Part shown: one piece after another, positions 1-64,000 of the stretch
Numbering within the stretch: position 1 is the first letter of the stretch
How the letters are laid out: each line of letters opens with the position of its first letter
DNA from: Cyanidioschyzon merolae
Lineage: Eukaryota
Length of the DNA stretch: 64,000 nt
NCBI GenBank assembly: GCA_000091205.1
Contig: AP006500.2
Strand: one strand, 5' to 3'
Position numbers and translations under genes: made by a program
The notes under the pieces: model-generated
What the model was told of the DNA's origin: nothing
What the model saw: the letters and a program-made list of their open reading frames with translations, nothing else
Databases searched by the model: none

Positions 1-659
1 ACTTACCGATCTTGATGTAGAGATATTGGATCGAATTGTGTTCCTATGAATGCCCAGAAACTACCCGTGACAAGCGAAGAGCACTCTGTTCCCCGAGAAA
101 CGCATGAAGAGGTTTCGCACGGCCCCAGACTAGTCCTTGCGTCGGGCGTAGAGGTGGGATCGATCTCGCGATGCTTTGGTACACTCTCTGGTGTATGCTT
201 GCTCGGCGGCAGCCGCGGTCACCGTGCGGGGGCAGCACGGCCTCGGGCACCTCGCGGACGTGCGCCGGAGGGCGCGGCGGGTTCCCTGTGTGGCCCCGCG
301 CGCTGCATGCGCCCGCATCGTTCCACGACCTTCCATCACCGGCCAGCGCTGTATAGCCGCATCCGTGCAGCATCTGTACGGTATCCGGGTGTGCATCTGT
401 TGAGAGCATCTGGGAAAGCATCCACGTGGCAGCGCAGCTGTCGACGCGCGTGCCTGCCCCTCCGCCGGAGCGTTCTCGAAGCTGGGCGATCACCAGAGCG
501 AGCGCGCATCGCGCACGCCACAATTCGATGACTCGAGATGCGCTCTCAGCGCTACTTGTCGCGCATAGAATGTTTGTGCCTCTAGCTCGATATACAGCAA
601 GTGCAAGACAGGAGCGGGCTTTTGCGTGTTCCAAGGCTCAACATTCGAGACGCGTATCC

Positions 660-1232
660 ATGTCGACTGGCAAGACTGTGCTTTATAGTGCGCCAAACTC
701 GCGCGGCGCTATGGTCGAGTGGTATATTCGATCGATCAAGGCGCCAGTAGAAGTTGTAAACCTGGATATGGGCAAGGGAGAACACAAGTCACCAGAATTT
801 CTTCGAGTGAACCCGTTTGGTAAGGTTCCAGCGTTGGAGGAGACCGGCCCAGAGCCCTGGTCATTGAACGAGTCGGGAGCGATTCTCTACTACCTCGCCG
901 AGAAGTATGACCGGAACTTCCCGAAGGACGCGCATCAAAGAGCTCAAATACTGCAGTGGATTCTGTTTGCGAATGCTACACTGGCGCAGACTGCTTTTAT
1001 GGAATCTCTCCGAGAGAAGCAGTTGCCTGGACTGCTTGCAGCTCTGGATCAGCACTTCAGCAAGCATACCTTTGCTGTAGGGGAGACGTTCACCGTTGCG
1101 GATGTAGCGTTGGGCTCCTATCTCGGCTATATTCCGATGTTTTTCCCTGGGAAAGTCGATATGACGCCGTACTCACACCTGAATGCGTACATGGAGCGGG
1201 TAAAAGAACGTCAGGCGGCCGCGAGTGCGTGA
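660..1232 (+). CDS. Glutathione S-transferase (theta/Ure2p-like cytosolic GST). ATG at 660 chosen; the ORF is open in frame back to 426.
   Basis: Translation MSTGKTVLYSAPNSRGAMVEWYIRSIKAPVEVVNLDMGKGEHKSPEFLRVNPFGKVPALEE...ESGAILYYLAEKYD shows the thioredoxin-like GST N-domain with the G-site motifs NPxGxVPxL and ESxAIxxYL. A helical C-domain follows. Length of about 190 aa fits a GST. Confidence 0.8.
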   Translation: MSTGKTVLYSAPNSRGAMVEWYIRSIKAPVEVVNLDMGKGEHKSPEFLRVNPFGKVPALEETGPEPWSLNESGAILYYLAEKYDRNFPKDAHQRAQILQWILFANATLAQTAFMESLREKQLPGLLAALDQHFSKHTFAVGETFTVADVALGSYLGYIPMFFPGKVDMTPYSHLNAYMERVKERQAAASA

Positions 1233-4200
1233 GAGCAGCTCAAGTTGAGTTTGGACGGTAGGTATGGCACCCAAGCGGCGCACGAAAATGCCAGCAAAGC
1301 GAGCGGGCGCGTATCGAACGGGTTCTATGGCTGGAGCCCGAAACGTTGCGGATGCGTTATGAGCCGCGGGCCGGGTACCTGCTGATTTTTTTTGGATGAA
1401 GGTAAGAAAGCATCAGAAGCGCAACGCGGCTCCTGATGTGCTACATGCTGATATGCGCAGGGAAAGTTTGGCGCACGCTTAACTTAATGTAAAGCATGAG
1501 GAGTAATTGAGGATGTTCTCGTTCTTCCCATTGCTCTTTGCGGCGACAAGGCAGACCTTCGAACGCGCTGAATGCTGCTGCTGTCGCTCAAGTGCTATAG
1601 TTCATGGATTCGTTGCGATGCTCGCGTCATTCCCGAAGCTTGGATACGCGCGCTCGTCTGCATGAGAGAAAGGCCTGGGAGCGTCTTCGAATACCACGTG
1701 ACCGTGTCATAGCAGCGGCTACAAATGGTTTTCTCTGACACCCAGCAGAAAGCGTAAAGAAAAGCAATGTCTCCCTAGCGACCGCAAAAGCGATGAACGC
1801 TTGCTCGCGGACGCGGAGAAGGATCTGCCCATGTCCGCGCGCCTGCCGCTAGGGTTTGCTGACTCGCCTTGCCAATGGCCTTCACTAGCAAGCTGCCGAG
1901 TTCAACGTTTGGTTTGCCTAACCATGGACCTCTGAGTTGCTTTGCGTGCGACCTACGCCAGACAGTAGCTCGCAACCTTAAGTGGTGTAACTGGCGATAG
2001 TACGCATTCTTGGTACATGCGCCACTAGAACCAGGTAGAGACCTCCATGAGAGCCTCGTCACTGCAGCTTGAACTGAGAACACTCCTATTCGATTTCGTT
2101 GGACCGCGGGATTGTCTAAACAAAGCACGAGATCCTCGACTGCGCGATGTTTAACGTCGCAGCAGTGAAGTACGGAGCACCCGCGCTAGCACGTCGTTCT
2201 TGTTTGATTTGATTTTCTCGCAGATATTCTTCACAAGGAATGCTTCCAGTATCTTCAAGAAAAGTCGCTGGGATGCTTTATACTGTCACAGCTGGCTTGC
2301 GAAAATTATCGGCCTCTTACAAGCAAGTTATTCCAAATTCAGTGGGTGGACAAACCTTCCGCCTCGTCGTGCATATGCACGCCGTCATGCGCCCAACGCA
2401 GAACTTTTCTTTAACTCTGTTTACACAACTGTATCTTCGTCAATCCATTCCATTCCGTACCTTGTCTTCGCGAGACTGCCAAAGAAGCCACGCGATGTGA
2501 AGTTCATGTTCCGTTGACTCGATCGCTGACGAACAAACACGGATGGACGAAAAAAAGCAGGCTTCAACCGGAAGCGTCCAGCGTTGAATACCACGCTATC
2601 GATATCGGGCGGAAACGCGGATGCGCATTTCATGGGTGACGGGCATTCGTCTCACTCGATGACACTTCACTCCGGAGATGTCGTCCACCGGTAGATGGGT
2701 ACACAAAGGGCAGCAAAACGCCGTTCGTGAAACTGAGACATGCAAGCATGACGACAACATCAGCCCTGGCCGCGGTTCGATCACATGGTTATCGACAATT
2801 CGAATAACGCGCAAGTTCCTACGAAACCTGATGCTTCGTCGAAGCACGCTTCGTGGCTTCTCACTGCGATACGCTTCCGTCCTACTCTTCGATAATGTGA
2901 CTTTCGATCGTTCAAAAACGGTCAACAAGTAAACAGGTGAGATTGGCACTGAGCGGCGCATCGAGCTAGCCTATTTTCCCTGGTTCAGTCCAGTCCACGA
3001 AGCCTTCTCTGTTGTCAAACGCCTCGTTTATGGCAACAGATTCATAGACGAGTCGTTCGCATCCGTGATCCCTTTCTTCGGAAAATCGTTCTGTACCTTT
3101 GTTAGCCCTGAGCTGCTGTGCAGGCGCTATGATCATGCACGGGAGAGAGAGAGAGCTTATGCACTTCGGTTCATGGGCGTGCTCGTGATGAAGAAAATGA
3201 CGAAAATGTCGGTAAGAAATAGGCGATACACGATTAGAGAAGGCTAGCTTCGGGAAAAACGTCCAGCCAGAGTTCCGAAGAAAGAACGGTTATGGAGTAC
3301 ATCAAATACTGTTACGCAACCCAGCCAGGTAAAGGAAGATGGGAAGACGGGGCTGGTCTCTGCGAGTAGATACGAAAGATGCGAACAACCTCACGAAAAG
3401 CATCTGCGATGCTCATTCAAGCTTCCTTGTTTACGGAGAAGAAATGAAAAGAAGTTTACCGGGAAGATGCGGATCGGCGACATGTCCATCTGCATGCACT
3501 TCATGAAACCTAGGCCTACATCGAGCAACGGAGCTTATTTCCATTCATTCAAGGCAAATGAAGAGCAAAACTTTGTGATGAGCATGTATCCCGGGTTCGA
3601 GGAGGTTACAGCGGCCGCCGAACCCTGAAATCATGCGCATGGATCAAAAGACGTCAATGGAAAGCAAGCCAAGCGGCTAAACGGTTTCAACATTGACTAG
3701 TATAGAGAGTCGGGCATGGCAGACGCCAGGACGCATACGAACAAGAGGAATGACGGCGTCGAAAGTTATCTCGACGTTCTGAGCACCGCATCGAGCATGG
3801 CGTTATGCTTTGTATGTCTCGTTCGGAGCGCATACAAGTGTCCAAGTTGCACGTGCGGACCGTGTTTCGTGGACATGGACAACACAGAGCTGGAGTCGCC
3901 AATGACGTGCATTAGACGGGGTATGAAATGTGCATCCACCAACTGGCTCAATATCCAGGGAGGGGATATAAAAGACGCATAGCATCGTTTGATGGTGATA
4001 GCAAATTGCACTGGACGTGCCGTGGTACGGAATGGGTGGACTCCTGCATTCTCGCCGATAGCGTACCACGAGTGCAGAAATCGGCTCTGCTCAATTCCCG
4101 TCGATGCGGTTACAGCGACATACACACGTCATGAGCACGGGTGAACGCTCTGACAGACACAGAAGAAGAGTTTGGAGCGGATCCGTGCGCTTGAGTTTTG

Positions 4201-5606
4201 TGCGAGGTGAGCCAACCGAGCATCCGATGCCGAGGCCATTAAAAATAAAAAGGCTCGCTATGGAGTTCTTCGATCGGCAACTATATCCGCGCAAGCACTT
4301 TCCGCACCAAAACGTGACCGCTCCGATTAACATTCGAAGATGTCTCGTACTTCAGAAGCGTCCGGTGGCTTTACGTCGAGCGATTTTCTTCGATGCAATC
4401 ATTCTGGACTTAGTGTAGGTATTGCGCTGAAATATACAAGACTTGCGTTGAAAAAATCAGTGGCCAAGAGCGCGAGCTTGGATTCCCGCCTGGAGCAACC
4501 CACAGGGGTGGCACGGTTCAGGAATCCAGCAAGGCTCCAGTACCGCGCACATCTTTCCACCTGAAACGATTTCTATGGACAGTCGGTAGACGATCATCAT
4601 ATTCCATTATTCGATATTCCTAGCAATAAAATCAGCTCGATGCGAATTGCTAGCCTATATAGGTGCACGCGAAAGTGAGCAGCGCTCTTTTGCAACCTCG
4701 CGCGTCTCGGATGCGTGCAGCGCCTCCGAAGTGACGGATTTCATGGACGCTCGTGACGTCCGATTTTTCCATGGACAAAACGTCTACATTGGCCAGCGTG
4801 CTCCGATTACGCGCTTTTATCTTCTTTCTTTTTTTCTGTGTTTTTTTGCAGTGCGCGGTGACGTCCGATCCGTTTCCGACACATGCTCAGATACGCCGCA
4901 ACTCAAACTCAGGGTAAATTATCTCATGAGCAGTATTCACTGGTAACTTTGAAAGATCACTTCCAGCCGTAACAGCTACCGCTTGAGAATACTGAGGCAA
5001 TCGCATTGCCAGCGGCATCTGGAGCTCAACGACGCCATCGCGTTGCCGATCCTGGAACTTGCCTCGCTCTCCGAGCACGCAAAAGTCGCTCCGTCTCCGT
5101 GCGAGGCACGCGCAGTGGCCGTCGATGCAGCGCCGTCGCAAGCGTCCACCACAGGCGCGCTGGGAACACCCATATCAGTAGTGGATCCCTCCAACTTCTA
5201 TTTCAAACAAGAGGCCCGTTCTACACCTTATGGAACGTACTGATCTTTAGAAAGCAAGGATAATCCTATTTTGGACTGCTGTTCGGCATGATGCATCCCC
5301 AGGGTGCTCCTTCAGATCGTCGACCTACCAGCGTCCAGCAGCGCTCGCGAGTACGCGGCAGTGTGCGCGCGCTTGACACGCGGCCCGCGACACGCATCGC
5401 GTTCGCCAACGAATCTGCATCCGCACCTGTCACGTGTACTGACGAGAAACGGGGCGGGTAGCAACGCCTTTGGACGGAGGGTTTGTGTTTGCTGCTCGTT
5501 GCAGCCGTTCTGGGTGCACTCAGTGACTACGTGACTGGAGCTGCGAGGTCTAGGTTGGGTGCTGACCTCGCAGTTGACTGCTCATCGACCGCTTTTTTTT
5601 TTGTAA

Positions 5607-7841
5607 ATGAGCGCACCCGTGGAGCGACTCGAGGAAATTGACGTGGCAGTTCAGCGGGCTGCGCAAGACTTTAGCCTTCGGGAGTTGCACTTCCACGCGC
5701 TGCCGGCGGTCTATCGGCAGGAACTGGAGGAGCAAGAAGGTGCGGTATCGCAGCGTGCGAGTGGTCCCAGGTGCAGCGTTGGTGTTGCGGTGAGCGGTGT
5801 GCCTGCAGAGGCGGCGGCGCGCAAACTCGCGCGCGACACCCGTGCGGACATCCTGCTTCGCGTTACGCTCGGTGAACCGCGCATTGGCTCTTTCCAAGCA
5901 ATAAGCTTGCGTCGCCAGAGACTGCGTACGAATTCGGAACTGGAGGTATTCCAATGGCTGGAGCGCCGTCTCGAAGGCCAGGGCCACGGCGTCGCGGATC
6001 CGAGCACAGGAAGCGCTGCGGATGGAGGCGCGCTCCTCTTCCGCATCACCGGCCCTGAAGGTGTGCAGCATGTATTTACAGGTTGGTCGAACGATTGGAT
6101 ACAGTGCACGGCGGTTTTTCATGCGAACTTTTTTGATGATCTAGACATGCTGGTGGACGTGCTCTGGAACCCGCCCGAAAACGGAACATCTGGAGGACAG
6201 GCCACCTCCACGAGCCAGTTTATCGGCAGAGCGGCCATCATGGCTTCAGAGCTCGTCGAGATGAAGGGTGTACTGCAGCGACCGTTGGTCAATGACGCGC
6301 ATAGCGTCATCGGTGAATTCCGGTGCGAATACTGTGTGATTAAGCCGTACGCGGGTACCTTGCCTCCGCGAATGGCACAGTTGCGTTTCAGTCTGAATGA
6401 AGGAATCAATGAGCGCAAGAAGATCCAACTTATCGGTCATCGCGGGGCTGGTAGTCAAAAAACGCGCAGCCGCGTCCAGGAAAATACGGTGTTGAGCTTT
6501 CTGACCGCGATACGCAAGGGCCTGGTGGATGCGATCGAGCTGGATGTGCAGTTGACCCGCGATCAAGTACCGGTCATTTACCATGATTTCTTCATCCGTT
6601 GCGTAGACGAGGACGACGTCGATGAGAGTGACGACGAGCGTTTTCGGACCGCGTGGAGCGCTTCACCCGTTCGCTCGGATCGCGGTGCGCGTCTCAACGA
6701 GAGCATGTTGAACGGCTCCCGGGTTTTGACGCGCTCATCACGGACTCCAGATGACAGTGCCGAAGACGTACACTGCACCTGTGAAACGGCCAACTTAGAG
6801 TATGCTTCGGAGCGTGACAGTTGCAGAGCGTCTGCAGTCTCGGCGAACAGCACACACCATGTTGCAGCAGCGGATGCAACGGCCCCGCCGTCGACGAACA
6901 CGCTGACGAATGCCTCGACGAGCGATCAGCCGCACTGTCTCCGGGATCATGCTCGGGCGAGTGGCAAGGCGAACCAACCGAAATCGAGGCGTTACGGAAC
7001 ACCTATTTATTCTCTAACGTACGAAGAGTTCAAGAGCGCGTGCCGCAGCATGCCCCGTTCGCGCAGCCGCGGCGGTAATCTCCGTGTCCACGGAACGACA
7101 CCGCAGAGAGAGCCGCGCTGGTCCGATGAGTGGTCGGATTTCACGCGGGTGGCATCATCGGACGGGAACCTGGGGTATCTGGTACGCCATTTCTCCGAGA
7201 GCAGTGAGCGCACCGATGACGCGAATCCTATCGCGATGATACGGGACAACGCGCTGCCGTCGCTGCGTCGCGTTCTTGATCGGGTTCCCGAGGAAATCAC
7301 GCTTCTTGTCGAAATCAAGTATCCAACACCAGAATTAATGAGAGAAACGTCGCTACCCTATCCGGAGCGCAATCACTTCATCGATCGCGTCCTCGAAGTC
7401 ATTTTCCAGAAGGGCAGCCTCAAGCGTCGCATTGTCTTTCTCAGCTTCGACCCGGATGTTTGTCTGATGGTTCGCAAGAAGCAAGCCATTTACCCGGTAT
7501 GCTTCCTGAATGCGGCTGGACGAAGCGCCATGAGTGAACATAGCGACCCGCGGGCACTTAGCGTAGCGAACGGCATCGCGTTTGCGGTCTGGGCCGGCCT
7601 CGACGGCATGGTGCTTCTGTGTGATCTGATTTTCGAAGAGCCTGGTATCGTTGAAATCATTCATTCCGCTGGACTCAAAGTTTACTGTTACGGGAGCTCT
7701 ACCGCCGAGCCTCATTACTGTGAACAGCTCATTCATTGGGGTGTCGACGGTATTATCGCCGATCGGGTCGGCTACATTGCACGAGCCTTGAACCCACTCT
7801 TCATGGCGAATGCGAATCCGGAAACGATCGAAACCGCGTAA
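5607..7841 (+). CDS. Glycerophosphodiester phosphodiesterase (GDPD) domain protein with a roughly 270-aa N-terminal extension and an acidic/low-complexity insertion.
   Basis: IQLIGHRGAGSQ...ENTVLSFLTAIRKGLVDAIELDVQLTRDQVPVIYHDFFI matches the GDPD catalytic HRG/E-x-D-V-x-L-T-x-D core. The C-terminal VYCYGSS...WGVDGIIADR matches the GDPD C-terminal strand. It is a single 744-aa ORF. A T10 run lies just 5' of the ATG. Confidence 0.85.
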   Translation: MSAPVERLEEIDVAVQRAAQDFSLRELHFHALPAVYRQELEEQEGAVSQRASGPRCSVGVAVSGVPAEAAARKLARDTRADILLRVTLGEPRIGSFQAISLRRQRLRTNSELEVFQWLERRLEGQGHGVADPSTGSAADGGALLFRITGPEGVQHVFTGWSNDWIQCTAVFHANFFDDLDMLVDVLWNPPENGTSGGQATSTSQFIGRAAIMASELVEMKGVLQRPLVNDAHSVIGEFRCEYCVIKPYAGTLPPRMAQLRFSLNEGINERKKIQLIGHRGAGSQKTRSRVQENTVLSFLTAIRKGLVDAIELDVQLTRDQVPVIYHDFFIRCVDEDDVDESDDERFRTAWSASPVRSDRGARLNESMLNGSRVLTRSSRTPDDSAEDVHCTCETANLEYASERDSCRASAVSANSTHHVAAADATAPPSTNTLTNASTSDQPHCLRDHARASGKANQPKSRRYGTPIYSLTYEEFKSACRSMPRSRSRGGNLRVHGTTPQREPRWSDEWSDFTRVASSDGNLGYLVRHFSESSERTDDANPIAMIRDNALPSLRRVLDRVPEEITLLVEIKYPTPELMRETSLPYPERNHFIDRVLEVIFQKGSLKRRIVFLSFDPDVCLMVRKKQAIYPVCFLNAAGRSAMSEHSDPRALSVANGIAFAVWAGLDGMVLLCDLIFEEPGIVEIIHSAGLKVYCYGSSTAEPHYCEQLIHWGVDGIIADRVGYIARALNPLFMANANPETIETA

Positions 7842-9088
7842 GCTATCAAGATGATTCACAGGGCCCAGTGCTGCGCAAAATCGGTCACCAATGCGAAACC
7901 GAAAGTGGGTTCAGAAGCAGCACCTGACCCGATGAGTGCGACACCGCGTCGGTACTGACGCAAGCACGACGTCTACACGCGAGCGACCGGCATGCCGGGC
8001 AACGGTGTTACGGTCGACAAGTCGCACCGTCGACGCACCCAAGGACGAGCGTCGTCGGCGCTTTGTGCCGTGCGTGCACGTTCGTGCGTCGTGAACTAGA
8101 GCGCCACCAGCATCAACGGTATCATCGGTATCACCTCGGGGCGATCATTTGCCTTGAAGCGACGCTTGGTCGTTTGCGTATGCCTCGAGACGCGATGTGT
8201 GCCGCGGTCCGACGTGTACGCAGTGCGGCAAGTACCGCAGCAGCATGACGACCTTACCAATACCATGCAGGATATCGCGAGCGCCGGACGATCGATGCTT
8301 TTGTGGATTTCGCTCCAACACTGTGGACAGTGGGATTTGGTGCACACGACGTGGGCGTCCATCGCTGGGGTCGGCAAAGGTGCCGATCACGCGCTTCGCC
8401 TTGTGATTTCGATGTATTGGGAAATGCTCCAGGCACAATGCCCGAACGATCGAACGAATGCTATACAGCACCAAGCGCTGCAGGGACCCAGACCAGACCG
8501 CAATGACAGGCAGGGCTATTTGTGATGGGCGAAGCTCGTCGTGATGCTAGCGGGGCGATTCTGGGGTCATCCAGCATGATATAAAATCATTTCAAAGAGC
8601 GCAGGGAACTCGCTCGTTCCGTGGGAGTGCGCATCTGAGTAATCCCGGATGCTGATGAAGCGACTTGTTCTGCTCTCGTGCTCGAACAGAAAGGTTACCA
8701 TTTCAGATACAGTGTGTAAACAACATCTCGAGCACCTGCGGTTACAAATGCGTTGTTTCGGACGCAGGTCTGCGTCGGTCTCGGAGGCATTCGTTTGGAG
8801 CTTGTGTCCGGGGCACGCGTTCCCGAAACGCTTTTGACACCGTCTGGCGCTGATCCGCTGTACCCTTTCTAGCATCGGATACGGATACAGTTGGCGATTT
8901 CACACGGGGAGCCGAATGTTGCACGGGCGTATCTCGAGGCCAGCAAGCATACTGCTATTACGCTTGCCCGTGTGGTGCGTCTGCGCGAATACCCTGGTGA
9001 TGGACCCGACCGTCCAGGTCTGTTCATGGTCCGACCGAGGCGCTCGATGACACAGGCCTCTCGAGTGCATTCCTCGGAGCTGCAGATT

Positions 9089-9799
9089 CTAGACAAACTT
9101 GGGAGACGGTCCCGCTGAATTGTCTCGGGCCGAATCTGAACCCTCATTCGTACCGGACTTTGCCTCTAATAAAAGCTGCGTACAACGAAACAGCGCAATG
9201 GGATGGTGGACGACCCCACGGGTCTCGGGTGTCGCTCGTGTGCGCACCTCAGCGTCCCATACTTGGGTAGTACGGCCGGCGTGCCGCAGCCATGCCTCTA
9301 CCTCCAAGTCACCGCTGAGGGCGGTACCAAGAAACTGGCTCGAGAGCTGCACGGTTGCAAAGTTAATACGGTTTGGCGGTAGGCTTATATAACAACCGTA
9401 TCCACATGCAGTGTCAGCAAGCGTGACGATGCTGCCTGCGTGGAGGTATCCGTTCGCTGCTAGCAACGAAGGCTGAATCGGCAGTGACGCGACGACACGA
9501 CCATACTCAACGTGGTCGATTCGGAAACCAACTAGCCGCGGTAGCCCCGTTACGCGCTCATTCAACAAGCCCACGAGTGACGCCCAGTCCTTTGGGGTAC
9601 GCTCACGAGTCCGTTGATCGGCGTTCTGGTGCTCGCCTGCGCGGTGGCTCTTCCGGCCTGAACCACTGGATGCAACTCGGCTCCGTGGTTGGCTCCAGCG
9701 TGACGATCGGCCTCGAGGCCGTTGCAGTTGAGCCAGAAGCGGTAGTCTCCAGAGCGATTCACCTACAGGCCGAGAAAGCATGGACCCGTGACACCACAC
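9089..9799 (-). CDS. Hotdog-fold thioesterase (PaaI/THEM2-like) with an N-terminal extension. Start codon uncertain.
   Basis: GYLHAGSIVTLADTACGYGC...TVQLSSQFLGTALSGDLEVEAWLRHAGRTTQVWDAEVR matches the PaaI/4HBT family signature (xLHGG..xTLADTAxG followed by the beta-sheet with GD...GR...xV). The N-terminal 80 residues are Arg/Ser-rich, targeting-like or disordered. Confidence 0.6.
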   Translation of the reverse strand: MWCHGSMLSRPVGESLWRLPLLAQLQRPRGRSSRWSQPRSRVASSGSGRKSHRAGEHQNADQRTRERTPKDWASLVGLLNERVTGLPRLVGFRIDHVEYGRVVASLPIQPSLLAANGYLHAGSIVTLADTACGYGCYISLPPNRINFATVQLSSQFLGTALSGDLEVEAWLRHAGRTTQVWDAEVRTRATPETRGVVHHPIALFRCTQLLLEAKSGTNEGSDSARDNSAGPSPKFV

Positions 9800-10885
9800 G
9801 CAGCGCTGCTGGAGCAGTACGCACCCTGTTTATCGCACACGATCGCTGCGTCTAACCAGACCCTGCCCGCTCCGATGGTTTTGTCGACAACCCGAGAACG
9901 AGACTAGCCCAGATACCCTACGATATTGAAACGGAAGCGTGTATATGTTTGTGTTTGCCGGTCAAGGGTAGCCAGGTTGCTAGCGATCAACGCGCTGCTC
10001 GAATGCTGATAATGAGCGCATCGTCAGCGATCCGCTGCTTCTTGCCGCAGGTGGTAAAGCGCACTTGCACAAGCACGAGCACTCGAATATTTCACCAACC
10101 ATATGTACTCGTTTGACACAACGTTTACATAAATCATGAATTCCCGATTGCGTGATGCATCTTGGCATTCGAGTGAGCACTGATCATGCTTCACATCTAC
10201 CTCCAGGTACCCGGATGGAAACTTGCTCTCGGATGCGCCAGCTGGTCGATGATTGTGCCTGCGCAGTCGCAGGGCCTGGGGCGAGGGCGTCTACCGGCGC
10301 CTCTGCAAGGCTGAGCTGGAGGTCCTCGCTCCGGGCACTAGACTTTGTTTCATGGAGGATCTCTGAATCTAGACAGGGATACCCGAGTCTGCCACTTTTT
10401 TATCTGTCTGTGTGGGAGCAATCAGCGATCCGTCGCCATTCGGTTGTGTTGCTCTTGTTTCAGCCCAGACTTGTGCTCCGGGATCATGGATATGGCGCAC
10501 GCTTGTCGCGCAGCGGCCTGGAAGGACACTGAGCGCACGAAGCGCCCTCAAAAGGTTCTCCGCATCGAAACGAGTGGATATGCGGTTCGAGCGATGCTGC
10601 AAGCGGGTTGTACATTGAGACATCTCGCTTGAGGCATCTGGGCTGACGCTCCTGGCGTTCATCGCCCAAACGGGGGAAACCAAGCCTCCGAGCAGAGACA
10701 CGTGCGTGCTGCGTATCGTTCACAAACCACGAATTGCACCGATCCGTCGCATTCTGGACGATAATGACGCCTCCAGTGGGCGCCTGCATACGGTTGCTGC
10801 GCGCTTTTCCAGGAGCCCGAGATACCTGCGAGGCGGAGGCGCTCGACAGAGCTACCCGATGTGCCGCAGCCTGGGGCGCGTTGGC

Positions 10886-10893
10886 GAGACCCG

Positions 10894-10932
<39 letters not shown>
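10886..10932. repeat. (GCT)n/(CTG)n trinucleotide microsatellite, about 15 units.
   Basis: Uninterrupted gctgctgctg... run. It generates poly-Leu/poly-Ala ORFs on the + strand and a poly-Ser ORF on the - strand with no other protein-like features. Confidence 0.95.
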
Positions 10933-10941
<9 letters not shown>

Positions 10942-11173
10942 GTGATCTAGGGGATACGTCCCCGTCTATCGGCTCGAACAGGTCACTTGTCAAGCGTCGA
11001 TATTTCCGTGGATGCACCAGTTGGCAGCGGCCGCGCAGATGCGCAAGATTCGATCCAGAGCGCATCCACGGGAATCGAAGCCTCAGCTGCATCCACCTCG
11101 CCGATGTGCACATGGAGTCTCATCGAAGGAAAAACATTTTTGTTGTTCATTCTGACTAGCACGAGACCATCCT

Positions 11174-12814
11174 ATGATGCGTAGACTTTGGGCAATTTTA
11201 TGCATTACAGCAATTGCACTGGTGAGCGTGAGGCCGGCACGAACGATGCCCGCGGATGTTCAGGTGCGCAGGGACGTGGATCTGTTCCACTCGTTTGGTC
11301 GATATCTGCGCGAGAAACTGGTGCACGGACGCGAGGTGGTGTTCGATCGACCACTTGTGCAGTTTTTTCAACGCGCGAGCACGCAAGGCGAGTGGTTCAA
11401 ACACGTCCTGAAAGGCTTGGAGGGCTACTTTCCCTTTGATCCAAACCTGAGTGGTCAACTGAGCCTCTTCTTCAGCGCGCTTGTCGAGGGAACCTGGTTC
11501 GAGCCCCAAAACAACGGCACCTGTCAATGCTGCGACCCGTCGAACCCGTTGTATGCGTATCATGTGCATATCGGAATGACTGGCAACGCCGGCGAAGTGG
11601 TGATCTCGTACAATACCCAGGAGAAGCCACCGCAAAGCTGCCTCTACGTCGCCGAAGAGCACACGAGCAACCAGACCAAGTTCTGCACGGAGGATGTCCG
11701 GACGACGTCTCTGGGATCCGGCCTGAGCCCCTTCCTGTGTACCGGTTGGTCCGGCTATGCGAGTCATGTGAAAGTGAATGGTCTGCAACCGGGCAAACGC
11801 TACACCTACACGATTCCAGGTAGCCCCGGAAACGTGTCGTACACATTCATGGCGCCCTACGGGAACACCACAAAAACCACGAAACTGGCGTACTTTACGG
11901 ATATCGGAACCAAAGGCGGCGAGCCGGTTATCAATACGCTGCTGTCGCGGCTCGATGATTTCGACTACATGATCATGCCTGGAGATCAGAGCTATTGCGA
12001 CGGATATCACGGATGCTTCGATGCATACATGAAGTTGATACAACCTCTCGCAGCCCAGAAGCCGTATATGGTTGCAACCGGCAATCACGAGGGTCCCTGG
12101 AATTTCTCGTACGTGCGCACCAACTTTTACTTCCCGGTGAGTGAGAGCGGCGCGGCGCCTGATGCGCTCTGGTACTCGTTCGATGAAGGTCCAATCCATT
12201 TTGTTATGATGAATTACGAAAATTACTTCGATTATCCCGATGGAGAATGGTCCATGACCCAACCGGCACCGATTAGCACCTATCCGGGGCAGATCGAGTG
12301 GCTTCGTCGCGACCTGGAGGCCTTCGCCAAGCGCCGCGAACACGATCCCTCGCTCTGGCTGATCATGATGGCACATCGACCGCTCACCTGCAATGTCACC
12401 GACAAGAGCTGCAATCATTTTGGACCGATCCTCGAGCAGGATGTGTTTCCACTGATGTACGAGTACAAGGCGGACATGTATTGGTGCGGTCATGTGCACG
12501 CGTATGAGCGTGTCAGCCCCATCAACAATGTGACCCGCGAGCTATGCTCGGACTGCGTACGGGATAACGCGACGTTGTACTACAAGCCGCCGTATCCTGT
12601 GCAGATCATGAACGGCATCGCAGGGCGTGCAGTCGCCGACAATGATTATTTCACCCCTGGTGTGAGCTATCCACCGTTTGTGGCGCAGCATTATAGCTCG
12701 ATCAATTACCCCTATGGTGGGTATGCGCTGGTAAGCGTGGACAACAACGTGCTCAATTTCACGCTCTACAACACCAGCGGTGCGGTACTTGACCATTTTC
12801 GTATTGAAAAGTGA
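11174..12814 (+). CDS. Purple acid phosphatase (calcineurin-like metallophosphoesterase), secreted.
   Basis: N-terminal signal peptide MMRRLWAILCITAIALVSVRPART. Metallophosphatase motifs are present: GDQSY, GNHEG and MMAHRPL...YWCGHVHAYERV (the GHxHxYER PAP signature). Many N-x-S/T sequons fit a secreted glycoprotein. Length 546 aa. Confidence 0.9.
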   Translation: MMRRLWAILCITAIALVSVRPARTMPADVQVRRDVDLFHSFGRYLREKLVHGREVVFDRPLVQFFQRASTQGEWFKHVLKGLEGYFPFDPNLSGQLSLFFSALVEGTWFEPQNNGTCQCCDPSNPLYAYHVHIGMTGNAGEVVISYNTQEKPPQSCLYVAEEHTSNQTKFCTEDVRTTSLGSGLSPFLCTGWSGYASHVKVNGLQPGKRYTYTIPGSPGNVSYTFMAPYGNTTKTTKLAYFTDIGTKGGEPVINTLLSRLDDFDYMIMPGDQSYCDGYHGCFDAYMKLIQPLAAQKPYMVATGNHEGPWNFSYVRTNFYFPVSESGAAPDALWYSFDEGPIHFVMMNYENYFDYPDGEWSMTQPAPISTYPGQIEWLRRDLEAFAKRREHDPSLWLIMMAHRPLTCNVTDKSCNHFGPILEQDVFPLMYEYKADMYWCGHVHAYERVSPINNVTRELCSDCVRDNATLYYKPPYPVQIMNGIAGRAVADNDYFTPGVSYPPFVAQHYSSINYPYGGYALVSVDNNVLNFTLYNTSGAVLDHFRIEK

Positions 12815-13490
12815 GCATGGACAGGACTCTGCGAGGCGATAGCAGGGATGGAAAAGGAGACGCGGCTGGTACCATGGACGCGCGTGCTGCTAGCCCCGCA
12901 AGTGCATCGTTGGGGCACATACACACACCGTTCACGGCGGGTTCGCGAGCAGGCACACGGCCCAGTGTATACTCGGGTTCTGGTCCAAGACGAGGATGCA
13001 CAAAGTCGTGGTATGCGCCGGGGTGACGTATTCGCTTCTACGAAAAAGCTTGCACTCTATGGTTTTTCGAGCAGATTGCCCCTGCGTTGGAACCAGTAGT
13101 CGACTGATGGCTCTGCCGCGACGCCCTTTTCGAGTCGCTGCGAAGCAGGCAACAAGTTGCATCACAGGGCGGTGCGCTTTACTGCTGGCCGGACAGATAG
13201 GTAGAGGGTGTTTGTTACGGACAGCTTCTCATTCATGGGTAAACAGAGTGACGTACGGTGGAAAAGCCGGCTCCGTAGACACAAAAGGAGAGACCTCCAT
13301 CTTCCATTTTCTCGTTTCACAGCGTAGCACATGCGGTGAACAACCTCTGGCGGCGCTGGATGAGGCGAGCACTCTGAAAAGTGCACGCGCTGTGCACTGC
13401 CGGTAGCCTGAACGCCAAATGCCGACTCTACTGGCAGCCGCGAGCACCTCTGGTCTGGGCCTCGTCGATAGTGCAGGCGTGTCCAGAGTA

Positions 13491-13526
13491 TACACACACA
13501 CACACATACAGAGAGCGAGAGAGAAC
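13491..13526. repeat. Compound dinucleotide microsatellite (CA)n(GA)n.
   Basis: tacacacacacacatacagagagcgagagagaacc read directly. Confidence 0.9.
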
Positions 13527-14143
13527 CACGCTAGGTGGCTATACTCGTGGTCGACGCGCTGGAACAGGCTGGGCGACGAAGCACGAACTGTCGCATGGAT
13601 TTCGGTTCAAGACCTGCAGAGTCGACCGGACAAAAGCAACCCAGTAAACCTCATTCATTGCCTGTACCTCGGTATGCTTGTGGGCGTTTCGTTGGTGACT
13701 CGTGATCTTCCTGGACCTTCGACCCCGTTGTGTGGCGCTTAAGCTTGTTATCTGCCTCTGCGACCAGGCAGCGAGAAGCTTTTCGCGATGCTGGTAACAT
13801 GTGACGTTGCTGCCGGCTTTGTTCGGCATGTTCAGTTGCACCTTGAACACTGCAAGCTTCAAGAGATGGCGGAAATGAAACCGTGCAACCTCCGGGACGT
13901 GATCACCCTATGGAATCCGCAGAGAAGTGGCCTGTTGTTGCAGCTTCTCGCGCAGACCAGAGGTCAGCATGCACTGGGCGCTTGTCTGCGCGCGTACATG
14001 CATCTGCACTGCTACCTCTACGCGAACGATAAGGACTGGTCCGGTTCTCGTAGGACGTAAAAAGTTTCTGTGGCGAGGCAGTGGTGGCCTCCTCCGTGGT
14101 CATCGGCAATGTCCGCGGATCTCCGAAAGTCCAGACAGAATCC

Positions 14144-14396
14144 GGGATCTTGCACCGTCATCAAACATCTGGACGCATTCATGAAAACTCTGGCAGAAAC
14201 GGGGATCTTGCACCGTCATCAAACATCTGAACGTATTGATGAAAACTCTGGCAGAAACGGGGATCTTGCACCGTCATCAAACATCTGAACGCATTGATGA
14301 AAACTCTGGCAGAAACGGGGATCTTGCACCGTCATCAAACATCTGAACGCATTGATGAAAACTCTGGCAGAAACGGGGATCTTGCACCGTCATCAT
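14144..14396. repeat. Minisatellite, 58-bp unit x about 4.4 copies. Unit: gggatcttgcaccgtcatcaaacatctgaacgcattgatgaaaactctggcagaaacg.
   Basis: Unit starts at 14144, 14202, 14260, 14318 and 14376, a constant 58-bp spacing with 1-3 substitutions. It ends in a short (CAT/CAC) run. The period is not a multiple of 3, so it is non-coding. Confidence 0.9.
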
Positions 14397-15528
14397 CACC
14401 ACCATCATCACGTACCAGGCGGGGGTCTCGCGCTGCTTCGCTGCAGGCGAGCGGCTGACAGAGCGTCGAACGACAACTACGGGATGTACCGCACCCACCG
14501 GGGCGCTCGATTTAATGATCTCGTCCGTAGAGGAGCACTCGTCTGAGGATGACGGTACACGGCATTGCATGCCAAGGAGCTGGGATCTCTGTCGAGGTCC
14601 CGTCCCCGGGCAGCGTGGACAAATCCATGAATGCATACCTCATGAGACACATCAATCGCATTGTATCCGAGAGCGCAACACAGGGCACAGGGTCGTTCGC
14701 TCGTCAAATCTGAGCACCCGTGCGGAACTCGGGAGAGGCGTTGCAAGAACCCTGAAGCATGCAGCAAGAAACGAAGGTTTCTTCCCGAGTTATTAGCGGC
14801 AGCGGCGCATCTGACGGTGCCGAGTTCGGATCATCGTTCCTACGTACCATGCCTGTAACCAGAGAATCTTCAAGTAGAAAACACGGGCAAACGGGCCTCT
14901 CTCTGTCGCACGCTGGCATCCGCTGCTTTAGGTTGCCACCTATATTGCCGCTCGCAACGGGACGGCGTTGTCACCTGCCTAGCTCCGAGCGTGTGCGTTC
15001 CGCAAGCCTCTGTCACTGGGAGCGCCAGTACGATGCGTCATCGCTGCGTCACAAGGAAACCGCGCTTGGCGATTCTACGCTCCAACCAGATCATCGACAG
15101 CGGGTATCGAACTGCTGCCCAGACGTACGGGTAATCTCTTGGCGTGAGCACAGCCGCTTCCGCGGGTTATGCAGGAGCGGCGCCAAGCGGTACAGACCCG
15201 ATGGGAAACGCTGCCCAGCAAGCACCCACGTCGTCTCGTTCGTCAACTGCGAAGACGCGTCCAGAGACTTCGAATTGGTAGCTTTCGAGCAAAAGCTCCG
15301 CAATCGGCACGCCTGGGCCGCTCCTCTGATAAGCGTCCGGCATCTGCACCAAAGAATATCGATCACATGTGTATAGATAGAGTATCCTCGCATGAAGCTT
15401 TCATTGCAGGTAGGACGTGTACGGTGACTCGTCGACGGCAGCAGGTACGCGCCCCAGAGAACGATGTTGCCTTGACCCGGGTCCCGGTTACGAAGCAGAC
15501 GTGAAGGCAACACAGCTGCCTTGCCAGT

Positions 15529-16989
15529 TCAGGGCATGTGCCTGAGAACGCGTGCCAGAATATCCAGGAGTATATCCGCGTGATGCTTGTCGAAGATGAG
15601 TGCGGGGCGTAAGCGTACGGTTTTGTCCCCCGAGCTGCCTACAAGAACACCCTGATTTCGCATTTCGCCAAGCAAATGATCTCTTTGCGCTGGACTCGGT
15701 AAATCGAATGCAATGAATGTTCCCCGTCCACGAATGCGCTCCACAAGTGGGTGATTCAAGTCCGCAAGCGCATGTATGAGGTAGTCCCCGACACTGTGGA
15801 CGCGCTCAACCAAGTGATCAGCGACAATGGTGTCAATGATGACGCTTGCCTGCAGCGCACGCAACGGGTCGCCACTCCAAGTTGAATAGATGCGAAACGC
15901 TTGCGGTGGCAGAAACTCTGGTTTGAAAAAGAAACCGCTCGCCTGCATCTTTTTCGCAAAGGTCACCATGTCTGGGGCGAGCTCCGCAGCGCCGGTGCCA
16001 ACGCCTTGTCCCGTTTTCTCGAGTCCCTCGGACCAGTGTTCGTGCGCCCAAAAACGACCAGTAGCGCCGACGCCAGTTTGAACCTCGTCGCAAACCATCG
16101 CAACCTGATAGTGGCGGGTCAGTTCTCTGAGTCCGCGAAAGAACGCGGGCGATGCATGCAGGTCTCCGCCCTCGCTCAGGATTGGCTCCACGATAAGTGC
16201 CGCGACCCGCTGCTCCGAGAGTGTTTTGTCAACGAGATCGAGACACCGCGCCTCGTCTTGTTCGTCTTTCGGAAATGGGAGCACTGGCCAGTTGCCAAAT
16301 GCGGGGATATCGACCTTATGAATCGACTTGGAGCGGGTCGTCGATAAGCTCCCGAATAGTCGGCCATGGAAAGCGTGTTCAAAAGAAACGACCGCCATGC
16401 TGTTCGGACTCCCCGGTTCACTGTTTCGCATACATGAATCGAGCTCAGCGGTCGTTGGGTTCACGTCACCTCGCTCAAGCGCTCGTTTTCGAATAAATGC
16501 GGCCTTTAGGGCATTCTCGACGGCAGACGCCCCACACCCGCAAGTCATCTGTACATTGGCGAGACCTTGGGGTGCAACGGAGAGAATCTTTGTGCGCAGC
16601 GTGTGAACCCACTCTGGTGGTGCTGAGTATCCCAACGCCGGCCGTTGTGCAAGGTGCGGCAGCCAAGCTGGCGACTGAGCAGCTTCAACGAGGTTCGGGT
16701 GATTGTACCCTAGGGGCAGCGAGGCTATGAAGCAGAACGCGTCTAAAAGCAGGTTACCATCTACATCTGCAACATAGTTCCCAAATGACTTGTGCGGATC
16801 ATGGAAGAACTGCACGGTTCTACCCTCTGATACCTCCTGAAGCTCGCGAGCCAACTCGAGCGACCGCGGCCCCGGCACCAGTGTGTGCACCAGAGGTCGA
16901 GCCGGTTCCTCGCGCGCCAACGTGCTCAACAGACACCGACACCTGCGGTGTGATAACCCTATACAACGAAGAGAGAGCGTCCTAGGCAT
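15529..16989 (-). CDS. ABAT: 4-aminobutyrate (GABA) aminotransferase, class III PLP aminotransferase of animal/fungal type, with a mitochondrial presequence. Start chosen at the MPRTLSL Met; the ORF is open to 17193.
   Basis: MVCDEVQTGVGATGRFWAHEHW...MVTFAKKMQASGFF...RIRGRGTFIAFD...GDKTVRLRPALIFDKHHADILLDILARVL aligns closely with the vertebrate/yeast GABA-T C-terminal half (DEVQTGGGxTGKFWAHEHWGL...RGRGTF...FRPTL). Candidate N-terminus MPRTLSLRCIGLSHRRCRCLLSTLA is Arg/Leu/Ser-rich and mTP-like. Confidence 0.9.
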   Translation of the reverse strand: MPRTLSLRCIGLSHRRCRCLLSTLAREEPARPLVHTLVPGPRSLELARELQEVSEGRTVQFFHDPHKSFGNYVADVDGNLLLDAFCFIASLPLGYNHPNLVEAAQSPAWLPHLAQRPALGYSAPPEWVHTLRTKILSVAPQGLANVQMTCGCGASAVENALKAAFIRKRALERGDVNPTTAELDSCMRNSEPGSPNSMAVVSFEHAFHGRLFGSLSTTRSKSIHKVDIPAFGNWPVLPFPKDEQDEARCLDLVDKTLSEQRVAALIVEPILSEGGDLHASPAFFRGLRELTRHYQVAMVCDEVQTGVGATGRFWAHEHWSEGLEKTGQGVGTGAAELAPDMVTFAKKMQASGFFFKPEFLPPQAFRIYSTWSGDPLRALQASVIIDTIVADHLVERVHSVGDYLIHALADLNHPLVERIRGRGTFIAFDLPSPAQRDHLLGEMRNQGVLVGSSGDKTVRLRPALIFDKHHADILLDILARVLRHMP

Positions 16990-18883
16990 ATAGATGCGTA
17001 CGCAGTGCACGAGAGAGCGGCCTGGCTGTCCTAGCGTCTCCCCCGTTCGAATGAAACAAGCGGTGGTACCGTAGTCGCTCGAGAGATTCCGACGTAGCGC
17101 CATTGGGGATCGGAGGTGCGATTTCCACAGGCGGGATGCTGGTCGCCTCGGGAACGCCTCTGAGGAATACAACGTACACCCATGTGTGTGCATAAAATGG
17201 GATTGGAGCTATGAGCTGATTCGTTTCGCGTTTTGTAGGTTGCTCATGTTCGCCCTGTACTCAAGAGCAGTCTTTGCGGGATTTCTATGTGACTGCTTTC
17301 TTCAGCCACCTCGTATTCCTGGTGCTCCATACACCGGTTTCTATCGCGCCTGTAGCATCGCTGTCAGCAGTCGAAGAATATTGATGGCGGATTTCGGGTC
17401 CCTTTCGTTGTCGACGCATTGCACGCACTAGCAAAACTCGTTATCTGCGCTTCGCTTGCTTTTATCGTCTCAGGGTGTACAGCGTCGGTGCACGCTTCAC
17501 AGCGATGACCCTGATGTGATCTGGAGTTCCCGCATGTCTAACACACCTTGCCATCCACTGAGGGCCGCGCTCTGTCGCATACGAGCTTACCTTATCGCTA
17601 GGTGGATGCCCTTGGCGAGAACAGGAGACTATGCACGACGCCCTCGTCTGCTTCCGCACCCGATGCTATCTACGAAGCCTGCGTGTTCCTTGGAAGCAAT
17701 CACACCGACGACTAGGCTGTGCGTTGCACGCGCAACCGCAAGCTGTCCATCCCAATAAAGGCTTGCGGAACGCGATGTTGTTACCTGGAAACCAGTACGG
17801 GGAGGCAAATCGATGCTGGACAAGTCTTAGAGAAATTCTGACTTGTCTACGCTGCACGCGATGCGATCGCCACGATGAATCAAGTGCGATTGCGAGATCC
17901 TATTCGATGGGAACAGAAGAAATGGAAGCCTTTAGGAGCATGTTCCGTGAAATGTATCACGCTGCTGTGGAATATCGCCTTGTCGGTGGTTACAAAGAGA
18001 CGCGGATTTCGCTTTCGGAAGGACTCGATGATCATTTGACGTGAGGACATCACTGAAGTCTCGGCATGAGCTTGTGAACAACAGTCCAAGAGACGACGTC
18101 GATAGTCTTCATCGGGACGAAAGCTCAAAAAAAACTCGAAGAGTGCGTGCATCAAGCATGCCACGTTCAACGACAGGAGAAGAGCGGAGGCCTGAACCTA
18201 TAAACTCGATCATGGTATCGTTTATTTGAGGAGATTTTGGTCAGGAGCGCCGCGAATCATCTGGATTCCCGTAAAGTAACCCCATGTCACCGGCAACGAT
18301 GCGACGGATCCACCCAGCAAGCACGACCGATAACCCCAAACCTACGTCTGAATCCGTACCCACATATTGACGAACATCAATTGTCGACTTTGTGCACCCA
18401 AAATCGTTCGGAATTTTGGAATGAAGGAGCAGAATGATCCATTCAACGCTCCCCTTTTATCCGAAACCCGACACAGATACAGATGCAGGCTTCGATCCAC
18501 GAGGATGTTGCAACCTATGCCGCACCTGAGCGCGCCTAGAGAAGCAGCAGCGCGCTGCTGCTGCGGCCATCAGGCGCTGCGATAGAGGCACGACTGGCGA
18601 CGCGCGCATCCGTACAGCCGCCACGCACGTTTTGTATCATTTTATGCTTCTTTGTACAGCATTTGGTGAGCAGGAGGCGCATGCATCACCTGCGCCGTCG
18701 CCGACGGCCTGCGACGTTCAGGCCCCCACTCGTGCGCGGAGCTGGCAACGCGTGCTTCCTCCAGCTCCATTACGAACGCTTGCGGGACAAGCGCCACGCA
18801 CTTGTCGCCCAGTTGCGTCTAGCAGTGGTGCAAAAAGCACGAGTGTCGAGACCGAGTCGGAACATTAACTTAGCGGTTCAAAT

Positions 18884-19285
18884 ATGTTTGCTTTTCTGGT
18901 CTCGAACGCCGGAGTCTTGCGTGTAGGGGCAGCTCGTCCGAACGGTGCGCTCTGCCGTCAGCAACTGCGGTGGCGCAGCGCGGGCTTGCAGGCGCCGCGC
19001 CGCACACGAGCAGGCCTGCTTCTGGCCATGTCAAACTCAGCAGAGGGCTCTGAGGCTGCTGATGCGGCGGCGGCGGCGGCGGCTTCGCACACTCCAGCAC
19101 AGAGCGCTGAACAGGCGACCGTTGAGTCACCGGCTGCAGCAGTCGCGCCCAGCGAGCCGCACGAGTCCGCGCCAAGTGTCCGTGAAAGCGCAAGGGCTGA
19201 ATTATCCTCTGAACAGTCCGCGGAGACTGAACGAGAACAAGATACCGAAGCGCAAGCGGGCACGGCTGGCCAGGAAAAGGGTAAG
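18884..19285 (+). CDS. Exon 1 (putative) of the S1-domain RNA-binding protein: transit-peptide-like N-terminus followed by an Ala/Glu-rich low-complexity region. Start could instead be the Met at 19028.
   Basis: Open frame MFAFLVSNAGVLRVGAARP...QEKGK ends exactly at a GTGAGT donor at 19286. An in-frame CAG acceptor at 19389-19391 joins it to the S1-domain ORF. It contains a (GCG)9 poly-Ala tract. Confidence 0.5.
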
Positions 19286-19391
19286 GTGAGTGCTCCCCGG
19301 CGGTGACACTAACCGACGGCGCGGTCCGCGGGGTGCTCGGCCTGGTCGTCGTAACCAACGTTTGCCCAGGTTACCGCTGAGTGAAGTCCAG

Positions 19392-20309
19392 GTCGGTTCG
19401 CTGGTCAAAGGAAAAGTGCGCTCAATCGTCCCATATGGTGCCTTTGTCGACATTGGCACCGTCACAGATGGTCTTCTCCATGTGTCGCAGATGTCGCTGG
19501 AATACGTTCGTGATATCGAATCAATCATGAAGGTGGGGGATGAAATTAATGTGCGCGTCATCAGTGTCGATTTAGAGAAGAAAGAATTTTCGTTGACGCT
19601 TTTGCCGGAGGGTGTGGATCAGGAGCGAAAGGAAATGGTCATGGCCGCACGGGAGCGACGTCGGGCGGCGGCCTACGACGAGAACCCAGCACAAAGTGCG
19701 CCGGTTGCACGACGCAACGAGTCGCGGCGACAGCAAATGTTGAAAGAAGCGGTCTCGCTTCTGTCGGATGACGGCGCAAAGGCAAACGCTGCAGCGCCGA
19801 GCACTGAAGCCGCCAATGCTGCCACTGCCACGAGCACCGATGCTGATGCTGATGCTGAGGCTGCAAAGGAGGCTCCAGTTCCCGGCGCGAAGCGTGATGC
19901 TGCTCAAAAACGGGGTGCAATGCGCCAGTGGTTCGAGAGCACCCCCGCCGCAAAGGATCAGAAGCTCTTTATCCCAGGAAAAGTGGTAAGCATCGAGGAG
20001 TACGGCGCGTTCGTAGCGATCGGTGCCCCGACAGACGGCCTCGTCCACATCAGCGAGATCTCCAAAGACCACGTATCCAAAGTCGAAGACCAGCTGAAAA
20101 TTGGCGATGAGGTGCAAGTACGCGTCATTGGTGTTGACCAGCGACGTGGTCGAATCTCGCTCAGCATGAAACCCTATGAGGAGCGCCAGCCGAAAGCTTC
20201 AAGCGCCGCGGAAAAACGAGCATCTGCACAACCAGAATTTAAGACAACGATGGAGCTGGCCTTTGAAAAAGTGCGTGATCAGCTCGTAGCAGCAGGCTTA
20301 ATGAAGTAA
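19392..20309 (+). CDS. Exon 2 of the S1-domain RNA-binding protein. It holds two S1 (OB-fold) domains, resembling plastid S1-like/PSRP-type RNA-binding proteins.
   Basis: Two S1 domains: GSLVKGKVRSIVPYGAFVDIGTVTDGLLHVSQMS...VGDEINVRVISVDLEKKEFSLTL and GKVVSIEEYGAFVAIGAPTDGLVHISEIS...IGDEVQVRVIGVDQRRGRISLSMK. Each carries the GxV..I..fGaFV.ig...GLlHiSe...vGd.v.vkV..iD....i.LS signature. Confidence 0.85.
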   Translation, partial: VGSLVKGKVRSIVPYGAFVDIGTVTDGLLHVSQMSLEYVRDIESIMKVGDEINVRVISVDLEKKEFSLTLLPEGVDQERKEMVMAARERRRAAAYDENPAQSAPVARRNESRRQQMLKEAVSLLSDDGAKANAAAPSTEAANAATATSTDADADAEAAKEAPVPGAKRDAAQKRGAMRQWFESTPAAKDQKLFIPGKVVSIEEYGAFVAIGAPTDGLVHISEISKDHVSKVEDQLKIGDEVQVRVIGVDQRRGRISLSMKPYEERQPKASSAAEKRASAQPEFKTTMELAFEKVRDQLVAAGLMK

Positions 20310-20958
20310 GTAAAAGATCTTGCGTTTTGCATTCACGGATAGTTCGGAGCGTTCCTCGGGTATTGCGTTGCTCGTGCTTACATTCGCACTGGATTCGGCA
20401 GCGTGATCGGTATTGCCGATCATTGGTGCGGCTCCTTGGGTCCCGGAGGGGAGTTTCCCGGTGCACGTGTACCTTCCAAGACGCAACAGAGCGTGGTTCG
20501 TTCGTTTGCGGAGCGCTAGCGACCCGAAAGCGACTCGCCTGGCAGTATGCGTCCGTCAACGAATCCGGGTATGCGGACTCGCCTTCCAGCATACATCCAT
20601 GGATGAAACTCGGCGCGCAGACTCGCCTTGCGGTATATACCCAGGGACAAAACTGAGCGTGGGAGTCGTCATTGGCGCTTACTTTCGTTGCTGCTGTGCT
20701 CGGGCCGTGCTTCTTGCGCCTCGCAGTGTGCAGCGGGCGGCGTTCTCGAGTCCTTGATTCGCGGCCGTGTTCTGACAACGAGAGCTGCTCGAGAGCCAAG
20801 TCCTGGGCGCTGGTTCGCCCACATGCCTGTCGACCGTCAGCGTCGTACCACATCGATGCATTTGCGCTTATGCCAGGATATTGCGCGTCGATTTGGCGAC
20901 CTATTCCCGTCCCGATCGCTTTCGCGTGAGCAGCAGGGCTAGCGAGGCGCGCCCGTGT

Positions 20959-21960
20959 TTACCCTTGCGTCCCTGCGGGCGCACTGGCGAGATCCGAGCT
21001 GTTTTGGCGCATGGTGAGTTCGACAGCTTTCGGCAGAAAGCGTCCGCCGATGCGGGGTCTTTGTTTCGCGACGGCCCGCCTGCGGTCGGGATGACGCTCG
21101 CGTTCGCGACGAAACGCCTCGATCTGTAGCCGTCGCTTCTGGCGCCAGCGTAGAATACGCAATGCCCTCTGGTCGCGACCCAGCGAGACTGATTTCTCAT
21201 CTAACTTGTTGGAATTGGTGAAGCGTTCGCCTCCCAGCGATAGCTCCGGTGAGAGGCTCATGCTCGAGATATCTGAATGGAAGTCGCGCGCTGTGTCCTC
21301 TGCTATACGTGTGCAATGTGTCGAGCACGACGAGGCCGACAGCGAGGCGCCAGATCCAACCGCTTTCGCATGCAACGTAGCGTGCGTTCTCGAGCCTCGC
21401 TCTTGCAGTATTCGCCCCGCTGCCCTATCTGGATGCTCTACTGGTTGTGACTGGCAACTGAGAGGCACCGCCCAAGACGGGAACGAGGCAGCCGATTCGA
21501 AGGTACCGTTCCCGAGCACGACGCCAGTGCCTCCGTTCGCACCACGCAATACAGTCCCAGTGGAGGGAACCGGCGGAACCCAATACACCGGTGTCCCGGG
21601 CATTAGGCAAAGGTCAGGAGCTGCTACTTGCAGTGTTCCAGCAAAGCTCGTATCTGCCGCTGCAGGTACCCACGCGAAGGATTGAAGAGCGTGTGGGAGG
21701 GCGTCTACAGCAACCGGAACCAAGAGCGTAGCGCTGTGACCCGGTGGCGGTGTTGGTGGCGGCGGTAAGCTGCAACTCGCCCCCGGCATTGAGCCGTTCA
21801 AGTAAAAAGGAGCCATTTGTGGTGGCGTATGCCCCAAAGCCAGCCCCGGTAGTTGTGGACACCCGAACCCCCAGTTGAAGGCAGCCTCTGGCCTAGGACG
21901 CCGCTGCCCGACACCGTTCACGCCAACCTGTTGGGTTGTGTTTCCAAGACTATGATTCAT
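20959..21960 (-). CDS. Pro/Ser-rich protein with a C-terminal CCT-like motif (CONSTANS/CO-like/TOC1 family motif); putative nuclear regulator.
   Basis: C-terminal RALRILRWRQKRRLQIEAFRRERERHPDRRRAVAKQRPRIGGRFLPK resembles the CCT consensus R.A.LRY+EK+K.R.F.K.IRY..RK..A..RPR.KGRF.K. RRAVAKQRPRIGGRF versus RKAYAEIRPRVNGRF is the strongest stretch. The rest is proline-rich low complexity. No B-box recognised. Confidence 0.45.
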   Translation of the reverse strand: MNHSLGNTTQQVGVNGVGQRRPRPEAAFNWGFGCPQLPGLALGHTPPQMAPFYLNGSMPGASCSLPPPPTPPPGHSATLLVPVAVDALPHALQSFAWVPAAADTSFAGTLQVAAPDLCLMPGTPVYWVPPVPSTGTVLRGANGGTGVVLGNGTFESAASFPSWAVPLSCQSQPVEHPDRAAGRILQERGSRTHATLHAKAVGSGASLSASSCSTHCTRIAEDTARDFHSDISSMSLSPELSLGGERFTNSNKLDEKSVSLGRDQRALRILRWRQKRRLQIEAFRRERERHPDRRRAVAKQRPRIGGRFLPKAVELTMRQNSSDLASAPAGTQG

Positions 21961-24270
21961 GACCGTTTATATTGCCTGGGGAATAGCACCCACAACCAGT
22001 CCAAACCGGTTTGACAATGCACATCGACGTTGTGACACGTGCTGTAGTGTTGGCGATCGTGGTGGCGTGTGCCCTGCGTCCAAGATCGCCACCGCATCGC
22101 GTGTCGAGCCTGTAGCGTGCCACGTGTCCCATAGAGGGAAAAACGATGCTGTGGAGGCCCTCGGTGCCACGACGCTGCGCGCTAGGGACAATACTGTACA
22201 TGTCGTTGATCGTCTCCCATACCAATTGTGTTCCACAGCCCGGTGCGTGTCCTGAAATGCTTTTTTAGCAGATCATAGCAGATGCGATCGAGTTGGGTTC
22301 ATTTGAAGAAATAGAAAATCTAAGGCAAAGTTGTGGAGATAAGCGCAGGGGATCTCGAAGAGCCGATGTCGCCGAGTGCAGGAAAAAGCCGAAAGGAATA
22401 CCTTCTCGTCGGCCATCGATCGGAGATAAACAAGCGACGGCGACGAGGAAGAAGATGAGAGGGGAGGAGATCGTCGAGAAAAGGTATTTACTCGACGTCA
22501 TGATGACGAGATTATAGCATTATAGAGGGCATGAGTTTTAGGCATCCTTGCAGCGGCGCGTTCAGCCCGCGTCAATACGCGCATAGAGTTCGTGAACCGA
22601 TACTTCAACGCCGCTGCAGATATCAGACGATTTGCGGTGCTGGAGGCCAGTCCCTGGTAGCTCACGTGATCCAACATTGTGGGGCAGCGTCCCAGACTCG
22701 AAATGTGCCCAGATAAACTGAAACTGATGGAAGGCGGCCGGTCGAAAAAGGCTGGGAGGCGTCTTCAAGTCGCCGTATATGCATACCCCCCGTGGTCGTG
22801 GGGCATTACGTTCTTCACTGAACACAGATCGGAGCGCGCAGATCGTCTAGTCTGCTGTAGAGAAGAGAGGCATGCGAGCCGTTCTCGGTGTTCAAGCATT
22901 AACGAGTCGCTCGTACGCATGGACACGACAACGAGACGTCGAGCACGAGGCAGTGCATAGCCATATGCGTCACTTTCGCACGCGCGTGCACGTAGGACAC
23001 GTTGTTGCCGCGCAGAGGACAGCGAGGTATCTAGTCTGAGCCAGTGGATAATCCAATGGGCCGTTTTCGCATTTTTATGCACGACGGGATGCTGTCTATT
23101 AAAACGGACTGGCGCGGGTACGCGGACGCAGCCGGTCGTGAGAGCGGAGTCCACAGCTTCCCTCTAGGGTATTTGTGGAAACGACCGTCTCCCGCACAGA
23201 CTTATGGTCTAGAATGGAGCATTCGGCTGGGGAAATCTCTGATTCCCTCGCAGGCGTGGAACGGGCACTGGACACAAGGCCGCGATGGTCGCGCGCTCGA
23301 AGGCCGGAGGGTTTCACGATACCCTGACGTGATCCAGCCCGAAGTTTCGGAACACTGCCAACTGAGGAGCGTGCACACACAGGGTGCTCCTTGACTTGCG
23401 GTACTGGGGCGGCAAGACGGCAACGATTCGGATTACATGGAAAACGGGTTCGGGCGAGGCGCTTCGGCCTATCATGATGTTTGTGCTGTCGTCGTTGTGC
23501 ATGGCAACGAAGTGCGGGCCCGTCGGACGGTAGAACCACCGCTCTCCAAAGCGACAAACCTCACCACCATGAAAACCCGCGTACGGTGGCTTTTCTGCAT
23601 CACCAGTACTGATTCGAGGGAGCGCCTCCCTGAGGCTTCGGTGTCCCGGGCGCGATTCACTTTGCCTGCGCGGTATTCCGGGCCCAGCGCTCGCATCATT
23701 CATTGATTAGGGTTTTCTGGCAACTTGCTTGTTGCTTGCATGAGCGGTGCGCGCTCTGGGTATGAATTCCGGCATCAAGCCAGGGTCGACTTGCGTATAC
23801 GGTGCGCCAGCTGCTCCGATCAAACATGCAATGCAGCGGAATGTTCGGTTGACGTCGCGCAGCGCTTACAACCATCGGACAAGCATGACGTTGATGCTTC
23901 CGGCACTAAGTCAGAAAGAGCCGTCTCCTGCATTCCAGTATGAAGAAGGCGACAGGGACAACAAAGACACCAGTTTACGGTTCTGGTGAACAAGTTTTCG
24001 AACCGATGCCCCAGTGGCATGAGAAGACCGTTCGGTCTCTGTGCTGCACACGCTCTGGTGCTACAGGAGCTATTGCAGACGCTCAAGGCAGGCTTTGTGT
24101 GATGTAGAGCGTACGAATGACCAATAACTTCAAGGGAGAGTACGAAAAGGATATGGTGGAACTCGGATCTAGAGCTTGGAATAATGGACGCTCTCTCGGA
24201 GGCCGATCTGCTTCTAAGACTAGGTTATCTCTAGTCTCTGCAAACGTTCTGTCCATGAGGAGAGCAATAG

Positions 24271-26514
<2,244 letters not shown>

Positions 26515-27304
26515 GATGCGTAAGGATAAAAGGTCATGAATTTTCGTTTGGATGTTCCGCAGAGAGACCGGCGTGATCGCGACAACATTCCAGTGCATGA
26601 CGCATTCGGCAGTGTCTGGTCACTCGCTATAATGGTGATGGTGCTGCCGCTGCTACGCCCACGCATCGACCACGGGAGCGCTTCGTAATCGAGCCTGGGC
26701 GTTTGTGTGTTTGAGTGTGCGGTGCGTAGCGTATCGTGGCGTCTATCGGTTGCTGTCGACCAGCTCAGAGCACATGGCATGGTGATCTCACAGCAAGTGA
26801 CACCGGGGCGCGTCTGCGTTGTCGCTGAGAAGCTGGGATCTGTTGGCATATGCAATTCACGAGATGGGGTACGTCGAGGGCATGTCAACTGTCGGAAAGA
26901 ATCGGCGCTCAGTTTATACTCCAAATGTCGAGATGCAAAGTGAACTGCGCAGAAAGGAACTCGGTATATCCGGCGGTTCCCCGCAATCATGCTCTCATGC
27001 GCAATACTTAGAAGCTTAAGCGTTAGTCCCCGAGTTGGAGAGAAAGTGCAGCGGAGACGCGTGCAAATTCACCGCATGCGACACGCACGTTTCGCTCTTG
27101 CTCGAGCTCCCGGGCGCTTACCGAAGAGAACCTGAGTGCTCACCAAGAGGCCTCGAGATGAACAAGTAGAGCTTGAAGCCAAAGAGCTTTCTTTCGGTCG
27201 TGTTAGGCATTCGACGGATACCGCACGTCCTGCAAGCATTCGTCCCGCTCCAATATACACTCGATGTACGCTGCGAAACCCCCGGAGTACTCGAACCCAA
27301 CCAC

Positions 27305-27916
27305 CTATGCATAGCCGCATGACACGAGAATCTCTTTCAAATCCGCAGGTAATTTGGCTTCCGCGCGTGCCTTAGCCTCTTCTAAGAGTTTATTCTCCTG
27401 TTTGCGTCGCTCGTACCGTTCCTGTGCCAACTTTTTGCGCTTTTCTTCGAGCTTGTCTACGATTGCTGCACGCTTCCAACCTACTTCAGCACTCAGGCGT
27501 CCAAGTCGGGTCCACTTGCGATCTGGTCGGAGTCGCAGTATCCTCAGGGCACACGGCACGACGCGGCGCTTTGCCTTATCATATGGCGGTGGGATGCCGT
27601 CGAAGGTCTCGAGGCGCGCAAGCGCCTGTGCCCCGCGGGCCGTCTTATGCGGCAGCATGCCTCGTACTGTTCGCCAAAATATTTTTGATGGCGCGCGATA
27701 ATGCCAAGGACCGCATCGCGTCGGGTTCGACGCGTGACGCTTCTGGAGGAACAAGAGGTACTTGTTCTTGTTCCGGATGAAAAGGCCGGAGATCACAAGC
27801 TCCTCACACCGAACCACTATGATCCGTTGTCCGTTTAAGAGCTCTTTCGCTACGACAGCCGCCAGCCGACCAAGTAAGTGGCCGCGTCCGTCAATGACAA
27901 TGGGGCCCTCAAACAT
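27305..27916 (-). CDS. RPL13A: 60S ribosomal protein L13a (uL13).
   Basis: [39 protein letters not shown]...[50 protein letters not shown]...[11 protein letters not shown] matches eukaryotic L13a almost residue for residue. Length 203 aa is typical. Confidence 0.9.
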
Positions 27917-30651
27917 CGACGTGCGCTTTGTCCCGCAAGACTCGGAACCCAGTGTTGAAGCGGAATTCTCGAACGCAGAGCTGCTGCGGATCGTCCGTCG
28001 GACGTGTTGACGCCGCGTCGCGTCACGTGACGTGGCGCCGCTCCGATGCGCATACGTTATTTACAATAAAGTACAAGTTTTAACCTAGCGTGCTGGGAGC
28101 GGTACAGGGACTCTCGATTTCTGGAAATTTATGGACATTGGCGTGGGCCTTCTCATCGGCGGCGTGCGGCTGGACGCCGCTAGGGCGCATCGCACGACAT
28201 TGATGTCCGTATAGAATGGAGCTGGTCCACGTCATGATCTCGGGCGAACACGCAAAAATTTGGTTTTCTACTGTTGGCATGAACACGGGCCCTTGCGGGC
28301 TTTCTCTGGGACTGCTCCCTTTTTGCCATTCTAGGCTCCTGCTTAACATGCATCGGTATCTCCTGTGCCTCCAGCTCCGTTGTCCGTAGTCGAAGCACGT
28401 GGATGGCAGCGTTAAACTCGCGACTAAAGAGCGAAGGGCTGCTGCTCGCGCATACGCGATTATCACATAGAAAGTTGTTATGATCTAGGCGTCGCTTGCC
28501 ATTTTCATCTTTTTTGTTTGGAGCCTAGATTCGCGCTCCGGAGCGTGAACATTTGATTTGCTCGGGTGTGCCACATATGTCCACCAATGCCCCGCATCCT
28601 CCTCCGAGACCCATACTGTGGCGCGTGAAGGCTTGTTTCGTCGCTCAATACATGCCGTTGATGAGCACAGTGGGCTAGCATCGATACTCTCATCTGTTTT
28701 CACTCCAACCGCCGAACCTGACGAAGGGGGTTTTGTTCAGAGCGCCCTCAGTGCATACTATGTGGGGTGCTCATGCAAGCGAACGCTGTTCCATTGGATA
28801 CAAGCTTTCCTGAACGCGAAGCCTTCCATGATGAAACATTTACTTGAAGGAAAGCGCAAGCAGGCGAAGAGATGAAGAAACTTCCATCCGTCTACGCTCC
28901 GTTCATGCAAAGCGATGACCTGCTCTCCACTGGAAGCGATCGCCCCAGCGATGAAATATCGTGTGCAAGCCCGTTTCTTGACTAGCACAAGAGACGCCAG
29001 CCAATTAGATGTTCTCTTATGAACGGTTTTGCGCTGCTTCGGAATGCCGTTTGTCGATGGTCGTGAATTTAGAAGTAATTGTGTTTCGAGTGGGCTCCAT
29101 TATTTTATGTGGAAGGTTCATCGAGTTTTCGGAATGAGTTTGTGAACAAGTCGCCATTTTGAGGACGTCGAGTGCCTTTCACTGTCAATCCAGAGGCCCG
29201 AATGGCTGTACCCACGAGTTACCTTGAAACAGAAAACTCGAAAAATTGAACATTGCATGTTTTCAGCAGTCTACAAGTGCGCAAAAGAGAAGCGCTGATG
29301 TTTCTACACATGCATTGGATGATGATATCGGATCGAATGCGAACCCCTATTCGAGGACTTGGAGAATTTTCTTTATGAAAGTGACGTAACGAATTCCAGA
29401 TGAAAGAATCGCGGAAGCAGCTCCGAAATAGCGACCGAGAATCCTGAAACTGCACGCTCATCCGAAGGCCCTTCATCCTGGACTTTTAATGCCTAGCGGG
29501 TAATTCTAAAACCAGCTCGAACATGGACCCAAGTACAGAAAGAGATCATGCAGTACAGTGTTCCATTTCCATCTGACATGGCATTGGATACGCGCCACCT
29601 TCTCCAAGCAAGGTTCAGCGAGCCGGTAGCGCATGCGGATCCAGCGCTCCATGCAATTCCTCATCGGTGAATACCGACCGACGACCCGTGAAGCGAATCT
29701 GCGATGCAGTCCAAACACGATTGCAAGGGCGAGGCTCGGTGCCCAGGGACTCGTCCTCATCGGCGGACTTGTCCAACGCCTCGGGCCGCGGAGACAGGCC
29801 TACGTACGCAGCCTGTCCGAGCACACACTGACGTACAGACGCGATTACGCATGGGGTGAAACATTCCTCGAATGGAAACATTCAGCCGTATGGCAAAGCT
29901 AGTGCGTCTCCGAGCTGCATTCGCAGTGTCGGTATAGATGACATTGCGGATGTGCGCGGCAGGCTCTGGGTACGGTGTCCATGCAAAACGACCATCCTGC
30001 CCGCCATAACTGTACGGGTGATGGCTCTCGGACCATGAGGTTACAGTGCGACATAATAGACACACTCCCATATGCCGGTACTCATTGCACAGTCGCAGAT
30101 TCCTGGTTCTCGTAAACGAATATGCAAGGAGATATCCCGCGCGCCGCTCCTCTATGCATCGATTCCGCCACAGAGCGCCTGCAGCGGGGCACACACCCAG
30201 CGACCCCGTTCACGGAATAGCTGACTCGAGCCTTATCACCACATGACCAACCCGTATTCTATTGTAAACGGAGAGCGAAAGCATGAACGCTGCGAGCCGT
30301 TACTACCCAACGCTCTCCGGCTGGTCGATGACGTCCTGTCTTCCGCGTGCAGCGACGCAGCTGTAGACGAAACGGCGCGCGCTACGCATACCCTGTCGCA
30401 GTGTGGATTTTTTAATCGGACAGAACTTTTGCACAGGCCAGCGTTCCCCGACTGTGCGCTTCATATCAGCGCATGGTAAAGCATCCATCATTCCACGCCC
30501 TACTTCCAAGTTCCACTACCAATACTTCCTCTCAGATATACCAGTCGTTTGATCCGTTCTATCGTGTGCCGGGTGCATGCCCTGATCATCGGCGATAGCG
30601 CCTAGAGCGCCGGAGCGCGCTGCCGATGCGCGCGTCGCCGACGCCGCATCC

Positions 30652-31878
30652 GTGATTCCACGTTTCAACGCGCTCACACGAGCGATACGAAACCTCACCT
30701 GTTTTCACTCTATGGCGAGTACTGCTACGCATCGAGCGGAGCGTCTAGTCGGGGATGAAGTTTGGGACCCAGAAACCCAAGAGGTTCACGGCGGTCAGAC
30801 GTGGCAACGCTGCGGAGACGCGTTCGTGGAGGACTTTTCCGTCACCACAAATGCGTTAGGGGCACCGGCGTCCGCACTTGGTGCTGCGCGAGAAGCTCTC
30901 AGCCTGGTCCACCATTACCCCGCGGCGGACTGTGCCGAGGCCCTTAGAGCGCTGTCAGCGTTTTTAGGCGGCTGGCCGACAGATCAGCTCCTTCTCGGCA
31001 ACGGTGCGAGCGAGTTCATCGATCTCGTGATGCGTGTCGCAACCCGAGCCGGCGGTGGCGTTTGTCGAACTGGCCCCTACGAAGCTGCGTACCGGGAATA
31101 CGACAGGGCGGCACGGGCCGCAGCTCGGCGGGTTTGTACCTGGGCCGATACCGAAAACGGCGACGCGCTCACGCTCGGAGAGCAGGTCGGTGTCACCGTG
31201 ATTGTGCACCCGAACTCTCCGACTGGAGACTGTGCTTCCCTCGAGCAACTGGAGGCGTGGATTCGAACCCCGAGCCCAGTAGAGGCGCCCGATGCGGTCT
31301 TCGTAATTGACGAGTCCTTCATGCCGTTTCAGGGTCCACAATGGCGAGCGCAGTCTGCGCTGCAGCTCGTGGAACGGTACCCGTCTCGAGTTCTGGTCAT
31401 CCAGTCGTGGACGAAGCTATGGTGTTGTCCAGGGCTGCGGCTGGGTTCCATCGCCGGATCCAAAGCTTGGATTCGAGAGTTGAAGCGCCTGCAAACGCCG
31501 TGGAGCTGTAACACGATGGCGCAGGCGTTTTGCGTCGCTGCCGCATACGATACCGCCTACATGCAATCAACGTGGCAATTGCTGCCTAAATGGCGGGAAC
31601 GGCAGGAGCAGCTCTTGAAAGCGTTTCCGCTGCGCTGGAGTGTGAATGAGAACAGCCCCCGATGGGTGCCTTGGGTCTACGTCAACTGTGGCAGTGCGGA
31701 GATCGCTGAACGTGCAACGGCCTGTGCTTTCCGGGCCGGATGCCCCGTGAGATGGTGCGCGTCCTTTGGTCGACCGACGTGTCTGCGTCTTGGCGTACGC
31801 GCACCCGAGAAACAGGATATTCTCATGAGCGCACTTCGAATGGAATTCGCCTCGGACGGCTACGAGGCGTCATCGTAG
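30652..31878 (+). CDS. Class I/II PLP-dependent aminotransferase of the CobD/CobC/HisC subfamily (threonine-phosphate decarboxylase-like). Alternative start at 30712 (MASTATH...).
   Basis: HGGQTW...DFSVTTNALGAP resembles the CobD N-terminal HGG...DFSxNxNPLGxP motif. VHPNSPTGD is the N-P-x-N-P-T-G aminotransferase motif. SWTKLWCCPGLRLGS is the PLP-lysine motif SxxKxxxxPGLRxG as in CobD (SLTKFYAIPGLRLGY). Confidence 0.75.
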   Translation: MIPRFNALTRAIRNLTCFHSMASTATHRAERLVGDEVWDPETQEVHGGQTWQRCGDAFVEDFSVTTNALGAPASALGAAREALSLVHHYPAADCAEALRALSAFLGGWPTDQLLLGNGASEFIDLVMRVATRAGGGVCRTGPYEAAYREYDRAARAAARRVCTWADTENGDALTLGEQVGVTVIVHPNSPTGDCASLEQLEAWIRTPSPVEAPDAVFVIDESFMPFQGPQWRAQSALQLVERYPSRVLVIQSWTKLWCCPGLRLGSIAGSKAWIRELKRLQTPWSCNTMAQAFCVAAAYDTAYMQSTWQLLPKWRERQEQLLKAFPLRWSVNENSPRWVPWVYVNCGSAEIAERATACAFRAGCPVRWCASFGRPTCLRLGVRAPEKQDILMSALRMEFASDGYEASS

Positions 31879-32483
31879 CGCGTCAGGCGCTTGGTGCGGC
31901 ATCCACATGCAACTGCGAACATGACTGTGCGCCGCGGGGATCATGCGCACGCGTCGAGGTACGCGGTAGGGATCACGAGTCCCTGCCAGGGACCAACAGG
32001 GTGCATCATCGAGGTCAGCCGCATCACTGTCAGCATGCGTTCATGCGGCCCAGAGCGATGGTGTCTGATTGTGGTGCAAGCAAAAGTGGCCACGAAACCG
32101 CCGGTCCAGATGTCAATACCATTTTATATCAGCCGATCAAGTCTGGAACTCGACATGCTTCATTCGCGCATGCTCGACATGTTGTCGCAGCTCTTGCGAC
32201 ATCAATCTGCATACGCTTTCGTCAGTCTGTTCTGTGGATGCTCAGCGGATTTTTTAAGATAAAATGAGTTTCAACGTCGAAATCGAGGAAGCGACACTCC
32301 ACCCAGCGCATCGAACAGCGCCCCCATGTTTCAGTCGGGTTCCGAGGCAACGACGCATCGCTGCCGGTCGTCTATCCAGGGCCGCAAACTCGGGTCGCGT
32401 CCACGCGCAGACGACGCCGAAGCCCGCACGCCCCCCGACTGCCACCGCCATCTGGTGCATCGTGTTCCCGATGATCGTATCGT

Positions 32484-34616
32484 TTATGATCTGTCCAGGT
32501 CTTCAGGAACGGCATTCGGATCGACTAAATTCAGAAAACTTGTATTGCTCGGGAGCCGTACAAGTGACCCCCAGCTCATTCGCTCGTTGCGTCGTAGAGG
32601 TCGCGTCGACTGCTGCAGGGACACGTCATCGGTGTGATCTCGAGGCGCCGTACGCGGTGCGTGCTCGATAAACATCACATCCGTGTCCGTCGAGTGCGTG
32701 CTCGCGTCCCGCGGCGCATCGCCCTTGCCTCTCGCAACGGGTGTCGCGTTCGGGTACGCACTCGCTGTTGATGCTTCTCCGTCGGTAGCGCGGAATGCCC
32801 CGTGCTCGACGTGCTGCAGCATCTGAAGAAAACGATCCTCCTGAGTGTCGTTGATGGAACTGAGAAACATCCACGCCATCGGTGGTAGTTCATCTGTTGG
32901 CTTGCCGGACAAGAGCTGCAGGATGCTTTGTGTCGAGCCGTTTCGCTGAATCGACAGTGTTCGCGGTGTCAGCGAACGCACAAGCGGAGAAAGCGTTGCC
33001 GAGCGATCCGGTAGCGCGCTCTGGGATGGCAGCAGGCTCGGAGCGTTCACTGGGTATGCTGAAGGTTGCAAGCCGCCCATGCCGCCTGGGTTTGCGACTA
33101 AATCCAGCTCGTCGATTGGCATGGTCACAGCAGCGGTTGCAGTTATCATGGGAGACGCCGTCTCCGGAGTCGGTGAAAAACTATTCACATGACGATCAGA
33201 GAGAACGGATGAAAAATACAAGGGCGATGAAGGTCCGGACCGTCGTTGCCACAAAGGGATCGACTCTCTGGCGGTATCGGGCACAGACTCGATGCCGGAG
33301 CTGTCTCCCGCGGGCGAACCGCGTAGCCTCCTGGTATGTAGCTGCACCTGAAGTAGATCCGCATAGTGCTTGACGCGCGGCTCACATTGCGGATCTTGGG
33401 CAAACGCTTCGAGGCCGCGCTGCAACAGATCCATATCCAATTCCATCGGGCGATACAGGTCTGCCGTTGCGAACGCACCGGCTCGGGAAGCTTGTTGTCC
33501 CGGAACGTATCCTCGATGATCATCACTGGGGGTCGGCGTATGCAAGCTAAGTTCGCTGGGAATCGGGTTGATGCCTTTGACCGGAGCCGGGTACCCCAGG
33601 CGCGTTGTCTCCGGCTCCCGCGTCGCATGTGGATTGAAGAGTGCGTCTTGGCTCCACGTCCGTCCGTATTCGAATTCCTGCAAATCATCCTCTTTCAGAA
33701 TACTCTCCAGTGCTTGGCTAGCCTGTTTGGGCGAAGGATGTTTCAGCTCTCCATCGGCTGCGTCGTCTCGTTGTGATTCTGCGCTTCGGGAGCGGCGTCC
33801 GGCACTACCATCCCCAGCAGTTTTTTGGCGAGCGCTCGAGCGACCGCGCGAGTTTGAGCGCGAACGGCGACCTCTTCCACCATCACTACGAGGGGAATAC
33901 GCGTCACTGCTCGCCAATTCGGGAATATCCAGGGAATCTGTACCCAAAAGCACCGCGAGTTCATCAGGAGCATCTCTTCCGTCCGTAGAGCTCATCGGAA
34001 CCGAGGCTGATTTTGGATCATCCTCTTCTGACTGGCCTTGCTCTTCAACGAGGAAGAGTTCGGTGCGGCGTTGAGTCGCGCTCTCATCCAACGACCGTCG
34101 CCGACGGCCTTTCTTTCGGGATGTCTCGTTCTCTCTGCCCACGGATCGCTCAAATTCCTTGTATCCAGCGGATTGGTCCGTCGTAATCCCTGGTTTCCCG
34201 TCCACACTACTGGCGGAGTCCACGCTGGTGCGCTGCAGGACATCGAGAAGGCTCTGCGATCGAAACTGGTCCCTGGCGGCATCGATCGCCACCATCGGGA
34301 TTCGCATGCCCGTCTGAGAGTCCACTTGTTGGGAGAGAATGAAATATTCCCATATTTGGTCGTTGCTGAGCTGAACATCCCCATTCACAAAGTTCAGAAC
34401 CAGCTTTGCGGCCTCTCGTGCAAGGCGCAGGTAGTATTTCTGGGCGTGTGTGCGCACCTGAGTTGCCGTTCGGGTTGCGACATGCTCCGCAATCGAGCGC
34501 ACATCTTTGAACCCGTAGAGCTCCAGCGCTTGCAAAAAACGCAAGTGCTCTTGCTCGGACCAGTAACGTGGTTGCGGTGTGAGCGCTCCGGAACTTGTTT
34601 TCGCGGTCGCTTTCAT
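32484..34616 (-). CDS. MYB-like (SHAQKYF-class, single-repeat SANT/Myb) DNA-binding protein with a long low-complexity tail. Start chosen at MKATAK; the ORF is open to 34742.
   Basis: WSEQEHLRFLQALELYGFKDVRSIAEHVATRTATQVRTHAQKYYLRL is a canonical SHAQKY(F/Y) Myb/SANT repeat (W...E...F..AL...G..W..I...V..RT..QV.SHAQKYF). The remaining roughly 600 aa are Ser/Pro/Arg-rich and disordered. Confidence 0.7.
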   Translation of the reverse strand: MKATAKTSSGALTPQPRYWSEQEHLRFLQALELYGFKDVRSIAEHVATRTATQVRTHAQKYYLRLAREAAKLVLNFVNGDVQLSNDQIWEYFILSQQVDSQTGMRIPMVAIDAARDQFRSQSLLDVLQRTSVDSASSVDGKPGITTDQSAGYKEFERSVGRENETSRKKGRRRRSLDESATQRRTELFLVEEQGQSEEDDPKSASVPMSSTDGRDAPDELAVLLGTDSLDIPELASSDAYSPRSDGGRGRRSRSNSRGRSSARQKTAGDGSAGRRSRSAESQRDDAADGELKHPSPKQASQALESILKEDDLQEFEYGRTWSQDALFNPHATREPETTRLGYPAPVKGINPIPSELSLHTPTPSDDHRGYVPGQQASRAGAFATADLYRPMELDMDLLQRGLEAFAQDPQCEPRVKHYADLLQVQLHTRRLRGSPAGDSSGIESVPDTARESIPLWQRRSGPSSPLYFSSVLSDRHVNSFSPTPETASPMITATAAVTMPIDELDLVANPGGMGGLQPSAYPVNAPSLLPSQSALPDRSATLSPLVRSLTPRTLSIQRNGSTQSILQLLSGKPTDELPPMAWMFLSSINDTQEDRFLQMLQHVEHGAFRATDGEASTASAYPNATPVARGKGDAPRDASTHSTDTDVMFIEHAPRTAPRDHTDDVSLQQSTRPLRRNERMSWGSLVRLPSNTSFLNLVDPNAVPEDLDRS

Positions 34617-36708
34617 TCGCGCGTTCGCTTTCCGGTTCGTTGGGAGCTGTGAGGAATGAGCAGACTCTCCAAATCGACTAGTACAAGTTGCAGCACGTGG
34701 AAAAACTGCAGCTACGGCACAAGCACTGCCAGAAATATCCATAACAAGCGTTTTTCACGTCGAGGTGCTCCAGTTACCTTTTCGCCTCGTTGGAGCACGA
34801 GCACCCGTGAACCGCGGACCGGAAGGCACGTCTCGGAACAGCGCTGTTGCTTACCTCTAAATCACGAAGCCGTCGTTGCTATATACAGAAGACGAGCTCG
34901 TCGACCAGTAAGGCTAACGCTGGCAAACTCGTCGATAGGCAGGCTGCGGCCTTACTCCGGGGAACCGAAAAGCCTACGTTCAGGGGCTTCTCTACCCAGT
35001 TCTTCCGGACTCTGCAGTTCTTAAAAGTGCTCCCCACAGTTAGTACTCTGTGCAGTGAGCGCTGGTTCCCAGTACTGCTTCCTGGCAACCGAAACGCGCT
35101 CAGTAGCAGGCGAACTTGCCAACGAGTCCAGGCAACTGGATATTGCCTTGTGGCGGTATCAGGAACAGCGCTTCGCGGATGGCTATGCTCGATCGTCCCG
35201 TTGGCGTCACGTGCGTTTCGCGATCCGCGCCAGGGATTCCCTTATTTGCATGGTCAGGGCGCAGCGATGGCCAATGGCGATTCGATCTGTACAGACGCCA
35301 CGTCAATTGTCCCTTTAGGTACAAAATGATACGCATTGTGGGGTGTGCATCTGTGTTGCATGGTGGCAGAGGGCCGGCGGCAACTGCCGCCTCGAGGTCG
35401 TCTGCCCAGATTCATGGAACGTCGGCTCTGCTGGCCCCGGCGGTCTCCGTGGCGTCACCAGGTGCCTCCAAGTAGCCATGTGGTTGATCAGGAACTAGGT
35501 CGCGGTGACACCGCTCGTTCTGCCCGGCGATTGCTCCGCAATGTGCCAAGAATCGTAACCGCCTGCACTATATAGCGAGGGAGCCGCAAGAAGCGCCCGC
35601 GGCAGTGCTTATCATCAAGTGTGAATGATCGAGGAGAGCAACTGATGCTATCTCAGGTACAAGCTCTATAATCGGATGACTAGAAGTTCAGTTCCGTGAT
35701 CGCTTGAGCGTGAGAACGTTTTCCAACCTGGCCGTTGCGTGGCACTTACGCGCACCCTACCCTCGTATCGGGCTGAAGACGTCGCGCAAACGCAAATGAA
35801 TGGGTCCCTGTTGGGCACGACAGAGCGGTGCCTTGTGATTACACGCGGGCTCTTGAGCGATTTCGCTCGATCCAGCGTTCATAATGCTAGCATCTTGGGC
35901 ATTCAGCAGCCGACAAGGCACCAGGTGTGCGTCATGCACGCGTCATCGCAACTGTTGAGCCGTATTTTCTGCATCTGAACGCCTGAGCACCAGTTCAACA
36001 CCACAGGTGGCGTTTCGCGGTGGCGGCATGCACCAGCGACTACGCAGATTCCCCGATAGAAACCGCCATGCGCTGTCGAGAGCCCCGCTGCACGGCATTG
36101 GCGCGAACGGCGGCCTGCAGTCAGTGTTGCGAATGCAGCGCAGCACGTAACCAACAGCAGTTTCCATAATCAACGAAACAAGCGCTACCTCCAGATTCGG
36201 GACATGATTCAGAGCCCAGGATCCAATGAAGGCAGCAACGAGCAGGGTTTTGGTGCCGTGGAGCCTTCGCGCCAGCAGCCAAGGCATCCGCCTGGCAGCG
36301 ATGACAACCGCAGAGAGGCGTCGAGCCCCGCGAGCAGCATCAGAACCGGACAATAACGAACTTAAATACCAATAGGTATACAGATTGGCACGCGCCGCAC
36401 CATCCGTAAGGCTTCTGGACAACGAATCGATTCTATAAAGTAATTTCCCTTACCGACAGAAAGTCTGCACAATTTAGGACACATCGATCACCAGCATCGA
36501 AACGACGTTTGGACGCCTCGCAGGCCCGCCGCGGTTGCAGCGCAGGCGACGGGCGCGCACCGAAGAACGGCCGTCGACCGAGCGCGCGCACTGGGCGGCG
36601 CACTGAGGGCGTCACGCGGCATGCTCGCCAGCGAGCAACCAGCACAAGAACGTGGTGGTGTGGTTTTCGGTAGGCGCCGGCGTCCTCGACCAGGGCGAGC
36701 GGGTGTTC

Positions 36709-39700
36709 ATGATGGAGGCAGAGGAGAGTTACACGGAGTGGAAGCGCCTCCTGGAACGCGCTGTAGCGCTGGAGGCTCAGTTGTTTAGCGAACGAACTCA
36801 GGGAGGTTTCGCAGGCGAGTCTTTCGCGGCGGGAGTGCCAGCCAGCCACGAGAAGCTGGACCCGTTCCTGAAACCGCGCTTTCCGCCGGCGTATCGTAAC
36901 CTGAATCAGCTGGAGAGCGAGTCACAGAGACTGTTGAAGCAAACAGGTGCCACCGAGGCAGGCGCCGAGAGTTCCTTTGCAGGCACGTCGACGGAGCACG
37001 CACGTGCGCACGCTTTGCTGGCCCAGCGCGGCTTTGATCCAGATCGCATCGAACTCCAGGCGAAGCAGGTTGATTTGGTTGAAGATGTCGAGTATCTGGA
37101 GCCGTTTGCTGAGACCGACCTCGATACTTGGCTTCGGCTGCAGCACGAATGGGCGGTTTTAGAGCTTTGCGAGCTCGCCCGACATCGTACCGATTCCGCT
37201 GCCGAGGCGCTCTGGGAAGATCATGCAGCAGCTTCATGGGAACAACGTCGGAAACAGCTATTAAGCCTTCTGGGTAGTAGCACCGATGCGCTGAATCTGC
37301 GTGATATCCTAAGCTACACCGGGGGATCGGTCGACGCACGTAACCTTCGAAGTCGCACCCAGAGCCGAGCACGATCCGCATCGCCTTCAGGCGCGGAGAC
37401 AAGTCAGCGAACACCGGTGCAGTTAGATCGACGGGCGCGAGAACACCCTGAGCGCCAAGAGAGCAGCGAGCCGCACTCAGGTTTTGAGCGCGAATGTGCA
37501 GCCCTGGTCCTCGCTCTAGTTCGCCAGGCACCGGATAGTAGATCGCAGCTCTCTGAATCCGCGCACATCACGCAGTGGAGTGGTCTGGATATCAGCACTT
37601 TTTTGAGCGGCCAGGTGGCCACGTCTGTAGTTGGCGCTGCGGACTTGTCGACGGACCTCGTTGCGTTGAGGTTTGCACGAGCCGCGCGTAAATGGTCCCA
37701 GGTACGCACTGCGGCAAGTTGGCCGCATGTGTCCTACTCCGAAGCATGCTACGAAATTCTCTGTGCTATGCTTGGAGAAGGCGATCTCACCGCGACTCTC
37801 ACGAGGCCAGATTCGTTTGCCCGAAAGCAACCATTGACGCATGAATACGGCCCGTTCCGCGCACCTGCAGAAGGCATGCTTCGACCAAGTCGAGGGCACC
37901 GCCTTCGTTTCGTCTGCGGTGCACTTGACTGGCTTCAGAGGCAATTTCACCAACGCAAGCTGCGCCTCTCCATTGAACGCGAACCAGAAATGGCAGCACT
38001 CGGTGGCAAAACCGGCACACTAGCAGAAGTCCGTGCGTACCTGCGGGTCATGGAGGCTGGAACGATGGCGGTATCGCGACCGACGGGCTGGCTGACTGAG
38101 GATCCTTTTGCGGAGATCTATTACTGTCTGCGGTGCGGTGACATTGGGGCGGCTGTAGAAGCGGCCAAAGATTGGCTCTCCCCAGAAGGCAAACACTACT
38201 CCGGCGATGATCTACCTCGGTTCCTGACCTATCTAGAAAGTTTCGAGCAGAGCGCTCGTCGTCGATGGCAAGCTATTCGCCGCGCAAACGGTGGACCAGG
38301 TCCGTCCGAAGCGGGGTCGACTTCACAAGCGTTCGAGCTAAGGGGCCTGCGGGGCTCCGTCAAGGCAACGATGCTGTCACAAATGATCCACGACTACGGA
38401 TTATTTGTGCACAAGTCGCAGCTCCGATCTGGATACCGAGACTGGAGTGTCGCTTGGAACGCTAATGCCCAAGAGGAGCAACACCGTTTGGTAGAGCGCG
38501 ACATATTCAAGCGCGTCTGCTACGTGCTCATAGGACGTTTCAACAGCGCGGCACCAGAAGGAATGGAGTTGCTCGATATGGATTACGACGTGCTGTTTGC
38601 ATCCATCGAGGACTATCTCTGGATGCGTCTGTGGACATGCCGTCTCAGTGTCGATGAATGCGATGGAGAGCTTGGCTTCATTTCGTCGGAGCGCTCAGGT
38701 ATCGATGAAGAGACGCTCGCCGATGAGCGCTTGCCTCCGGAGATGAGCACGCTGGAGCTTCCACTGGATGCCGTCCAAGAGGAGATGCGCCAGTTCGGAT
38801 CGGCCCATTTTGACCCGCACGGTAATCGACCGCACTTCTACGCGATGATTCTGCTATTGACGTGTCAGTTTGAGGCAGCGCTGACCTATCTGGTGTACAA
38901 CGGTGTTGTGCGGGCGAGCGCGAGTGCCCTGACGCAGGACCCTCTGGTAGATGCGGTTCACCTCGGCCTGATCCTGAACTATTATGGTGCGCTCACCGAG
39001 TACGTACAACAGGATTCAGATCTTGTTCTCTACGACTATGCCGCAATTTTATGGCGCTACCTTCAGCGAGAGCAACGTGAAGTCTCTCTGGCCAAGGCCG
39101 ACCCTACTGCTGCTGCGGCCTACCTCATGACCATTCGCGATGCGGAACAGCGTTTCGCGTGTCTCTGCAAACTCGTCACCACGACCCGGGAGTTCTCGCT
39201 CCTGCTTGGTGCGATGATTCCCGGGACGTTACGACGACGCCCCGGGGTTATCGAACGACTCGAGCGCACTGCCTATACGACGCGGCAGCTTGCAGGCACT
39301 GCTGCAGAATGGGCTCGCGTTGCTTACGCTTGTGCAGAGTCGTGCGAAATAACCGGGGACGTTATCCACGCTGCAATGCTCTTCGAGCTAGCAGGTGATT
39401 TGAATCGAGTGATGTCGATCTTGATTCGAGCGCTCTGCTCCACGTATCTGGATCATCGCTTCTACCAGAATCGTCTACCACAGCCGGTGGATATGGAGCG
39501 CCAGCAACTGGAGCTGGCGAAGCAAGCGCAGTCCATATACGAAAAATACGAGCACGAAGGTGTCCTCAGTAGGCGTGAAGAAGATGGTGGACACAGGAGC
39601 TCCGATCAACAGACGAGTGCGCGTTTAAGTCGTTCGCTGGCGGTCGCGCTAAAGCTCGCGCGCTTTATTGCGCTCGTTTACGATGAAGCGCAAGACGACT

Positions 39701-40143
39701 CTGACCCAGACTCGTCTGCGGTTTCCCGAAAAAGCGTTGAGGAGAGATACGAAGCTGCGCTGGAGCTTCAGAAACAGCTTGGCCTGCTGCCTTTCTCTCG
39801 TTCGCAACTTACGGCAAAGGTAGAAGCACTTCGTCCAGGTGCAGTCTACGAGGACGCTCTTGTAGAACGCCTGCCAGTTGTGGTTCTTACGCTCATGCGT
39901 GTCGTGCATGTCCTCTACGAGAACACGAAAACTGCTTTGCGTACTGGTATCCCACACAAGTCGCCCGCGGAGCAAGCGCGTCCAAGCGAGCGCACCGTTT
40001 TAGCTTGGCGTTCTAGTATGGAGCAGCGCCTCGCTGAACTGAAAGAAATCGCTAGCACCCTGGTTACGTTCAGTGGTATGATACCCTTTATGACTGCAGC
40101 AGAGACGTCAGAGCTGGTGCGCTTGGAAATGACGCTCACGTGA
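36709..40143 (+). CDS. NUP93: Nucleoporin Nup93/Nic96 family.
   Basis: EIYYCLRCGDIGAAVEAAKDW, DYLWMRLWTC, HFYAMILLLTCQFEAALTYLV and the C-terminal TLVTFSGMIPFMTAAETSELVRLEMTLT parallel the conserved Nup93 blocks (IYxCLRCGD; DYLWLKL; LYFQVLFLTAQFEAAVAFL; TLITFAGMIPYR...LVQMEVLMN). N-terminal coiled-coil region MMEAEESYTEWKRLLERAVALEAQL. About 1145 aa with insertions. Confidence 0.8.
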   Translation: MMEAEESYTEWKRLLERAVALEAQLFSERTQGGFAGESFAAGVPASHEKLDPFLKPRFPPAYRNLNQLESESQRLLKQTGATEAGAESSFAGTSTEHARAHALLAQRGFDPDRIELQAKQVDLVEDVEYLEPFAETDLDTWLRLQHEWAVLELCELARHRTDSAAEALWEDHAAASWEQRRKQLLSLLGSSTDALNLRDILSYTGGSVDARNLRSRTQSRARSASPSGAETSQRTPVQLDRRAREHPERQESSEPHSGFERECAALVLALVRQAPDSRSQLSESAHITQWSGLDISTFLSGQVATSVVGAADLSTDLVALRFARAARKWSQVRTAASWPHVSYSEACYEILCAMLGEGDLTATLTRPDSFARKQPLTHEYGPFRAPAEGMLRPSRGHRLRFVCGALDWLQRQFHQRKLRLSIEREPEMAALGGKTGTLAEVRAYLRVMEAGTMAVSRPTGWLTEDPFAEIYYCLRCGDIGAAVEAAKDWLSPEGKHYSGDDLPRFLTYLESFEQSARRRWQAIRRANGGPGPSEAGSTSQAFELRGLRGSVKATMLSQMIHDYGLFVHKSQLRSGYRDWSVAWNANAQEEQHRLVERDIFKRVCYVLIGRFNSAAPEGMELLDMDYDVLFASIEDYLWMRLWTCRLSVDECDGELGFISSERSGIDEETLADERLPPEMSTLELPLDAVQEEMRQFGSAHFDPHGNRPHFYAMILLLTCQFEAALTYLVYNGVVRASASALTQDPLVDAVHLGLILNYYGALTEYVQQDSDLVLYDYAAILWRYLQREQREVSLAKADPTAAAAYLMTIRDAEQRFACLCKLVTTTREFSLLLGAMIPGTLRRRPGVIERLERTAYTTRQLAGTAAEWARVAYACAESCEITGDVIHAAMLFELAGDLNRVMSILIRALCSTYLDHRFYQNRLPQPVDMERQQLELAKQAQSIYEKYEHEGVLSRREEDGGHRSSDQQTSARLSRSLAVALKLARFIALVYDEAQDDSDPDSSAVSRKSVEERYEAALELQKQLGLLPFSRSQLTAKVEALRPGAVYEDALVERLPVVVLTLMRVVHVLYENTKTALRTGIPHKSPAEQARPSERTVLAWRSSMEQRLAELKEIASTLVTFSGMIPFMTAAETSELVRLEMTLT

Positions 40144-40535
40144 ATCCGACTTGAGTATCGGCCAGCAGTTGGACGTGGACACTGCGTCGGATACGTGCAT
40201 CGAGACAGTATAAGCATTCCCTTACGACTCACAAGCGTATGCCGCTGGTCCCGGACGGAGACGTGTTCCGGTCTGGGTAGAATCACACGAGCGCAGCTGC
40301 AGCAGGTTCCCCAGTCGGTGATCTCTGCACGTTAGATTCATCTGTGGATGAGAGTATCCTATGGATCCTCAGGGATATACGCAGATCGCGTAGGGTAAAC
40401 GCATTTATTCTTGATGGTGCATTGCACGATAGAAACGTATTCATGTGATGCGTATGCCGTTCTTGCATTTGTACGCGAATCTTACCTCGCTGATGGTGGA
40501 ACGTTTAAGCATATGAGAAGGAACGCTGCTCTCCT

Positions 40536-40787
40536 CGCTCGTTACAGTCATCACTCGGTGCTTGGGAAAGCATCCGGTTCGATTCACCGGTATCCCGTCA
40601 GTGCAAGTCGTGGTACTCGCATTGCTCGTTACTGTCATCACTCGGTGCTTGGGAAAGCATCCGGTTCGATTCACCGGTATTCCGTCAGTGCAAGTCGTGG
40701 TACTCGCATTGCTCGTTACTGTCATCACTCGGTGCTTGGGAAAGCATCCGGTTCGATTCACCGGTATTCCGTCAGTGCAAGTCGCAT
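40536..40787. repeat. Tandem repeat, 84-bp unit x3, between the Nup93 stop and the sulfite oxidase start.
   Basis: cattgctcgttactgtcatcactcggtgcttgggaaagcatccggttcgattcaccggtattccgtcagtgcaagtcgtggtactcg is repeated at 40536, 40620 and 40704 with about 97% identity. Each unit contains a ccgg-ttcgattca-ccgg hairpin. It lies in frame with the downstream SO ORF, but 5' of the chosen start at 40897. Confidence 0.9.
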
Positions 40788-40896
40788 TGCGATCTGCAGG
40801 AGCGGCATGGCGAGATGTTCGCGTCCAGCATCGCGATACGGCAAACACCTGAACAAAACGATTCGTGAACAGTTTATTTTCAATAGTTTCAGAGCA

Positions 40897-42375
40897 ATGG
40901 AACGTTCTTTTAACGGATATATTCAATATATTGATGACTACAGCCATGAGCCTGTGAATCAAAGGCGATATGACTTGCTCGTTGTTCAGAAAGAGCAACC
41001 GTTCAACGCAGAGCCAAAAGCTCCGCTACTGGTTCAGCACCACGTGACTCCAACGGAGCGCTTCTATGTGCGTAGCCACGGTCCAGTGCCAGCTTGTCCC
41101 GACAGTACACGTTTCCGTCTGGTTGTAGACGTGTCGCTGGCGCTCGAGCACTGTCAAAGTGGTGCGCAAGATAACCAAAAGCGGCCGGGTCAGCTGCAGT
41201 GGAGTCTCGAGACGCTTCGGGAGAAGTTCAAGTTTACGGAAGTGGAAGCTTGTCTCCAGTGCGCTGGCAACCGCCGCACTGAACTTGTGGATCGAACGAA
41301 ACGACCCGTGAAAGGCGTAGGTTGGCATCAAAGCGCCATCGGAAACGCTCGCTGGGGAGGGTTCCTGCTCGCCGACCTGCTGCGTTTCTCGCTGCACCAA
41401 GCGGGCCTGACGGACGACGCACAGCTCGCACAAGTTCCTTGCGATGTTTGTATCGAAATGGAGGGCGCGGATTGGGTCCCAGAAGAGGAATACCGACGGA
41501 AGCATCGTGACACGCCCCCACCAGGCTACATGGCGTCTCTCCCGTGGTCCATGGTCATGGGTGATGGCTCCAGCGGGCACGCGGTGCCTCCCGTGCTGCT
41601 GGCAACGCACATGAATGGTGCTCCGTTGACTGCAGACCACGGGTACCCGCTGCGCTGTGTCGCCCCCGGAATCTATGGAGCTCGCTCCGTGAAATGGTTA
41701 TGGCGGATTGGGCTCAGACGCGGACATTCTGACGGTTACTTTGTGGAGCGCGACTATAAGGTTTTCTCACCAGCTGTGGACGCAGCATACGTGCGATGGG
41801 ATAGTGCGCCTCCACTCCTGGAAGTCAATGTGCAGTGTGCAGCATGCGTGCCAGCAGAGCGAGCTTGGAAGTTGTGGACCTCCAAGGCTGACCGCCACCC
41901 GCCAGGCACCGCCTCAAGTCTGGTGGTGCCGCTCTGGGGCTATGCGTTCAGTGGCGGTGGACGGCGAATCATTCGCGTCGATATCAGCGGTGATGCCGGT
42001 GCAACATGGACCGTCGCACAGCTCATATTCGGTGAAAAGGGCGCGCACCATGCGATCAGAGCGGAGTCCGCACGAGTAGCAGACGACACCGATGAAGCAC
42101 ACAATCTCTATACACCAGGATTGGAGCCTTTCCGGGTACGTCCACTCGATACCGAGCGTCCGATTGCGAACGATGCCCATCGCTATGCCTGGTGTCGCTG
42201 GTACGCGAAGCTAGCGATTCAGCCGCCGTGTGAGGTCTGGTGCCGCGCCGTCGACGAGTCTGCGAATACGCAGCCCGACGACGTGCGGGCCTGTTGGAAC
42301 TTTCGAGGGGTTGCACACAACTCCGTATATCGAATCCGAGTGGAATCGGATGACGGACCACGATCGCGGCTGTAA
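40897..42375 (+). CDS. SOX: Sulfite oxidase, plant-type (Moco domain + dimerisation domain, no cytochrome b5 domain), with a peroxisomal PTS1-like C-terminus. Start chosen at MERSF; the ORF is open to 40411 through a tandem repeat.
   Basis: LLVQHHVTPTERFYVRSHGPVP, LQCAGNRRTELVDRTKRPVKGVGWHQSAIGNARWGGFLLADLL (the Moco-binding Cys loop) and HGYPLRCVAPGIYGARSVKWLWRIGL match the sulfite oxidase family. The C-terminal tripeptide is SRL. Plant sulfite oxidases end in SNL and are peroxisomal. Confidence 0.85.
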   Translation: MERSFNGYIQYIDDYSHEPVNQRRYDLLVVQKEQPFNAEPKAPLLVQHHVTPTERFYVRSHGPVPACPDSTRFRLVVDVSLALEHCQSGAQDNQKRPGQLQWSLETLREKFKFTEVEACLQCAGNRRTELVDRTKRPVKGVGWHQSAIGNARWGGFLLADLLRFSLHQAGLTDDAQLAQVPCDVCIEMEGADWVPEEEYRRKHRDTPPPGYMASLPWSMVMGDGSSGHAVPPVLLATHMNGAPLTADHGYPLRCVAPGIYGARSVKWLWRIGLRRGHSDGYFVERDYKVFSPAVDAAYVRWDSAPPLLEVNVQCAACVPAERAWKLWTSKADRHPPGTASSLVVPLWGYAFSGGGRRIIRVDISGDAGATWTVAQLIFGEKGAHHAIRAESARVADDTDEAHNLYTPGLEPFRVRPLDTERPIANDAHRYAWCRWYAKLAIQPPCEVWCRAVDESANTQPDDVRACWNFRGVAHNSVYRIRVESDDGPRSRL

Positions 42376-43234
42376 GCGACGTTCATCTAGGATGCGCACC
42401 AGCAGAAGTTTTATCCTCGAACGGAACGCGTCCACGTTGACGCCAGTGTACTGTGCAGCGCGTGGTCGAGCAAACGGCGCCATATCTCTCGAAACTGCGG
42501 ATATGCATTGAACAGCGCCCTACAGCGTTTTGTCTACATGTTACCCAGTGATTTTCTTGTGAGCACGCTGGCGCTTGGTAAGCTTAAAGTGGATGTTTCG
42601 TTGGCGCCGCGTTCTGACTCCGTCGACGTGAGGAGATGGCAGGCATCCCTGTGACGAGAGGCTTTTCCCACGACGCTATGTACACTCCGCATACCTGGTT
42701 TTCAGTAGCGAATCGAGCTTGATCGGAATGTCAAGTGCAAAATTTCAGTCAAACGGAGACATAGATACGATGTGATGCAATCGAATCGGTACTCCTTGGG
42801 CATTTGTGAAACGCATTTCCAGTCCGGGATCGGTTATGAGGTAAACCTGTCGAGATTTAGGTATGGGTAAGAGTACTTGTTTTTGTCTTGAAGAGGAGAA
42901 CGCTTCAAAGCTTGATCGAATCGTTCCAACGAATCACTGGATTCCTCGCTGTGAGGATCGCTCAGTTCACACCTGAGTGCAAGCACGCCATCGTCAAATG
43001 CCACGTCGTCGGTCCCTGCGTACAAAGGATGAACCTTGCGAGGTCTGCAAAACTCAGGAACGAGCGTTTTCGGTTCTGAGACGCTCTAAGGTCCAAGAAT
43101 TGGACGCCTCTTCGCCATATGCATCACAACTGTACACACTGTCCGGTAAGAGAGTACACGCGCAAAATGAAGCCTGGCAAGTCGCTCGCCTCAGCTACAA
43201 CGCCACCCACACCTGCCGATGCATCGTCGTTGTC

Positions 43235-43252
43235 GTGGTGGTGGTGGTGGTG
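43235..43252. repeat. (GTG)n trinucleotide microsatellite.
   Basis: gtcgtggtggtggtggtggtgccg read directly. Confidence 0.85.
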
Positions 43253-43600
43253 CCGCGGCCCGAGCCCTCGGGGTCATGTGTTCTATCAGGCTCTCTGCGT
43301 CGATCTCGGATAATGACGACTCAATCTGGGTACCGGAGATCACGATTTCGGACCTTGATCCCTTCAAAAACTGTCTGCGAAGTGTTTGCAGCGCGGCATT
43401 GCATGTACATGCATCATGACACCTCTGCACTGCCCGAGAAGCACCAACATACCGATGACTTGGGCCATCCGCACAACTTGGTACACCCACACATACAAAT
43501 GCCATATCCAGAGCCTTCTGCTAGTGTCTGGTCGCTAGACGATGCATCCGGAGAGCGCCGTCCGCGGACGTTGCACTCGCCTTGAGGTAGTGCGCGAGTA

Positions 43601-44701
43601 TCACGGAGCTTCGATACCGGGTCGCATCAGCAGCGACGCTGCCAACCCGAGGTTCCCGTTCGCTGCTGCGAGCGCTGACCTGGCTGAGGCTTCATCGAAT
43701 CCCATGGCAACGAGGCGCTGAACATTGACGTCTGTCTCGTTACGAGCCGGAGCGGAATCGAGGCCTCTTGCTTCTGCGATCTCTCTGTCGCTGAGAAACG
43801 GAACAGCGCGGTCTCTCTCTCGCAGAACATTCTCTCTCAAATCAATACACATTCCGTGCTTGCGCAGCGTGTCGAGACCCAGAAGCATATCCGTATTCAG
43901 CTGCTCGACAATGGCAAAGGAACATTCATACCATTCTCCATCGAGTTCCATAAGCGCCATATGGACCCGTCCGATGAACTCTGCCCGTCCCAGGCCGATG
44001 GCAGTGCCGCGAAAACGCCGATCAATAAGTCTGCTGAGACCGGAACGCTCCGCACAAGCCTGGCTCATAACGGTGCACTGTGCGCCACTGTCGACAAGTG
44101 CAAGGACCGGCTGGGCGTTGCGAGCTGAGTCAGCAGTGACACGAACTCGAACGTACAGCGGCGTAATATACGTGAACGACTCTACATTGTGCTCCAGAGC
44201 AGCCGCCAGATTCTCCTGAATGTTATGTTCATGAATCGCAGCTTCAATCCGGCGCTGTAGCTCTGGACTCATGAGCTCATCTTCAAATGGCATCGAGGTC
44301 CAATCAGAGCCGCTTCGGGACACTAGTCCACTGACGCCAGCTGTGGCAGGTAAAGCGCTCGTCTCTGAGATAGGGGCAGGCAGCGCAGCGTCGCGGTCAC
44401 GTACCGAGTCTGGTGCAGTCGTCTGTGCACGCTCCAGGGCTTGATTTCGGAACTGAGGTTCAACAGTGATAAGTTCATCGTCCGGAAGGGCTAGCTCGCG
44501 AACGGTTCGTTGAGGCGGGAGCAGCTGGCCCCGCCAACGAAACGCATAGTTTACGGCTGCGTCTTCCACAACACTTTCGCTGGGGTGAAGCTCGACGAGA
44601 ACCGCTTCCAGCAAGTCCGCAATAAGTGCTTCTTCTGAAGCTTCTAAAGTCGCGAAACGCTCACCGTCTGCAGACACAAAGCATAATCGTTTACTCGTCA
44701 T
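43601..44701 (-). CDS. DDI1: DNA-damage-inducible protein 1 (Ddi1): ubiquitin-like domain, retropepsin-like aspartyl protease domain and C-terminal UBA domain.
   Basis: N-terminal UBL MTSKRLCFVSADGERFATLEASEEALIADLLEAVL. Protease core YVRVRVTADSARNAQPVLALVDSGAQCTVMSQACAERSGL...GLDTLRKHGMCIDL with the D-S-G-A-Q active site typical of Ddi1. C-terminal UBA VQRLVAMGFDEASARSALAAANGNLGLAASLLM. Confidence 0.85.
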   Translation of the reverse strand: MTSKRLCFVSADGERFATLEASEEALIADLLEAVLVELHPSESVVEDAAVNYAFRWRGQLLPPQRTVRELALPDDELITVEPQFRNQALERAQTTAPDSVRDRDAALPAPISETSALPATAGVSGLVSRSGSDWTSMPFEDELMSPELQRRIEAAIHEHNIQENLAAALEHNVESFTYITPLYVRVRVTADSARNAQPVLALVDSGAQCTVMSQACAERSGLSRLIDRRFRGTAIGLGRAEFIGRVHMALMELDGEWYECSFAIVEQLNTDMLLGLDTLRKHGMCIDLRENVLRERDRAVPFLSDREIAEARGLDSAPARNETDVNVQRLVAMGFDEASARSALAAANGNLGLAASLLMRPGIEAP

Positions 44702-45559
44702 GGTACTGTCCAGAAAACTCAAGAGAGAAACCGTTTTCAGCGCCACGCGTGACGCCGACTTGTCAGGTAGCAGCAGGAAGACCCAAGTATGTGCTCTGAA
44801 CGCTCAGGATCAATCTAACCCGTGCATACCTCCGGGACTGATATGCTCAGGTGTATAAAAAAGCCGCCACTGAGAGCAGCTGTCGCCTTAAAGGACGAAC
44901 ACCAGCGCCCGTGGTGGAAAGTTCCAGCGTAGTCTGGCAGCTGTGGCGGTATTGCCGTTGTGTGCAGCCTCGAACCGCTGCTGCACTCTGGGGCCAGCAC
45001 GTGGATGCAAAAGTATGCAGGAGACTACCTGCAAGGTCCGTATACATCCAGGGCAGTCTACAGGGCCTCTACAATGGCGATCAGTCGAACTGTTCACGCT
45101 GCAATGGTGTCAGTTTAGCATGGAAAACTGAACTGTTAGCTCGGTTCCTGCCTTTCGAATCTTTCCGAACTTGTGCAGCCACGACGATCGAACTGCAGCA
45201 AAAAGGACTTAAGGATGTATACGTAGGTTTAGGATTGTGGGTCTTATGTTTAGGCTGGCTTCTTCGACACGTTGTCGGTGGAACGCTGTGCATCACCAGT
45301 ACCCGGGTGATTCGCGACGCTCTCCAACACGGGTTCGTCGACGAACCAGTATGCTTCTTCGAAGCGTACAACCAAAGCTCCACGCTTCTCTATTGCTTAC
45401 GTTTAACGTGGCCAAATCACGCATGTTTCAAGTTTTGGGCGCTTATCTTTCAAGGCATCTCGTGGGCGTCGCAACGCACGCTGCTGGCTTGGCGCGGAAA
45501 AATGCTCGACGTGGCCATTGGCTGCATATGCACGAGCTCGTATCGAGACCTCACTGAAC

Positions 45560-47590
45560 TTGTTGCATCACAAAATCGATCTCGTTGGAAAGACGCATCC
45601 TCTTGTGTCTCTTGCCATCGAAGAAACTCCATTGGGCAGCAGCAAGATATCTCCAAGCAGATACGCTCTGGGAGGAGGCTCCCGTCTCTTCTGTTTCCAC
45701 GGAAACGGGTCTTGGATCTGGACTTGAGTCATCGTAACATCCACCACTGATGGAGCGTACGTCACTGCTTACCAAGAACAGAGCGTATACGGATCGAAAA
45801 TTGTCCACTTGTGCTTCTGTCCGGATTTTTCCATGGTATTTGTTTCACCATGAAGAACATCGCGTTCTAGAAACTCGCTTCTGTTCGTTCCTCCGTTGAT
45901 TCGCGAGTGCCCGAGGAGCTCCGGATGTCAAGTGCATCGTGCGCTTCTATAAAATCCATGTTGTCGACCGGCTCCTATTCTGCCGCGACGCTCGTTGTCC
46001 TCATCGGATGCATTTGCCATGCTTTTGCGCTGGCGCCTCGTCCTCAACCAAGCGGGAAGAAGCTCTAACCGAGGCGCGCGGCGAGCAACCCCGAAATACC
46101 TTCGGAAGCGGCTAAAGTCTCCTGCGCTCTGGAGCTCTGATAGAGCACTCCACCAGCAAAAACACCATCACTATCGTTGACGTGTTTCTCGTTGACCACC
46201 AGTCCATTTTCTCTTCAGCGTCCTCGTCTGTGTGAACGATTCGACGGGGATGTATCACGCTCTATCCTCCGATCCGCTGGGCTTGAACGAAGCACCGGCC
46301 ATGAAGAGATCCTTTATGCCGCCCAAGCACGCGACCGAGTCGTCGCCGGTTCGCCCGAGGTCATCGAATCCTTTACTGGCTGGTGCCCGTGAATCCTGGT
46401 GTGTCTCATTCACTGTTGTCATGCGTATCTTTTTCCTACGAATTTCTTTGTGTTATCCAGACTGCATCGAATCATCAAGCGAGTGCATGCTTCGACACCC
46501 GCAAAGCCGTTCAGCTGTGTAGCTGAAGTGCTTGCGGCTTCGATGGAACCACGCAGCTGGGGGGCTGTTTCCAGCATGTGCTTGGGGTTTAGTGAGGACA
46601 CGGAAAGCCGTGGGTCTCAACAGCAGGTCAAGCGAGTTTCCCACTTTTGAACCTCCTCGACGCATCGGACCTGCGCGTCCATCACCGTCAGGTAGTGGCG
46701 CTGCTGGACCCAGCTGTAATGACGTACGGTATCCAGTACGCTGGCTATGTGTTCTGACAAGAACAGGTACGTTCCGATGCGTCCGTTTAAAAAAGTAGCA
46801 TCAAAGCGTAGCGATGTGCTTCGAGCAGGAAAGCGTTCCATCCAAGAGTGGCAACGTTCTCCGGGTGCGGTACGCTCTGCTTTTCAGACCGCTTCGGTAC
46901 ATGTCGACTGCTCTTCCCCAGCTGTTTGCCTGGCATTCCTAGTGTGCATCGACTGTGCGCTTCCGTTGATAAACATGCAATTTAGATTTATTCTCTATAC
47001 GCTTTTCACCTCTCTGCTTTAAGCGTTTTCAGATATCCGCGATCCGCTATCGGCTATGCATTTCGCGAAACATGCGCCCCGATGAGCGCCATTGCCTCAG
47101 ATGCCGCGCTTCAAGCATCGAGCACCAGTTCGTGTCGAAGACGATCAAATCAATCGAAACCTGTATACGCGTCCCTGAGCACGTTCCCCAGGGCCCCGAA
47201 TCTGTTCTGAATTGAGTTCAACGATGGAGAATATGTCGGAGAGTATAGCATGACGCATCCTGCGTTCTCTGCTGGATTCTAAACAAAAGAGGGTTTGTAG
47301 AACGCGGCATTTTGTATGATAAAACAGAAACAGAAAGGCAAAGCCAGGCTGGACGGCATTTCGAGATATGTCGATACCCCCATGCTCCCCTCGAGCAGAT
47401 CGATGACGCACGCTCCACTGGACTTGATCGCTATGATGACTCAAGTCCGAGTCAAAGACCCCTTTCCATGCAAAACGCAGAGCAGGGAGCCTCTGGGAAC
47501 ATATCACGTGAAGACTACCATACAGCGAGGCGAGGATTCCATTTCGTCGATGATCGCGAAGTGACGAAGATTTACCTTTCGAACTGAATC
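45560..47590. mobile_element. Candidate non-autonomous foldback/MITE-like element of about 2 kb, bounded by roughly 200-bp imperfect inverted repeats.
   Basis: Reverse complement of 45700-45760 (cgtacgctccatcagtggtggatgttacgatgactcaagtccagatccaagacccgtttcc) matches 47400-47462 (cgcacgctccactggacttgatcgctatgatgactcaagtccgagtcaaagacccctttcc). Similarity continues outward (gggagcctc...; tttcttcgatgg/tttcgtcgatga). Short ORFs on opposite strands of the two arms encode the same peptide (MTQVQIQDPFPWKQKRREP versus MTQVRVKDPFPCKTQSREP). No transposase-like ORF inside. Confidence 0.5.
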
Positions 47591-48329
47591 AACTCTTTTA
47601 GGTGGGAACATCACCGAACCTGCGGTGCGCGCATGCGAACAAGTCCCCCAGAGATCACGTCAACTTTATCTCGTCGTTTGCCTACAGGCGCGACTTGCTC
47701 TGCCCACGTGTTGTTTTCTGAAATAGACAGATCGAAACCTTGACGAGGACGTGACTAGGGCGTGCTAGACATAAGGAAATGAGAAAACTGGAGGCCTTCA
47801 ACCTTGAATTGGACAATGATAGTAGTCATTTTGAGAACACGACTTCGCGGGTGGCGCCAATCATCGTCATGAACGTTCCTTGACGAATGCCAGCGACAGA
47901 CTGCCGACGAAGCCATTCCCAGAAGCTGACCGAGAAACCCGAATCGACGAATGAATCCGCAAGCGCTCGTTGTGGCACTTTGAAAGTCGCTGCTTTGCGT
48001 GTAAAATGTCCAGAAAAAGATCGACAAACAGGAACAAGGCAAGTAGTTCAATGTTCCATATGAATCGGATGCAGCTGCAGCGATGGAAACATCATTCACC
48101 GTTTTCGAGCGCGACGTTCGCATAGCGCAACGACACGACTATTGGTTGGGTTCCACGTGCTCAGTCAGCCGCTATGGAGGCAGCGTATTGGATCGGAGTG
48201 TTCTCATCTGGAAGTCGAACTTGGTAGTGGCGGCTGACACACACCCAGTGCGAAAAAAAAAGTCGAGTTTTACCTTTCCTCGCGCCGAGCGTTAGCGCGG
48301 AACGAACTCCCAAGGCTCTAGGGACTCGG

Positions 48330-49412
48330 ATGCAGCCACTTTGCTTGGAACAGTGCTCGCTTTTCGGAAGTGCCGTAGCGAAAGTGAGCTGGGTGCGCAC
48401 TTTTCCGATAACGAATACCAGAGGAACGGGTTCATTTCACAGTCGAAACTTGGAAAAAATCTGTCGACTGGGGAACAACTGTTCGCGTGAACACAAAAGT
48501 GCCACCCGCTTTGCATTGCAGCTGTTGACGGACGCTCGAGAGCCCAGACCGTCTTGGCGGCCGAAACAAAGTTTAGGCCAAAACTTCCTCAAGGATCCTG
48601 CGGTTGCCGCCGCTATCGTGCAAGCTGTGCGAGCTTGTGAGCCCCTCGAACTGGTCGAAATTGGTGCCGGAACCGGTGTGCTTACAGAGCCGCTTCTGGA
48701 AGTATTCCCCGGGCTTGTGGCGCTCGAGCTTGACGCACGTGCGGTGGAGCACGTTCGAAAACGCCTTGAACAGAGCGAGCGCTTCCGTTCGGAGCATTTT
48801 CCCGAGCTGCGCACCCGTATCTACCATGCAGACTTTTTGCGCTCGGACTGGCTCAGGGAAACCGGCATGCTCACTAGGCCCGAGCCGCGGATCACGCTCG
48901 TGGGGAATCTTCCCTACTACATTGTATCGCCTATATTCTTTCACTGTATTGAGAGCATTCAACGATACCGGAACGCAATCTTCATGGTTCAGCACGAATT
49001 TGCAGAACGGTTGATGGCAAAGCCTCAGTGCAAGGACTACGGAGTCCTATCGGTGCTGGCTCAGCTCCACGCCGATATTCAAGTGCTTCTCCGAGTGCCG
49101 CGAAGCGCATTCTATCCCATGCCTAAGGTGAACTCTGTGGTACTGCGCCTGGATTTTCGAGACCCGTTGCAAAAGGACTGCATGTCTTGCGGCGTCTCAT
49201 CGGATGTGATCCGCCTGGCACTGCATCGGCTCGTTCGACGAGCATTCCAACAGCGGCGGAAAACTTTACGGAATACGCTTGGCGATCAAGTGCCGATGAG
49301 ATGGTCGCGAAGACGTCCTGAGGAGCTCCATCCAGCTGAATTCCTCGAATTAACGATGATTCTATCGCAGGATGCTGCGCTAGACACGGGAAAGCCGCCT
49401 GTGTCTGGCTAG
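48330..49412 (+). CDS. rRNA adenine N6-dimethyltransferase family (KsgA/Dim1/TFB-like). The N-terminal extension and divergence suggest an organellar (mitochondrial TFB1M-like or plastid PFC1-like) form.
   Basis: LGQNFLKDPAVAAAIVQAV...LVEIGAGTGVLTEPLL (SAM-binding motif I) and LVGNLPYYIVSPIFFHC (the NLPY catalytic motif) define the KsgA/Dim1 fold. A roughly 80-aa N-terminal extension is present. Length 360 aa. Confidence 0.8.
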   Translation: MQPLCLEQCSLFGSAVAKVSWVRTFPITNTRGTGSFHSRNLEKICRLGNNCSREHKSATRFALQLLTDAREPRPSWRPKQSLGQNFLKDPAVAAAIVQAVRACEPLELVEIGAGTGVLTEPLLEVFPGLVALELDARAVEHVRKRLEQSERFRSEHFPELRTRIYHADFLRSDWLRETGMLTRPEPRITLVGNLPYYIVSPIFFHCIESIQRYRNAIFMVQHEFAERLMAKPQCKDYGVLSVLAQLHADIQVLLRVPRSAFYPMPKVNSVVLRLDFRDPLQKDCMSCGVSSDVIRLALHRLVRRAFQQRRKTLRNTLGDQVPMRWSRRRPEELHPAEFLELTMILSQDAALDTGKPPVSG

Positions 49413-52400
49413 CCCCAGCAAATGGAGCTGGAGCCGAGAAAACAACTGGGCACGATCGACAGCTCGACGCCTGTCGTCGTCTATAAGCAGTGATGTAGTG
49501 CGCAGCGCAGGATGAGCACTGAACCTTCCGATCTCAGCGTACACCATGAATTACATCCAGGCAGACATTCGAGGATCCTGTGCACATGAGGTTTGGATGA
49601 GACCGCATGGTCACCTTACGTGCGGGTCGCGGCACCGATTTGCTTCATGTAAAGCGTACACCAGGAAGAGACGAGCGCTGCACCCAGGAATTCGTCGATG
49701 CAGCGCGAGGAGGAGTCATGTGTACTCGGTTCCCGGATGTGCGCTGTCAACGTCGACATTGCCGAACCTGGTCAACGGTACCAAAAGCGCGATGAACGAG
49801 TGCCCAAGAGACCGAGTTCGTCGTTCCTTTCTGGTTAGACTGGGTACACGGTGCGCATGTTTCGTGCACAGACCGCGTAAAACGCTCGGGATCGCAACAC
49901 CATCTATAGTAACCTCTGATTTCGAGTTTGGGTATTCCAGGTAGTATCGAATGATAGAAGCCCATGACCGTCAAGGAATTGCCCAGGAAAACCGCCTCCG
50001 TGCGTATATACCGGACGAAAGCCTCGCCGGGTTGCTCAACCCGACCATACTAGTTCCTTGCTCGAGGCGGAAATCCAATCGTCTATGTCTTGGCTAATCG
50101 TTTGCTTTCATCAAAAGTGTTCAGCGTTTCAGCAAAGAATTCGCTCATAATACGAACCGAATACCTCGAAAAGACGCCCAACACAAACCCGCTGGACGCT
50201 CCAAAAGTACGAGATATTGAAGGATGGTGGTAATGGCATTCGAGTCTCGGTGCATAACGCACTTGCACGCATCCTTGCTGTTGAAATCACATCATAGCCA
50301 GCCTCTCACCTGGGAAGACCTCACCAGCTGAAGTTTCGTCAGCTTACCGTACACCATTTCGTCCACCAGGCTCCGTTTCGCACGATTCCTCCAGACCAAT
50401 TTCACCGTGTACTCGTGCTCACTATATGTGTATGTCGTCCTAAACGCATCGATGGGAATCGGGCTGATTCGATTCCTGCACGCGTTGAACGCCCTGGTCG
50501 AGGGCGTACGAGTGCAGCGTTCGCGCGCAACGGCACGTCCAGCGCCGCAGGAGAGCATCACCAAAGGACGCTGCTTGCCAGTGATGTACGTTTCCAAATC
50601 AATGAAAAAGTTGGTGGATGCAGGTTCTTGCGTCCATGCATCCGCATCTATTGGCGACACCCGGGCAAGTTCTCTCATTCTTCAACTGAAGATCGTCCGA
50701 ATGAGCATTCTGGATGCTCATGCACTTGCCGAATGAGACGTACAAGACATCCTCTGCTGCTCGATAGGATGCTCAGAGCGTCGAAATGGGCCTGGCGCTG
50801 TCACTCCAGGTGTTGGTATGCCTCCTGACGTCAAGCGCGCAGGACTCTCGACACGACCGGGCCCCGGCATCGTTGAGCGGCTTCATCTGCCTTCCGTTCA
50901 GGCCGCTGGCGCTGTTCTCGTGATGCAGAGCAGAGCGATGGCCATAACGCCGTTCAGGCCAGGATCCATGCTCATGAACAAGTCCTGCTCCTGGGCTATC
51001 TTGAGTGCTTGAAAATGGGTCACGTGGTGCTGCTCAGGCAGAGGTTTCACGAAGTTCATGCAAATGGATATACCATCAGACTCTATCATGCCAGTAAACG
51101 TCTTTCCATTTCCACCCTGTAAGCGATAAAGGTCGGACGAGCTCCACCCCAATGGTCTTCGTGAAATTTCTCGAATGGTTCGCGCTTGCTCGCTGGGAAC
51201 AGCTCTCTTCGCCTGCTCCTCTAGTTTGCTCGGTGGCATGGGAGTGGTAGCTGTGCTCCATTTCGGTTTTTTTTCGCGGGATTCAGACGCCCTGCATGGA
51301 CGAAGTTACTAAAGCTCGTCTTCTCTTTTTATGTGTCTACGATTCCTGAACTACATTTTCTTCGACGTCTTCGTCACAAGTATGCCCACGAATCGAAGCA
51401 CACTTTTTGGCATTCTCCCGTGCTCGAGCAGAGACGAAGACAGCAGGTCTGGGCTGCTGGAACTAGAGAACAATTGCTTTCCGAAGAAAGGTGTCACGGA
51501 TGTAAACGACTCGTCTATTGATCGCAGGCATTTGCATGGCATCGGACAACGGACAAAACGCCATCCGCTGGACTGAAACACGAATAGCCCCCTAGTACGA
51601 AGAACAGGTCGATGCTAATTACAGCTGCGTGCTCCGCGACCGCTTGTGCTTCATGGAATTCGACGTCGTGTAAGAGCAGAACACAGGACTGTGCGAGCGA
51701 AAGCCCGCGAAATGCATCGACAAAGCATGAGGTGTTGGCGGCTCCTGTCCGCTTTGCGATTCGTAGGCGTCCACTCGATAGTATCGTCGCTCGGGGATGT
51801 TGTTGTTGGTATTCTCGCTCGCCTGTTCTTTACGAACACCAATTTACCCGTATTGGAGTACGCATGTACAGATCTACTATTTCCACCGAATTCGTGCTCA
51901 TCGAGTCAGACAAACACCTCTCCCTTCTGTACCCAGCGTTCGCATTTCAATCCAAAATCGATCGCGTGTTCTTCGACGTGCAAAGCGCTCCCATGCAATC
52001 GCGCTGCACGCTTTACCCATCTGTGTGTGTTCATTACCGTACGTGCCGATGGTACGAACACTTCACGTCCTGTGCTCTGTTTTGTACTATTTCATAGAGA
52101 ACTTTTTGAGTTGAAGGTATGAGAGAGGAGGCCTTCGTGTCGATAGAATTTGATTCGTTCGGTTCCCGGTGCACGACGTTCGTGTCAAGGACGACGACAA
52201 GTCTAGTTCAGGCATCTGCTTACCCTTGTCTGACTCATTTGCAATCGAAAGGTTGGGTTTCGCAAGCTAAGCGTGACAACATAAATTCTGTTTTTGGCCT
52301 TTATCGAATCTACAGGACACAATCCATTTGTTGATTACGTAAGACAAAAAAGCAAGCAATAACGAAAAAGGCATGCTGGTTACGTTATCAACGTATCCAC

Positions 52401-53294
52401 TGCTAGTTTGGGTATAGGGAATCCACGCAGCGAGGCATTCTAGAAGCGCCTGGGGAAACGCGCGCGTCTCCGCACTCGGATACTGCGTCACCAACGTCCG
52501 TGCGCACGCTTCCATACACGAAGGGATACTGCTGTGCAACTGATACGCAGTCCTTCTCTGGAAGCGTGGATGGCGCGTCCGTCAGAATTCCACCATACAT
52601 AACGCGAGATACGCAACACACAGGTGACACCAGGGCGCATCCTGGTCACGGATGCGTTGTGCGCGGGAGCATGCGCAGCGTAGCTAGTACAGCGATCATG
52701 CAGCATGTGATGGGAGCATTTCTGGTTGCCAACCGCTGACATACATCCGGTGTAATTTGGTTAGATGTATCCCTCTGATACCATATCAAGAAATGCGTCG
52801 CGTACCCGAACATGCCTAGCGCTGCTTGTCAAGCCAGCACGCATCATATCAAGTTCGCAGCAGCCCGCGAGCGAGCACCGATGAACACCAAGGTGTATCG
52901 CGGCGCTCGTATGCCGCGCCTCGCGTCCCTGCGGTGGACGCCTCAGAGATGAGTGTCTCTGCAGGTCAGGATCCTGTCCAGGTGAGGCGCGCACTGCCGG
53001 AAAGTCTCGTGGCAGGCATTTGGGCAATTGGACAGGAGCCTCGGTGCTCTGTGGTCATGCGTGAGACCCGGTTTACCCGCTCTGTGTCTGCTTAGGGTGC
53101 TAGATGCGTCATCAGTAGGTTCCGTGCCACGATGTAGCACTGGGAAGACGCGATGGAGATGCGTACCCTCCAAAGACCACAATGTCAAGGTGTTTCTCAC
53201 ATCCACCCGGGAACCATGCGCAGCCACATCCGCCAGCTTTTCTACCCTTGTAAGGCTTATTGAGCGTGCCGCTACAGCGACGACGTTTCCTTTG

Positions 53295-54410
53295 ATGGCG
53301 GCGACTAGCCCTGAAAATAACAGGTTTGACAGTGGTACTACGACTGAGGAAAGCTCGGAACTGGAAGAGCGCTTTTTGCCGTTCGAGCGCGAGGCACCGC
53401 GCGGTGGTTGGGAGTGCCCGCTCCAGTGGCTCCTGGCACCACTCGTTGTACCGCTGAGAGTTGTACTTTGCTTCGTGATCTTAGTATTCTTTTACCTTGT
53501 TTGTGTGAGTTTTGGGCCGCGTGTTGACAAGAAAGCAGCGGAAGTCGGCTTTGTGTGGAACTTACCGCGCTGGCGAGCTCACCTGCTGCGCGGGCTCACC
53601 AAACGCTGTGCCCGCGTCGTGCTCTTTATTCTGGGTTTCTATCGCATTCGCCGCCAGCATCTCGCTGGCTATGATCACAGGATTCGTTCAAAAGTTCTCA
53701 TTGTTAGCAACCACGTATCATTGTTCGATATTTTATTCTTCATGGCTGATGACGGCCGTTCGTTCGTGAGCAAGCATACGCTGTTGCAGGTACCACTCAT
53801 AGGACGCATCGCCGCCACCATCGGATGCATCTTCGTGAACCGCACGCTCCACAGTGGCGGGCAGGCCACGAACCTCGTTGTGCAGCGGCAGCGGCAAATG
53901 TGGGCGTCCGACAGCTCAGCACCGCCCCGTGGGCATCGATCCTCGACGGACGCGTCCTCGCTATGTTCATCGCCGCCATTGGTGCTGTTTCCTGAAGGCA
54001 CAACCACTAATGGAAAGTATCTTTTAACGTTCAAGACAGGCGCGTTCGTCGCCGGACTCCCGGTGCAGCCCGTGATCTTAACGTATGAGCAACGCTGTTT
54101 TTCGCTGGCCTACGAGACAATCCGCGGATGGAAATACTTCCTGGGTGTGTTCCGTCAATTCTATAACCGGCTCAGCGTCATTTACATGCCAACTTATATT
54201 CCAAATGAGGAGGAGAAAGGCAACCCGCGTCTTTTTGCGCAGAACGTGCATCTACACATGCTCAAGGAAATGCAGTCGCGATACGGCACGCAGCTCAGCA
54301 ATAGCTCGTATCTCGACAAGGTTGCCTACCACAGAAAACTTCGCCAGCAATGGGGCGAATACGTCCCAGTGCCTTCGTCAAGCGCGCGGTCGCATTCGCA
54401 TCATGAGTGA
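53295..54410 (+). CDS. Lysophospholipid acyltransferase (PlsC/AGPAT-LPCAT/LPEAT-like), membrane-bound. Start chosen at MAATSPENN; the ORF is open to 53028.
   Basis: Transmembrane segment LAPLVVPLRVVLCFVILVFFYLVCV. VSNHVSLFDILFF is the HxxxxD acyltransferase motif I. GRIAATIGCIFVNR and PLVLFPEGTTTNGKYLLTFKTGAF (FPEGT motif III) and VQPVILTYE (motif IV) follow. Confidence 0.8.
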   Translation: MAATSPENNRFDSGTTTEESSELEERFLPFEREAPRGGWECPLQWLLAPLVVPLRVVLCFVILVFFYLVCVSFGPRVDKKAAEVGFVWNLPRWRAHLLRGLTKRCARVVLFILGFYRIRRQHLAGYDHRIRSKVLIVSNHVSLFDILFFMADDGRSFVSKHTLLQVPLIGRIAATIGCIFVNRTLHSGGQATNLVVQRQRQMWASDSSAPPRGHRSSTDASSLCSSPPLVLFPEGTTTNGKYLLTFKTGAFVAGLPVQPVILTYEQRCFSLAYETIRGWKYFLGVFRQFYNRLSVIYMPTYIPNEEEKGNPRLFAQNVHLHMLKEMQSRYGTQLSNSSYLDKVAYHRKLRQQWGEYVPVPSSSARSHSHHE

Positions 54411-54909
54411 TCCGGGTTAGATGATTCAGACGGAGATAATGCGTGCAACTTGGCAGCGTAGCGCAAGCTGGTTCCTGAGGGCGCATTTCCTTTTAGGAGC
54501 TATGGGCGCGGAAATGCAGCGCACTGGTACGTATGCACGTGCACTGCCCATGATAAACCAGATGCTTCACAGAGAATTTGCATGTATGAGTGTTGTTCTC
54601 GCCGCAACTGTGCATGCTCAGGTGCGACAGGCAACCTTCTCCTGGGAGCCAGCCCCGCGCACTTACCTGGACGCTCCGAGGGGATACGCCTCGAAACAAG
54701 TGCGCATGTAGATTCCGAATACTCCAAGCCCGCAGTATCTCTCGCTTCCCGTACTTGTGGATACGCGTGTAAGACGCTGATCCATACCACGCCGCGACGA
54801 CATGCTCGTATCTGTCATTCGCGAAAAATTGGACACATATCGTAAGCACGTTTTCATCCATGGCGTGCCCGCAAACTCGACATGGATCCGAATACAAAAG
54901 CACGCCCAG

Positions 54910-55860
54910 TCAGCACATGCCGAGCTGCTGCAACTCAACGGCCAAAATCACATCATCTCGCATCATCGACAGGCCGCTGTTCCGCACGCGCCCGTGATCC
55001 ACTTCGTTCCGAATCGCGTAGATGACCCGGCCTATGATATGATCGCTTGTTACCGGTCCAAAGTCTCGACTATCACGACGAAGAATGCGCAGGAGATTAA
55101 TTTGCTGGGCCAGTGGAAGCCGCTCCGCTGGTAAGGCCGCTCCACTGCCTACGTTTGGAGCATCCGCTTTCTGCGCGTTTGCCTGCGGGTCGGCAGAGGC
55201 GGTTTCCGCTTCGAGCGCCCGCTCTCGCAGCAGCTGAATATCCTCCTCGATGGGGTTATCATTGTCTCGCAGAACCCAGTACTGACCACGTTCGAGCCGC
55301 AACAACGCCTGGCTCGTTTCTTCTTCATCACGTACGAGCTCGTCACCCTCAAGTGCAACCACTCGTCGGACGAAACGACGCGAACCGTCTTCGGGGTCCT
55401 TGACGACCACGATATCGCCCCGGTACGCAAGAGGTCTCCGGTAGAAGGTAACCTCGCCTCGGACTGTGTCCATGCTGCCGGTCCAGCGCGATAGCCGTCG
55501 AATGACGAGACGTTCGCCCGGACGGAACGGGGACGTGACGTGGGCGTTCAGCGTGGGTGCCATGGAGTTCCCAGTCAACGTGGCCACAAACGACGCTGGC
55601 TTCGACATTTCGTCAAGTACGGTTTCAACAAACACTTTGCGCTGTGCAGGTGCACCTCGCCAAACTTGGAATAGCGCACGAAAGAGGGAGGTTGTTCCTG
55701 CTGTCTCCGTCGAAATCTGGACGCTGGCCAGGGAAACCTCCAACGCATCCCGGAACCGAAGACTCCAGTATAACGCACGACGCAGCAGTGTCGCCATGAT
55801 CAACGTGCCAGCTCTCAACTTTACAAAACTCTGGTGCCGACAAGGTAGCGCGCCTCTCAC
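54910..55860 (-). CDS. Signal peptidase I (S26 family), mitochondrial inner membrane protease IMP1/IMP2-like, with insertions. Alternative start at 55797 (MATLLRR...).
   Basis: GNSMAPTL is the catalytic Ser box (GDSMxPT). GDIVVVKDPEDG...VRRVVALEGDELV covers boxes C/D and the Lys region. GQYWVLRDNDNP...DSRDFGPVTSDHIIGRVIYAIRN is box E (GDNxxxSxDSRxxGxV). The N-terminus is mito-presequence-like. Confidence 0.75.
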   Translation of the reverse strand: MRGALPCRHQSFVKLRAGTLIMATLLRRALYWSLRFRDALEVSLASVQISTETAGTTSLFRALFQVWRGAPAQRKVFVETVLDEMSKPASFVATLTGNSMAPTLNAHVTSPFRPGERLVIRRLSRWTGSMDTVRGEVTFYRRPLAYRGDIVVVKDPEDGSRRFVRRVVALEGDELVRDEEETSQALLRLERGQYWVLRDNDNPIEEDIQLLRERALEAETASADPQANAQKADAPNVGSGAALPAERLPLAQQINLLRILRRDSRDFGPVTSDHIIGRVIYAIRNEVDHGRVRNSGLSMMRDDVILAVELQQLGMC

Positions 55861-56074
55861 GCGGTTCCCGGTTCCAGCAAGAGGTTAGTGTGCGCGCCTC
55901 CCTGACGCCCACACAGAAGTGTACACTTTTGCTGCCGTACACGAGCACTGCTGCTGCTCAAGCGCCAACTCTAGCGCTTCCTTCAATAGCAGTGCAGCGT
56001 CTGGTTTCCTGTGTATACGAAAAGACGCTCCTCGCGTCTCTTGACTGTGTCAGGGGCACTTGCGTGTGCGCGCA

Positions 56075-56360
56075 CGCATGCACAGCATCATCAGCGCAGC
56101 GCAGCAGGCAATCGATTTCCTTCCCCATAAGGGGTGAAGCTGATAATGAAGCTGATGATGATCGCGATGACGCTGAGGCATCGCGCCGGGCTGGAAACCG
56201 TGGGCGGATGGATGTCACGCATGCACAGCATCATTAGCGCAGCGCAGCAGGCAATTGATTTCCTTCTCCATAAGGGGTGAAGCTGATGATGAAGCTGATG
56301 ATGATCGCGATGACGCGGAGGCATCGCGCCGGGCTGGAAACCGTGGGCGGATGGATGGAC
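56075..56360. repeat. Direct duplication, about 143-bp unit x2, followed by a (GGAT)n-like tract.
   Basis: cgcatgcacagcatcat[ct]agcgcagcgcagcaggcaat[ct]gatttcctt[c]cccataaggggtgaagctgat[ag]atgaagctgatgatgatcgcgatgacgc[tg]gaggcatcgcgccgggctggaaaccgtgggcggatggatg occurs at 56075 and 56218. Then ggatggacggatggatggatgg. Confidence 0.9.
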
Positions 56361-59300
56361 GGATGGATGGATGGGCGGCGCTGGTCCATTGCCGTGCCTA
56401 GATTTTGACGAGGCGCGCGCTGCGTGACGCTGCGAGGCACGGCCGACGTCGCGGGTTATATGACCGGCAAGCTGGAAGCACGCTGTGACTAGCGTAAACC
56501 CTGTTTTAGACGGAAACCTGTCTGTTGGACGCAAGACCGAGACAGGGTAAACACTAGCGCAGCCTGGGGGGTAGTAGCTTGCACGGCAACTGGCGGTGAC
56601 AGTTCCGCGAGTCAATCTGTTTTTTCTGAGGTAACCAGCTAGAGTTGGCATTGACGAATGGTGCGGAACTCACGAGTCACTGATTACAGCGGTTTCGTCA
56701 CAGCGTGCAGTGCGAGGCAAGCACTCGTCGGCTGGCATAGTCCCGTGAGACTGCACCTGGGCCGGCGTTTCCGGCTGCTGAAAAGTCGCTGGACGCGGTG
56801 TTTCTGCGGGCACCTGCGCTGCCGGGCGCTCAACACGCTGTCGTGCACACATAGGCGGCTGGCGGGTTCCGCAACCTGCGGACCGTTCGCAAAACGACCC
56901 GGAACTGTGCTGACTGCAGCGTGGTTGGCGGCTGTACCCTCAACGTCACGGGCAATTGAGTCAGGTTCGGCTACCACGGAATCAGTGAAGAGCGCCGCCG
57001 AGGAGATCGGAAACACAGCAGCGCAAGCCGCTACAACAAATAATGTGGACTGGAGCTCGCAGCTCACGAACTGGTTGGCTGCGATTGATGCAGTGCTGCT
57101 GGTGAGCGCCACAATTCTGACTATCATTGTGACAGTTCGCGACTGGCGCAGGCGAAGTGCTAAGAAAGAACAAGAGTCGAAATCAAAGGATTCAGGTGCA
57201 AGTAAAAATGCTCGCGAAGGAGATCGTTTGAAAGCAGCAGCGAACGCACCGCCCGGAAAACTCAACCGGTACCAACGACGCGAGTTACGGAAAAGACGGA
57301 ATCAAGACGACTCGTCGCTTTGATGACAAAGACCGGGAGCGCGTGAACGCAACCACAAAGTATTCGTAGATTTTCGCTCTGTTCTCATTGTAGTTTCGCG
57401 AAGCGCCCCGGGAGGAAACTGCAAAGCGCGCATCGAGGCTGCTGTTGCAAGAGTCGAGTGCCGCGGCGAGTCTCGAAGCGCTGCGTAAGCCGTCCGGAAT
57501 CGATACGCGCGCTCGGCACCCGTCGACACTAGCGACGATCCTTGAACCTACCTCTGCAGCGCTTATCACCACATGGTAGGATGAGAAGCTCCGGCATCGT
57601 GCATCACCGCCGCAATGCCTGCCGCGAAGGGCTCCAAGGAGCACACTACGGCCGGAACGCTGTGTGGCATTGTGCAGAGGCATTTCCACGTAACCTTCAT
57701 GGAAGGGAGCGCTTTGACGAGACTGGAAAAGCAAGGAGAGCACTACAGGAACCTCGCGCAATGCACGGTGTCCAAGAGACACGTCACTCGCGCGTTCTTC
57801 GTAAACGAATGTAGGCGCCTCGTCCTGCTTGCGGATACCGCTCGTGTCTCTCGTCATCTGTCGTTCCGGCGGTCTGCTGAGCGAACGAGATAGCTCGTAG
57901 CGACACCAACGCCTGTACGTCAACATGCAGAGAGACGCGCATTCCATGCACGTGTACTGTATTCGAAATACAGGACGTGTGCCATTGCGCTGGTCGAGTG
58001 GCGTCGCGAATCATCGCTCGGAAGCGCCCGTTATTGGTTGGAGGCCCCAGGAACGGCACCAGTTCCTGTCCCGTTGCAACTTCGAAACAGTGACCGGTTC
58101 GAAGGTCATATTGCGGAAACAGGTTCTCGTGTATCAGCGATAAACAGAGTGAGCCTGCCAGCCTCGCATTCCCATACTTGCATAAGTGCGGAACGCGTCT
58201 CACCGGGGACGGCAGTGCTGGTTGTAGCGGTAGTGTCCGGTTGACGTTTTGCGACTGCTTGGCGTGCTTCGCTGGCCACTATCGCAGATCATGCGCAACC
58301 TAGATGGTGCTTGCTTCTCCCGGACACATGATTGGCTCGGATGATTCCTAGCGAACGTTGGTTCACGCGATACAGATCTTTTACGAATGGCCCGTCAGCG
58401 GGATGGTCCGGATTGTTTTCTCGTCTACGTTATCAACCAGGAAAACGATGTAGCCATTCCTCAAACCCGCGCTCTGAAACCAGTCGGGGAAACGCGCTGC
58501 TCCAAAAGTCAACGAAACGGCGTTAGAGTCAAGGTCGGACGTCTATGGCGCCAGTGCACTAGTGGTAGCCCAGATGAATCCGGACGCTCAGCTCAGGCAC
58601 TGACACCTGGAGGGTAGGCTTCGTTGACGAAGCACGCAACACGGCCACAAGAGTGCACTTACACCAAGCGCTTCCAAGCATGCGTGAAACCTGCTGCAAG
58701 GTACTTAAACTGCTCCAGCAGCGCTGTTGCACGGTGCAACTGCATTCGCGCAGTGCAATCACTGGACGATGCGTCACGGCAAATAATTGCACCGGAAACT
58801 TGGGGAATATCTGACTCGGACTTGGTCTATATTTCGGTTTCACGGCAACGCCAGTGCTGAATCCTTTTGCGACACTGCACTGACGACGGAGCGGTACGCG
58901 ACATCGTCCCTGGATGACGTGTTGACAGCCATACGCTGAACGATCCGTGAGCTTCTCACGTTCAATCACCGGATTCATTCGAAACACGAATTCCGCTCGC
59001 TTCCTGAGCACCCGCAAAGCCGCATTCGTTCCCAGAATGATTCCTGTCACGGGGGATACGCCCAGATGCTGCCGTCGATTCTCCTTTCGCGGAAACGGAT
59101 GCCAGACGCTGACTCCAGTTCTCGCAGCGATGGCGTAGCGTGCGGGACGTATCACCGACTCGTACGAGGGCAGCGTCGACAGATCCACGATATTCGACTT
59201 GTTCCTCAGCCCGAAAACTCATTCCGGTGCTTGTTTCATCATGCGGAACATCGCACTCCACAGATCCCCCATCGAATGGAGCAGCGTGCGCTTTCTTAGA

Positions 59301-60374
59301 TATAGCGGATAGCGCTCTCGCTGATATGATCACCCTGAACCAGCTCGTGATCGTCTGTACGCCACTTATCGCGGAAACGGAGGAGGGCATCGAGCGAAGC
59401 CTTCTGTGCCCGACAAGCGCATGTTACGAGCGATGAGGCAAGCGTCCGCGCTGACCAGGACAGCACTCGGCGAGGCAGTTGCCGCTGACATATGGGAGCA
59501 CCTGACCACAGTCCCGTGTCACCGCTGCATAAGGCGCATCGACGCCATGTACGAATTCGATGAAAACGGCATCCAAAAGGGAGATCGCAACTTTCATGGT
59601 TGCATGAATTGCAGCGATAGCAGCAGGAGGATGGAGCGCCGAAATCGGGATGTGCGCTATCGCCATACCACCACCAATATCGTTCGATTGCGAACAACAA
59701 GGGTAGAGGGAAACCGGAGTCCGGCGCATTCGTATCCCCAACTAGTAGAGAGGAAAAGGAAGCAGTCATAGACAAAAAGTACCCGCAAATGTTCCTGTCG
59801 ATGATCATAAGAAGATACCCAAACGATTCCGTGTGCACGCATTCGTTCTGCACGACCGATCCCAGTGAATCCGAATGTCACGGCCCGCCAGCGTGCATGA
59901 TGCGTTGGCAGGCGCGATCACCTGCACTGTACGCTCGCGCATGTGTGGCTGTACCCGGTGCGCGCCATCCAATGCGCCATGCGCGTGCGCGCCACCTGCA
60001 TGGACACGCTGTCCAGCACGCATGCCCAGCGATATTCGGGAGGCGCGCGAAGCGGCACATCGTGATCCGCGCGAATCGCTGTTGATCGCGGCAGGCCGCG
60101 AAGCCGCTGCCCCCAACGGGTCTCCGCATATCCAGCTGTCCACGATGATCAGCGGCGGCTGCGGCGGCTGCGGCGGCGATCGTTTCCGATGCGATGCACA
60201 GCGCGGGATATGCGTCGCACCAGCGCCCTCGGCACGCTCGCCTCGAACGCGCAGCGTGTACGTTGGCAACGGTATTGGTGCAGCTGTGGTTGCTTTGCTC
60301 TCCGGGTACGTACTCTTTGTGATACTGGGTACGCCATCTGGCCATATTCAGACAACTGTACGTCCCGTTGGTCT

Positions 60375-62423
60375 ATGCCGCGCTACGTGCGGCTCGTCCC
60401 CGTTATCCTTAGTGTGGTATGGGTCGGTATTGCCGTGTACTGGACGTTCTTCGGTGGAGCCTTGCTCGAGAACTATCCCGGTTATCGGCCCTATTCTTGC
60501 AAGTTGCTTTCCACACCGAAGGTAGAACCATGCTGTTCGCCGTCACCAACGGTAAATCCTTCACCGGCCTGCTCGCCGGTGGGTTATCGCATAGAGGTGC
60601 AGAGCGTGGAGCTCTTTCGCAACTCGTCCGGGCAGAGCGCGATGAACAAATTGTACCGAGGCTGTGACGACGTGAGCTGTGACTGTTTGTATGCATCAGA
60701 GCAGCAAGCGCAACAGGCGCTCAACTCGTTGGACTTTACCGTCAACGAGACAGTCAAGTGCTGGTACAACGGGAGCGGAAGTATTGTTGTTCTCGTGAAC
60801 CAGGGTTTTAGCTATAACATTGCGCTCGTTGGCCTGGTGCTGCTCGCGCTGGGGGCTTTGCTGCTCTGCTGGTCCGTGCTGCATGTCCTGGGTCTCGACT
60901 GTAAGTTATTGGAAATCATGCTGCGTTGTCTGTGTTGTGGACATTTCGACGAATGGGAGCTGCGGCGACGCCGACGACTCTGGCAACACACCCAGGCCTA
61001 CGGGGCGAATCGTGGCGGCCTCGCCGGCCTCATGCTCCGGGCGCGTACCGGAGGTCTGCTTCCGGATGAGATTCGTGAAATTCTGCGCAAGATAGAAATC
61101 AGTCATCAGGAACTGGAGGACTTGAAGAAGCGTGCCGAGTCTGGGGTTGACGAGCGAAACACTTCATCAGTGGACGCGCCGCTGGAACCGAACGGGTCGC
61201 CCGCGCTCACTCCCGTTCATGATGCCGCTTGTCGTCAGCCGAGTGCCGCAGAGGGCTACGCAGGAGCCGTTGCGTCGGATCCATCGCCGACAGTAAGAGC
61301 GTCGCATCCGCTGGTCGTTGGTGACCTCATCGACTGTGGCATTTGTCTCGATGAGCTGACCGCACCTCTGGCAGCCGAGGATCACGACTGGGAAGATGAC
61401 GTGGTGCGGGAGTCGCAGTTGCGACGCAGGATCGCACAGGCAGCCCCGAGCGCTCCGGTGCGATCAGCGGCGCCGCAGACGCATTCGGCTGAAGATCCCA
61501 GCGTGGATCCTGGCCCAAGAGAAGGAGCTCCAGCGGCTTCACCTGCGCAGCAAGCTGGGATACAGTCGTCTCGACATGCTCGAGCGGGGCCGACGCCTGC
61601 GACGCAGCGTTGGCGCCATCTCTTTCGGCCCATTTCAACGAATGAGCAGCGTTCGCAAACAGACGCATCACCATCAACACCAACAACAACAGCGAGAGGT
61701 GCGGCATGCACCACCATATCCGGCGTTGATATTGAGGCAGGACACGGGCCCTCACGAACAGGTGAGACGTCCTCCGTAGAGGCGGTAGCAGCATCCACGA
61801 TGAACGAGGGTGCCGGGAGCTCGTCAACAACAGCGGCGCCCGGCTCGATAGCGGTACGCACCGTGTCCGGCAGTCGACGCATCGTGCTGCTCAAATGTGG
61901 ACATATCTTTCACTTTTCCTGCATGAAGCACTTTCTCTGCGCAGGCGGTGTGACGTGCCCCATCTGCAATCGAAACTTACCTCGCGATTACCTCACAGAC
62001 TCTGGAACAGTCTCAGTGGGACACGCCTCGCAAGAGACAACACCCGGAGGCACCGCGTCGGAAGCTGGGCACGAAAGCACGCGGCGCGCAACAGCGTCGG
62101 CTGGGCGCCCTGCGGATGCACACGCTGCAAGCGGGCGTCGCTGGCGAGGCTTCTGGGGGCGGCGTCGACCTGCCCAGCAACCGACGATGCCGGCGTCGTC
62201 GAGTGCATACGATGGGCGCGTTCCAAACGAGTCCGAAACGGGGGTATCGGACCCAGCGGTACCTCCGCGGGCGGTCATCGGCTGGAGCACCGCGCCTCGT
62301 GCAAGCGAAACGACCCGCCGCGAAGCAGACTATGGACTTGTCATGGTACCGCATGTGTCGCGCAACCCCGAAGACATCAGGGACTCGCCTCGTGATGCGT
62401 GTATCCAAGCACCTCCCGTATAA
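60375..62423 (+). CDS. Membrane-anchored RING-H2 finger protein, a putative E3 ubiquitin ligase, largely low-complexity. Start chosen at MPRYVRL; the ORF is open to 60189.
   Basis: Predicted TM helix YVRLVPVILSVVWVGIAVYWTFFGG, plus a second hydrophobic segment IALVGLVLLALGALLLCWSVLHVL. RING-H2 CGICLDEL...LLKCGHIFHFSCMKHFLCAGGVTCPICNR with C-x2-C...C-x-H-x2-H...C-x2-C spacing. The remainder is Ala/Ser/Pro/Arg-rich. Confidence 0.6.
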   Translation: MPRYVRLVPVILSVVWVGIAVYWTFFGGALLENYPGYRPYSCKLLSTPKVEPCCSPSPTVNPSPACSPVGYRIEVQSVELFRNSSGQSAMNKLYRGCDDVSCDCLYASEQQAQQALNSLDFTVNETVKCWYNGSGSIVVLVNQGFSYNIALVGLVLLALGALLLCWSVLHVLGLDCKLLEIMLRCLCCGHFDEWELRRRRRLWQHTQAYGANRGGLAGLMLRARTGGLLPDEIREILRKIEISHQELEDLKKRAESGVDERNTSSVDAPLEPNGSPALTPVHDAACRQPSAAEGYAGAVASDPSPTVRASHPLVVGDLIDCGICLDELTAPLAAEDHDWEDDVVRESQLRRRIAQAAPSAPVRSAAPQTHSAEDPSVDPGPREGAPAASPAQQAGIQSSRHARAGPTPATQRWRHLFRPISTNEQRSQTDASPSTPTTTARGAACTTISGVDIEAGHGPSRTGETSSVEAVAASTMNEGAGSSSTTAAPGSIAVRTVSGSRRIVLLKCGHIFHFSCMKHFLCAGGVTCPICNRNLPRDYLTDSGTVSVGHASQETTPGGTASEAGHESTRRATASAGRPADAHAASGRRWRGFWGRRRPAQQPTMPASSSAYDGRVPNESETGVSDPAVPPRAVIGWSTAPRASETTRREADYGLVMVPHVSRNPEDIRDSPRDACIQAPPV

Positions 62424-63138
62424 ATTGCTTTCATGGTTGTATAATTTACGGGAGTAGACGCTGTGACGCTCAACGCGCTCACAGTCGGCATTGATACCGC
62501 GATCCATGGCGCGCAGCTCGCATGACATCCTGCGCCATACTGGATAACGACGGTCCAGACACGAATGAAACAAGGCTCAGAAACAATGCAAATGCCGGGC
62601 GTACCGTTCACACCAAATGCACTGTCGGGTGCGCTGCGGGCACTGTTTGACAAGCTGTTTGCCCAGCGACTCGGGTGACGCTCCCTCGTGATCTGCTTGT
62701 GTGCGGTTTCCGTTGGCGTCTGTTCCTCATTTCGGATGAGGTGCTTCTTCGAAGTTGACGACGCGTTTCATTGAGATCCTTGTCATTCAAAAAACGAAGC
62801 GTTCCTCGGGCGCTGGGTGCGTCTTGCGTGCCGTGGTATCGCTACCGTGGCATGCGGCATGTCTGCCTTCCATCGAGCTATGGTCGTTCGAGTGTTCGCA
62901 CAAGCGAGGCAATCGACGAGCCTCATACGCTAGCCGCACCGAACGGATCCGCATACGAGTCTATTCACACAGAGCGTGTCGCACGGCTTGGAGGATAGAT
63001 AAAAACGTGCCACGTGATGCTCGCTGTCCAGCCATGGCGCTGTTTCGTACACCAGTGCTTGCAGCGACGCAGGAGCGCTGAGCGGGTGCTCATGTCCTGC
63101 TCCCGTCCCAGGGTGCTCGGTTCCAAGTCACGCGTTGA

Positions 63139-63777
63139 CTAGCACTTTGGAGTAAGGTGTTCCAGTTTGCCCTGCTGGATTAGGAGTTCGACGTCGGCGC
63201 GCCTCACGAAATGTACGGTACCCTTGGCCAAATGGGCGCTTTGTCCGCTGCTAGCCATGAAGAAATCACCACAGTCCTCGAGCACGCGAACCTCAATGAA
63301 CTCCTCCTTCGGGGGCACCAACAGAGCCGAGCGCAGGTCCAGACCTACCGCACTTCCGTATGCAGCGAGCAGCGCCTCGTAACGACTGGCGTAGGTGCGT
63401 TCGGCCTCCGACAGCAACGCCGTCGCTCGCCCCGTGGTGCCTTTGTCCTCGCTCGGCCCCGAATATATCGTCGGATCCCGATTCCAGCAAGCCTGCTCGA
63501 CTCTCCGAAGACGATTTACCAGGTACGCTAGCACGCAGCGTTTGTTTCGCAAAAGGCGGGCCCGACGAACGAGCAGACTCCCCTGTAGGGCACGGTCCTC
63601 AACTCGTGACCCCTGCTGACTAGAGCCGCTTCGCCATGCCTCTATGCCTTTCTCAAGCTGTGCGTACTCTTCTAGAATCTCATCAACGACTCGTTGCAGT
63701 AGATCACGACGGTACAGCGGCAGGTGCTGCGCATCACGAAGTTCAGATACGAGCGCGGTCGCTGCCCCTGAAGTCAT
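63139..63777 (-). CDS. PSF1: GINS complex subunit Psf1 (DNA replication). Start chosen at MTSGAAT; the ORF is open to 63987.
   Basis: RNKRCVLAYLVNRLRRVEQACW and the C-terminal EFIEVRVLEDCGDF...FVRRADVELLIQQGKLEHL parallel conserved Psf1 blocks (RNRRCxLAYLYDRLxRI..LRW; YIEVRCLKDYGEF...LPRWxCEQLIRQGVLEHI). The chosen start gives about 212 aa, as expected. Confidence 0.75.
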   Translation of the reverse strand: MTSGAATALVSELRDAQHLPLYRRDLLQRVVDEILEEYAQLEKGIEAWRSGSSQQGSRVEDRALQGSLLVRRARLLRNKRCVLAYLVNRLRRVEQACWNRDPTIYSGPSEDKGTTGRATALLSEAERTYASRYEALLAAYGSAVGLDLRSALLVPPKEEFIEVRVLEDCGDFFMASSGQSAHLAKGTVHFVRRADVELLIQQGKLEHLTPKC

Positions 63778-64000
63778 TGTAGGCCTCGAGCGTTGCCCTA
63801 CAACAGAGAAGAGCGTTCGCGCCACGCGTGCGTTCGCGTCCAGCCGGTGCACGCGCTGCACAGTGGACGGACTGGGGTGTCGGATGAGGAGCGAACACAA
63901 CCGTGTTCGATATGCTTGTGCGTCTCCATGCCTTTTGGACCTGTCTTGAAAACGACAGTCTCCGAAATTGCGAGGCAGAAATGACAAGTTTTGGTTTTAT

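Follow-up and report, generated by a model that had tools for sequence, protein, structure and literature searches.

CobD, an L-threonine-O-3-phosphate decarboxylase (EC 4.1.1.81), and HisC, histidinol-phosphate aminotransferase (EC 2.6.1.9), share the fold-type-I scaffold of pyridoxal phosphate (PLP) enzymes and are described by the profiles TIGR01140 and TIGR01141, whose curated equivalog cut-offs are 290.55 and 276.55 bits, respectively. In CobD from Salmonella enterica, we take residues R323 and R337 and the histidine of the HGG motif to bind the phosphate of the substrate. A CobD homolog from Sulfurospirillum multivorans, SMUL_1544 (PDB 6oux, 'threonine phosphate decarboxylase-like enzyme'), governs the synthesis of norcobamide, which carries an ethanolamine linker.

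A gene for a related protein lies within a 64,000-nucleotide stretch of nuclear DNA from Cyanidioschyzon merolae (contig AP006500.2, hereafter the window). This protein belongs to an uncharacterized family of eukaryotes and giant viruses, here called the HGGQ-SVTTN family, which is widespread but patchy in eukaryotes. Based on its conserved residues and on domain fusions among its relatives, we propose that it is a CobD-derived, PLP-dependent O-phospho-L-serine decarboxylase that feeds the Kennedy pathway, a proposal to which we give somewhat better than even chances.

The gene and its nuclear setting

The encoded protein matches the C. merolae 10D protein XP_005538419.1 (BAM82383.1) at 100% identity over 388/388 residues, and we set the start of the coding sequence at the ATG at position 30712 because of this match (Table 1). 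The public annotation of XP_005538419.1 reads "similar to histidinol-phosphate aminotransferase". The preliminary description of this DNA had assigned the gene to the longer, GTG-started frame; the gene is a genuine, annotated one, but with the true start at the ATG, the start given earlier was 60 nucleotides too far upstream. Conservation in the family alignment begins at W17, and the AlphaFold model of the protein has a pLDDT of 86.6.

Table 1. Positions in the window of the CobD-like gene, its motifs and its nearest neighbors
Feature	Position	Strand	Remarks
CobD-like fold-type-I PLP enzyme, coding sequence	30712..31878	+	Intronless, complete; 388 aa plus stop; UniProt M1VL51
GTG-started reading frame	30652..31878	+	408 aa; ORF analysis of the window
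Upstream in-frame extension from GTG, probably 5' UTR	30652..30711	+	Annotated protein and orthologs begin at ATG 30712
HGGQ motif, N-terminal arm (H26-G27-G28-Q29)	30787..30798	+	HGG at 30787-30795; family alignment
DFSVTTNALGAP motif	starts at 30832	+	
DFSVTTN substrate loop (D41-N47)	30832..30852	+	Family alignment
SWTKLWCCPGLRLG	31405..31446	+	PLP-lysine K235 (31414-31416), aligned with K216 of S. enterica CobD; PLP-phosphate Arg R243
R347 and R359, candidate anchor of substrate phosphate (or carboxylate)	31750..31788	+	Aligned with R323 and R337 of S. enterica CobD
uL13/RPL13A	27305-27916	-	
Myb protein	32484-34742	-	

Further neighbors within the window encode Nup93/Nic96, a DDI1-like protease, KARI and sulfite oxidase. 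Together with uL13/RPL13A and Myb, such genes mark genuine nuclear DNA, and the earlier argument that these clearly eukaryotic flanks speak against a contaminant contig is upheld. The GC content of the CobD-like gene is similar to that of the surrounding genes. An Rfam search of the window returned no match.

In the window, uL13 lies 2.8 kb upstream of the CobD-like gene. Conserved synteny with uL13 was considered and rejected; it had been raised by Rhizophagus gene models in which uL13 is fused to, or abuts, the CobD-like gene. Porphyridium has a Ribosomal_S18-domain gene (PF01084) where uL13 would be, and the orientation differs, and we therefore treat the proximity of uL13 as coincidence.

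A family related to CobD and distinct from cobalamin CobDs

The protein scores 174.6 bits with TIGR01140 and 121.1 bits with TIGR01141, a difference of 53 bits, such that the profile comparison named in the preliminary description as a check comes out in favor of CobD. Nonetheless, the score falls 116 bits short of the CobD cut-off; it is also below the HisC cut-off (121.1 vs 276.55 bits), and the CobC profile NF005915 (Rv2231c family) yields 83 bits against a cut-off of 360. The Pfam model PF00155 (Aminotran_1_2) is passed with 79 bits against a gathering threshold of 19.7 bits (E = 5.2e-22; residues 74-388 of the 408-aa reading frame). For ten other family members, TIGR01140 gives 121-182 bits and outscores TIGR01141. 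The lead is 30-58 bits in the C. merolae protein and the nine members with HisC listed, the tenth (P0100) having no HisC entry at E<=1e-20. For comparison, a genuine CobD encoded in a cob operon (L004) scores 247 bits on TIGR01140.

S. enterica CobD is the best match in the PDB both by sequence (2e-18) and by fold (E = 7e-20, TM 0.76/0.82), with HisC structures close behind in the fold search (3.5e-19). Sequence and structure scores together support grouping the protein with CobD rather than HisC. Thus, the earlier assignment to the CobD/CobC branch is sound as regards the choice between CobD and HisC, but the protein qualifies as neither CobD nor CobC by the curated cut-offs. We caution against inferring cobalamin remodeling from "CobD-like" matches in eukaryotes.

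The HGG, DFSxxxNxLGxP and SxxKxxxxPGLRLG motifs are found exactly as first described, and the HisC-type LNANENP arm is absent, as had been argued; E. coli HisC has LNANEYP in the aligned region and no histidine at the HGG position. Across 20 aligned family members, H26, G28, D41, S43, K235, R243 and G245 are invariant, and these motifs are therefore not due to chance. The HGG, DxS, TK and R elements are common to the family and to cob-operon CobDs, and the CobD catalytic framework of H26-G-G, K235, D200, R347 and R359 is invariant. This framework is included among the near-invariant family columns (27/60) that are also found in cob-operon CobDs. D200 corresponds to the Asp that faces the pyridine nitrogen. 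The R347/R359 pair is invariant across the family, the fusions described below, CobD and HisC, and its presumed role, by analogy with CobD and HisC structures, is to bind substrate phosphate.

Members of the family occur in red algae, metamonads, early fungi, oomycetes, brown algae, dinoflagellates and acoels, and also in Tritrichomonas foetus, gut fungi, arbuscular-mycorrhizal fungi and giant viruses. Orthologs 55-60% identical to the C. merolae protein are present in every red-algal class sampled, and those of fungi, oomycetes, brown algae, acoels and metamonads are about 40% identical. Identity falls to 32% for the best prokaryotic relative found, compared with 40-60% for other eukaryotes, and this top prokaryotic match is a single sequence from a Chloroflexia metagenome-assembled genome (MAG) that is nested within the eukaryotic clade of the tree. 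The closest bacterial member (L001, Chloroflexia) has a Nudix protein and ORFans as neighbors, and a 140-aa reading frame upstream of it is not SerK-like, such that this setting offers no clue to function. Forty-five of 1.84 billion representative clusters match at E<=1e-30, and the wider superfamily search gave 9561 matches at E<=1e-3, mostly prokaryotic and most of them about 30% identical. The matches listed include none from mammals or land plants, and no member was found in apicomplexans. Members on viral contigs were recovered only when an alignment served as the query; a scan of viral contigs with a single sequence (P0162) found nothing. A phyletic correlation with B12, first suggested by the distribution in early fungi, oomycetes and red algae, was set aside, and a paper on fungal B12 does not mention the enzyme.

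In neighbor-joining trees (distance-based rather than maximum-likelihood, with 200 bootstraps), the family is separated from canonical CobDs, namely those in cob operons or fused to cob genes, in 200/200 replicates with both 51- and 66-taxon sets. The phylogeny called for in the preliminary description therefore does not place the protein with cob-linked CobDs. Its identity to E. coli HisC is 20%. Within the family, branch A (135/200) comprises red algae and metamonads and holds the C. merolae protein, and its sister, branch B, comprises fungi, stramenopiles, dinoflagellates and viruses. Fifty-six columns are invariant over both branches. Extra length in four branch-A homologs (P0029, P0037, P0020 and P0075) was examined for additional domains, which were ruled out because it consists of low-complexity or read-through N-termini.

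The family departs from CobD at defined positions. HGG is common to canonical CobD, whereas Q29 is typical of the family (D, N or E in CobD). In CobD enzymes, the first Asn of the DFSxNxNPLG loop is invariant (S. enterica N32), but in the C. merolae loop DFSVTTNALG, T45 stands for this Asn and T46 for I/V/L. The first-Asn position is occupied by Thr in 21/22 eukaryotic members and 8/8 fusions, compared with Asn in 8/8 canonical CobDs, and T45 and T46 are both present in proteins fused to SerK-like and ECT-like domains. Altogether, nine columns unite standalone and fused proteins and set them apart from CobD (T45, T46, H68, S202, the family-specific W233, S265, W288, P345 and P355), and the C. 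merolae protein has all nine.

Fusions occur in branch B alone. Dinoflagellate and giant-virus proteins have the PLP domain joined to a domain resembling free serine kinases. About 100 clusters carry this C-terminal domain, whose profile matches 1vk1 (2.8e-15), Thermococcus kodakarensis SerK (5x0b; 8.3e-15) and the Staphylococcus aureus 'O-phospho-L-serine synthase' SbnI (3e-8), and ParB nucleases at only 1e-4; Pfam gave only weak ParBc_2 and GmrSD_N matches, such that sequence and profile searches of the PDB were needed. About 15 clusters add an N-terminal cytidylyltransferase-like domain, the best match of which is human ethanolamine-phosphate cytidylyltransferase (ECT; 3elb; 2e-36, 128 bits, versus 88 for CCT and 37 for TagD). 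At one locus (L050), an unfused cytidylyltransferase is the adjacent gene, and the surroundings are rich in lipid genes (patatin, ELO plus desaturase, acyltransferase and LicD). The fusions bear the family signature (HGGQ, D[FM]SVTTN, HYP and SWTK). No cob gene was found next to, or fused with, any family member, in contrast to more distant relatives. The C. merolae gene stands alone, neither fused nor adjacent to a kinase-like or ECT-like domain, and no fusion or informative neighbor was found for any branch-A member. The combination of the three domains suggests the series serine, phosphoserine, phosphoethanolamine and CDP-ethanolamine. That the family is pan-eukaryotic, and that it is linked to serine kinase and to ethanolamine-phosphate cytidylyltransferase, had not been foreseen in the preliminary description.

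A candidate route to ethanolamine head groups

If the C. merolae protein acts as we propose, it would be a cytosolic PLP enzyme that converts O-phospho-L-serine to phosphoethanolamine and CO2. Its substrate would be supplied by the phosphorylated serine pathway, and phosphoethanolamine would pass straight to ethanolamine-phosphate cytidylyltransferase (CMS052C) and then into phosphatidylethanolamine (PE), whose methylation would give phosphatidylcholine (PC). We infer this substrate, product and physiological role by transferring function from the fused proteins of branch B to the red-algal proteins of branch A.

The lipid metabolism of C. merolae is consistent with such a need. Phosphatidylserine (PS) synthase (PSS) has not been detected in this alga and PS is undetectable; CK, CCT and PEAMT are missing, and PC is formed solely from PE (PMC4928187). 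The same study reports EK (CMR011C), ECT (CMS052C) and EPT, and assigns no source of ethanolamine (PMC4928187). It also reports PSD, which, like the ethanolamine kinase, counts against our proposal. With PC made only via PE and no PS synthase detected, the alga should therefore depend on CDP-ethanolamine. Our literature search found no discussion of serine decarboxylase in Cyanidioschyzon and no description of the predicted O-phosphoserine decarboxylase. A 'serine phosphate decarboxylase' has been explicitly called undiscovered in the lipid metabolism of malaria parasites (PMC8022201), but the link to Plasmodium is only conceptual because the family was not found in apicomplexans.

The principal alternative, which we nevertheless regard as unlikely, is that branch A has diverged and decarboxylates another phospho-amino acid (e.g. 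L-Thr-P or another phospho-amine precursor) in a role outside phospholipid head groups. Branch A is without fusions or informative neighbors, its bootstrap support is modest, and the C. merolae protein reaches only about 31% identity with the fused PLP domains, compared with about 26% for canonical CobDs. Against this stand the columns that are invariant over both branches and the nine family-specific columns that both branches share with the fusions, and we know of no eukaryotic use for aminopropanol phosphate.

Slightly less probable is that the protein is an aminotransferase, as the public annotation would imply, and thus either a divergent paralog of HisC or an enzyme that transaminates some other substrate, phosphorylated or acidic. 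Its sole Pfam placement is Aminotran_1_2, HisC is near CobD by fold and still scores 121 bits, and HisC and CobD have the same Arg pair and PLP site. However, the CobD profile leads in all ten proteins with HisC listed, the protein has the CobD-type HGG and lacks LNANE[NY]P, and a transaminase would have no logical place in fusions that join a serine kinase to an ethanolamine-phosphate cytidylyltransferase. Moreover, T. foetus carries a family member, and organisms of this kind are not known to make histidine.

We consider it more doubtful again that the same pathway runs in another order, in which free L-serine is decarboxylated to ethanolamine and a kinase (EK CMR011C, or the ParB-like domain in the fusions) then phosphorylates it. 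The three-domain fusion would fit this order equally well, and C. merolae has kept an ethanolamine kinase. Nevertheless, the HGG histidine and both arginines that correspond to S. enterica R323 and R337 are invariant, and SerK and SbnI, the characterized relatives named among the PDB matches of the kinase domain, phosphorylate free L-serine rather than ethanolamine. We know of no characterized CobD-type enzyme that acts on an unphosphorylated amino acid.

Far less credible is a true CobD/CobC that makes aminopropanol phosphate for algal cobamide salvage or remodeling. In its favor are the first rank of TIGR01140 among the profiles, the position of S. enterica CobD as closest structural match, the conserved HGG/DFS/TK/R framework, and the occurrence in diatoms of late cobalamin genes gained by horizontal gene transfer (HGT). 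However, C. merolae 10D is on a published list of algae without known B12-dependent metabolism, and the gene sits among uL13, Myb and Nup93, in a clade without cob-linked CobDs. The shortfall from the equivalog cut-off, the 200/200 split from cob-operon and CobQ/CbiJ-fused CobDs, the lack of cob-gene linkage found in the family, the Asn to Thr change in the DFSxN loop and the occurrence of the family in Tritrichomonas, gut fungi and acoels also count against it.

Cyanidiales are known for genes acquired from bacteria. A recent acquisition specific to this group is the least plausible reading of all, even though METE is cited as HGT-derived and the superfamily is mostly prokaryotic, given the red-algal and other eukaryotic orthologs, the lone Chloroflexia MAG inside the eukaryotic clade as best prokaryote, and a GC content like that of surrounding genes. 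Among the three options first offered for this gene, clade separation, a host listed as without known B12-dependent metabolism and the 32% versus 40-60% identities thus make cobalamin salvage or remodeling and recent bacterial gain unlikely, and the option we favor is that of a repurposed enzyme.

Phosphoserine decarboxylation, if correct, would give a function to a conserved family now mis-annotated as "histidinol-phosphate aminotransferase" or "cobD", supply the Kennedy pathway with a new entry point, and explain the ethanolamine supply for all PE and PC of an autotroph without a detected PS synthase or CDP-choline pathway. We give only even chances to the broader claim that this would be a third way of making ethanolamine head groups de novo, independent of serine decarboxylase and of PSS/PSD (3-PGA to P-Ser, P-Etn, CDP-Etn and PE/PC), the main or only source of PE/PC head groups in C. 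merolae, and a pathway from serine to CDP-ethanolamine carried whole by one giant-virus polypeptide. If so, giant viruses presumably reprogram host membrane synthesis by means of a one-polypeptide pathway. Since the family is present in oomycetes and trichomonads and absent from mammals and land plants among the matches listed, the enzyme may also be a selective target.

Comparison with known systems

S. enterica CobD (PDB 1lc5, 1lc7, 1lc8 and 1lkc) and the C. merolae protein have the same scaffold and share HGG, the DxS loop, GNG, Y130, D200, TK235, R243, W264 and R347/R359. The chemistry is probably also the same, namely alpha-decarboxylation of an O-phospho-amino acid. However, the two are 25-27% identical and fall into separate clades, and the C. 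merolae gene has no cobalamin context. The substrate loop reads SVTTN rather than the SxNxN of CobD, eight more positions are family-specific, and, unlike CobD, the C. merolae protein is predicted to use Ser-P in a phospholipid head-group pathway. HisC has the PLP lysine and the Arg pair for a phosphorylated substrate in common with the C. merolae protein, but differs by its lower profile score, its low identity and the LNANE[NY]P arm in place of HGG.

As a CobD homolog tied to ethanolamine phosphate formation, SMUL_1544, which we take to be a Ser-P decarboxylase, offers a precedent for the proposed chemistry. Its match to the C. merolae protein is weak (E = 5.5e-6, 28.6 bits), and it is a bacterial protein with a cobamide rather than a lipid role.

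SerK (5x0b), SbnI (5ujd and 6nr6) and ECT/PCYT2 (3elb) resemble the fusion-partner domains in relatives, and would correspond to the supplier of P-Ser and the consumer of P-Etn. The SerK-like fusion domain spans about 150-160 aa and is without the middle segment of SerK, which is 242 aa long, and the C. merolae gene, encoding a lone PLP domain, has neither partner. The serine decarboxylase route of plants and Plasmodium and the PSS/PSD route have the same outcome as that proposed here, de novo ethanolamine for PE and PC, but reach it with other enzyme families that act on free serine or phosphatidylserine.

The gene and its place among PLP enzymes

The product of the CobD-like gene matches the C. 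merolae 10D protein BAM82383.1 (XP_005538419.1, UniProt M1VL51) at 388 of 388 residues (100%). Thus, the window comes from the nuclear genome of C. merolae, and the gene, which is known, carries the public annotation "similar to histidinol-phosphate aminotransferase". The preliminary description began the open reading frame at a GTG codon, whereas the real coding sequence opens at a downstream ATG. The CobD/CobC-type motifs it recognized in this frame are all present, and HGG, DFSVTTNALGAP and SWTKLWCCPGLRLG occupy invariant columns of the family alignment (56 invariant columns across 20 aligned members). Because only about 16 residues precede the conserved core in this alignment, we infer that the protein is cytosolic. 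The eukaryotic character of the surrounding genes also stands: besides uL13/RPL13A and Myb, the window encodes Nup93/Nic96, a DDI1-like protease, KARI and sulfite oxidase, and the GC content of the gene is unremarkable relative to its flanks.

Coordinates of features in the window and at loci of relatives
Feature	Location	Strand	Description
Class-III aminotransferase	15529-17193	-	554 aa; PF00202, 304 bits
uL13/RPL13A	27305-27916	-	neighbor gene
uL13-CDS spacer	27917-30711		2.8 kb
ORF	30652-31878	+	408 aa counted from GTG
CDS of the CobD-like protein	30712-31878	+	starts at ATG; 388-aa product
HGG motif	30787-30795	+	sequence motif
DFSVTTNALGAP motif	from 30832	+	sequence motif
SWTKLWCCPGLRLG motif	31405-31446	+	sequence motif
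Myb protein	32484-34742	-	neighbor gene
L001, CAVSVN010000010.1	1794-2885		Chloroflexia MAG; HGGQVW...EDLSVTAN
L018	5400-7196		Aquificaceae MAG fusion
L040/L041	4388-5992, 6001-7522		Rhizophagus irregularis
L052, GVMAG-S-1016728-106	3475-5739		giant-virus contig

With NCBIfam models, the protein scores 174.6 bits for CobD (TIGR01140), 121.1 bits for HisC (TIGR01141) and 83 bits for CobC (NF005915), all far short of the respective curated cut-offs (290.55, 276.55 and 360 bits); its sole Pfam family is PF00155. The CobD model also ranks first in all ten further members taken from red algae, metamonads, fungi and oomycetes (121-182 bits), exceeding HisC by 30-58 bits in the nine for which a HisC score is given. 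Not one of the ten attains the CobD cut-off. By sequence, the best solved structure is S. enterica CobD (1lc5, 2e-18). Four S. enterica CobD entries top a fold search with the AlphaFold model (pLDDT 86.6; E 7e-20, TM 0.76/0.82), with HisC structures close behind. Since CobD ranks above HisC while every cut-off is missed, the protein is CobD-like rather than HisC-like, yet an equivalog of neither. The proposed affinity to CobD over HisC is therefore borne out, but outright membership in CobD or CobC is not.

Distribution, phylogeny and neighborhood

Red-algal homologues with 55-83% identity occur in Cyanidiococcus, Cyanidium, Galdieria, Porphyridium, Chondrus, Gracilaria and Pyropia. Others, about 40% identical, are found in metamonads (Barthelona, TZLM isolates, Chilomastix, Tritrichomonas), early-diverging fungi (Kickxellomycotina, Glomeromycotina, chytrids, Blastocladiomycota, Neocallimastigomycota), oomycetes, brown algae and acoel animals, and an environmental member (41%) is encoded by a contig that is compact and eukaryotic. 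When 1.84 billion representative proteins are scanned exhaustively with HMMER, only 45 clusters reach E<=1e-30, and weaker matches form a wide continuum at about 30% identity. The best prokaryotic match among 185,579 species genomes, in a scan limited by the patterns used, comes from a single Chloroflexia MAG (L001) and is 32% identical, whereas a CobD from Clostridium, encoded between hemB, cobA, cbiG and a GHMP kinase, reaches only 24%. The earlier suggestion of a horizontally acquired bacterial gene is thus not supported; the family is eukaryotic, and a recent arrival from bacteria is unlikely.

In trees rooted on E. coli HisC, which are distance-based (neighbor joining) rather than maximum likelihood, the family splits from canonical CobDs in 200 of 200 bootstraps with both 51 and 66 taxa. 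The canonical references were S. enterica CobD, CobDs from cob operons, and proteins fused to CobQ or CbiJ. Red algae, including C. merolae, and metamonads form branch A (135/200), and fungi, stramenopiles, acoels, dinoflagellates and viruses form its sister, branch B (163/200).

The Chloroflexia sequence is the sole prokaryotic one found within this otherwise eukaryotic and viral clade. Its neighborhood is ordinary for a bacterium (GT2, LPG synthase, UbiA), with no cob genes around it, and it may reflect transfer from a eukaryote or virus or be a relic of a bacterial source. Two acoels that host algal symbionts, Convolutriloba macropyga and Symsagittifera roscoffensis, carry members on chromosomes of 68-86 Mb (P0422, P0423), annotated "histidinol-phosphate aminotransferase-like". 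No other animals are among the matches listed, and either HGT or retention of an ancestral gene is possible.

Cobalamin remodelling or salvage, the other role first envisaged, finds no support. C. merolae 10D is among the rare algae without known B12-dependent metabolism, in a list that includes Galdieria and Porphyridium, with only MCM/CblA or CblB, respectively (PMC11439496). We found no family member adjoining or fused to a cob gene, an association that does occur in more distant relatives, and the tree separates the family from canonical CobDs. Horizontal transfer of late cobalamin genes, known in diatoms, leaves the C. merolae gene unexplained.

The uL13 gene lies 2.8 kb upstream in divergent orientation, a long spacer for this compact genome, in which we found no ORF of at least 200 aa and no Rfam match, only short overlapping ORFs listed from 29000 onward. 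In Rhizophagus irregularis (L040/L041), uL13 is directly upstream on the same strand, and gene models P0095 and P0101 join the two. A Ribosomal_S18-domain gene (PF01084) takes this place in Porphyridium, so the linkage is probably coincidence. Like these uL13 fusions, the join with NSE1/zinc-finger domains (PF07574, PF08746) in the 659-aa P0091 of Ambispora leptoticha is most likely a merged-neighbor annotation artefact. The second PLP enzyme in the window, the class-III aminotransferase, is extended at its N-terminus by about 125 aa, possibly an organelle-targeting sequence.

Domain fusions and shared residues

Many of the nearest relatives are longer than the window protein. In about 100 clusters, the PLP domain precedes a C-terminal domain of some 150-160 aa in which the motifs DGHHR and PK(S/T)T.H are invariant; dinoflagellate nuclear genes (Effrenium, Polarella, Symbiodinium and Durusdinium; P0321, P0338, P0354, P0359) are among these clusters. 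The Symbiodinium copy is annotated "cobD", probably a misnomer that risks misleading surveys of B12 in coral symbionts. Pfam scarcely recognizes the C-terminal domain. A profile built from 17 examples and searched against the PDB matches a Pyrococcus SerK orthologue (1vk1, E 2.8e-15), the T. kodakarensis "free serine kinase" (5x0b, 8.3e-15), the S. aureus "O-phospho-L-serine synthase" SbnI (3e-8) and generic ParB nucleases (1e-4).

About 15 clusters also carry an N-terminal cytidylyltransferase domain (PF01467), thus combining ECT-like, CobD-like and SerK-like domains in one polypeptide. This domain matches human ethanolamine-phosphate cytidylyltransferase (PCYT2, 3elb; E 2e-36, 128 bits), and choline-phosphate and glycerol-3-phosphate cytidylyltransferases score 88 and 37 bits. 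Giant-virus contigs carry the three-domain proteins, namely the GVMAG loci L052, L054 and L055 together with an IMG/VR contig of 166 kb. The same one-polypeptide architecture is noted for the giant-virus contigs L045, L046, L047, L051 and L053, and L051 has typical giant-virus gene content. On scaffold L050, a separate cytidylyltransferase gene lies immediately upstream of a PLP-SerK fusion gene, with patatin, an ELO+desaturase protein, an acyltransferase and LicD as neighbors. All fusions lie in branch B; none was found among branch A members.

The fused PLP domains bear the family signature (HGGQ, D[FM]SVTTN, HYP, GNGA[ST]E, SWTK) and are about 31% identical to the window protein, compared with about 26% for canonical CobDs and 20% for HisC. 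The eukaryotic proteins have 60 near-invariant columns, 27 of which are common to fusions and canonical CobDs and form the catalytic framework (HGG, K235, D200, R243, R347, R359). Nine columns are shared with fusions but not CobD: T45 stands where CobD has an invariant Asn in its DFSxN loop, T46 takes the place of I/V/L, and the remainder are H68, S202, W233, S265, W288, P345 and P355. A bacterial CobD homologue, SMUL_1544 (PDB 6oux), has Ser-P activity.

A proposed route to CDP-ethanolamine

If the fusions are read as serine kinase, CobD-like PLP enzyme and ECT-like cytidylyltransferase, the simplest pathway would convert L-Ser to O-phospho-L-serine, then phosphoethanolamine, then CDP-ethanolamine, with the PLP domain catalyzing decarboxylation. 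The giant-virus three-domain protein would then constitute this complete pathway in one polypeptide. The same domains could also act in the order serine, ethanolamine, phosphoethanolamine. We regard this order as less likely: the proteins keep the Arg pair and the His of HGG, and SerK and SbnI, the characterized relatives named among the PDB matches of the kinase domain, phosphorylate serine.

A phosphoserine decarboxylase would directly fill a gap in C. merolae. No phosphatidylserine synthase gene is detected and PS is undetectable in cells, despite retention of the phosphatidylserine decarboxylase gene CMK243C; choline kinase, CCT and PEAMT are not detected, and PC is made solely via PE methylation (PMC4928187). 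EK (CMR011C), ECT (CMS052C) and EPT (CMF133C) are present, and the lipid map assigns no source to the ethanolamine moiety (PMC4928187). Thus, all PE and PC in this autotroph, grown on inorganic medium, depend on CDP-ethanolamine. Judging from sequence comparisons, we lean toward the window protein being an O-phospho-L-serine decarboxylase that feeds the Kennedy pathway.

We found no literature description of the enzyme under phosphoserine-decarboxylase-type names, nor discussion of a serine decarboxylase in Cyanidioschyzon, and the family assignment and proposed function appear to be new. For ethanolamine-P in Plasmodium, a "serine phosphate decarboxylase" "remains to be discovered" (Cobbold et al., 2021); we found no apicomplexan family member and thus make no claim for Plasmodium.

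The C. merolae enzyme would represent a CobD-type phospho-amino-acid decarboxylase putatively recruited to phospholipid head-group synthesis. Among bacteria, CobD-like proteins form a distinct clade that includes Dehalococcoidia MAGs (L008-L032; one or two copies, N-terminus YGGFWDF...DFCYMSNP) and an Aquificaceae protein (L018). The latter bears an NTP_transferase (LicC/MobA-like) domain fused at its N-terminus, which suggests a parallel logic of "decarboxylate, then nucleotide-activate" in bacteria.

Follow-up and report, generated by a model that had tools for sequence, protein, structure and literature searches.

An 87-bp minisatellite, probably variable in copy number, lies upstream of the predicted sulfite oxidase gene of Cyanidioschyzon merolae

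We analysed a 64-kb stretch of Cyanidioschyzon merolae 10D DNA (64,000 nucleotides, referred to here as the window) in which a gene annotated as a probable sulfite oxidase follows a nucleoporin gene, with a tandem repeat in the spacer between them. The features of this locus are as follows.

36652-40143, + strand: Nup93/Nic96 nucleoporin gene, the upstream neighbour (Pfam PF04097 at 8e-61)
40144-40536, + strand: unique spacer 5' of the array, expected to include the 3' flank of Nic96 and the distal part of the sulfite oxidase promoter
40537-40623, + strand: minisatellite copy 1, 87 bp (Tandem Repeats Finder; repeat search)
40574-40590, + strand: CCGG-TTCGATTCA-CCGG inverted repeat of copy 1, present also at 40661-40677 and 40748-40764
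40624-40710, + strand: minisatellite copy 2, 87 bp (Tandem Repeats Finder; repeat search)
40711-40784, + strand: minisatellite copy 3, shortened to 74 bp, without the unit's 13-nt end TGGTACTCGCATT
40798-40896, + strand: 99-bp stretch 3' of the array, up to the annotated start; a probable core promoter or 5'UTR
40897-42375, + strand: single-exon coding sequence of the sulfite oxidase, following the C. merolae 10D annotation (492 aa and a stop codon)
41191-41739 (approximate), + strand: Moco domain (Pfam; PDB matches)
41260-41262, + strand: codon for C122 (492-aa numbering), the cysteine ligand of the Moco, within LQCAGNRR (alignment column)
41821-42345 (approximate), + strand: dimerisation domain (Pfam; PDB matches)
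42364-42372, + strand: C-terminal Ser-Arg-Leu tripeptide of PTS1 type, then TAA (seen in the sequence)

Translation of 40897-42372 reproduces BAM82386.1 / XP_005538422.1 exactly ("probable sulfite oxidase", 492 aa, C. merolae 10D). The gene, with its start at 40897, is already in GenBank and is not new; a literature search with its accession numbers returned no paper. A sequence-only reading of this DNA had called a plant-type sulfite oxidase with intact Moco and dimerisation domains and a terminal SRL, and had named loss of the Moco cysteine loop on alignment as the observation that would undo the call. Both domains are recovered by Pfam far past the cut-off (Oxidored_molyb, PF00174, at 1.3e-35; Mo-co_dimer, PF03404, at 3.6e-25), whereas Pfam finds no cytochrome b5 domain (PF00173), even across the 654-aa open reading frame that contains the gene, and no FAD domain in the sulfite oxidase reading frame. 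The best solved relatives in a PDB search are the chicken and Arabidopsis sulfite oxidases (about 5e-59 and 5e-58), and the sulfite oxidase chains there score from 5e-59 to 2e-56 versus 1e-23 for nitrate reductase, which places the protein nearer to sulfite oxidase. The QCAGNRR loop lines up with QCAGNRR of the chicken enzyme, and its cysteine (C122), together with R59, R126/R127, W143, Y287 and R470, occupies columns that are invariant in an alignment with plant, Chara and Dictyostelium sulfite oxidases. Presumably these residues correspond to Cys185, Arg138, Arg190, Tyr322 and Arg450 of the chicken enzyme. Judged by these homologies, 40897-42375 encodes a predicted heme-less, plant-type sulfite oxidase, as the sequence-only reading had it, and the protein does end in SRL immediately before the stop codon.

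Like Arabidopsis thaliana At-SO (PDB 1OGP) and other plant sulfite oxidases, the algal protein is a two-domain Moco enzyme that has no heme domain, shares the QCAGNRR loop and the other invariant columns, starts at a similar N-terminal position and has a PTS1-type C-terminus. Unlike them, it is only 38-42% identical in alignment, carries about 100 extra residues in four insertions held in common with Cyanidiococcus (492 versus about 393 aa) and ends in SRL rather than in the SNL/ANL-type ends of plants; its activity and location are predicted. Animal sulfite oxidase has an N-terminal cytochrome b5 domain and resides in the mitochondrial intermembrane space. The chicken liver enzyme (PDB 1SOX, 2A99) is the best-scoring solved relative (5e-59 to 1e-58) and has the same catalytic and dimerisation domains, aligned over residues 24-485, but the algal protein differs from it in having no b5 domain and in having a PTS1. 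Closer relatives are found among the cyanidiophytes, where the product of CCYA_CCYA02G0525 from Cyanidiococcus yangmingshanensis (P0002) and the orthologues P0003 and P0004 are 64-65% identical to the C. merolae protein (46% for P0004).

The PTS1 consensus is [SAC]-[KRH]-[LM], and the terminal SRL with its adjoining stop fits this tripeptide type. The three cyanidiophyte orthologues P0002, P0003 and P0004 end in ARL, ARL and AKL, so that PTS1-like ends are present in all four cyanidiophyte sulfite oxidases. The sulfite oxidase is thus most likely peroxisomal, as homology and the PTS1 motif together suggest for location and activity alike; it would enter the single peroxisome by way of its C-terminal SRL and oxidise sulfite to sulfate inside. 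A PTS1-tagged mCerulean3 reporter marks the C. merolae peroxisome (bioRxiv 10.1101/2021.05.23.445365), and our literature search found nothing specific on where the C. merolae sulfite oxidase itself localises.

The Nic96 stop codon at 40143 bounds a 753-bp spacer between the two genes. The order Nic96 then sulfite oxidase occurs in three other cyanidiophyte genomes as well, and the genes for P0002, P0003 and P0004 lie in the same Myb / Nic96 / sulfite oxidase / Ddi1-like protease neighbourhood. The orthologous spacers are unlike that of C. merolae, measuring about 230-290 bp from the Nic96 stop to the aligned start at two loci (L002, L003) and, at the third (L014), 73 bp up to its called start, and none of the three holds a repeat or anything similar to the 87-bp unit. 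Comparison of the C. merolae spacer with these orthologous spacers revealed no similarity and no shared 10-mers. A bacterial promoter and terminator scan of the DNA gave chance-level results and was set aside as irrelevant to a eukaryote.

Within the C. merolae spacer, Tandem Repeats Finder reports an array at 40537-40784 with a period of 87 bp, 2.9 copies, 98% matches and a score of 482, and a separate repeat search places three 87-nt copies at spacings of 87 and 87. Copies 1 and 2 differ at two positions (40546, A/T; 40594, C/T), and copy 3 matches copy 2 exactly over 74 nt before diverging from the repeat, so that the 13-nt unit end TGGTACTCGCATT occurs at the copy 1-2 and copy 2-3 junctions. 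A 45-mer from the unit occurs three times in the window versus zero times in 100 shuffles. The near-perfect head-to-tail repeat described by the sequence-only reading as three tandem 84-bp copies is therefore real, with a corrected period of 87 bp and 2.9 copies; the unit is 29 codons rather than 28, the 28-residue peptide quoted earlier having dropped one His. Read in the sulfite oxidase frame it would give the 29 residues HHSVLGKASGSIHRYPVSASRGTRIARYC. On the + strand the unit lacks both ATG and stop codons, and its length is a multiple of three. The array ends 113 bp 5' of the annotated ATG and spans 113-360 bp upstream of the start codon. With a head-to-tail unit in the range of 10-100 bp, repeated far above chance, the array has the make-up of a minisatellite, and three other high-identity minisatellites lie within the 64-kb window; it is an ordinary minisatellite for a stretch of the C. 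merolae genome. A dispersed repeat family was considered and rejected, since a scan of metagenome contigs with exact 27-mers of the unit matched the sulfite oxidase locus only and a blastn-short search with the unit found no match with E below 0.2 in either the masked window or the outgroup loci. The literature search likewise yielded nothing specific on the 87-bp repeat.

The comparison of copy number across strains that the sequence-only reading had proposed was carried out on public assemblies, and it returned 1, 2, 3 and possibly 4 or more copies. The window has three copies, two JGI metagenome contigs (L005 and L006) have two, and five contigs (L001, L009-L011 and L013) have one; since these numbers come from short-read assemblies, in which tandem repeats may be collapsed, an apparent two-copy allele could really have three or more. 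Accordingly, the spacer measures 753, 666 or 579 bp, with three, two or one cores, in different assemblies. Six more contigs break within the array, implying at least two copies each, and two contigs from Ga0080006 (L017 and L018) jointly imply at least three copies and possibly four. The C/T site within the unit reads C,T,T in 10D, C,C in L005 and L006, and C,C,T in L018. It is unlikely, in our estimation, that the variation is an assembly artefact in which all strains carry about three copies that short-read assemblers have collapsed. De Bruijn assemblers do collapse or break tandem repeats, the six contigs break exactly at the array, and a collapsed path would omit exactly the 13-nt junction that is missing from the one-copy contigs. 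However, the one-copy contigs arose independently in five assemblies with different flanking haplotypes, one of them (the k=31 Logan contig L001) crosses the locus unbranched whereas other Logan contigs end where the last copy reaches its 31-mer boundary, at 40755, and the variants at the C/T site differ among the 10D, L005/L006 and L018 alleles. We therefore consider it likely that the array is a VNTR in the promoter or 5'UTR that differs between natural C. merolae strains in whole units. Two further Logan contigs, L007 and L008, start in the last copy and end about 170 nt past the stop codon. Their reading as transcripts was rejected because their 5' end coincides exactly with the point, 40755, from which 31-mers become unique to the right flank. 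At the other end, L007 terminates one base short of a SNP cluster (42547-42558) and L008 six bases before L007, and both look like graph breaks in mixed-strain DNA.

The array appears to be specific to C. merolae, with one to three or more copies among strains, and would gain and lose whole units by replication slippage or unequal exchange. Such length changes would be tolerated because the unit contains no ATG and no + strand stop and is a multiple of three in length, so that any copy number should add no upstream start codon and cause no frame change. Copy number would at most alter spacing, or the number of factor sites that the array carries, if it carries any. The human INS VNTR and MNS16A at hTERT resemble it: each sits just 5' of a gene, is built of head-to-tail units tens of bp long and varies in copy number between individuals by whole units. 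The C. merolae array differs from these in its small number of copies (1 to about 4) and in having no recognised factor site.

Given that the sulfite oxidase frame passes through the array, we asked whether the repeat is coding. The open reading frame on the + strand begins at a TTG and covers 40411-42375 (654 aa), and, as had been noted earlier, it runs without a stop from 40411 to the catalytic domain, 87 being 3 x 29. This openness through the repeat is uninformative because the unit is free of stops in all three forward frames (and in one minus-strand frame). The unique spacer at 40144-40536 holds the open reading frame starts 40411 and 40414 together with in-frame and out-of-frame ATGs. 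The codon log-likelihood per codon is -0.06, -0.02 and -0.04 for the three frames of the unit and -0.04 for the upstream unique sequence versus +0.10 for the coding sequence, in a test of modest power given the weak codon bias of the C. merolae genome. Likewise, GC3 is 0.44 in the upstream unique sequence versus 0.60 in genes. Among 11 alleles the unique spacer has 24-30 SNPs per kb versus about 7.5 per kb in the coding sequences on either side; the part of the reading frame that precedes the repeat has an intergenic-like 24 SNPs per kb versus 7.4 per kb in the sulfite oxidase coding sequence, and each of the three array polymorphisms would cause an amino acid replacement in the sulfite oxidase frame. 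In two of the three orthologues, those of Cyanidiococcus and a related genome (P0002 and P0003), the initiating Met of MQRSF aligns with the Met of MERSF in C. merolae, with unrelated sequence upstream, and at L003 gene calling offers no upstream "start" other than a GTG. Residue 8 of the Arabidopsis sulfite oxidase chain aligns to residue 13 of the C. merolae protein, and in the alignment the plant N-terminus falls 8 residues after the annotated Met. The two kinds of evidence expected of a coding repeat, namely frame-specific openness or codon usage and purifying selection or conservation in orthologues, both came out negative. The evidence thus points to a non-coding array in the proximal promoter or 5'UTR, translation being formally conceivable, and the earlier preference for a promoter or 5'UTR minisatellite agrees with openness, codon bias, SNPs and orthologues alike.

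Translation of the repeat from an ATG at 40414 or 40513, which would place an expandable, acid-free, Arg/Ser/His-rich N-terminal repeat on the sulfite oxidase, appears very unlikely. In its favour are a frame that is open in every allele seen, a 29-residue unit with no Asp or Glu and eight basic residues, products of 595, 624 and 654 aa from automatic gene callers, and an openness of the unique parts that is unusual among shuffles (1-4%); the 108 non-redundant open in-frame codons 5' of 40897 are reached in 1% of dinucleotide shuffles of the spacer. Against it, the codon signal is not specific to one of the three open forward frames, the region from 40414 to the array evolves like intergenic DNA, the extension is present in no orthologue and matches no protein outside C. 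merolae, the 10D annotation begins at 40897, and out-of-frame ATGs at 40443, 40448, 40454 and 40493 come after the ATG at 40414. Moreover, a frame-preserving period has a prior of one in three and is found in two of the four minisatellites in the window. Runs of at least 100 open codons 5' of the first ATG occur at two of 12 other window genes as well. A translated repeat could act as a second organelle-targeting signal in competition with the PTS1. In a fuller form of this idea, translation would start at the ATG at 40807, some transcripts using 40513 or 40414 instead, and the extension, growing in 29-residue steps, would be a mitochondrial or plastid presequence competing with SRL. If that were true, VNTR copy number would set how sulfite oxidase is split between the peroxisome and another organelle; we regard it as highly improbable. 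The true N-terminus could nonetheless be 30 residues longer than annotated, since the in-frame ATG at 40807, between the array and the annotated start, is in a strong context (GGCATGG) and lies in the 99 bp (40798-40896) that show no SNP among 11 alleles. Prokaryote-style gene callers begin the protein there on several metagenome contigs (522 aa), and an out-of-frame ATG at 40815 opens a 17-codon reading frame.

If the array is non-coding, as we favour, it might still be a cis-regulatory module under selection, each unit carrying a transcription factor site such as the CCGG-N9-CCGG palindrome and copy number tuning sulfite oxidase expression across acid hot-spring populations. The position 113-360 bp 5' of the start codon, the differences in copy number among natural populations and the near identity of the units (98%) are consistent with this, and elsewhere there are VNTRs in promoters that alter expression, MNS16A at hTERT being one (PMC5438627). 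On the other hand, no motif in the unit is tied to a known factor, the element is missing from all orthologous spacers, recent duplication predicts high unit identity equally well, similar arrays are common in the window, and the structure of endogenous promoters in C. merolae was as of 2025 essentially uncharacterised (PMC12770821). We find this reading unlikely. It is extremely unlikely that the units are small RNA genes or Pol III/TFIIIC elements, whether as a tRNA-derived B-box array (GGTTCGATTC) serving as an insulator between Nic96 and sulfite oxidase or as short minus-strand C/D-box snoRNA-like genes (GTGATGA, 33 nt, CTGA, with flanks CCG and CGG). C. merolae is known for unusual (permuted) tRNA genes, which speaks for this proposal, and every unit has a B-box-like 10-mer and, on its reverse complement, C- and D-box-like motifs (GTGATGA and CTGA) with a 3-bp terminal stem. 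Yet ARAGORN finds no tRNA in the 64-kb window, cmscan at E up to 10 over 40100-41000 finds no tRNA or snoRNA family in the array (its single match, a chance glutamine riboswitch at E = 5.6, lies outside the array), and Rfam has no gathering-level match anywhere in the window. A tRNA or permuted-tRNA origin of the T-arm-like GGTTCGATTCACC, whose stem requires a bulge, was rejected on the ARAGORN and cmscan results. Enrichment of TFIIIC B boxes was also rejected, since three of the four matches (versus 0.66 expected) are copies of one event, leaving two independent matches when the site at 31260 is included. The snoRNA form has no D' or C' boxes and no Rfam match, its 51 nt fall below the typical eukaryotic snoRNA length, and SNPs in the array hit the putative terminal stem. 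As for the hairpin that had been ascribed to each unit, the inverted repeat is present in all three copies and forms a stem of 4-5 bp that includes the B-box-like GGTTCGATTC, but it is trivial: the unit, folded as RNA from either strand and in two phases, is no more stable than shuffles (z -0.1 to -1.4), so a stable hairpin was rejected, and the same comparison counts against a small RNA.

With the gene already annotated and the repeat ordinary, the overall importance of the locus is low. It does carry a caution about automatic gene callers, which add 30-162 spurious residues to the protein owing to the chance absence of stop codons from the repeat. The natural series of one, two and three copies immediately 5' of a gene could be a convenient case for asking whether promoter spacing matters. 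Because the alleles differ in 87-bp steps, the locus is also usable as a simple PCR typing marker for C. merolae strains and hot-spring populations.

The 5' part of the long open reading frame that contains the sulfite oxidase gene carries a near-perfect tandem repeat.

40411-42375, + strand, open reading frame of 654 aa with a TTG start

Tandem Repeats Finder placed the array at 40537-40784, with a period of 87 bp, 2.9 copies, 98% matches and no indels, and a second repeat search returned three 87-nt copies at spacings of 87 and 87. One 45-mer of the unit is present three times in the window but in none of 100 shuffles. The first two copies differ at two bases, while the third is identical to the second across 74 nt and then departs from the repeat. 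A stretch of 13 nt (TGGTACTCGCATT) stands at the end of the unit where copies join; the last copy lacks it, as do one-copy alleles. Since 87 is 3 x 29, the array does not break the frame, as the sequence-only reading had claimed of the frame open from 40411. That reading had described three 84-bp copies of 28 codons each; the repeat itself stands, but its period is 87 bp and the encoded repeat peptide has 29 residues, the earlier version being short of one His. Likewise, the CCGG-TTCGATTCA-CCGG motif that it had called a hairpin is present in every unit, but the unit folds no better than its shuffles (z of -0.1 to -1.4).

Downstream of the array, translation of 40897-42372 produced a protein identical to BAM82386.1 / XP_005538422.1 (492 aa). 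The sulfite oxidase gene is already annotated in C. merolae 10D, with its start at ATG 40897, and the array ends 113 bp upstream of that codon. In a protein search, BAM82386.1 came up within a cluster at 99% identity, followed by Cyanidiococcus yangmingshanensis (64%), two further cyanidiophyte proteins (65% and 46%) and plant sulfite oxidases (~35%). As the sequence-only reading had proposed, the molybdopterin-binding and Mo-co dimerisation domains are intact (Pfam, 1.3e-35 and 3.6e-25) and the protein ends in SRL; the Moco cysteine loop is present. No cytochrome b5 domain was matched in Pfam, even with the long open reading frame included, and the top solved relatives are the chicken and Arabidopsis sulfite oxidases (5e-59 to 5e-58), with nitrate reductase at 1e-23. 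The QCAGNRR cysteine (C122), R59, R127, W143, Y287 and R470 are all invariant when the protein is aligned with sulfite oxidases of plants, Chara and Dictyostelium. The C-termini of the three orthologues read ARL, ARL and AKL, and in C. merolae, PTS1-tagged reporters mark the cell's single peroxisome (10.1101/2021.05.23.445365). Together, the domains, best relatives, invariant residues, C-termini and reporter results provide good support for a plant-type and probably peroxisomal sulfite oxidase, whose location and activity are predicted from sequence. Unlike the plant enzymes, the C. merolae protein is longer by ~100 residues, owing to four insertions common to Cyanidiococcus that are lineage-specific relative to the plant, Chara and Dictyostelium enzymes. 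The largest, which falls within the dimerisation domain, is missing in the more distant cyanidiophyte orthologue P0004; one example region is at 42040-42177 (residues 382-427).

Given the open frame, the repeat might be translated as part of sulfite oxidase, and 108 in-frame codons stay open in only 1% of shuffles of the de-duplicated spacer. This figure is not decisive, however, given that at least 100 open codons precede the first ATG in two of 12 other genes of the window; long open stretches before the first ATG are common here. Moreover, the unit is stop-free in all three forward frames and one reverse frame, so that an open frame through the array is uninformative. A codon model was trained on 12 long open reading frames of the window. 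It gave +0.10 bits per codon for the sulfite oxidase coding sequence (coding windows, mean +0.11, sd 0.06), -0.06, -0.02 and -0.04 for the three frames of the unit, and -0.04 for the non-redundant upstream stretch (GC3 of 0.44 versus 0.60 in genes), a test that is only moderately strong because the codon bias is weak. Across 11 alleles taken from public assemblies, SNP densities per kb were 7.4 in the sulfite oxidase coding sequence, 7.8 in that of the upstream nucleoporin gene Nic96, 30 in the spacer at 40144-40413 and 24 in the nominal reading frame from 40414 to the array; all three SNPs within the array would be non-synonymous. The Met of MERSF/MQRSF and everything downstream are common to the orthologues, and nothing upstream is shared; the sole upstream "start" in one orthologue is a GTG picked by a prokaryotic gene caller. 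The alignment with Arabidopsis sulfite oxidase begins at residue 8 of that enzyme and residue 13 of the 492-aa product. Thus, five independent tests argue against translation of the repeat and support a non-coding array, as they do the earlier preference for a promoter or 5'UTR minisatellite over a peptide repeat.

We also considered whether the array encodes an RNA. No tRNA was found in the window, and Rfam gave no family over the array at E up to 10 and none at gathering score across the whole window. A B-box-like GGTTCGATTC in the array amounts to one independent occurrence. On the minus strand (40537-40797), each unit reads CCGA-GTGATGA-33 nt-CTGA-CGG, a C-box/D-box-like arrangement closed by a 3-bp terminal stem. 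In this it is similar to a C/D-box RNA of very small size, although D' or C' boxes are absent, Rfam gives no match and array SNPs fall within the putative stem; we rate the likeness as probably due to chance. The unit is absent from the rest of the window, the outgroup loci, and the metagenome collection outside the sulfite oxidase locus.

The sequence-only reading had suggested comparing copy numbers across strains. Comparison of the spacer from the Nic96 stop to ATG 40897 among C. merolae-like Logan and JGI contigs revealed differing copy numbers.

C. merolae 10D (window), spacer of 753 bp, 3 copies
L005 and L006 (two JGI metagenome contigs), spacer of 666 bp, 2 copies
L001, L009, L010, L011 and L013, spacer of 579 bp, 1 copy

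Logan contigs L007, L008 and L012 all start at 40755, the position of the first 31-mer that belongs to the right flank alone, as expected of a k=31 graph if their arrays hold at least two copies. Three JGI contigs terminate within the array. In metagenome Ga0080006, the first copy on the left-flank contig is T-type at a variant base and the last three on the right-flank contig are C, C and T, which points to at least four copies or a strain mixture. A spread of one, two and three or more copies is supported, in short-read assemblies that can collapse such arrays. Unit variants are arranged differently from allele to allele, a pattern that slippage or unequal exchange would produce. These environmental populations differ from 10D by ~0.5-1% at the locus and form several haplotype groups (L001, L005-L013). 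Automatic gene calls on the same contigs list "sulfite oxidases" of 492, 522, 595 and 624 aa, lengths due purely to start-codon choice and repeat number.

The array is most likely a VNTR of the proximal promoter or 5'UTR of sulfite oxidase, and one that is neutral or nearly so. Its sequence is free of ATG codons in every frame; those closest to it are at 40513 and 40807. With no ATG, no forward stop and a length that is a multiple of three, gain or loss of units would create neither upstream open reading frames nor frame changes, and length variation may be tolerated for this reason. For one C. merolae gene, a putative TSS lies ~165 bp before the ATG (PMC12989068), and no endogenous C. merolae promoter had been dissected as of 2025 (PMC12770821). 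From the array to the annotated start, the 99 bp at 40798-40896 hold no SNPs in 11 alleles, versus 24-30 per kb on the far side of the array. Within them, the in-frame ATG 40807 has a strong context (GGCATGG) and would add a basic 30-residue N-terminal extension (MARCSRPASRYGKHLNKTIREQFIFNSFRA); an out-of-frame ATG at 40815 opens a 17-codon open reading frame. Given this context and the SNP-free 99 bp, the real N-terminus could be 30 residues longer than annotated; the extension is not conserved in orthologues.

The orthologous spacers of three other cyanidiophytes are much shorter and lack the array, which is therefore specific to C. merolae. Measured from the Nic96 stop, they run for ~230-290 bp in L002 and L003, up to the aligned start codon, and for 73 bp in L014, up to the start that was called there. 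The called gene order at these loci is Myb-domain protein, Nic96, sulfite oxidase (64-46% protein identity to that of the window), Ddi1-like aspartyl protease and rRNA adenine dimethylase. In C. merolae (~34000-45000), Nic96 and sulfite oxidase were confirmed and so, from the near-identical contigs L005 and L006, was the Ddi1-like protease with a UBA domain. Directly downstream of sulfite oxidase, a + strand open reading frame of 195-202 aa (42977/42998-43585) contains a (GTG)6 run at 43235-43252 as a poly-Val tract; metagenome contigs have a 195-aa product called at the same place, with no Pfam match.

Three other high-identity minisatellites are present in the window, two just upstream of open reading frames.

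14136-14395, 58 bp x 4.5, 97%, ~360 bp upstream of + strand open reading frame 14759-15376
24336-24624, 45 bp x 6.4, 91%, ~190 bp upstream of + strand open reading frame 24811-26514
56073-56357, 143 bp x 2.0, 96%, overlapping - strand open reading frame 56091-56651

Such arrays are therefore ordinary for this genome. The gene is not new, and the repeat is a polymorphic minisatellite of an ordinary kind; the original observation holds with a corrected period, and its preferred interpretation is supported. In front of ATG 24811, the first ATG of its open reading frame, 180 codons are open (24271-24810) and span the 45-bp (15-codon) array; this is a second in-frame upstream repeat like that of sulfite oxidase, or perhaps a low-complexity stretch that codes on one of the strands.

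Follow-up and report, generated by a model that had tools for sequence, protein, structure and literature searches.

What is the imperfect inverted repeat that lies in the shared upstream region of two divergent genes of Cyanidioschyzon merolae, and how did it come to be there? The DNA analysed, referred to below as the window, is a stretch of 64,000 nucleotides from contig AP006500.2. The initial annotation had described the repeat as a foldback- or MITE-like element of about 2 kb. The reading developed here, to which we assign a probability of roughly 0.88, is that the inverted repeat consists of the remains of two old transposon copies, both inactivated, that belong to a single family of the IS630/Tc1/mariner superfamily; the evidence for it comes from sequence comparison.

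The inverted repeat and its locus

On one side of the inverted repeat is a Ddi1-like gene (Asp_protease/UBA; 43601-44701, minus strand), and on the other a plus-strand gene for an RrnaAD/KsgA-type methyltransferase; these are the neighbors that the initial annotation had named. The Ddi1 and KsgA (Dim1-like) genes are divergent, and the repeat lies within their common 3.6 kb upstream region. Introns are not evident in the genes of the window, and strands alternate. The Ddi1-like protein recurs unchanged on many metagenome contigs, which are 99.2-99.7% identical to the window, and the inverted-pair structure is present in all six metagenome strains compared. The nearest named relative of the Ddi1-like protein is from Cyanidiococcus yangmingshanensis (57% identity). 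Cyanidiococcus and a second relative keep this gene order, but their Ddi1-RrnaAD spacers measure only 604 and 790 bp, respectively, versus 3.6 kb in the window. Only the coding regions align, and neither relative has a copy of the family. The contrast between a 3.6 kb spacer and spacers of 0.6-0.8 kb that lack the family supports insertion relative to these genomes. Excising 45099-48080, the unit defined below, leaves ~0.65 kb of spacer, comparable to the 0.6-0.8 kb of the relatives.

The repeat had been drawn as two arms of roughly 200 bp, about 80% identical, at 45560-45765 and 47395-47590. Global alignment of these segments yields 129 matches (72% of the aligned columns, 63% of the longer arm) and a score of 11; shuffles average -44 (sd 6.2), so that the score exceeds them by about nine standard deviations. 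The top ungapped block, 45675-45764 with 47404-47493, is 73% complementary. The inverted repeat is real and far beyond chance, but its arms are ~790 nt long, not ~200 bp, and reach outward. Gapped local alignment of 45097-45885 with 48082-47282 (sensitive BLAST, Smith-Waterman) pairs 784 positions at 59% identity, with a score of 81 versus a shuffle maximum of 16. An arm identity of ~80% thus gives way to 63-72% in the shorter segments and 59% over the full arms. Sharp ends are not found at 45560 or 47590, nor are tandem subrepeats found within the arms. The proposed limits of 45560-47590 (~2 kb) are superseded by the terminal repeats described below, which bound a unit of 2.98 kb at 45099-48080. 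Short open reading frames in the two arms had also been said to encode near-identical peptides. Short ORFs with similar peptides do exist, at 45568..45765 (-) and 47316..47564 (+), but they run antisense to the ancestral coding frame.

A dispersed family and its transposase

The inverted repeat had been taken for the sole structure of its kind, resembling a mobile element, in the window. In fact the window holds five copies of the family, the two arms and three solitary copies, together making up ~9% of its length. A full-length 1.4-kb copy at 28188..29593 (-) has both terminal repeats (29560-29587 and 28195-28222) and matches the transposase consensus with E 2e-28 and the Fanzor consensus with E 3e-33. 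Another full-length 1.4-kb copy, at 17175..18486 (-), and a 5'-truncated one at 58617..59879 (+; model positions 179-1390) were identified with the family profile and tblastn. Two of these three lie in divergent promoter regions; the third, at 58617-59879, has a plus-strand gene on either side. The window also contains a separate repeat pair of 2.4 kb (2194-4628 and 49933-52365), for which Pfam searches in six frames gave no match.

Further genomic copies, which the initial annotation had proposed to look for, are present in metagenome contigs as well as in the window. A scan with a consensus motif that matches none of the window's own copies located 47 loci; 41 near-full-length copies from these loci collapse to 15 distinct genomic copies from the same alga, a lower bound for the copies outside the window, and several loci of 5-14 kb carry two family copies. 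Three versions of the consensus, which is 1.39 kb long, were used: from 5 copies (the window's), from 20 copies and from 15 copies (non-window only). The nhmmer profile was built from 18 copies, with the arms left out, and has 1410 positions.

The ends of the family are inverted repeats of ~28 bp, 5' CTACACCCGTGTCAGATTAAAATGGAAC and 3' GTTCCATTTTC(T/A)TCTGACATGGGTGTAG, where the 20-copy and 15-copy versions disagree on the bracketed base. These terminal repeats emerged only from the 20-copy alignment, in which conservation jumps from a background of ~0.35 to ~0.7 at the element ends; short inverted repeats around individual copies are at chance level. The flanking columns are biased on the 5' side to C (17/19), T (13/19) and A (10/19, with G at 7/19), and on the 3' side to T (13/16), A (6/15) and G (7/14), beyond which the sequence is random. 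No flanking direct repeat longer than TA was found among the family copies. A CTAG-like target context with TA duplication is characteristic of IS630, and family flanks of the form C-TA...TA-G are consistent with a CTAG target and duplication of its TA, although the conserved TA could also be part of the terminal repeat.

In the 20-copy consensus a frame that is nearly open reappears, with the motifs FVAIDETAF (D1) and CFIMDNIAFHK (D2); it matches Pfam DDE_3 (PF13358) with 40 bits (cutoff 28.6; E 4.6e-10; profile positions 3-117 of 146). The 5-copy consensus matches the same profile over positions 2-102 (E 1.9e-4); with the right-arm C-terminus added, the match extends over 2-135, with 48.5 bits and E 1.1e-12. 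At the N-terminus, the 20-copy consensus matches HTH_Tnp_Tc3_2 (PF01498; E 5.7e-4), HTH_33 (E 5.9e-4) and HTH_32 (E 0.013), all under their curated cutoffs. Among the single copies tested, only the right arm has a Pfam match (DDE_3 positions 67-135 of 146, 23.4 bits, E 5.9e-5, under the curated cutoff), and the same right-copy frame matches the NCBIfam IS630 model weakly (E 0.016); the left arm by itself has no Pfam match. Since neither arm singly reaches the Pfam cutoff, the assignment is founded on reconstruction of the consensus and on the homology of the arms to it. An intact relative of the transposase was not found in a large protein collection, even when the frame-corrected right-arm translation served as the query, and no useful match came from searching PDB sequences, whether the query was the right-arm fragment, a 5-row profile or a Fanzor homolog. 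A LINE-like 5' truncation or a solo LTR, suggested by an apparent common end of the copies, had also been considered and was dropped in view of the terminal repeats and the DDE_3 homology.

The common 1.4-kb form is itself a chimera, in which the 5' part of a Tc1-type transposase is joined to the C-terminus of a Fanzor/TnpB-like gene. Beyond model position ~800, in another frame, the consensus has an open stretch of 190 codons with the motifs VIVGYGTGRGNGGGHRGEPSVPVKGMY, VDIWEHLTTAKCHRCEG, RNFCLCMKCVD and NRDLNAAINIL; it matches PF07282 (Cas12f1-like TNB, formerly OrfB_Zn_ribbon) above cutoff, with 30.3 bits and E 4.6e-7. The junction is out of frame and lies a few bases past the D2 motif, and neither protein is complete. 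In the 20-copy consensus the Fanzor frame is open for ~370 codons and overlaps the transposase frame; on a bold reading, which we regard as improbable, a fused or overprinted product may have existed at one time. By tblastn, the Fanzor part is matched in the window copies at 17, 29 and 59 kb; no match was found anywhere in 44.7-48.3 kb, which covers both arms and the interior between them. Full-length relatives of the Fanzor part in the protein collection are 551-712 aa long and 42-52% identical to it. The two that were examined are encoded on gene-dense contigs, together with RNA polymerase Rpb2, UvrD helicase and Peptidase_S74, and these contigs look like giant-virus genomes. The nucleotide profile of the family matches one Fanzor-bearing contig from exactly position 800. 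One of the virus-like contigs presumably derives from a JGI sample numbered close to samples that carry this alga.

Anatomy and origin of the arm pair

The left arm (45097..45885, sense +) preserves, as a fossil, the element's 5' ~0.8 kb, comprising the terminal repeat, the HTH region and the DDE core from D1 to D2. It is 75% identical to the consensus. The nhmmer profile, made without the arms, aligns model positions 11-797 of 1410 with 45098-45876 (E 1e-149), and the 15-copy non-window consensus aligns by tblastn over aa 3-245 with 45177-45906 (+) at 48-49% identity (E 2e-43). With the reading frame projected through the nucleotide alignment, the left D1 codon (45620..45622, +) now specifies Glu (LAIEETPLG, for FVAIDETAF in the family) and the D2 codon (45853..45855, +) specifies Lys (CFTMKNIAF, followed by a stop, for CFIMDNIAFHK). 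The right arm (47282..48082, sense -) is a relic of the same 5' ~0.8 kb and stands at 72% identity with the consensus: model positions 4-801 of 1410 align with 48088-47287 (E 9e-130), and aa 3-257 align with 47994-47225 (-) at 45-51% identity (E 2e-45, also against the 15-copy non-window consensus). Its D1 codon (47546-47548) still specifies Asp (AIIDEMES); the D2 codon (47312-47314) now specifies Gln (FIIQNAAFYK). The right copy continues into a relic of the transposase C-terminus (47153..47281, -), with the motif YSP-x-LN-x-I-(E) and the DDE_3 match. The codon for the third catalytic residue (47207-47209), retained in the right copy only, has become Gln (YSPSLNSIQN). It lies 35 residues from the D2 position, a spacing that we take to be that of the DD34E of Tc1-like transposases (Sleeping Beauty D244/E279).

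With the left copy in sense + and the right copy in sense -, the two stand tail to tail, terminal repeats outward. The left 5' terminal repeat (45099..45126, +), CTGCAATGGTGTCAGTTTAGCATGGAAA, agrees with the consensus CTACACCCGTGTCAGATTAAAATGGAAC at 20 of 28 positions, and the right one (48053..48080, -), which reads GTTCCATATGAATCGGATGCAGCTGCAG on the plus strand, agrees equally well (20/28) with the reverse complement of the consensus. Only the full copy at 28-29 kb has better motif matches in the window, and the match to the 18-copy profile also begins at the left repeat; as a measure of background, ~7 positions in 64,000 reach at least 17/28 for the related 3' motif. On the left, the CTG at 45099-45101 pairs with the C-TA flank of the family, and the element proper starts at 45102; on the right, the CAG at 48078-48080 pairs with the TA-G flank. 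The arm-pair locus is therefore flanked by CTG and CAG, as against CTA and TAG in the family. A search for target-site duplications, also proposed by the initial annotation, gave a divided result: none is recognizable within 45886-47281, and the locus has CTG/CAG flanks, but those of the family fit TA.

The interior (45886..47152) is unique sequence, without recognizable homology, terminal-repeat-like motif or Fanzor part. In six frames it has no Pfam match except for DDE_3 at its right edge; a search of 347 kb of other contigs from this alga found no homolog, and the 3' parts of other family copies do not resemble it. No alignment can be made between the inner parts of the two arm copies, and neither a 3' terminal repeat nor a 3' end for either copy rises above background within 45886-47281. 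Both arms lose their similarity to the common form at ~800 because the common form changes identity there; the arms are not truncated at that point.

The copies are old. All of them, arms included, are 71-77% identical to the consensus (Jukes-Cantor distances from it of ~0.30-0.37), and this uniformity speaks for one old burst. Family similarity is visible in every reading frame, no ORF is conserved among the copies, and the inter-copy mismatch rates at the three codon positions (0.43/0.44/0.46) are unbiased; on these grounds a protein-coding family under selection was rejected as a candidate explanation. Across six metagenome strains, the arms carry 11-19 SNPs per kb and the interior ~16 (15.8). 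Other spacers have 12-13/kb, whereas most flanking genes have 2-6/kb; KsgA stands out among the genes with 12.9. Identity to the consensus, the lack of codon bias and polymorphism at the intergenic level together mark the copies as neutral fossils.

While active, the element would have moved by cut-and-paste, as members of its superfamily do: the DDE transposase would bind the terminal repeats, excise the element and reinsert it at TA, preferably within CTAG. Each arm preserves the 5' ~0.8 kb of such an element, from the outward 28-bp terminal repeat through the HTH region and into the DDE core as far as the second Asp. The arm copies represent the form with an undisrupted transposase gene: they part from the 1.4-kb chimera exactly at its fusion point, and the right copy runs on into the canonical transposase C-terminus. 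They are in this sense candidate relics of the autonomous partner, of which no intact form was found. Neutral decay after inactivation has brought them to ~72-75% identity with the consensus and 59% with each other. A bolder proposition, that the arms are the sole remains found of an autonomous, full-transposase master that mobilized the abundant Tc1-transposase::Fanzor chimera, is speculative and probably wrong; if true, the close relation of the chimera's Fanzor part to full-length Fanzor genes on giant-virus-like contigs would record transposon traffic between the alga and its giant viruses.

Granted that the arms are transposon copies, there is about an even chance that the pair arose by two nearby insertions, with subsequent loss or decay of the 3' ends. 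Two separate insertions fit with the solitary state of all other copies. Two complete copies would be expected to have inner parts that align, and these do not.

The principal competitor, which we consider possible but on balance unlikely, is that 45099-48080 (2.98 kb) is one composite or foldback-like element made of two inverted 5' halves and inserted once, at a CTAG site, which amounts to a corrected version of what the initial annotation proposed. Such an element would end in family terminal repeats inverted relative to each other, and the segment does, with 20/28 at either end and flanks of C-T(G) and (C)A-G; an internal terminal repeat is undetectable, both arms leave the common form at one model position (797-801), and their removal restores a spacer (~0.65 kb) of the size found in the relatives (0.6-0.8 kb). 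The shared stop near 800 loses its force, however, when seen as merely the fusion point of the 1.4-kb form that serves as the yardstick, beyond which the right arm goes on as transposase. Neither the architecture nor the interior is found elsewhere in 64 kb plus 347 kb of genome: the inverted pair occurs in 0 of ~20 other copies examined, all others being solitary 1.4-kb units. Nor do the arms resemble each other more than they resemble unrelated copies.

That last point also counts against local inverted duplication of one resident relic, a segmental event without transposition, which we regard as improbable. The copies are adjacent, inverted and equal in extent, as duplication would make them. 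But arm-to-arm identity (59%) equals that between the arms and the solitary window copies (57-59%; every pair is far above shuffles), and both arms stand at 72-75% to the consensus like the rest, so that the duplication would have to be as old as the burst of the family. The outward ends also coincide exactly with terminal repeats, which transposition predicts and random duplication does not.

Less probable still is a functional inverted repeat serving the flanking genes as a bidirectional promoter module, a structured RNA or a cruciform. A divergent promoter is indeed the setting of the pair, and of two of the window's three solitary copies; but the polymorphism of the pair is at the intergenic level, two related genomes that retain both genes lack the structure in the orthologous spacer, and an arm identity of 59% is too low for a hairpin. 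Scans for RNA families (Rfam, in gathering and E-value modes) and for tRNAs were both negative. No present function of the arm pair is indicated by its sequence. Least of all survives the ~2-kb non-autonomous foldback/MITE with ~200-bp non-coding repeats at 45560-45765 and 47395-47590: the highest arm identity does fall inside those coordinates, but similarity runs ~460-490 bp further out to the true terminal repeats, and the arms are transposase-coding relics, without tandem subrepeats and without sharp ends there.

Relation to known systems

The arm pair in itself matters little: it is debris that lengthens a promoter region. Relics of the family explain why intergenic spacers here are several times longer than in Cyanidiococcus, and genome-size differences among the Cyanidiophyceae have been ascribed to intergenic length (PMC13353863). 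The published annotation of transposable elements in C. merolae contains no Tc1/mariner entries, and 40% of its TEs carry no classification (bioRxiv 10.1101/2022.10.24.513474). Degenerate families of the Tc1/IS630 type, as dense as this one, could account for part of that fraction.

The inverted-repeat look and the non-autonomous state of the pair today are shared with foldback elements and MITEs. In contrast to MITEs, which are shorter than ~800 bp, non-coding, homogeneous and multicopy, the unit measures 2.98 kb, has coding-derived arms, and no second unit was found; in contrast to foldback elements, with their long, family-wide repeats built of tandem subrepeats, the 0.8 kb arms have no subrepeats and the true terminal repeats are 28 bp. 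Of the foldback/MITE label, then, derivation from a mobile element stands; the arms are transposase-coding relics, and the paired architecture is unrepeated.

The family resembles the DD34E branch of IS630/Tc1/mariner in a DDE_3 core with DE and DNxxxHK motifs, the YSP-x-LN-x-I(E) motif 35 residues past D2 in the right arm, weak matches to Tc3-type HTH profiles, short terminal repeats starting CA...TG, TA flanks in a CTAG-like context at the family level and a size of ~1.4 kb. It differs in that every copy found is dead, the single copy that retains the third catalytic position has Gln there, and two copies are juxtaposed tail to tail without recognizable 3' ends.

Fanzor1 genes captured by Mariner/Tc1 elements, with links to large DNA viruses, have been described, as have Mariner elements that share a common 5' ~1 kb and terminal repeats and differ in their 3' portions (Bao & Jurka 2013, PMC3627910). 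The 1.4-kb form is organized in the same way, with a transposase 5' part and a PF07282 C-terminus inside TA-flanked terminal repeats. It differs in keeping only the last ~190 Fanzor codons, and the arms differ in having no Fanzor part at all. CMe-1A/TE-N2_CMe of Cyanidioschyzon merolae are old, abundant Fanzor-related repeats whose copies are ~80% identical to the consensus; CMe-1A is ~3 kb long, was reported without terminal inverted repeats and is unclassified (PMC3627910). The family described here is similarly old, abundant, Fanzor-related and from a cyanidiophycean red alga; its 28-bp terminal repeats, Tc1-type transposase part and length of 1.4 kb set it apart from CMe-1A as that element is described. 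The Tc1-Fanzor chimera, with its relatives on virus-like contigs, provides a red-algal case of Fanzor capture by Mariner/Tc1. The arm pair, in sum, is transposon debris of a known superfamily, and the 1.4-kb chimera is a further case of known Fanzor capture.

The chimeric 1.4-kb copies

This Tc1/IS630-type family occurs mostly as a 1.4-kb chimera, with a 5' part from a transposase and a 3' part from a Fanzor/TnpB-like gene. The window holds three such copies, at 28188-29593 (-), 17175-18486 (-) and 58617-59879 (+), and metagenome contigs (loci L010-L056) carry at least 15 more distinct family copies, frequently two per 5-14 kb. The 5' ~800 nt derive from the transposase, and the 3' ~600 nt from the C-terminus of the Fanzor/TnpB-like gene (PF07282, 30.3 bits with the family consensus); the junction is out of frame and falls immediately past the motif of the second catalytic Asp, and the 28-bp terminal repeats enclose both parts. 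In the consensus of 20 copies, the Fanzor frame is free of stop codons over ~370 codons, ~200 of which overlap the transposase frame. By informal judgement, this overlap is longer than chance would give.

Full-length relatives of the Fanzor part are encoded on four contigs, at L057 8001-10139, at L058 8001-9833, and at L059 and L060. These proteins (P0007-P0010) are 551-712 aa long and 42-52% identical to the 3' part of the family, and the match of L057 to the family DNA profile begins at model position 800, which is exactly the chimera junction. The two Fanzor-bearing contigs that were inspected are gene-dense, carry RNA polymerase Rpb2, UvrD helicase and Peptidase_S74, and look like giant-virus genomes.

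Other repeats in the window

A second, unrelated pair of inverted repeats lies at 2194-4628 and 49933-52365 (59.6% identity across 2460 nt). It is devoid of long ORFs, and a six-frame Pfam search of it returned no match; weak tblastn matches of the transposase consensus fall at 2514-2789 (E 5e-4) and 51647-51790 (E 0.008). The pair may represent an older Tc1-like family. A short inverted pair, 24156-24254 and 30418-30516 (99 nt, 68% identity, E 3e-8), lies 6 kb apart and flanks the family copy at 28-29 kb. An 87-bp tandem repeat (40529-40784, 94-97% identity) occupies the 5' part of an ORF with Oxidored_molyb domains, and its unit number varies among metagenome strains: one fewer than the window in L002, one more in L001 and L003. 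Further tandem arrays are found at 14125-14395, 24336-24626 and 56073-56357.

Neighboring ORFs and spacer length

Among strains, the KsgA-like gene (48330-49412) varies at the level of spacers (12.9 variants/kb), unlike its adjacent genes. Alignment with relatives fails over its first ~75 codons, which may mean that the gene really starts further downstream. The ORF at 42977-43585, with 24.6 variants/kb among strains, is probably not a gene.

Gene order around the spacers 44702-48329 and 49413-53027 is common to the window, Cyanidiococcus (L007) and a second relative (L008), but these spacers are 3.6 kb long in the window versus 0.6-0.8 kb in the two relatives, the extra length being mostly degenerate repeats. 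Such repeat-swollen spacers agree with the published relation in Cyanidiophyceae, in which genome size follows intergenic length (PMC13353863).
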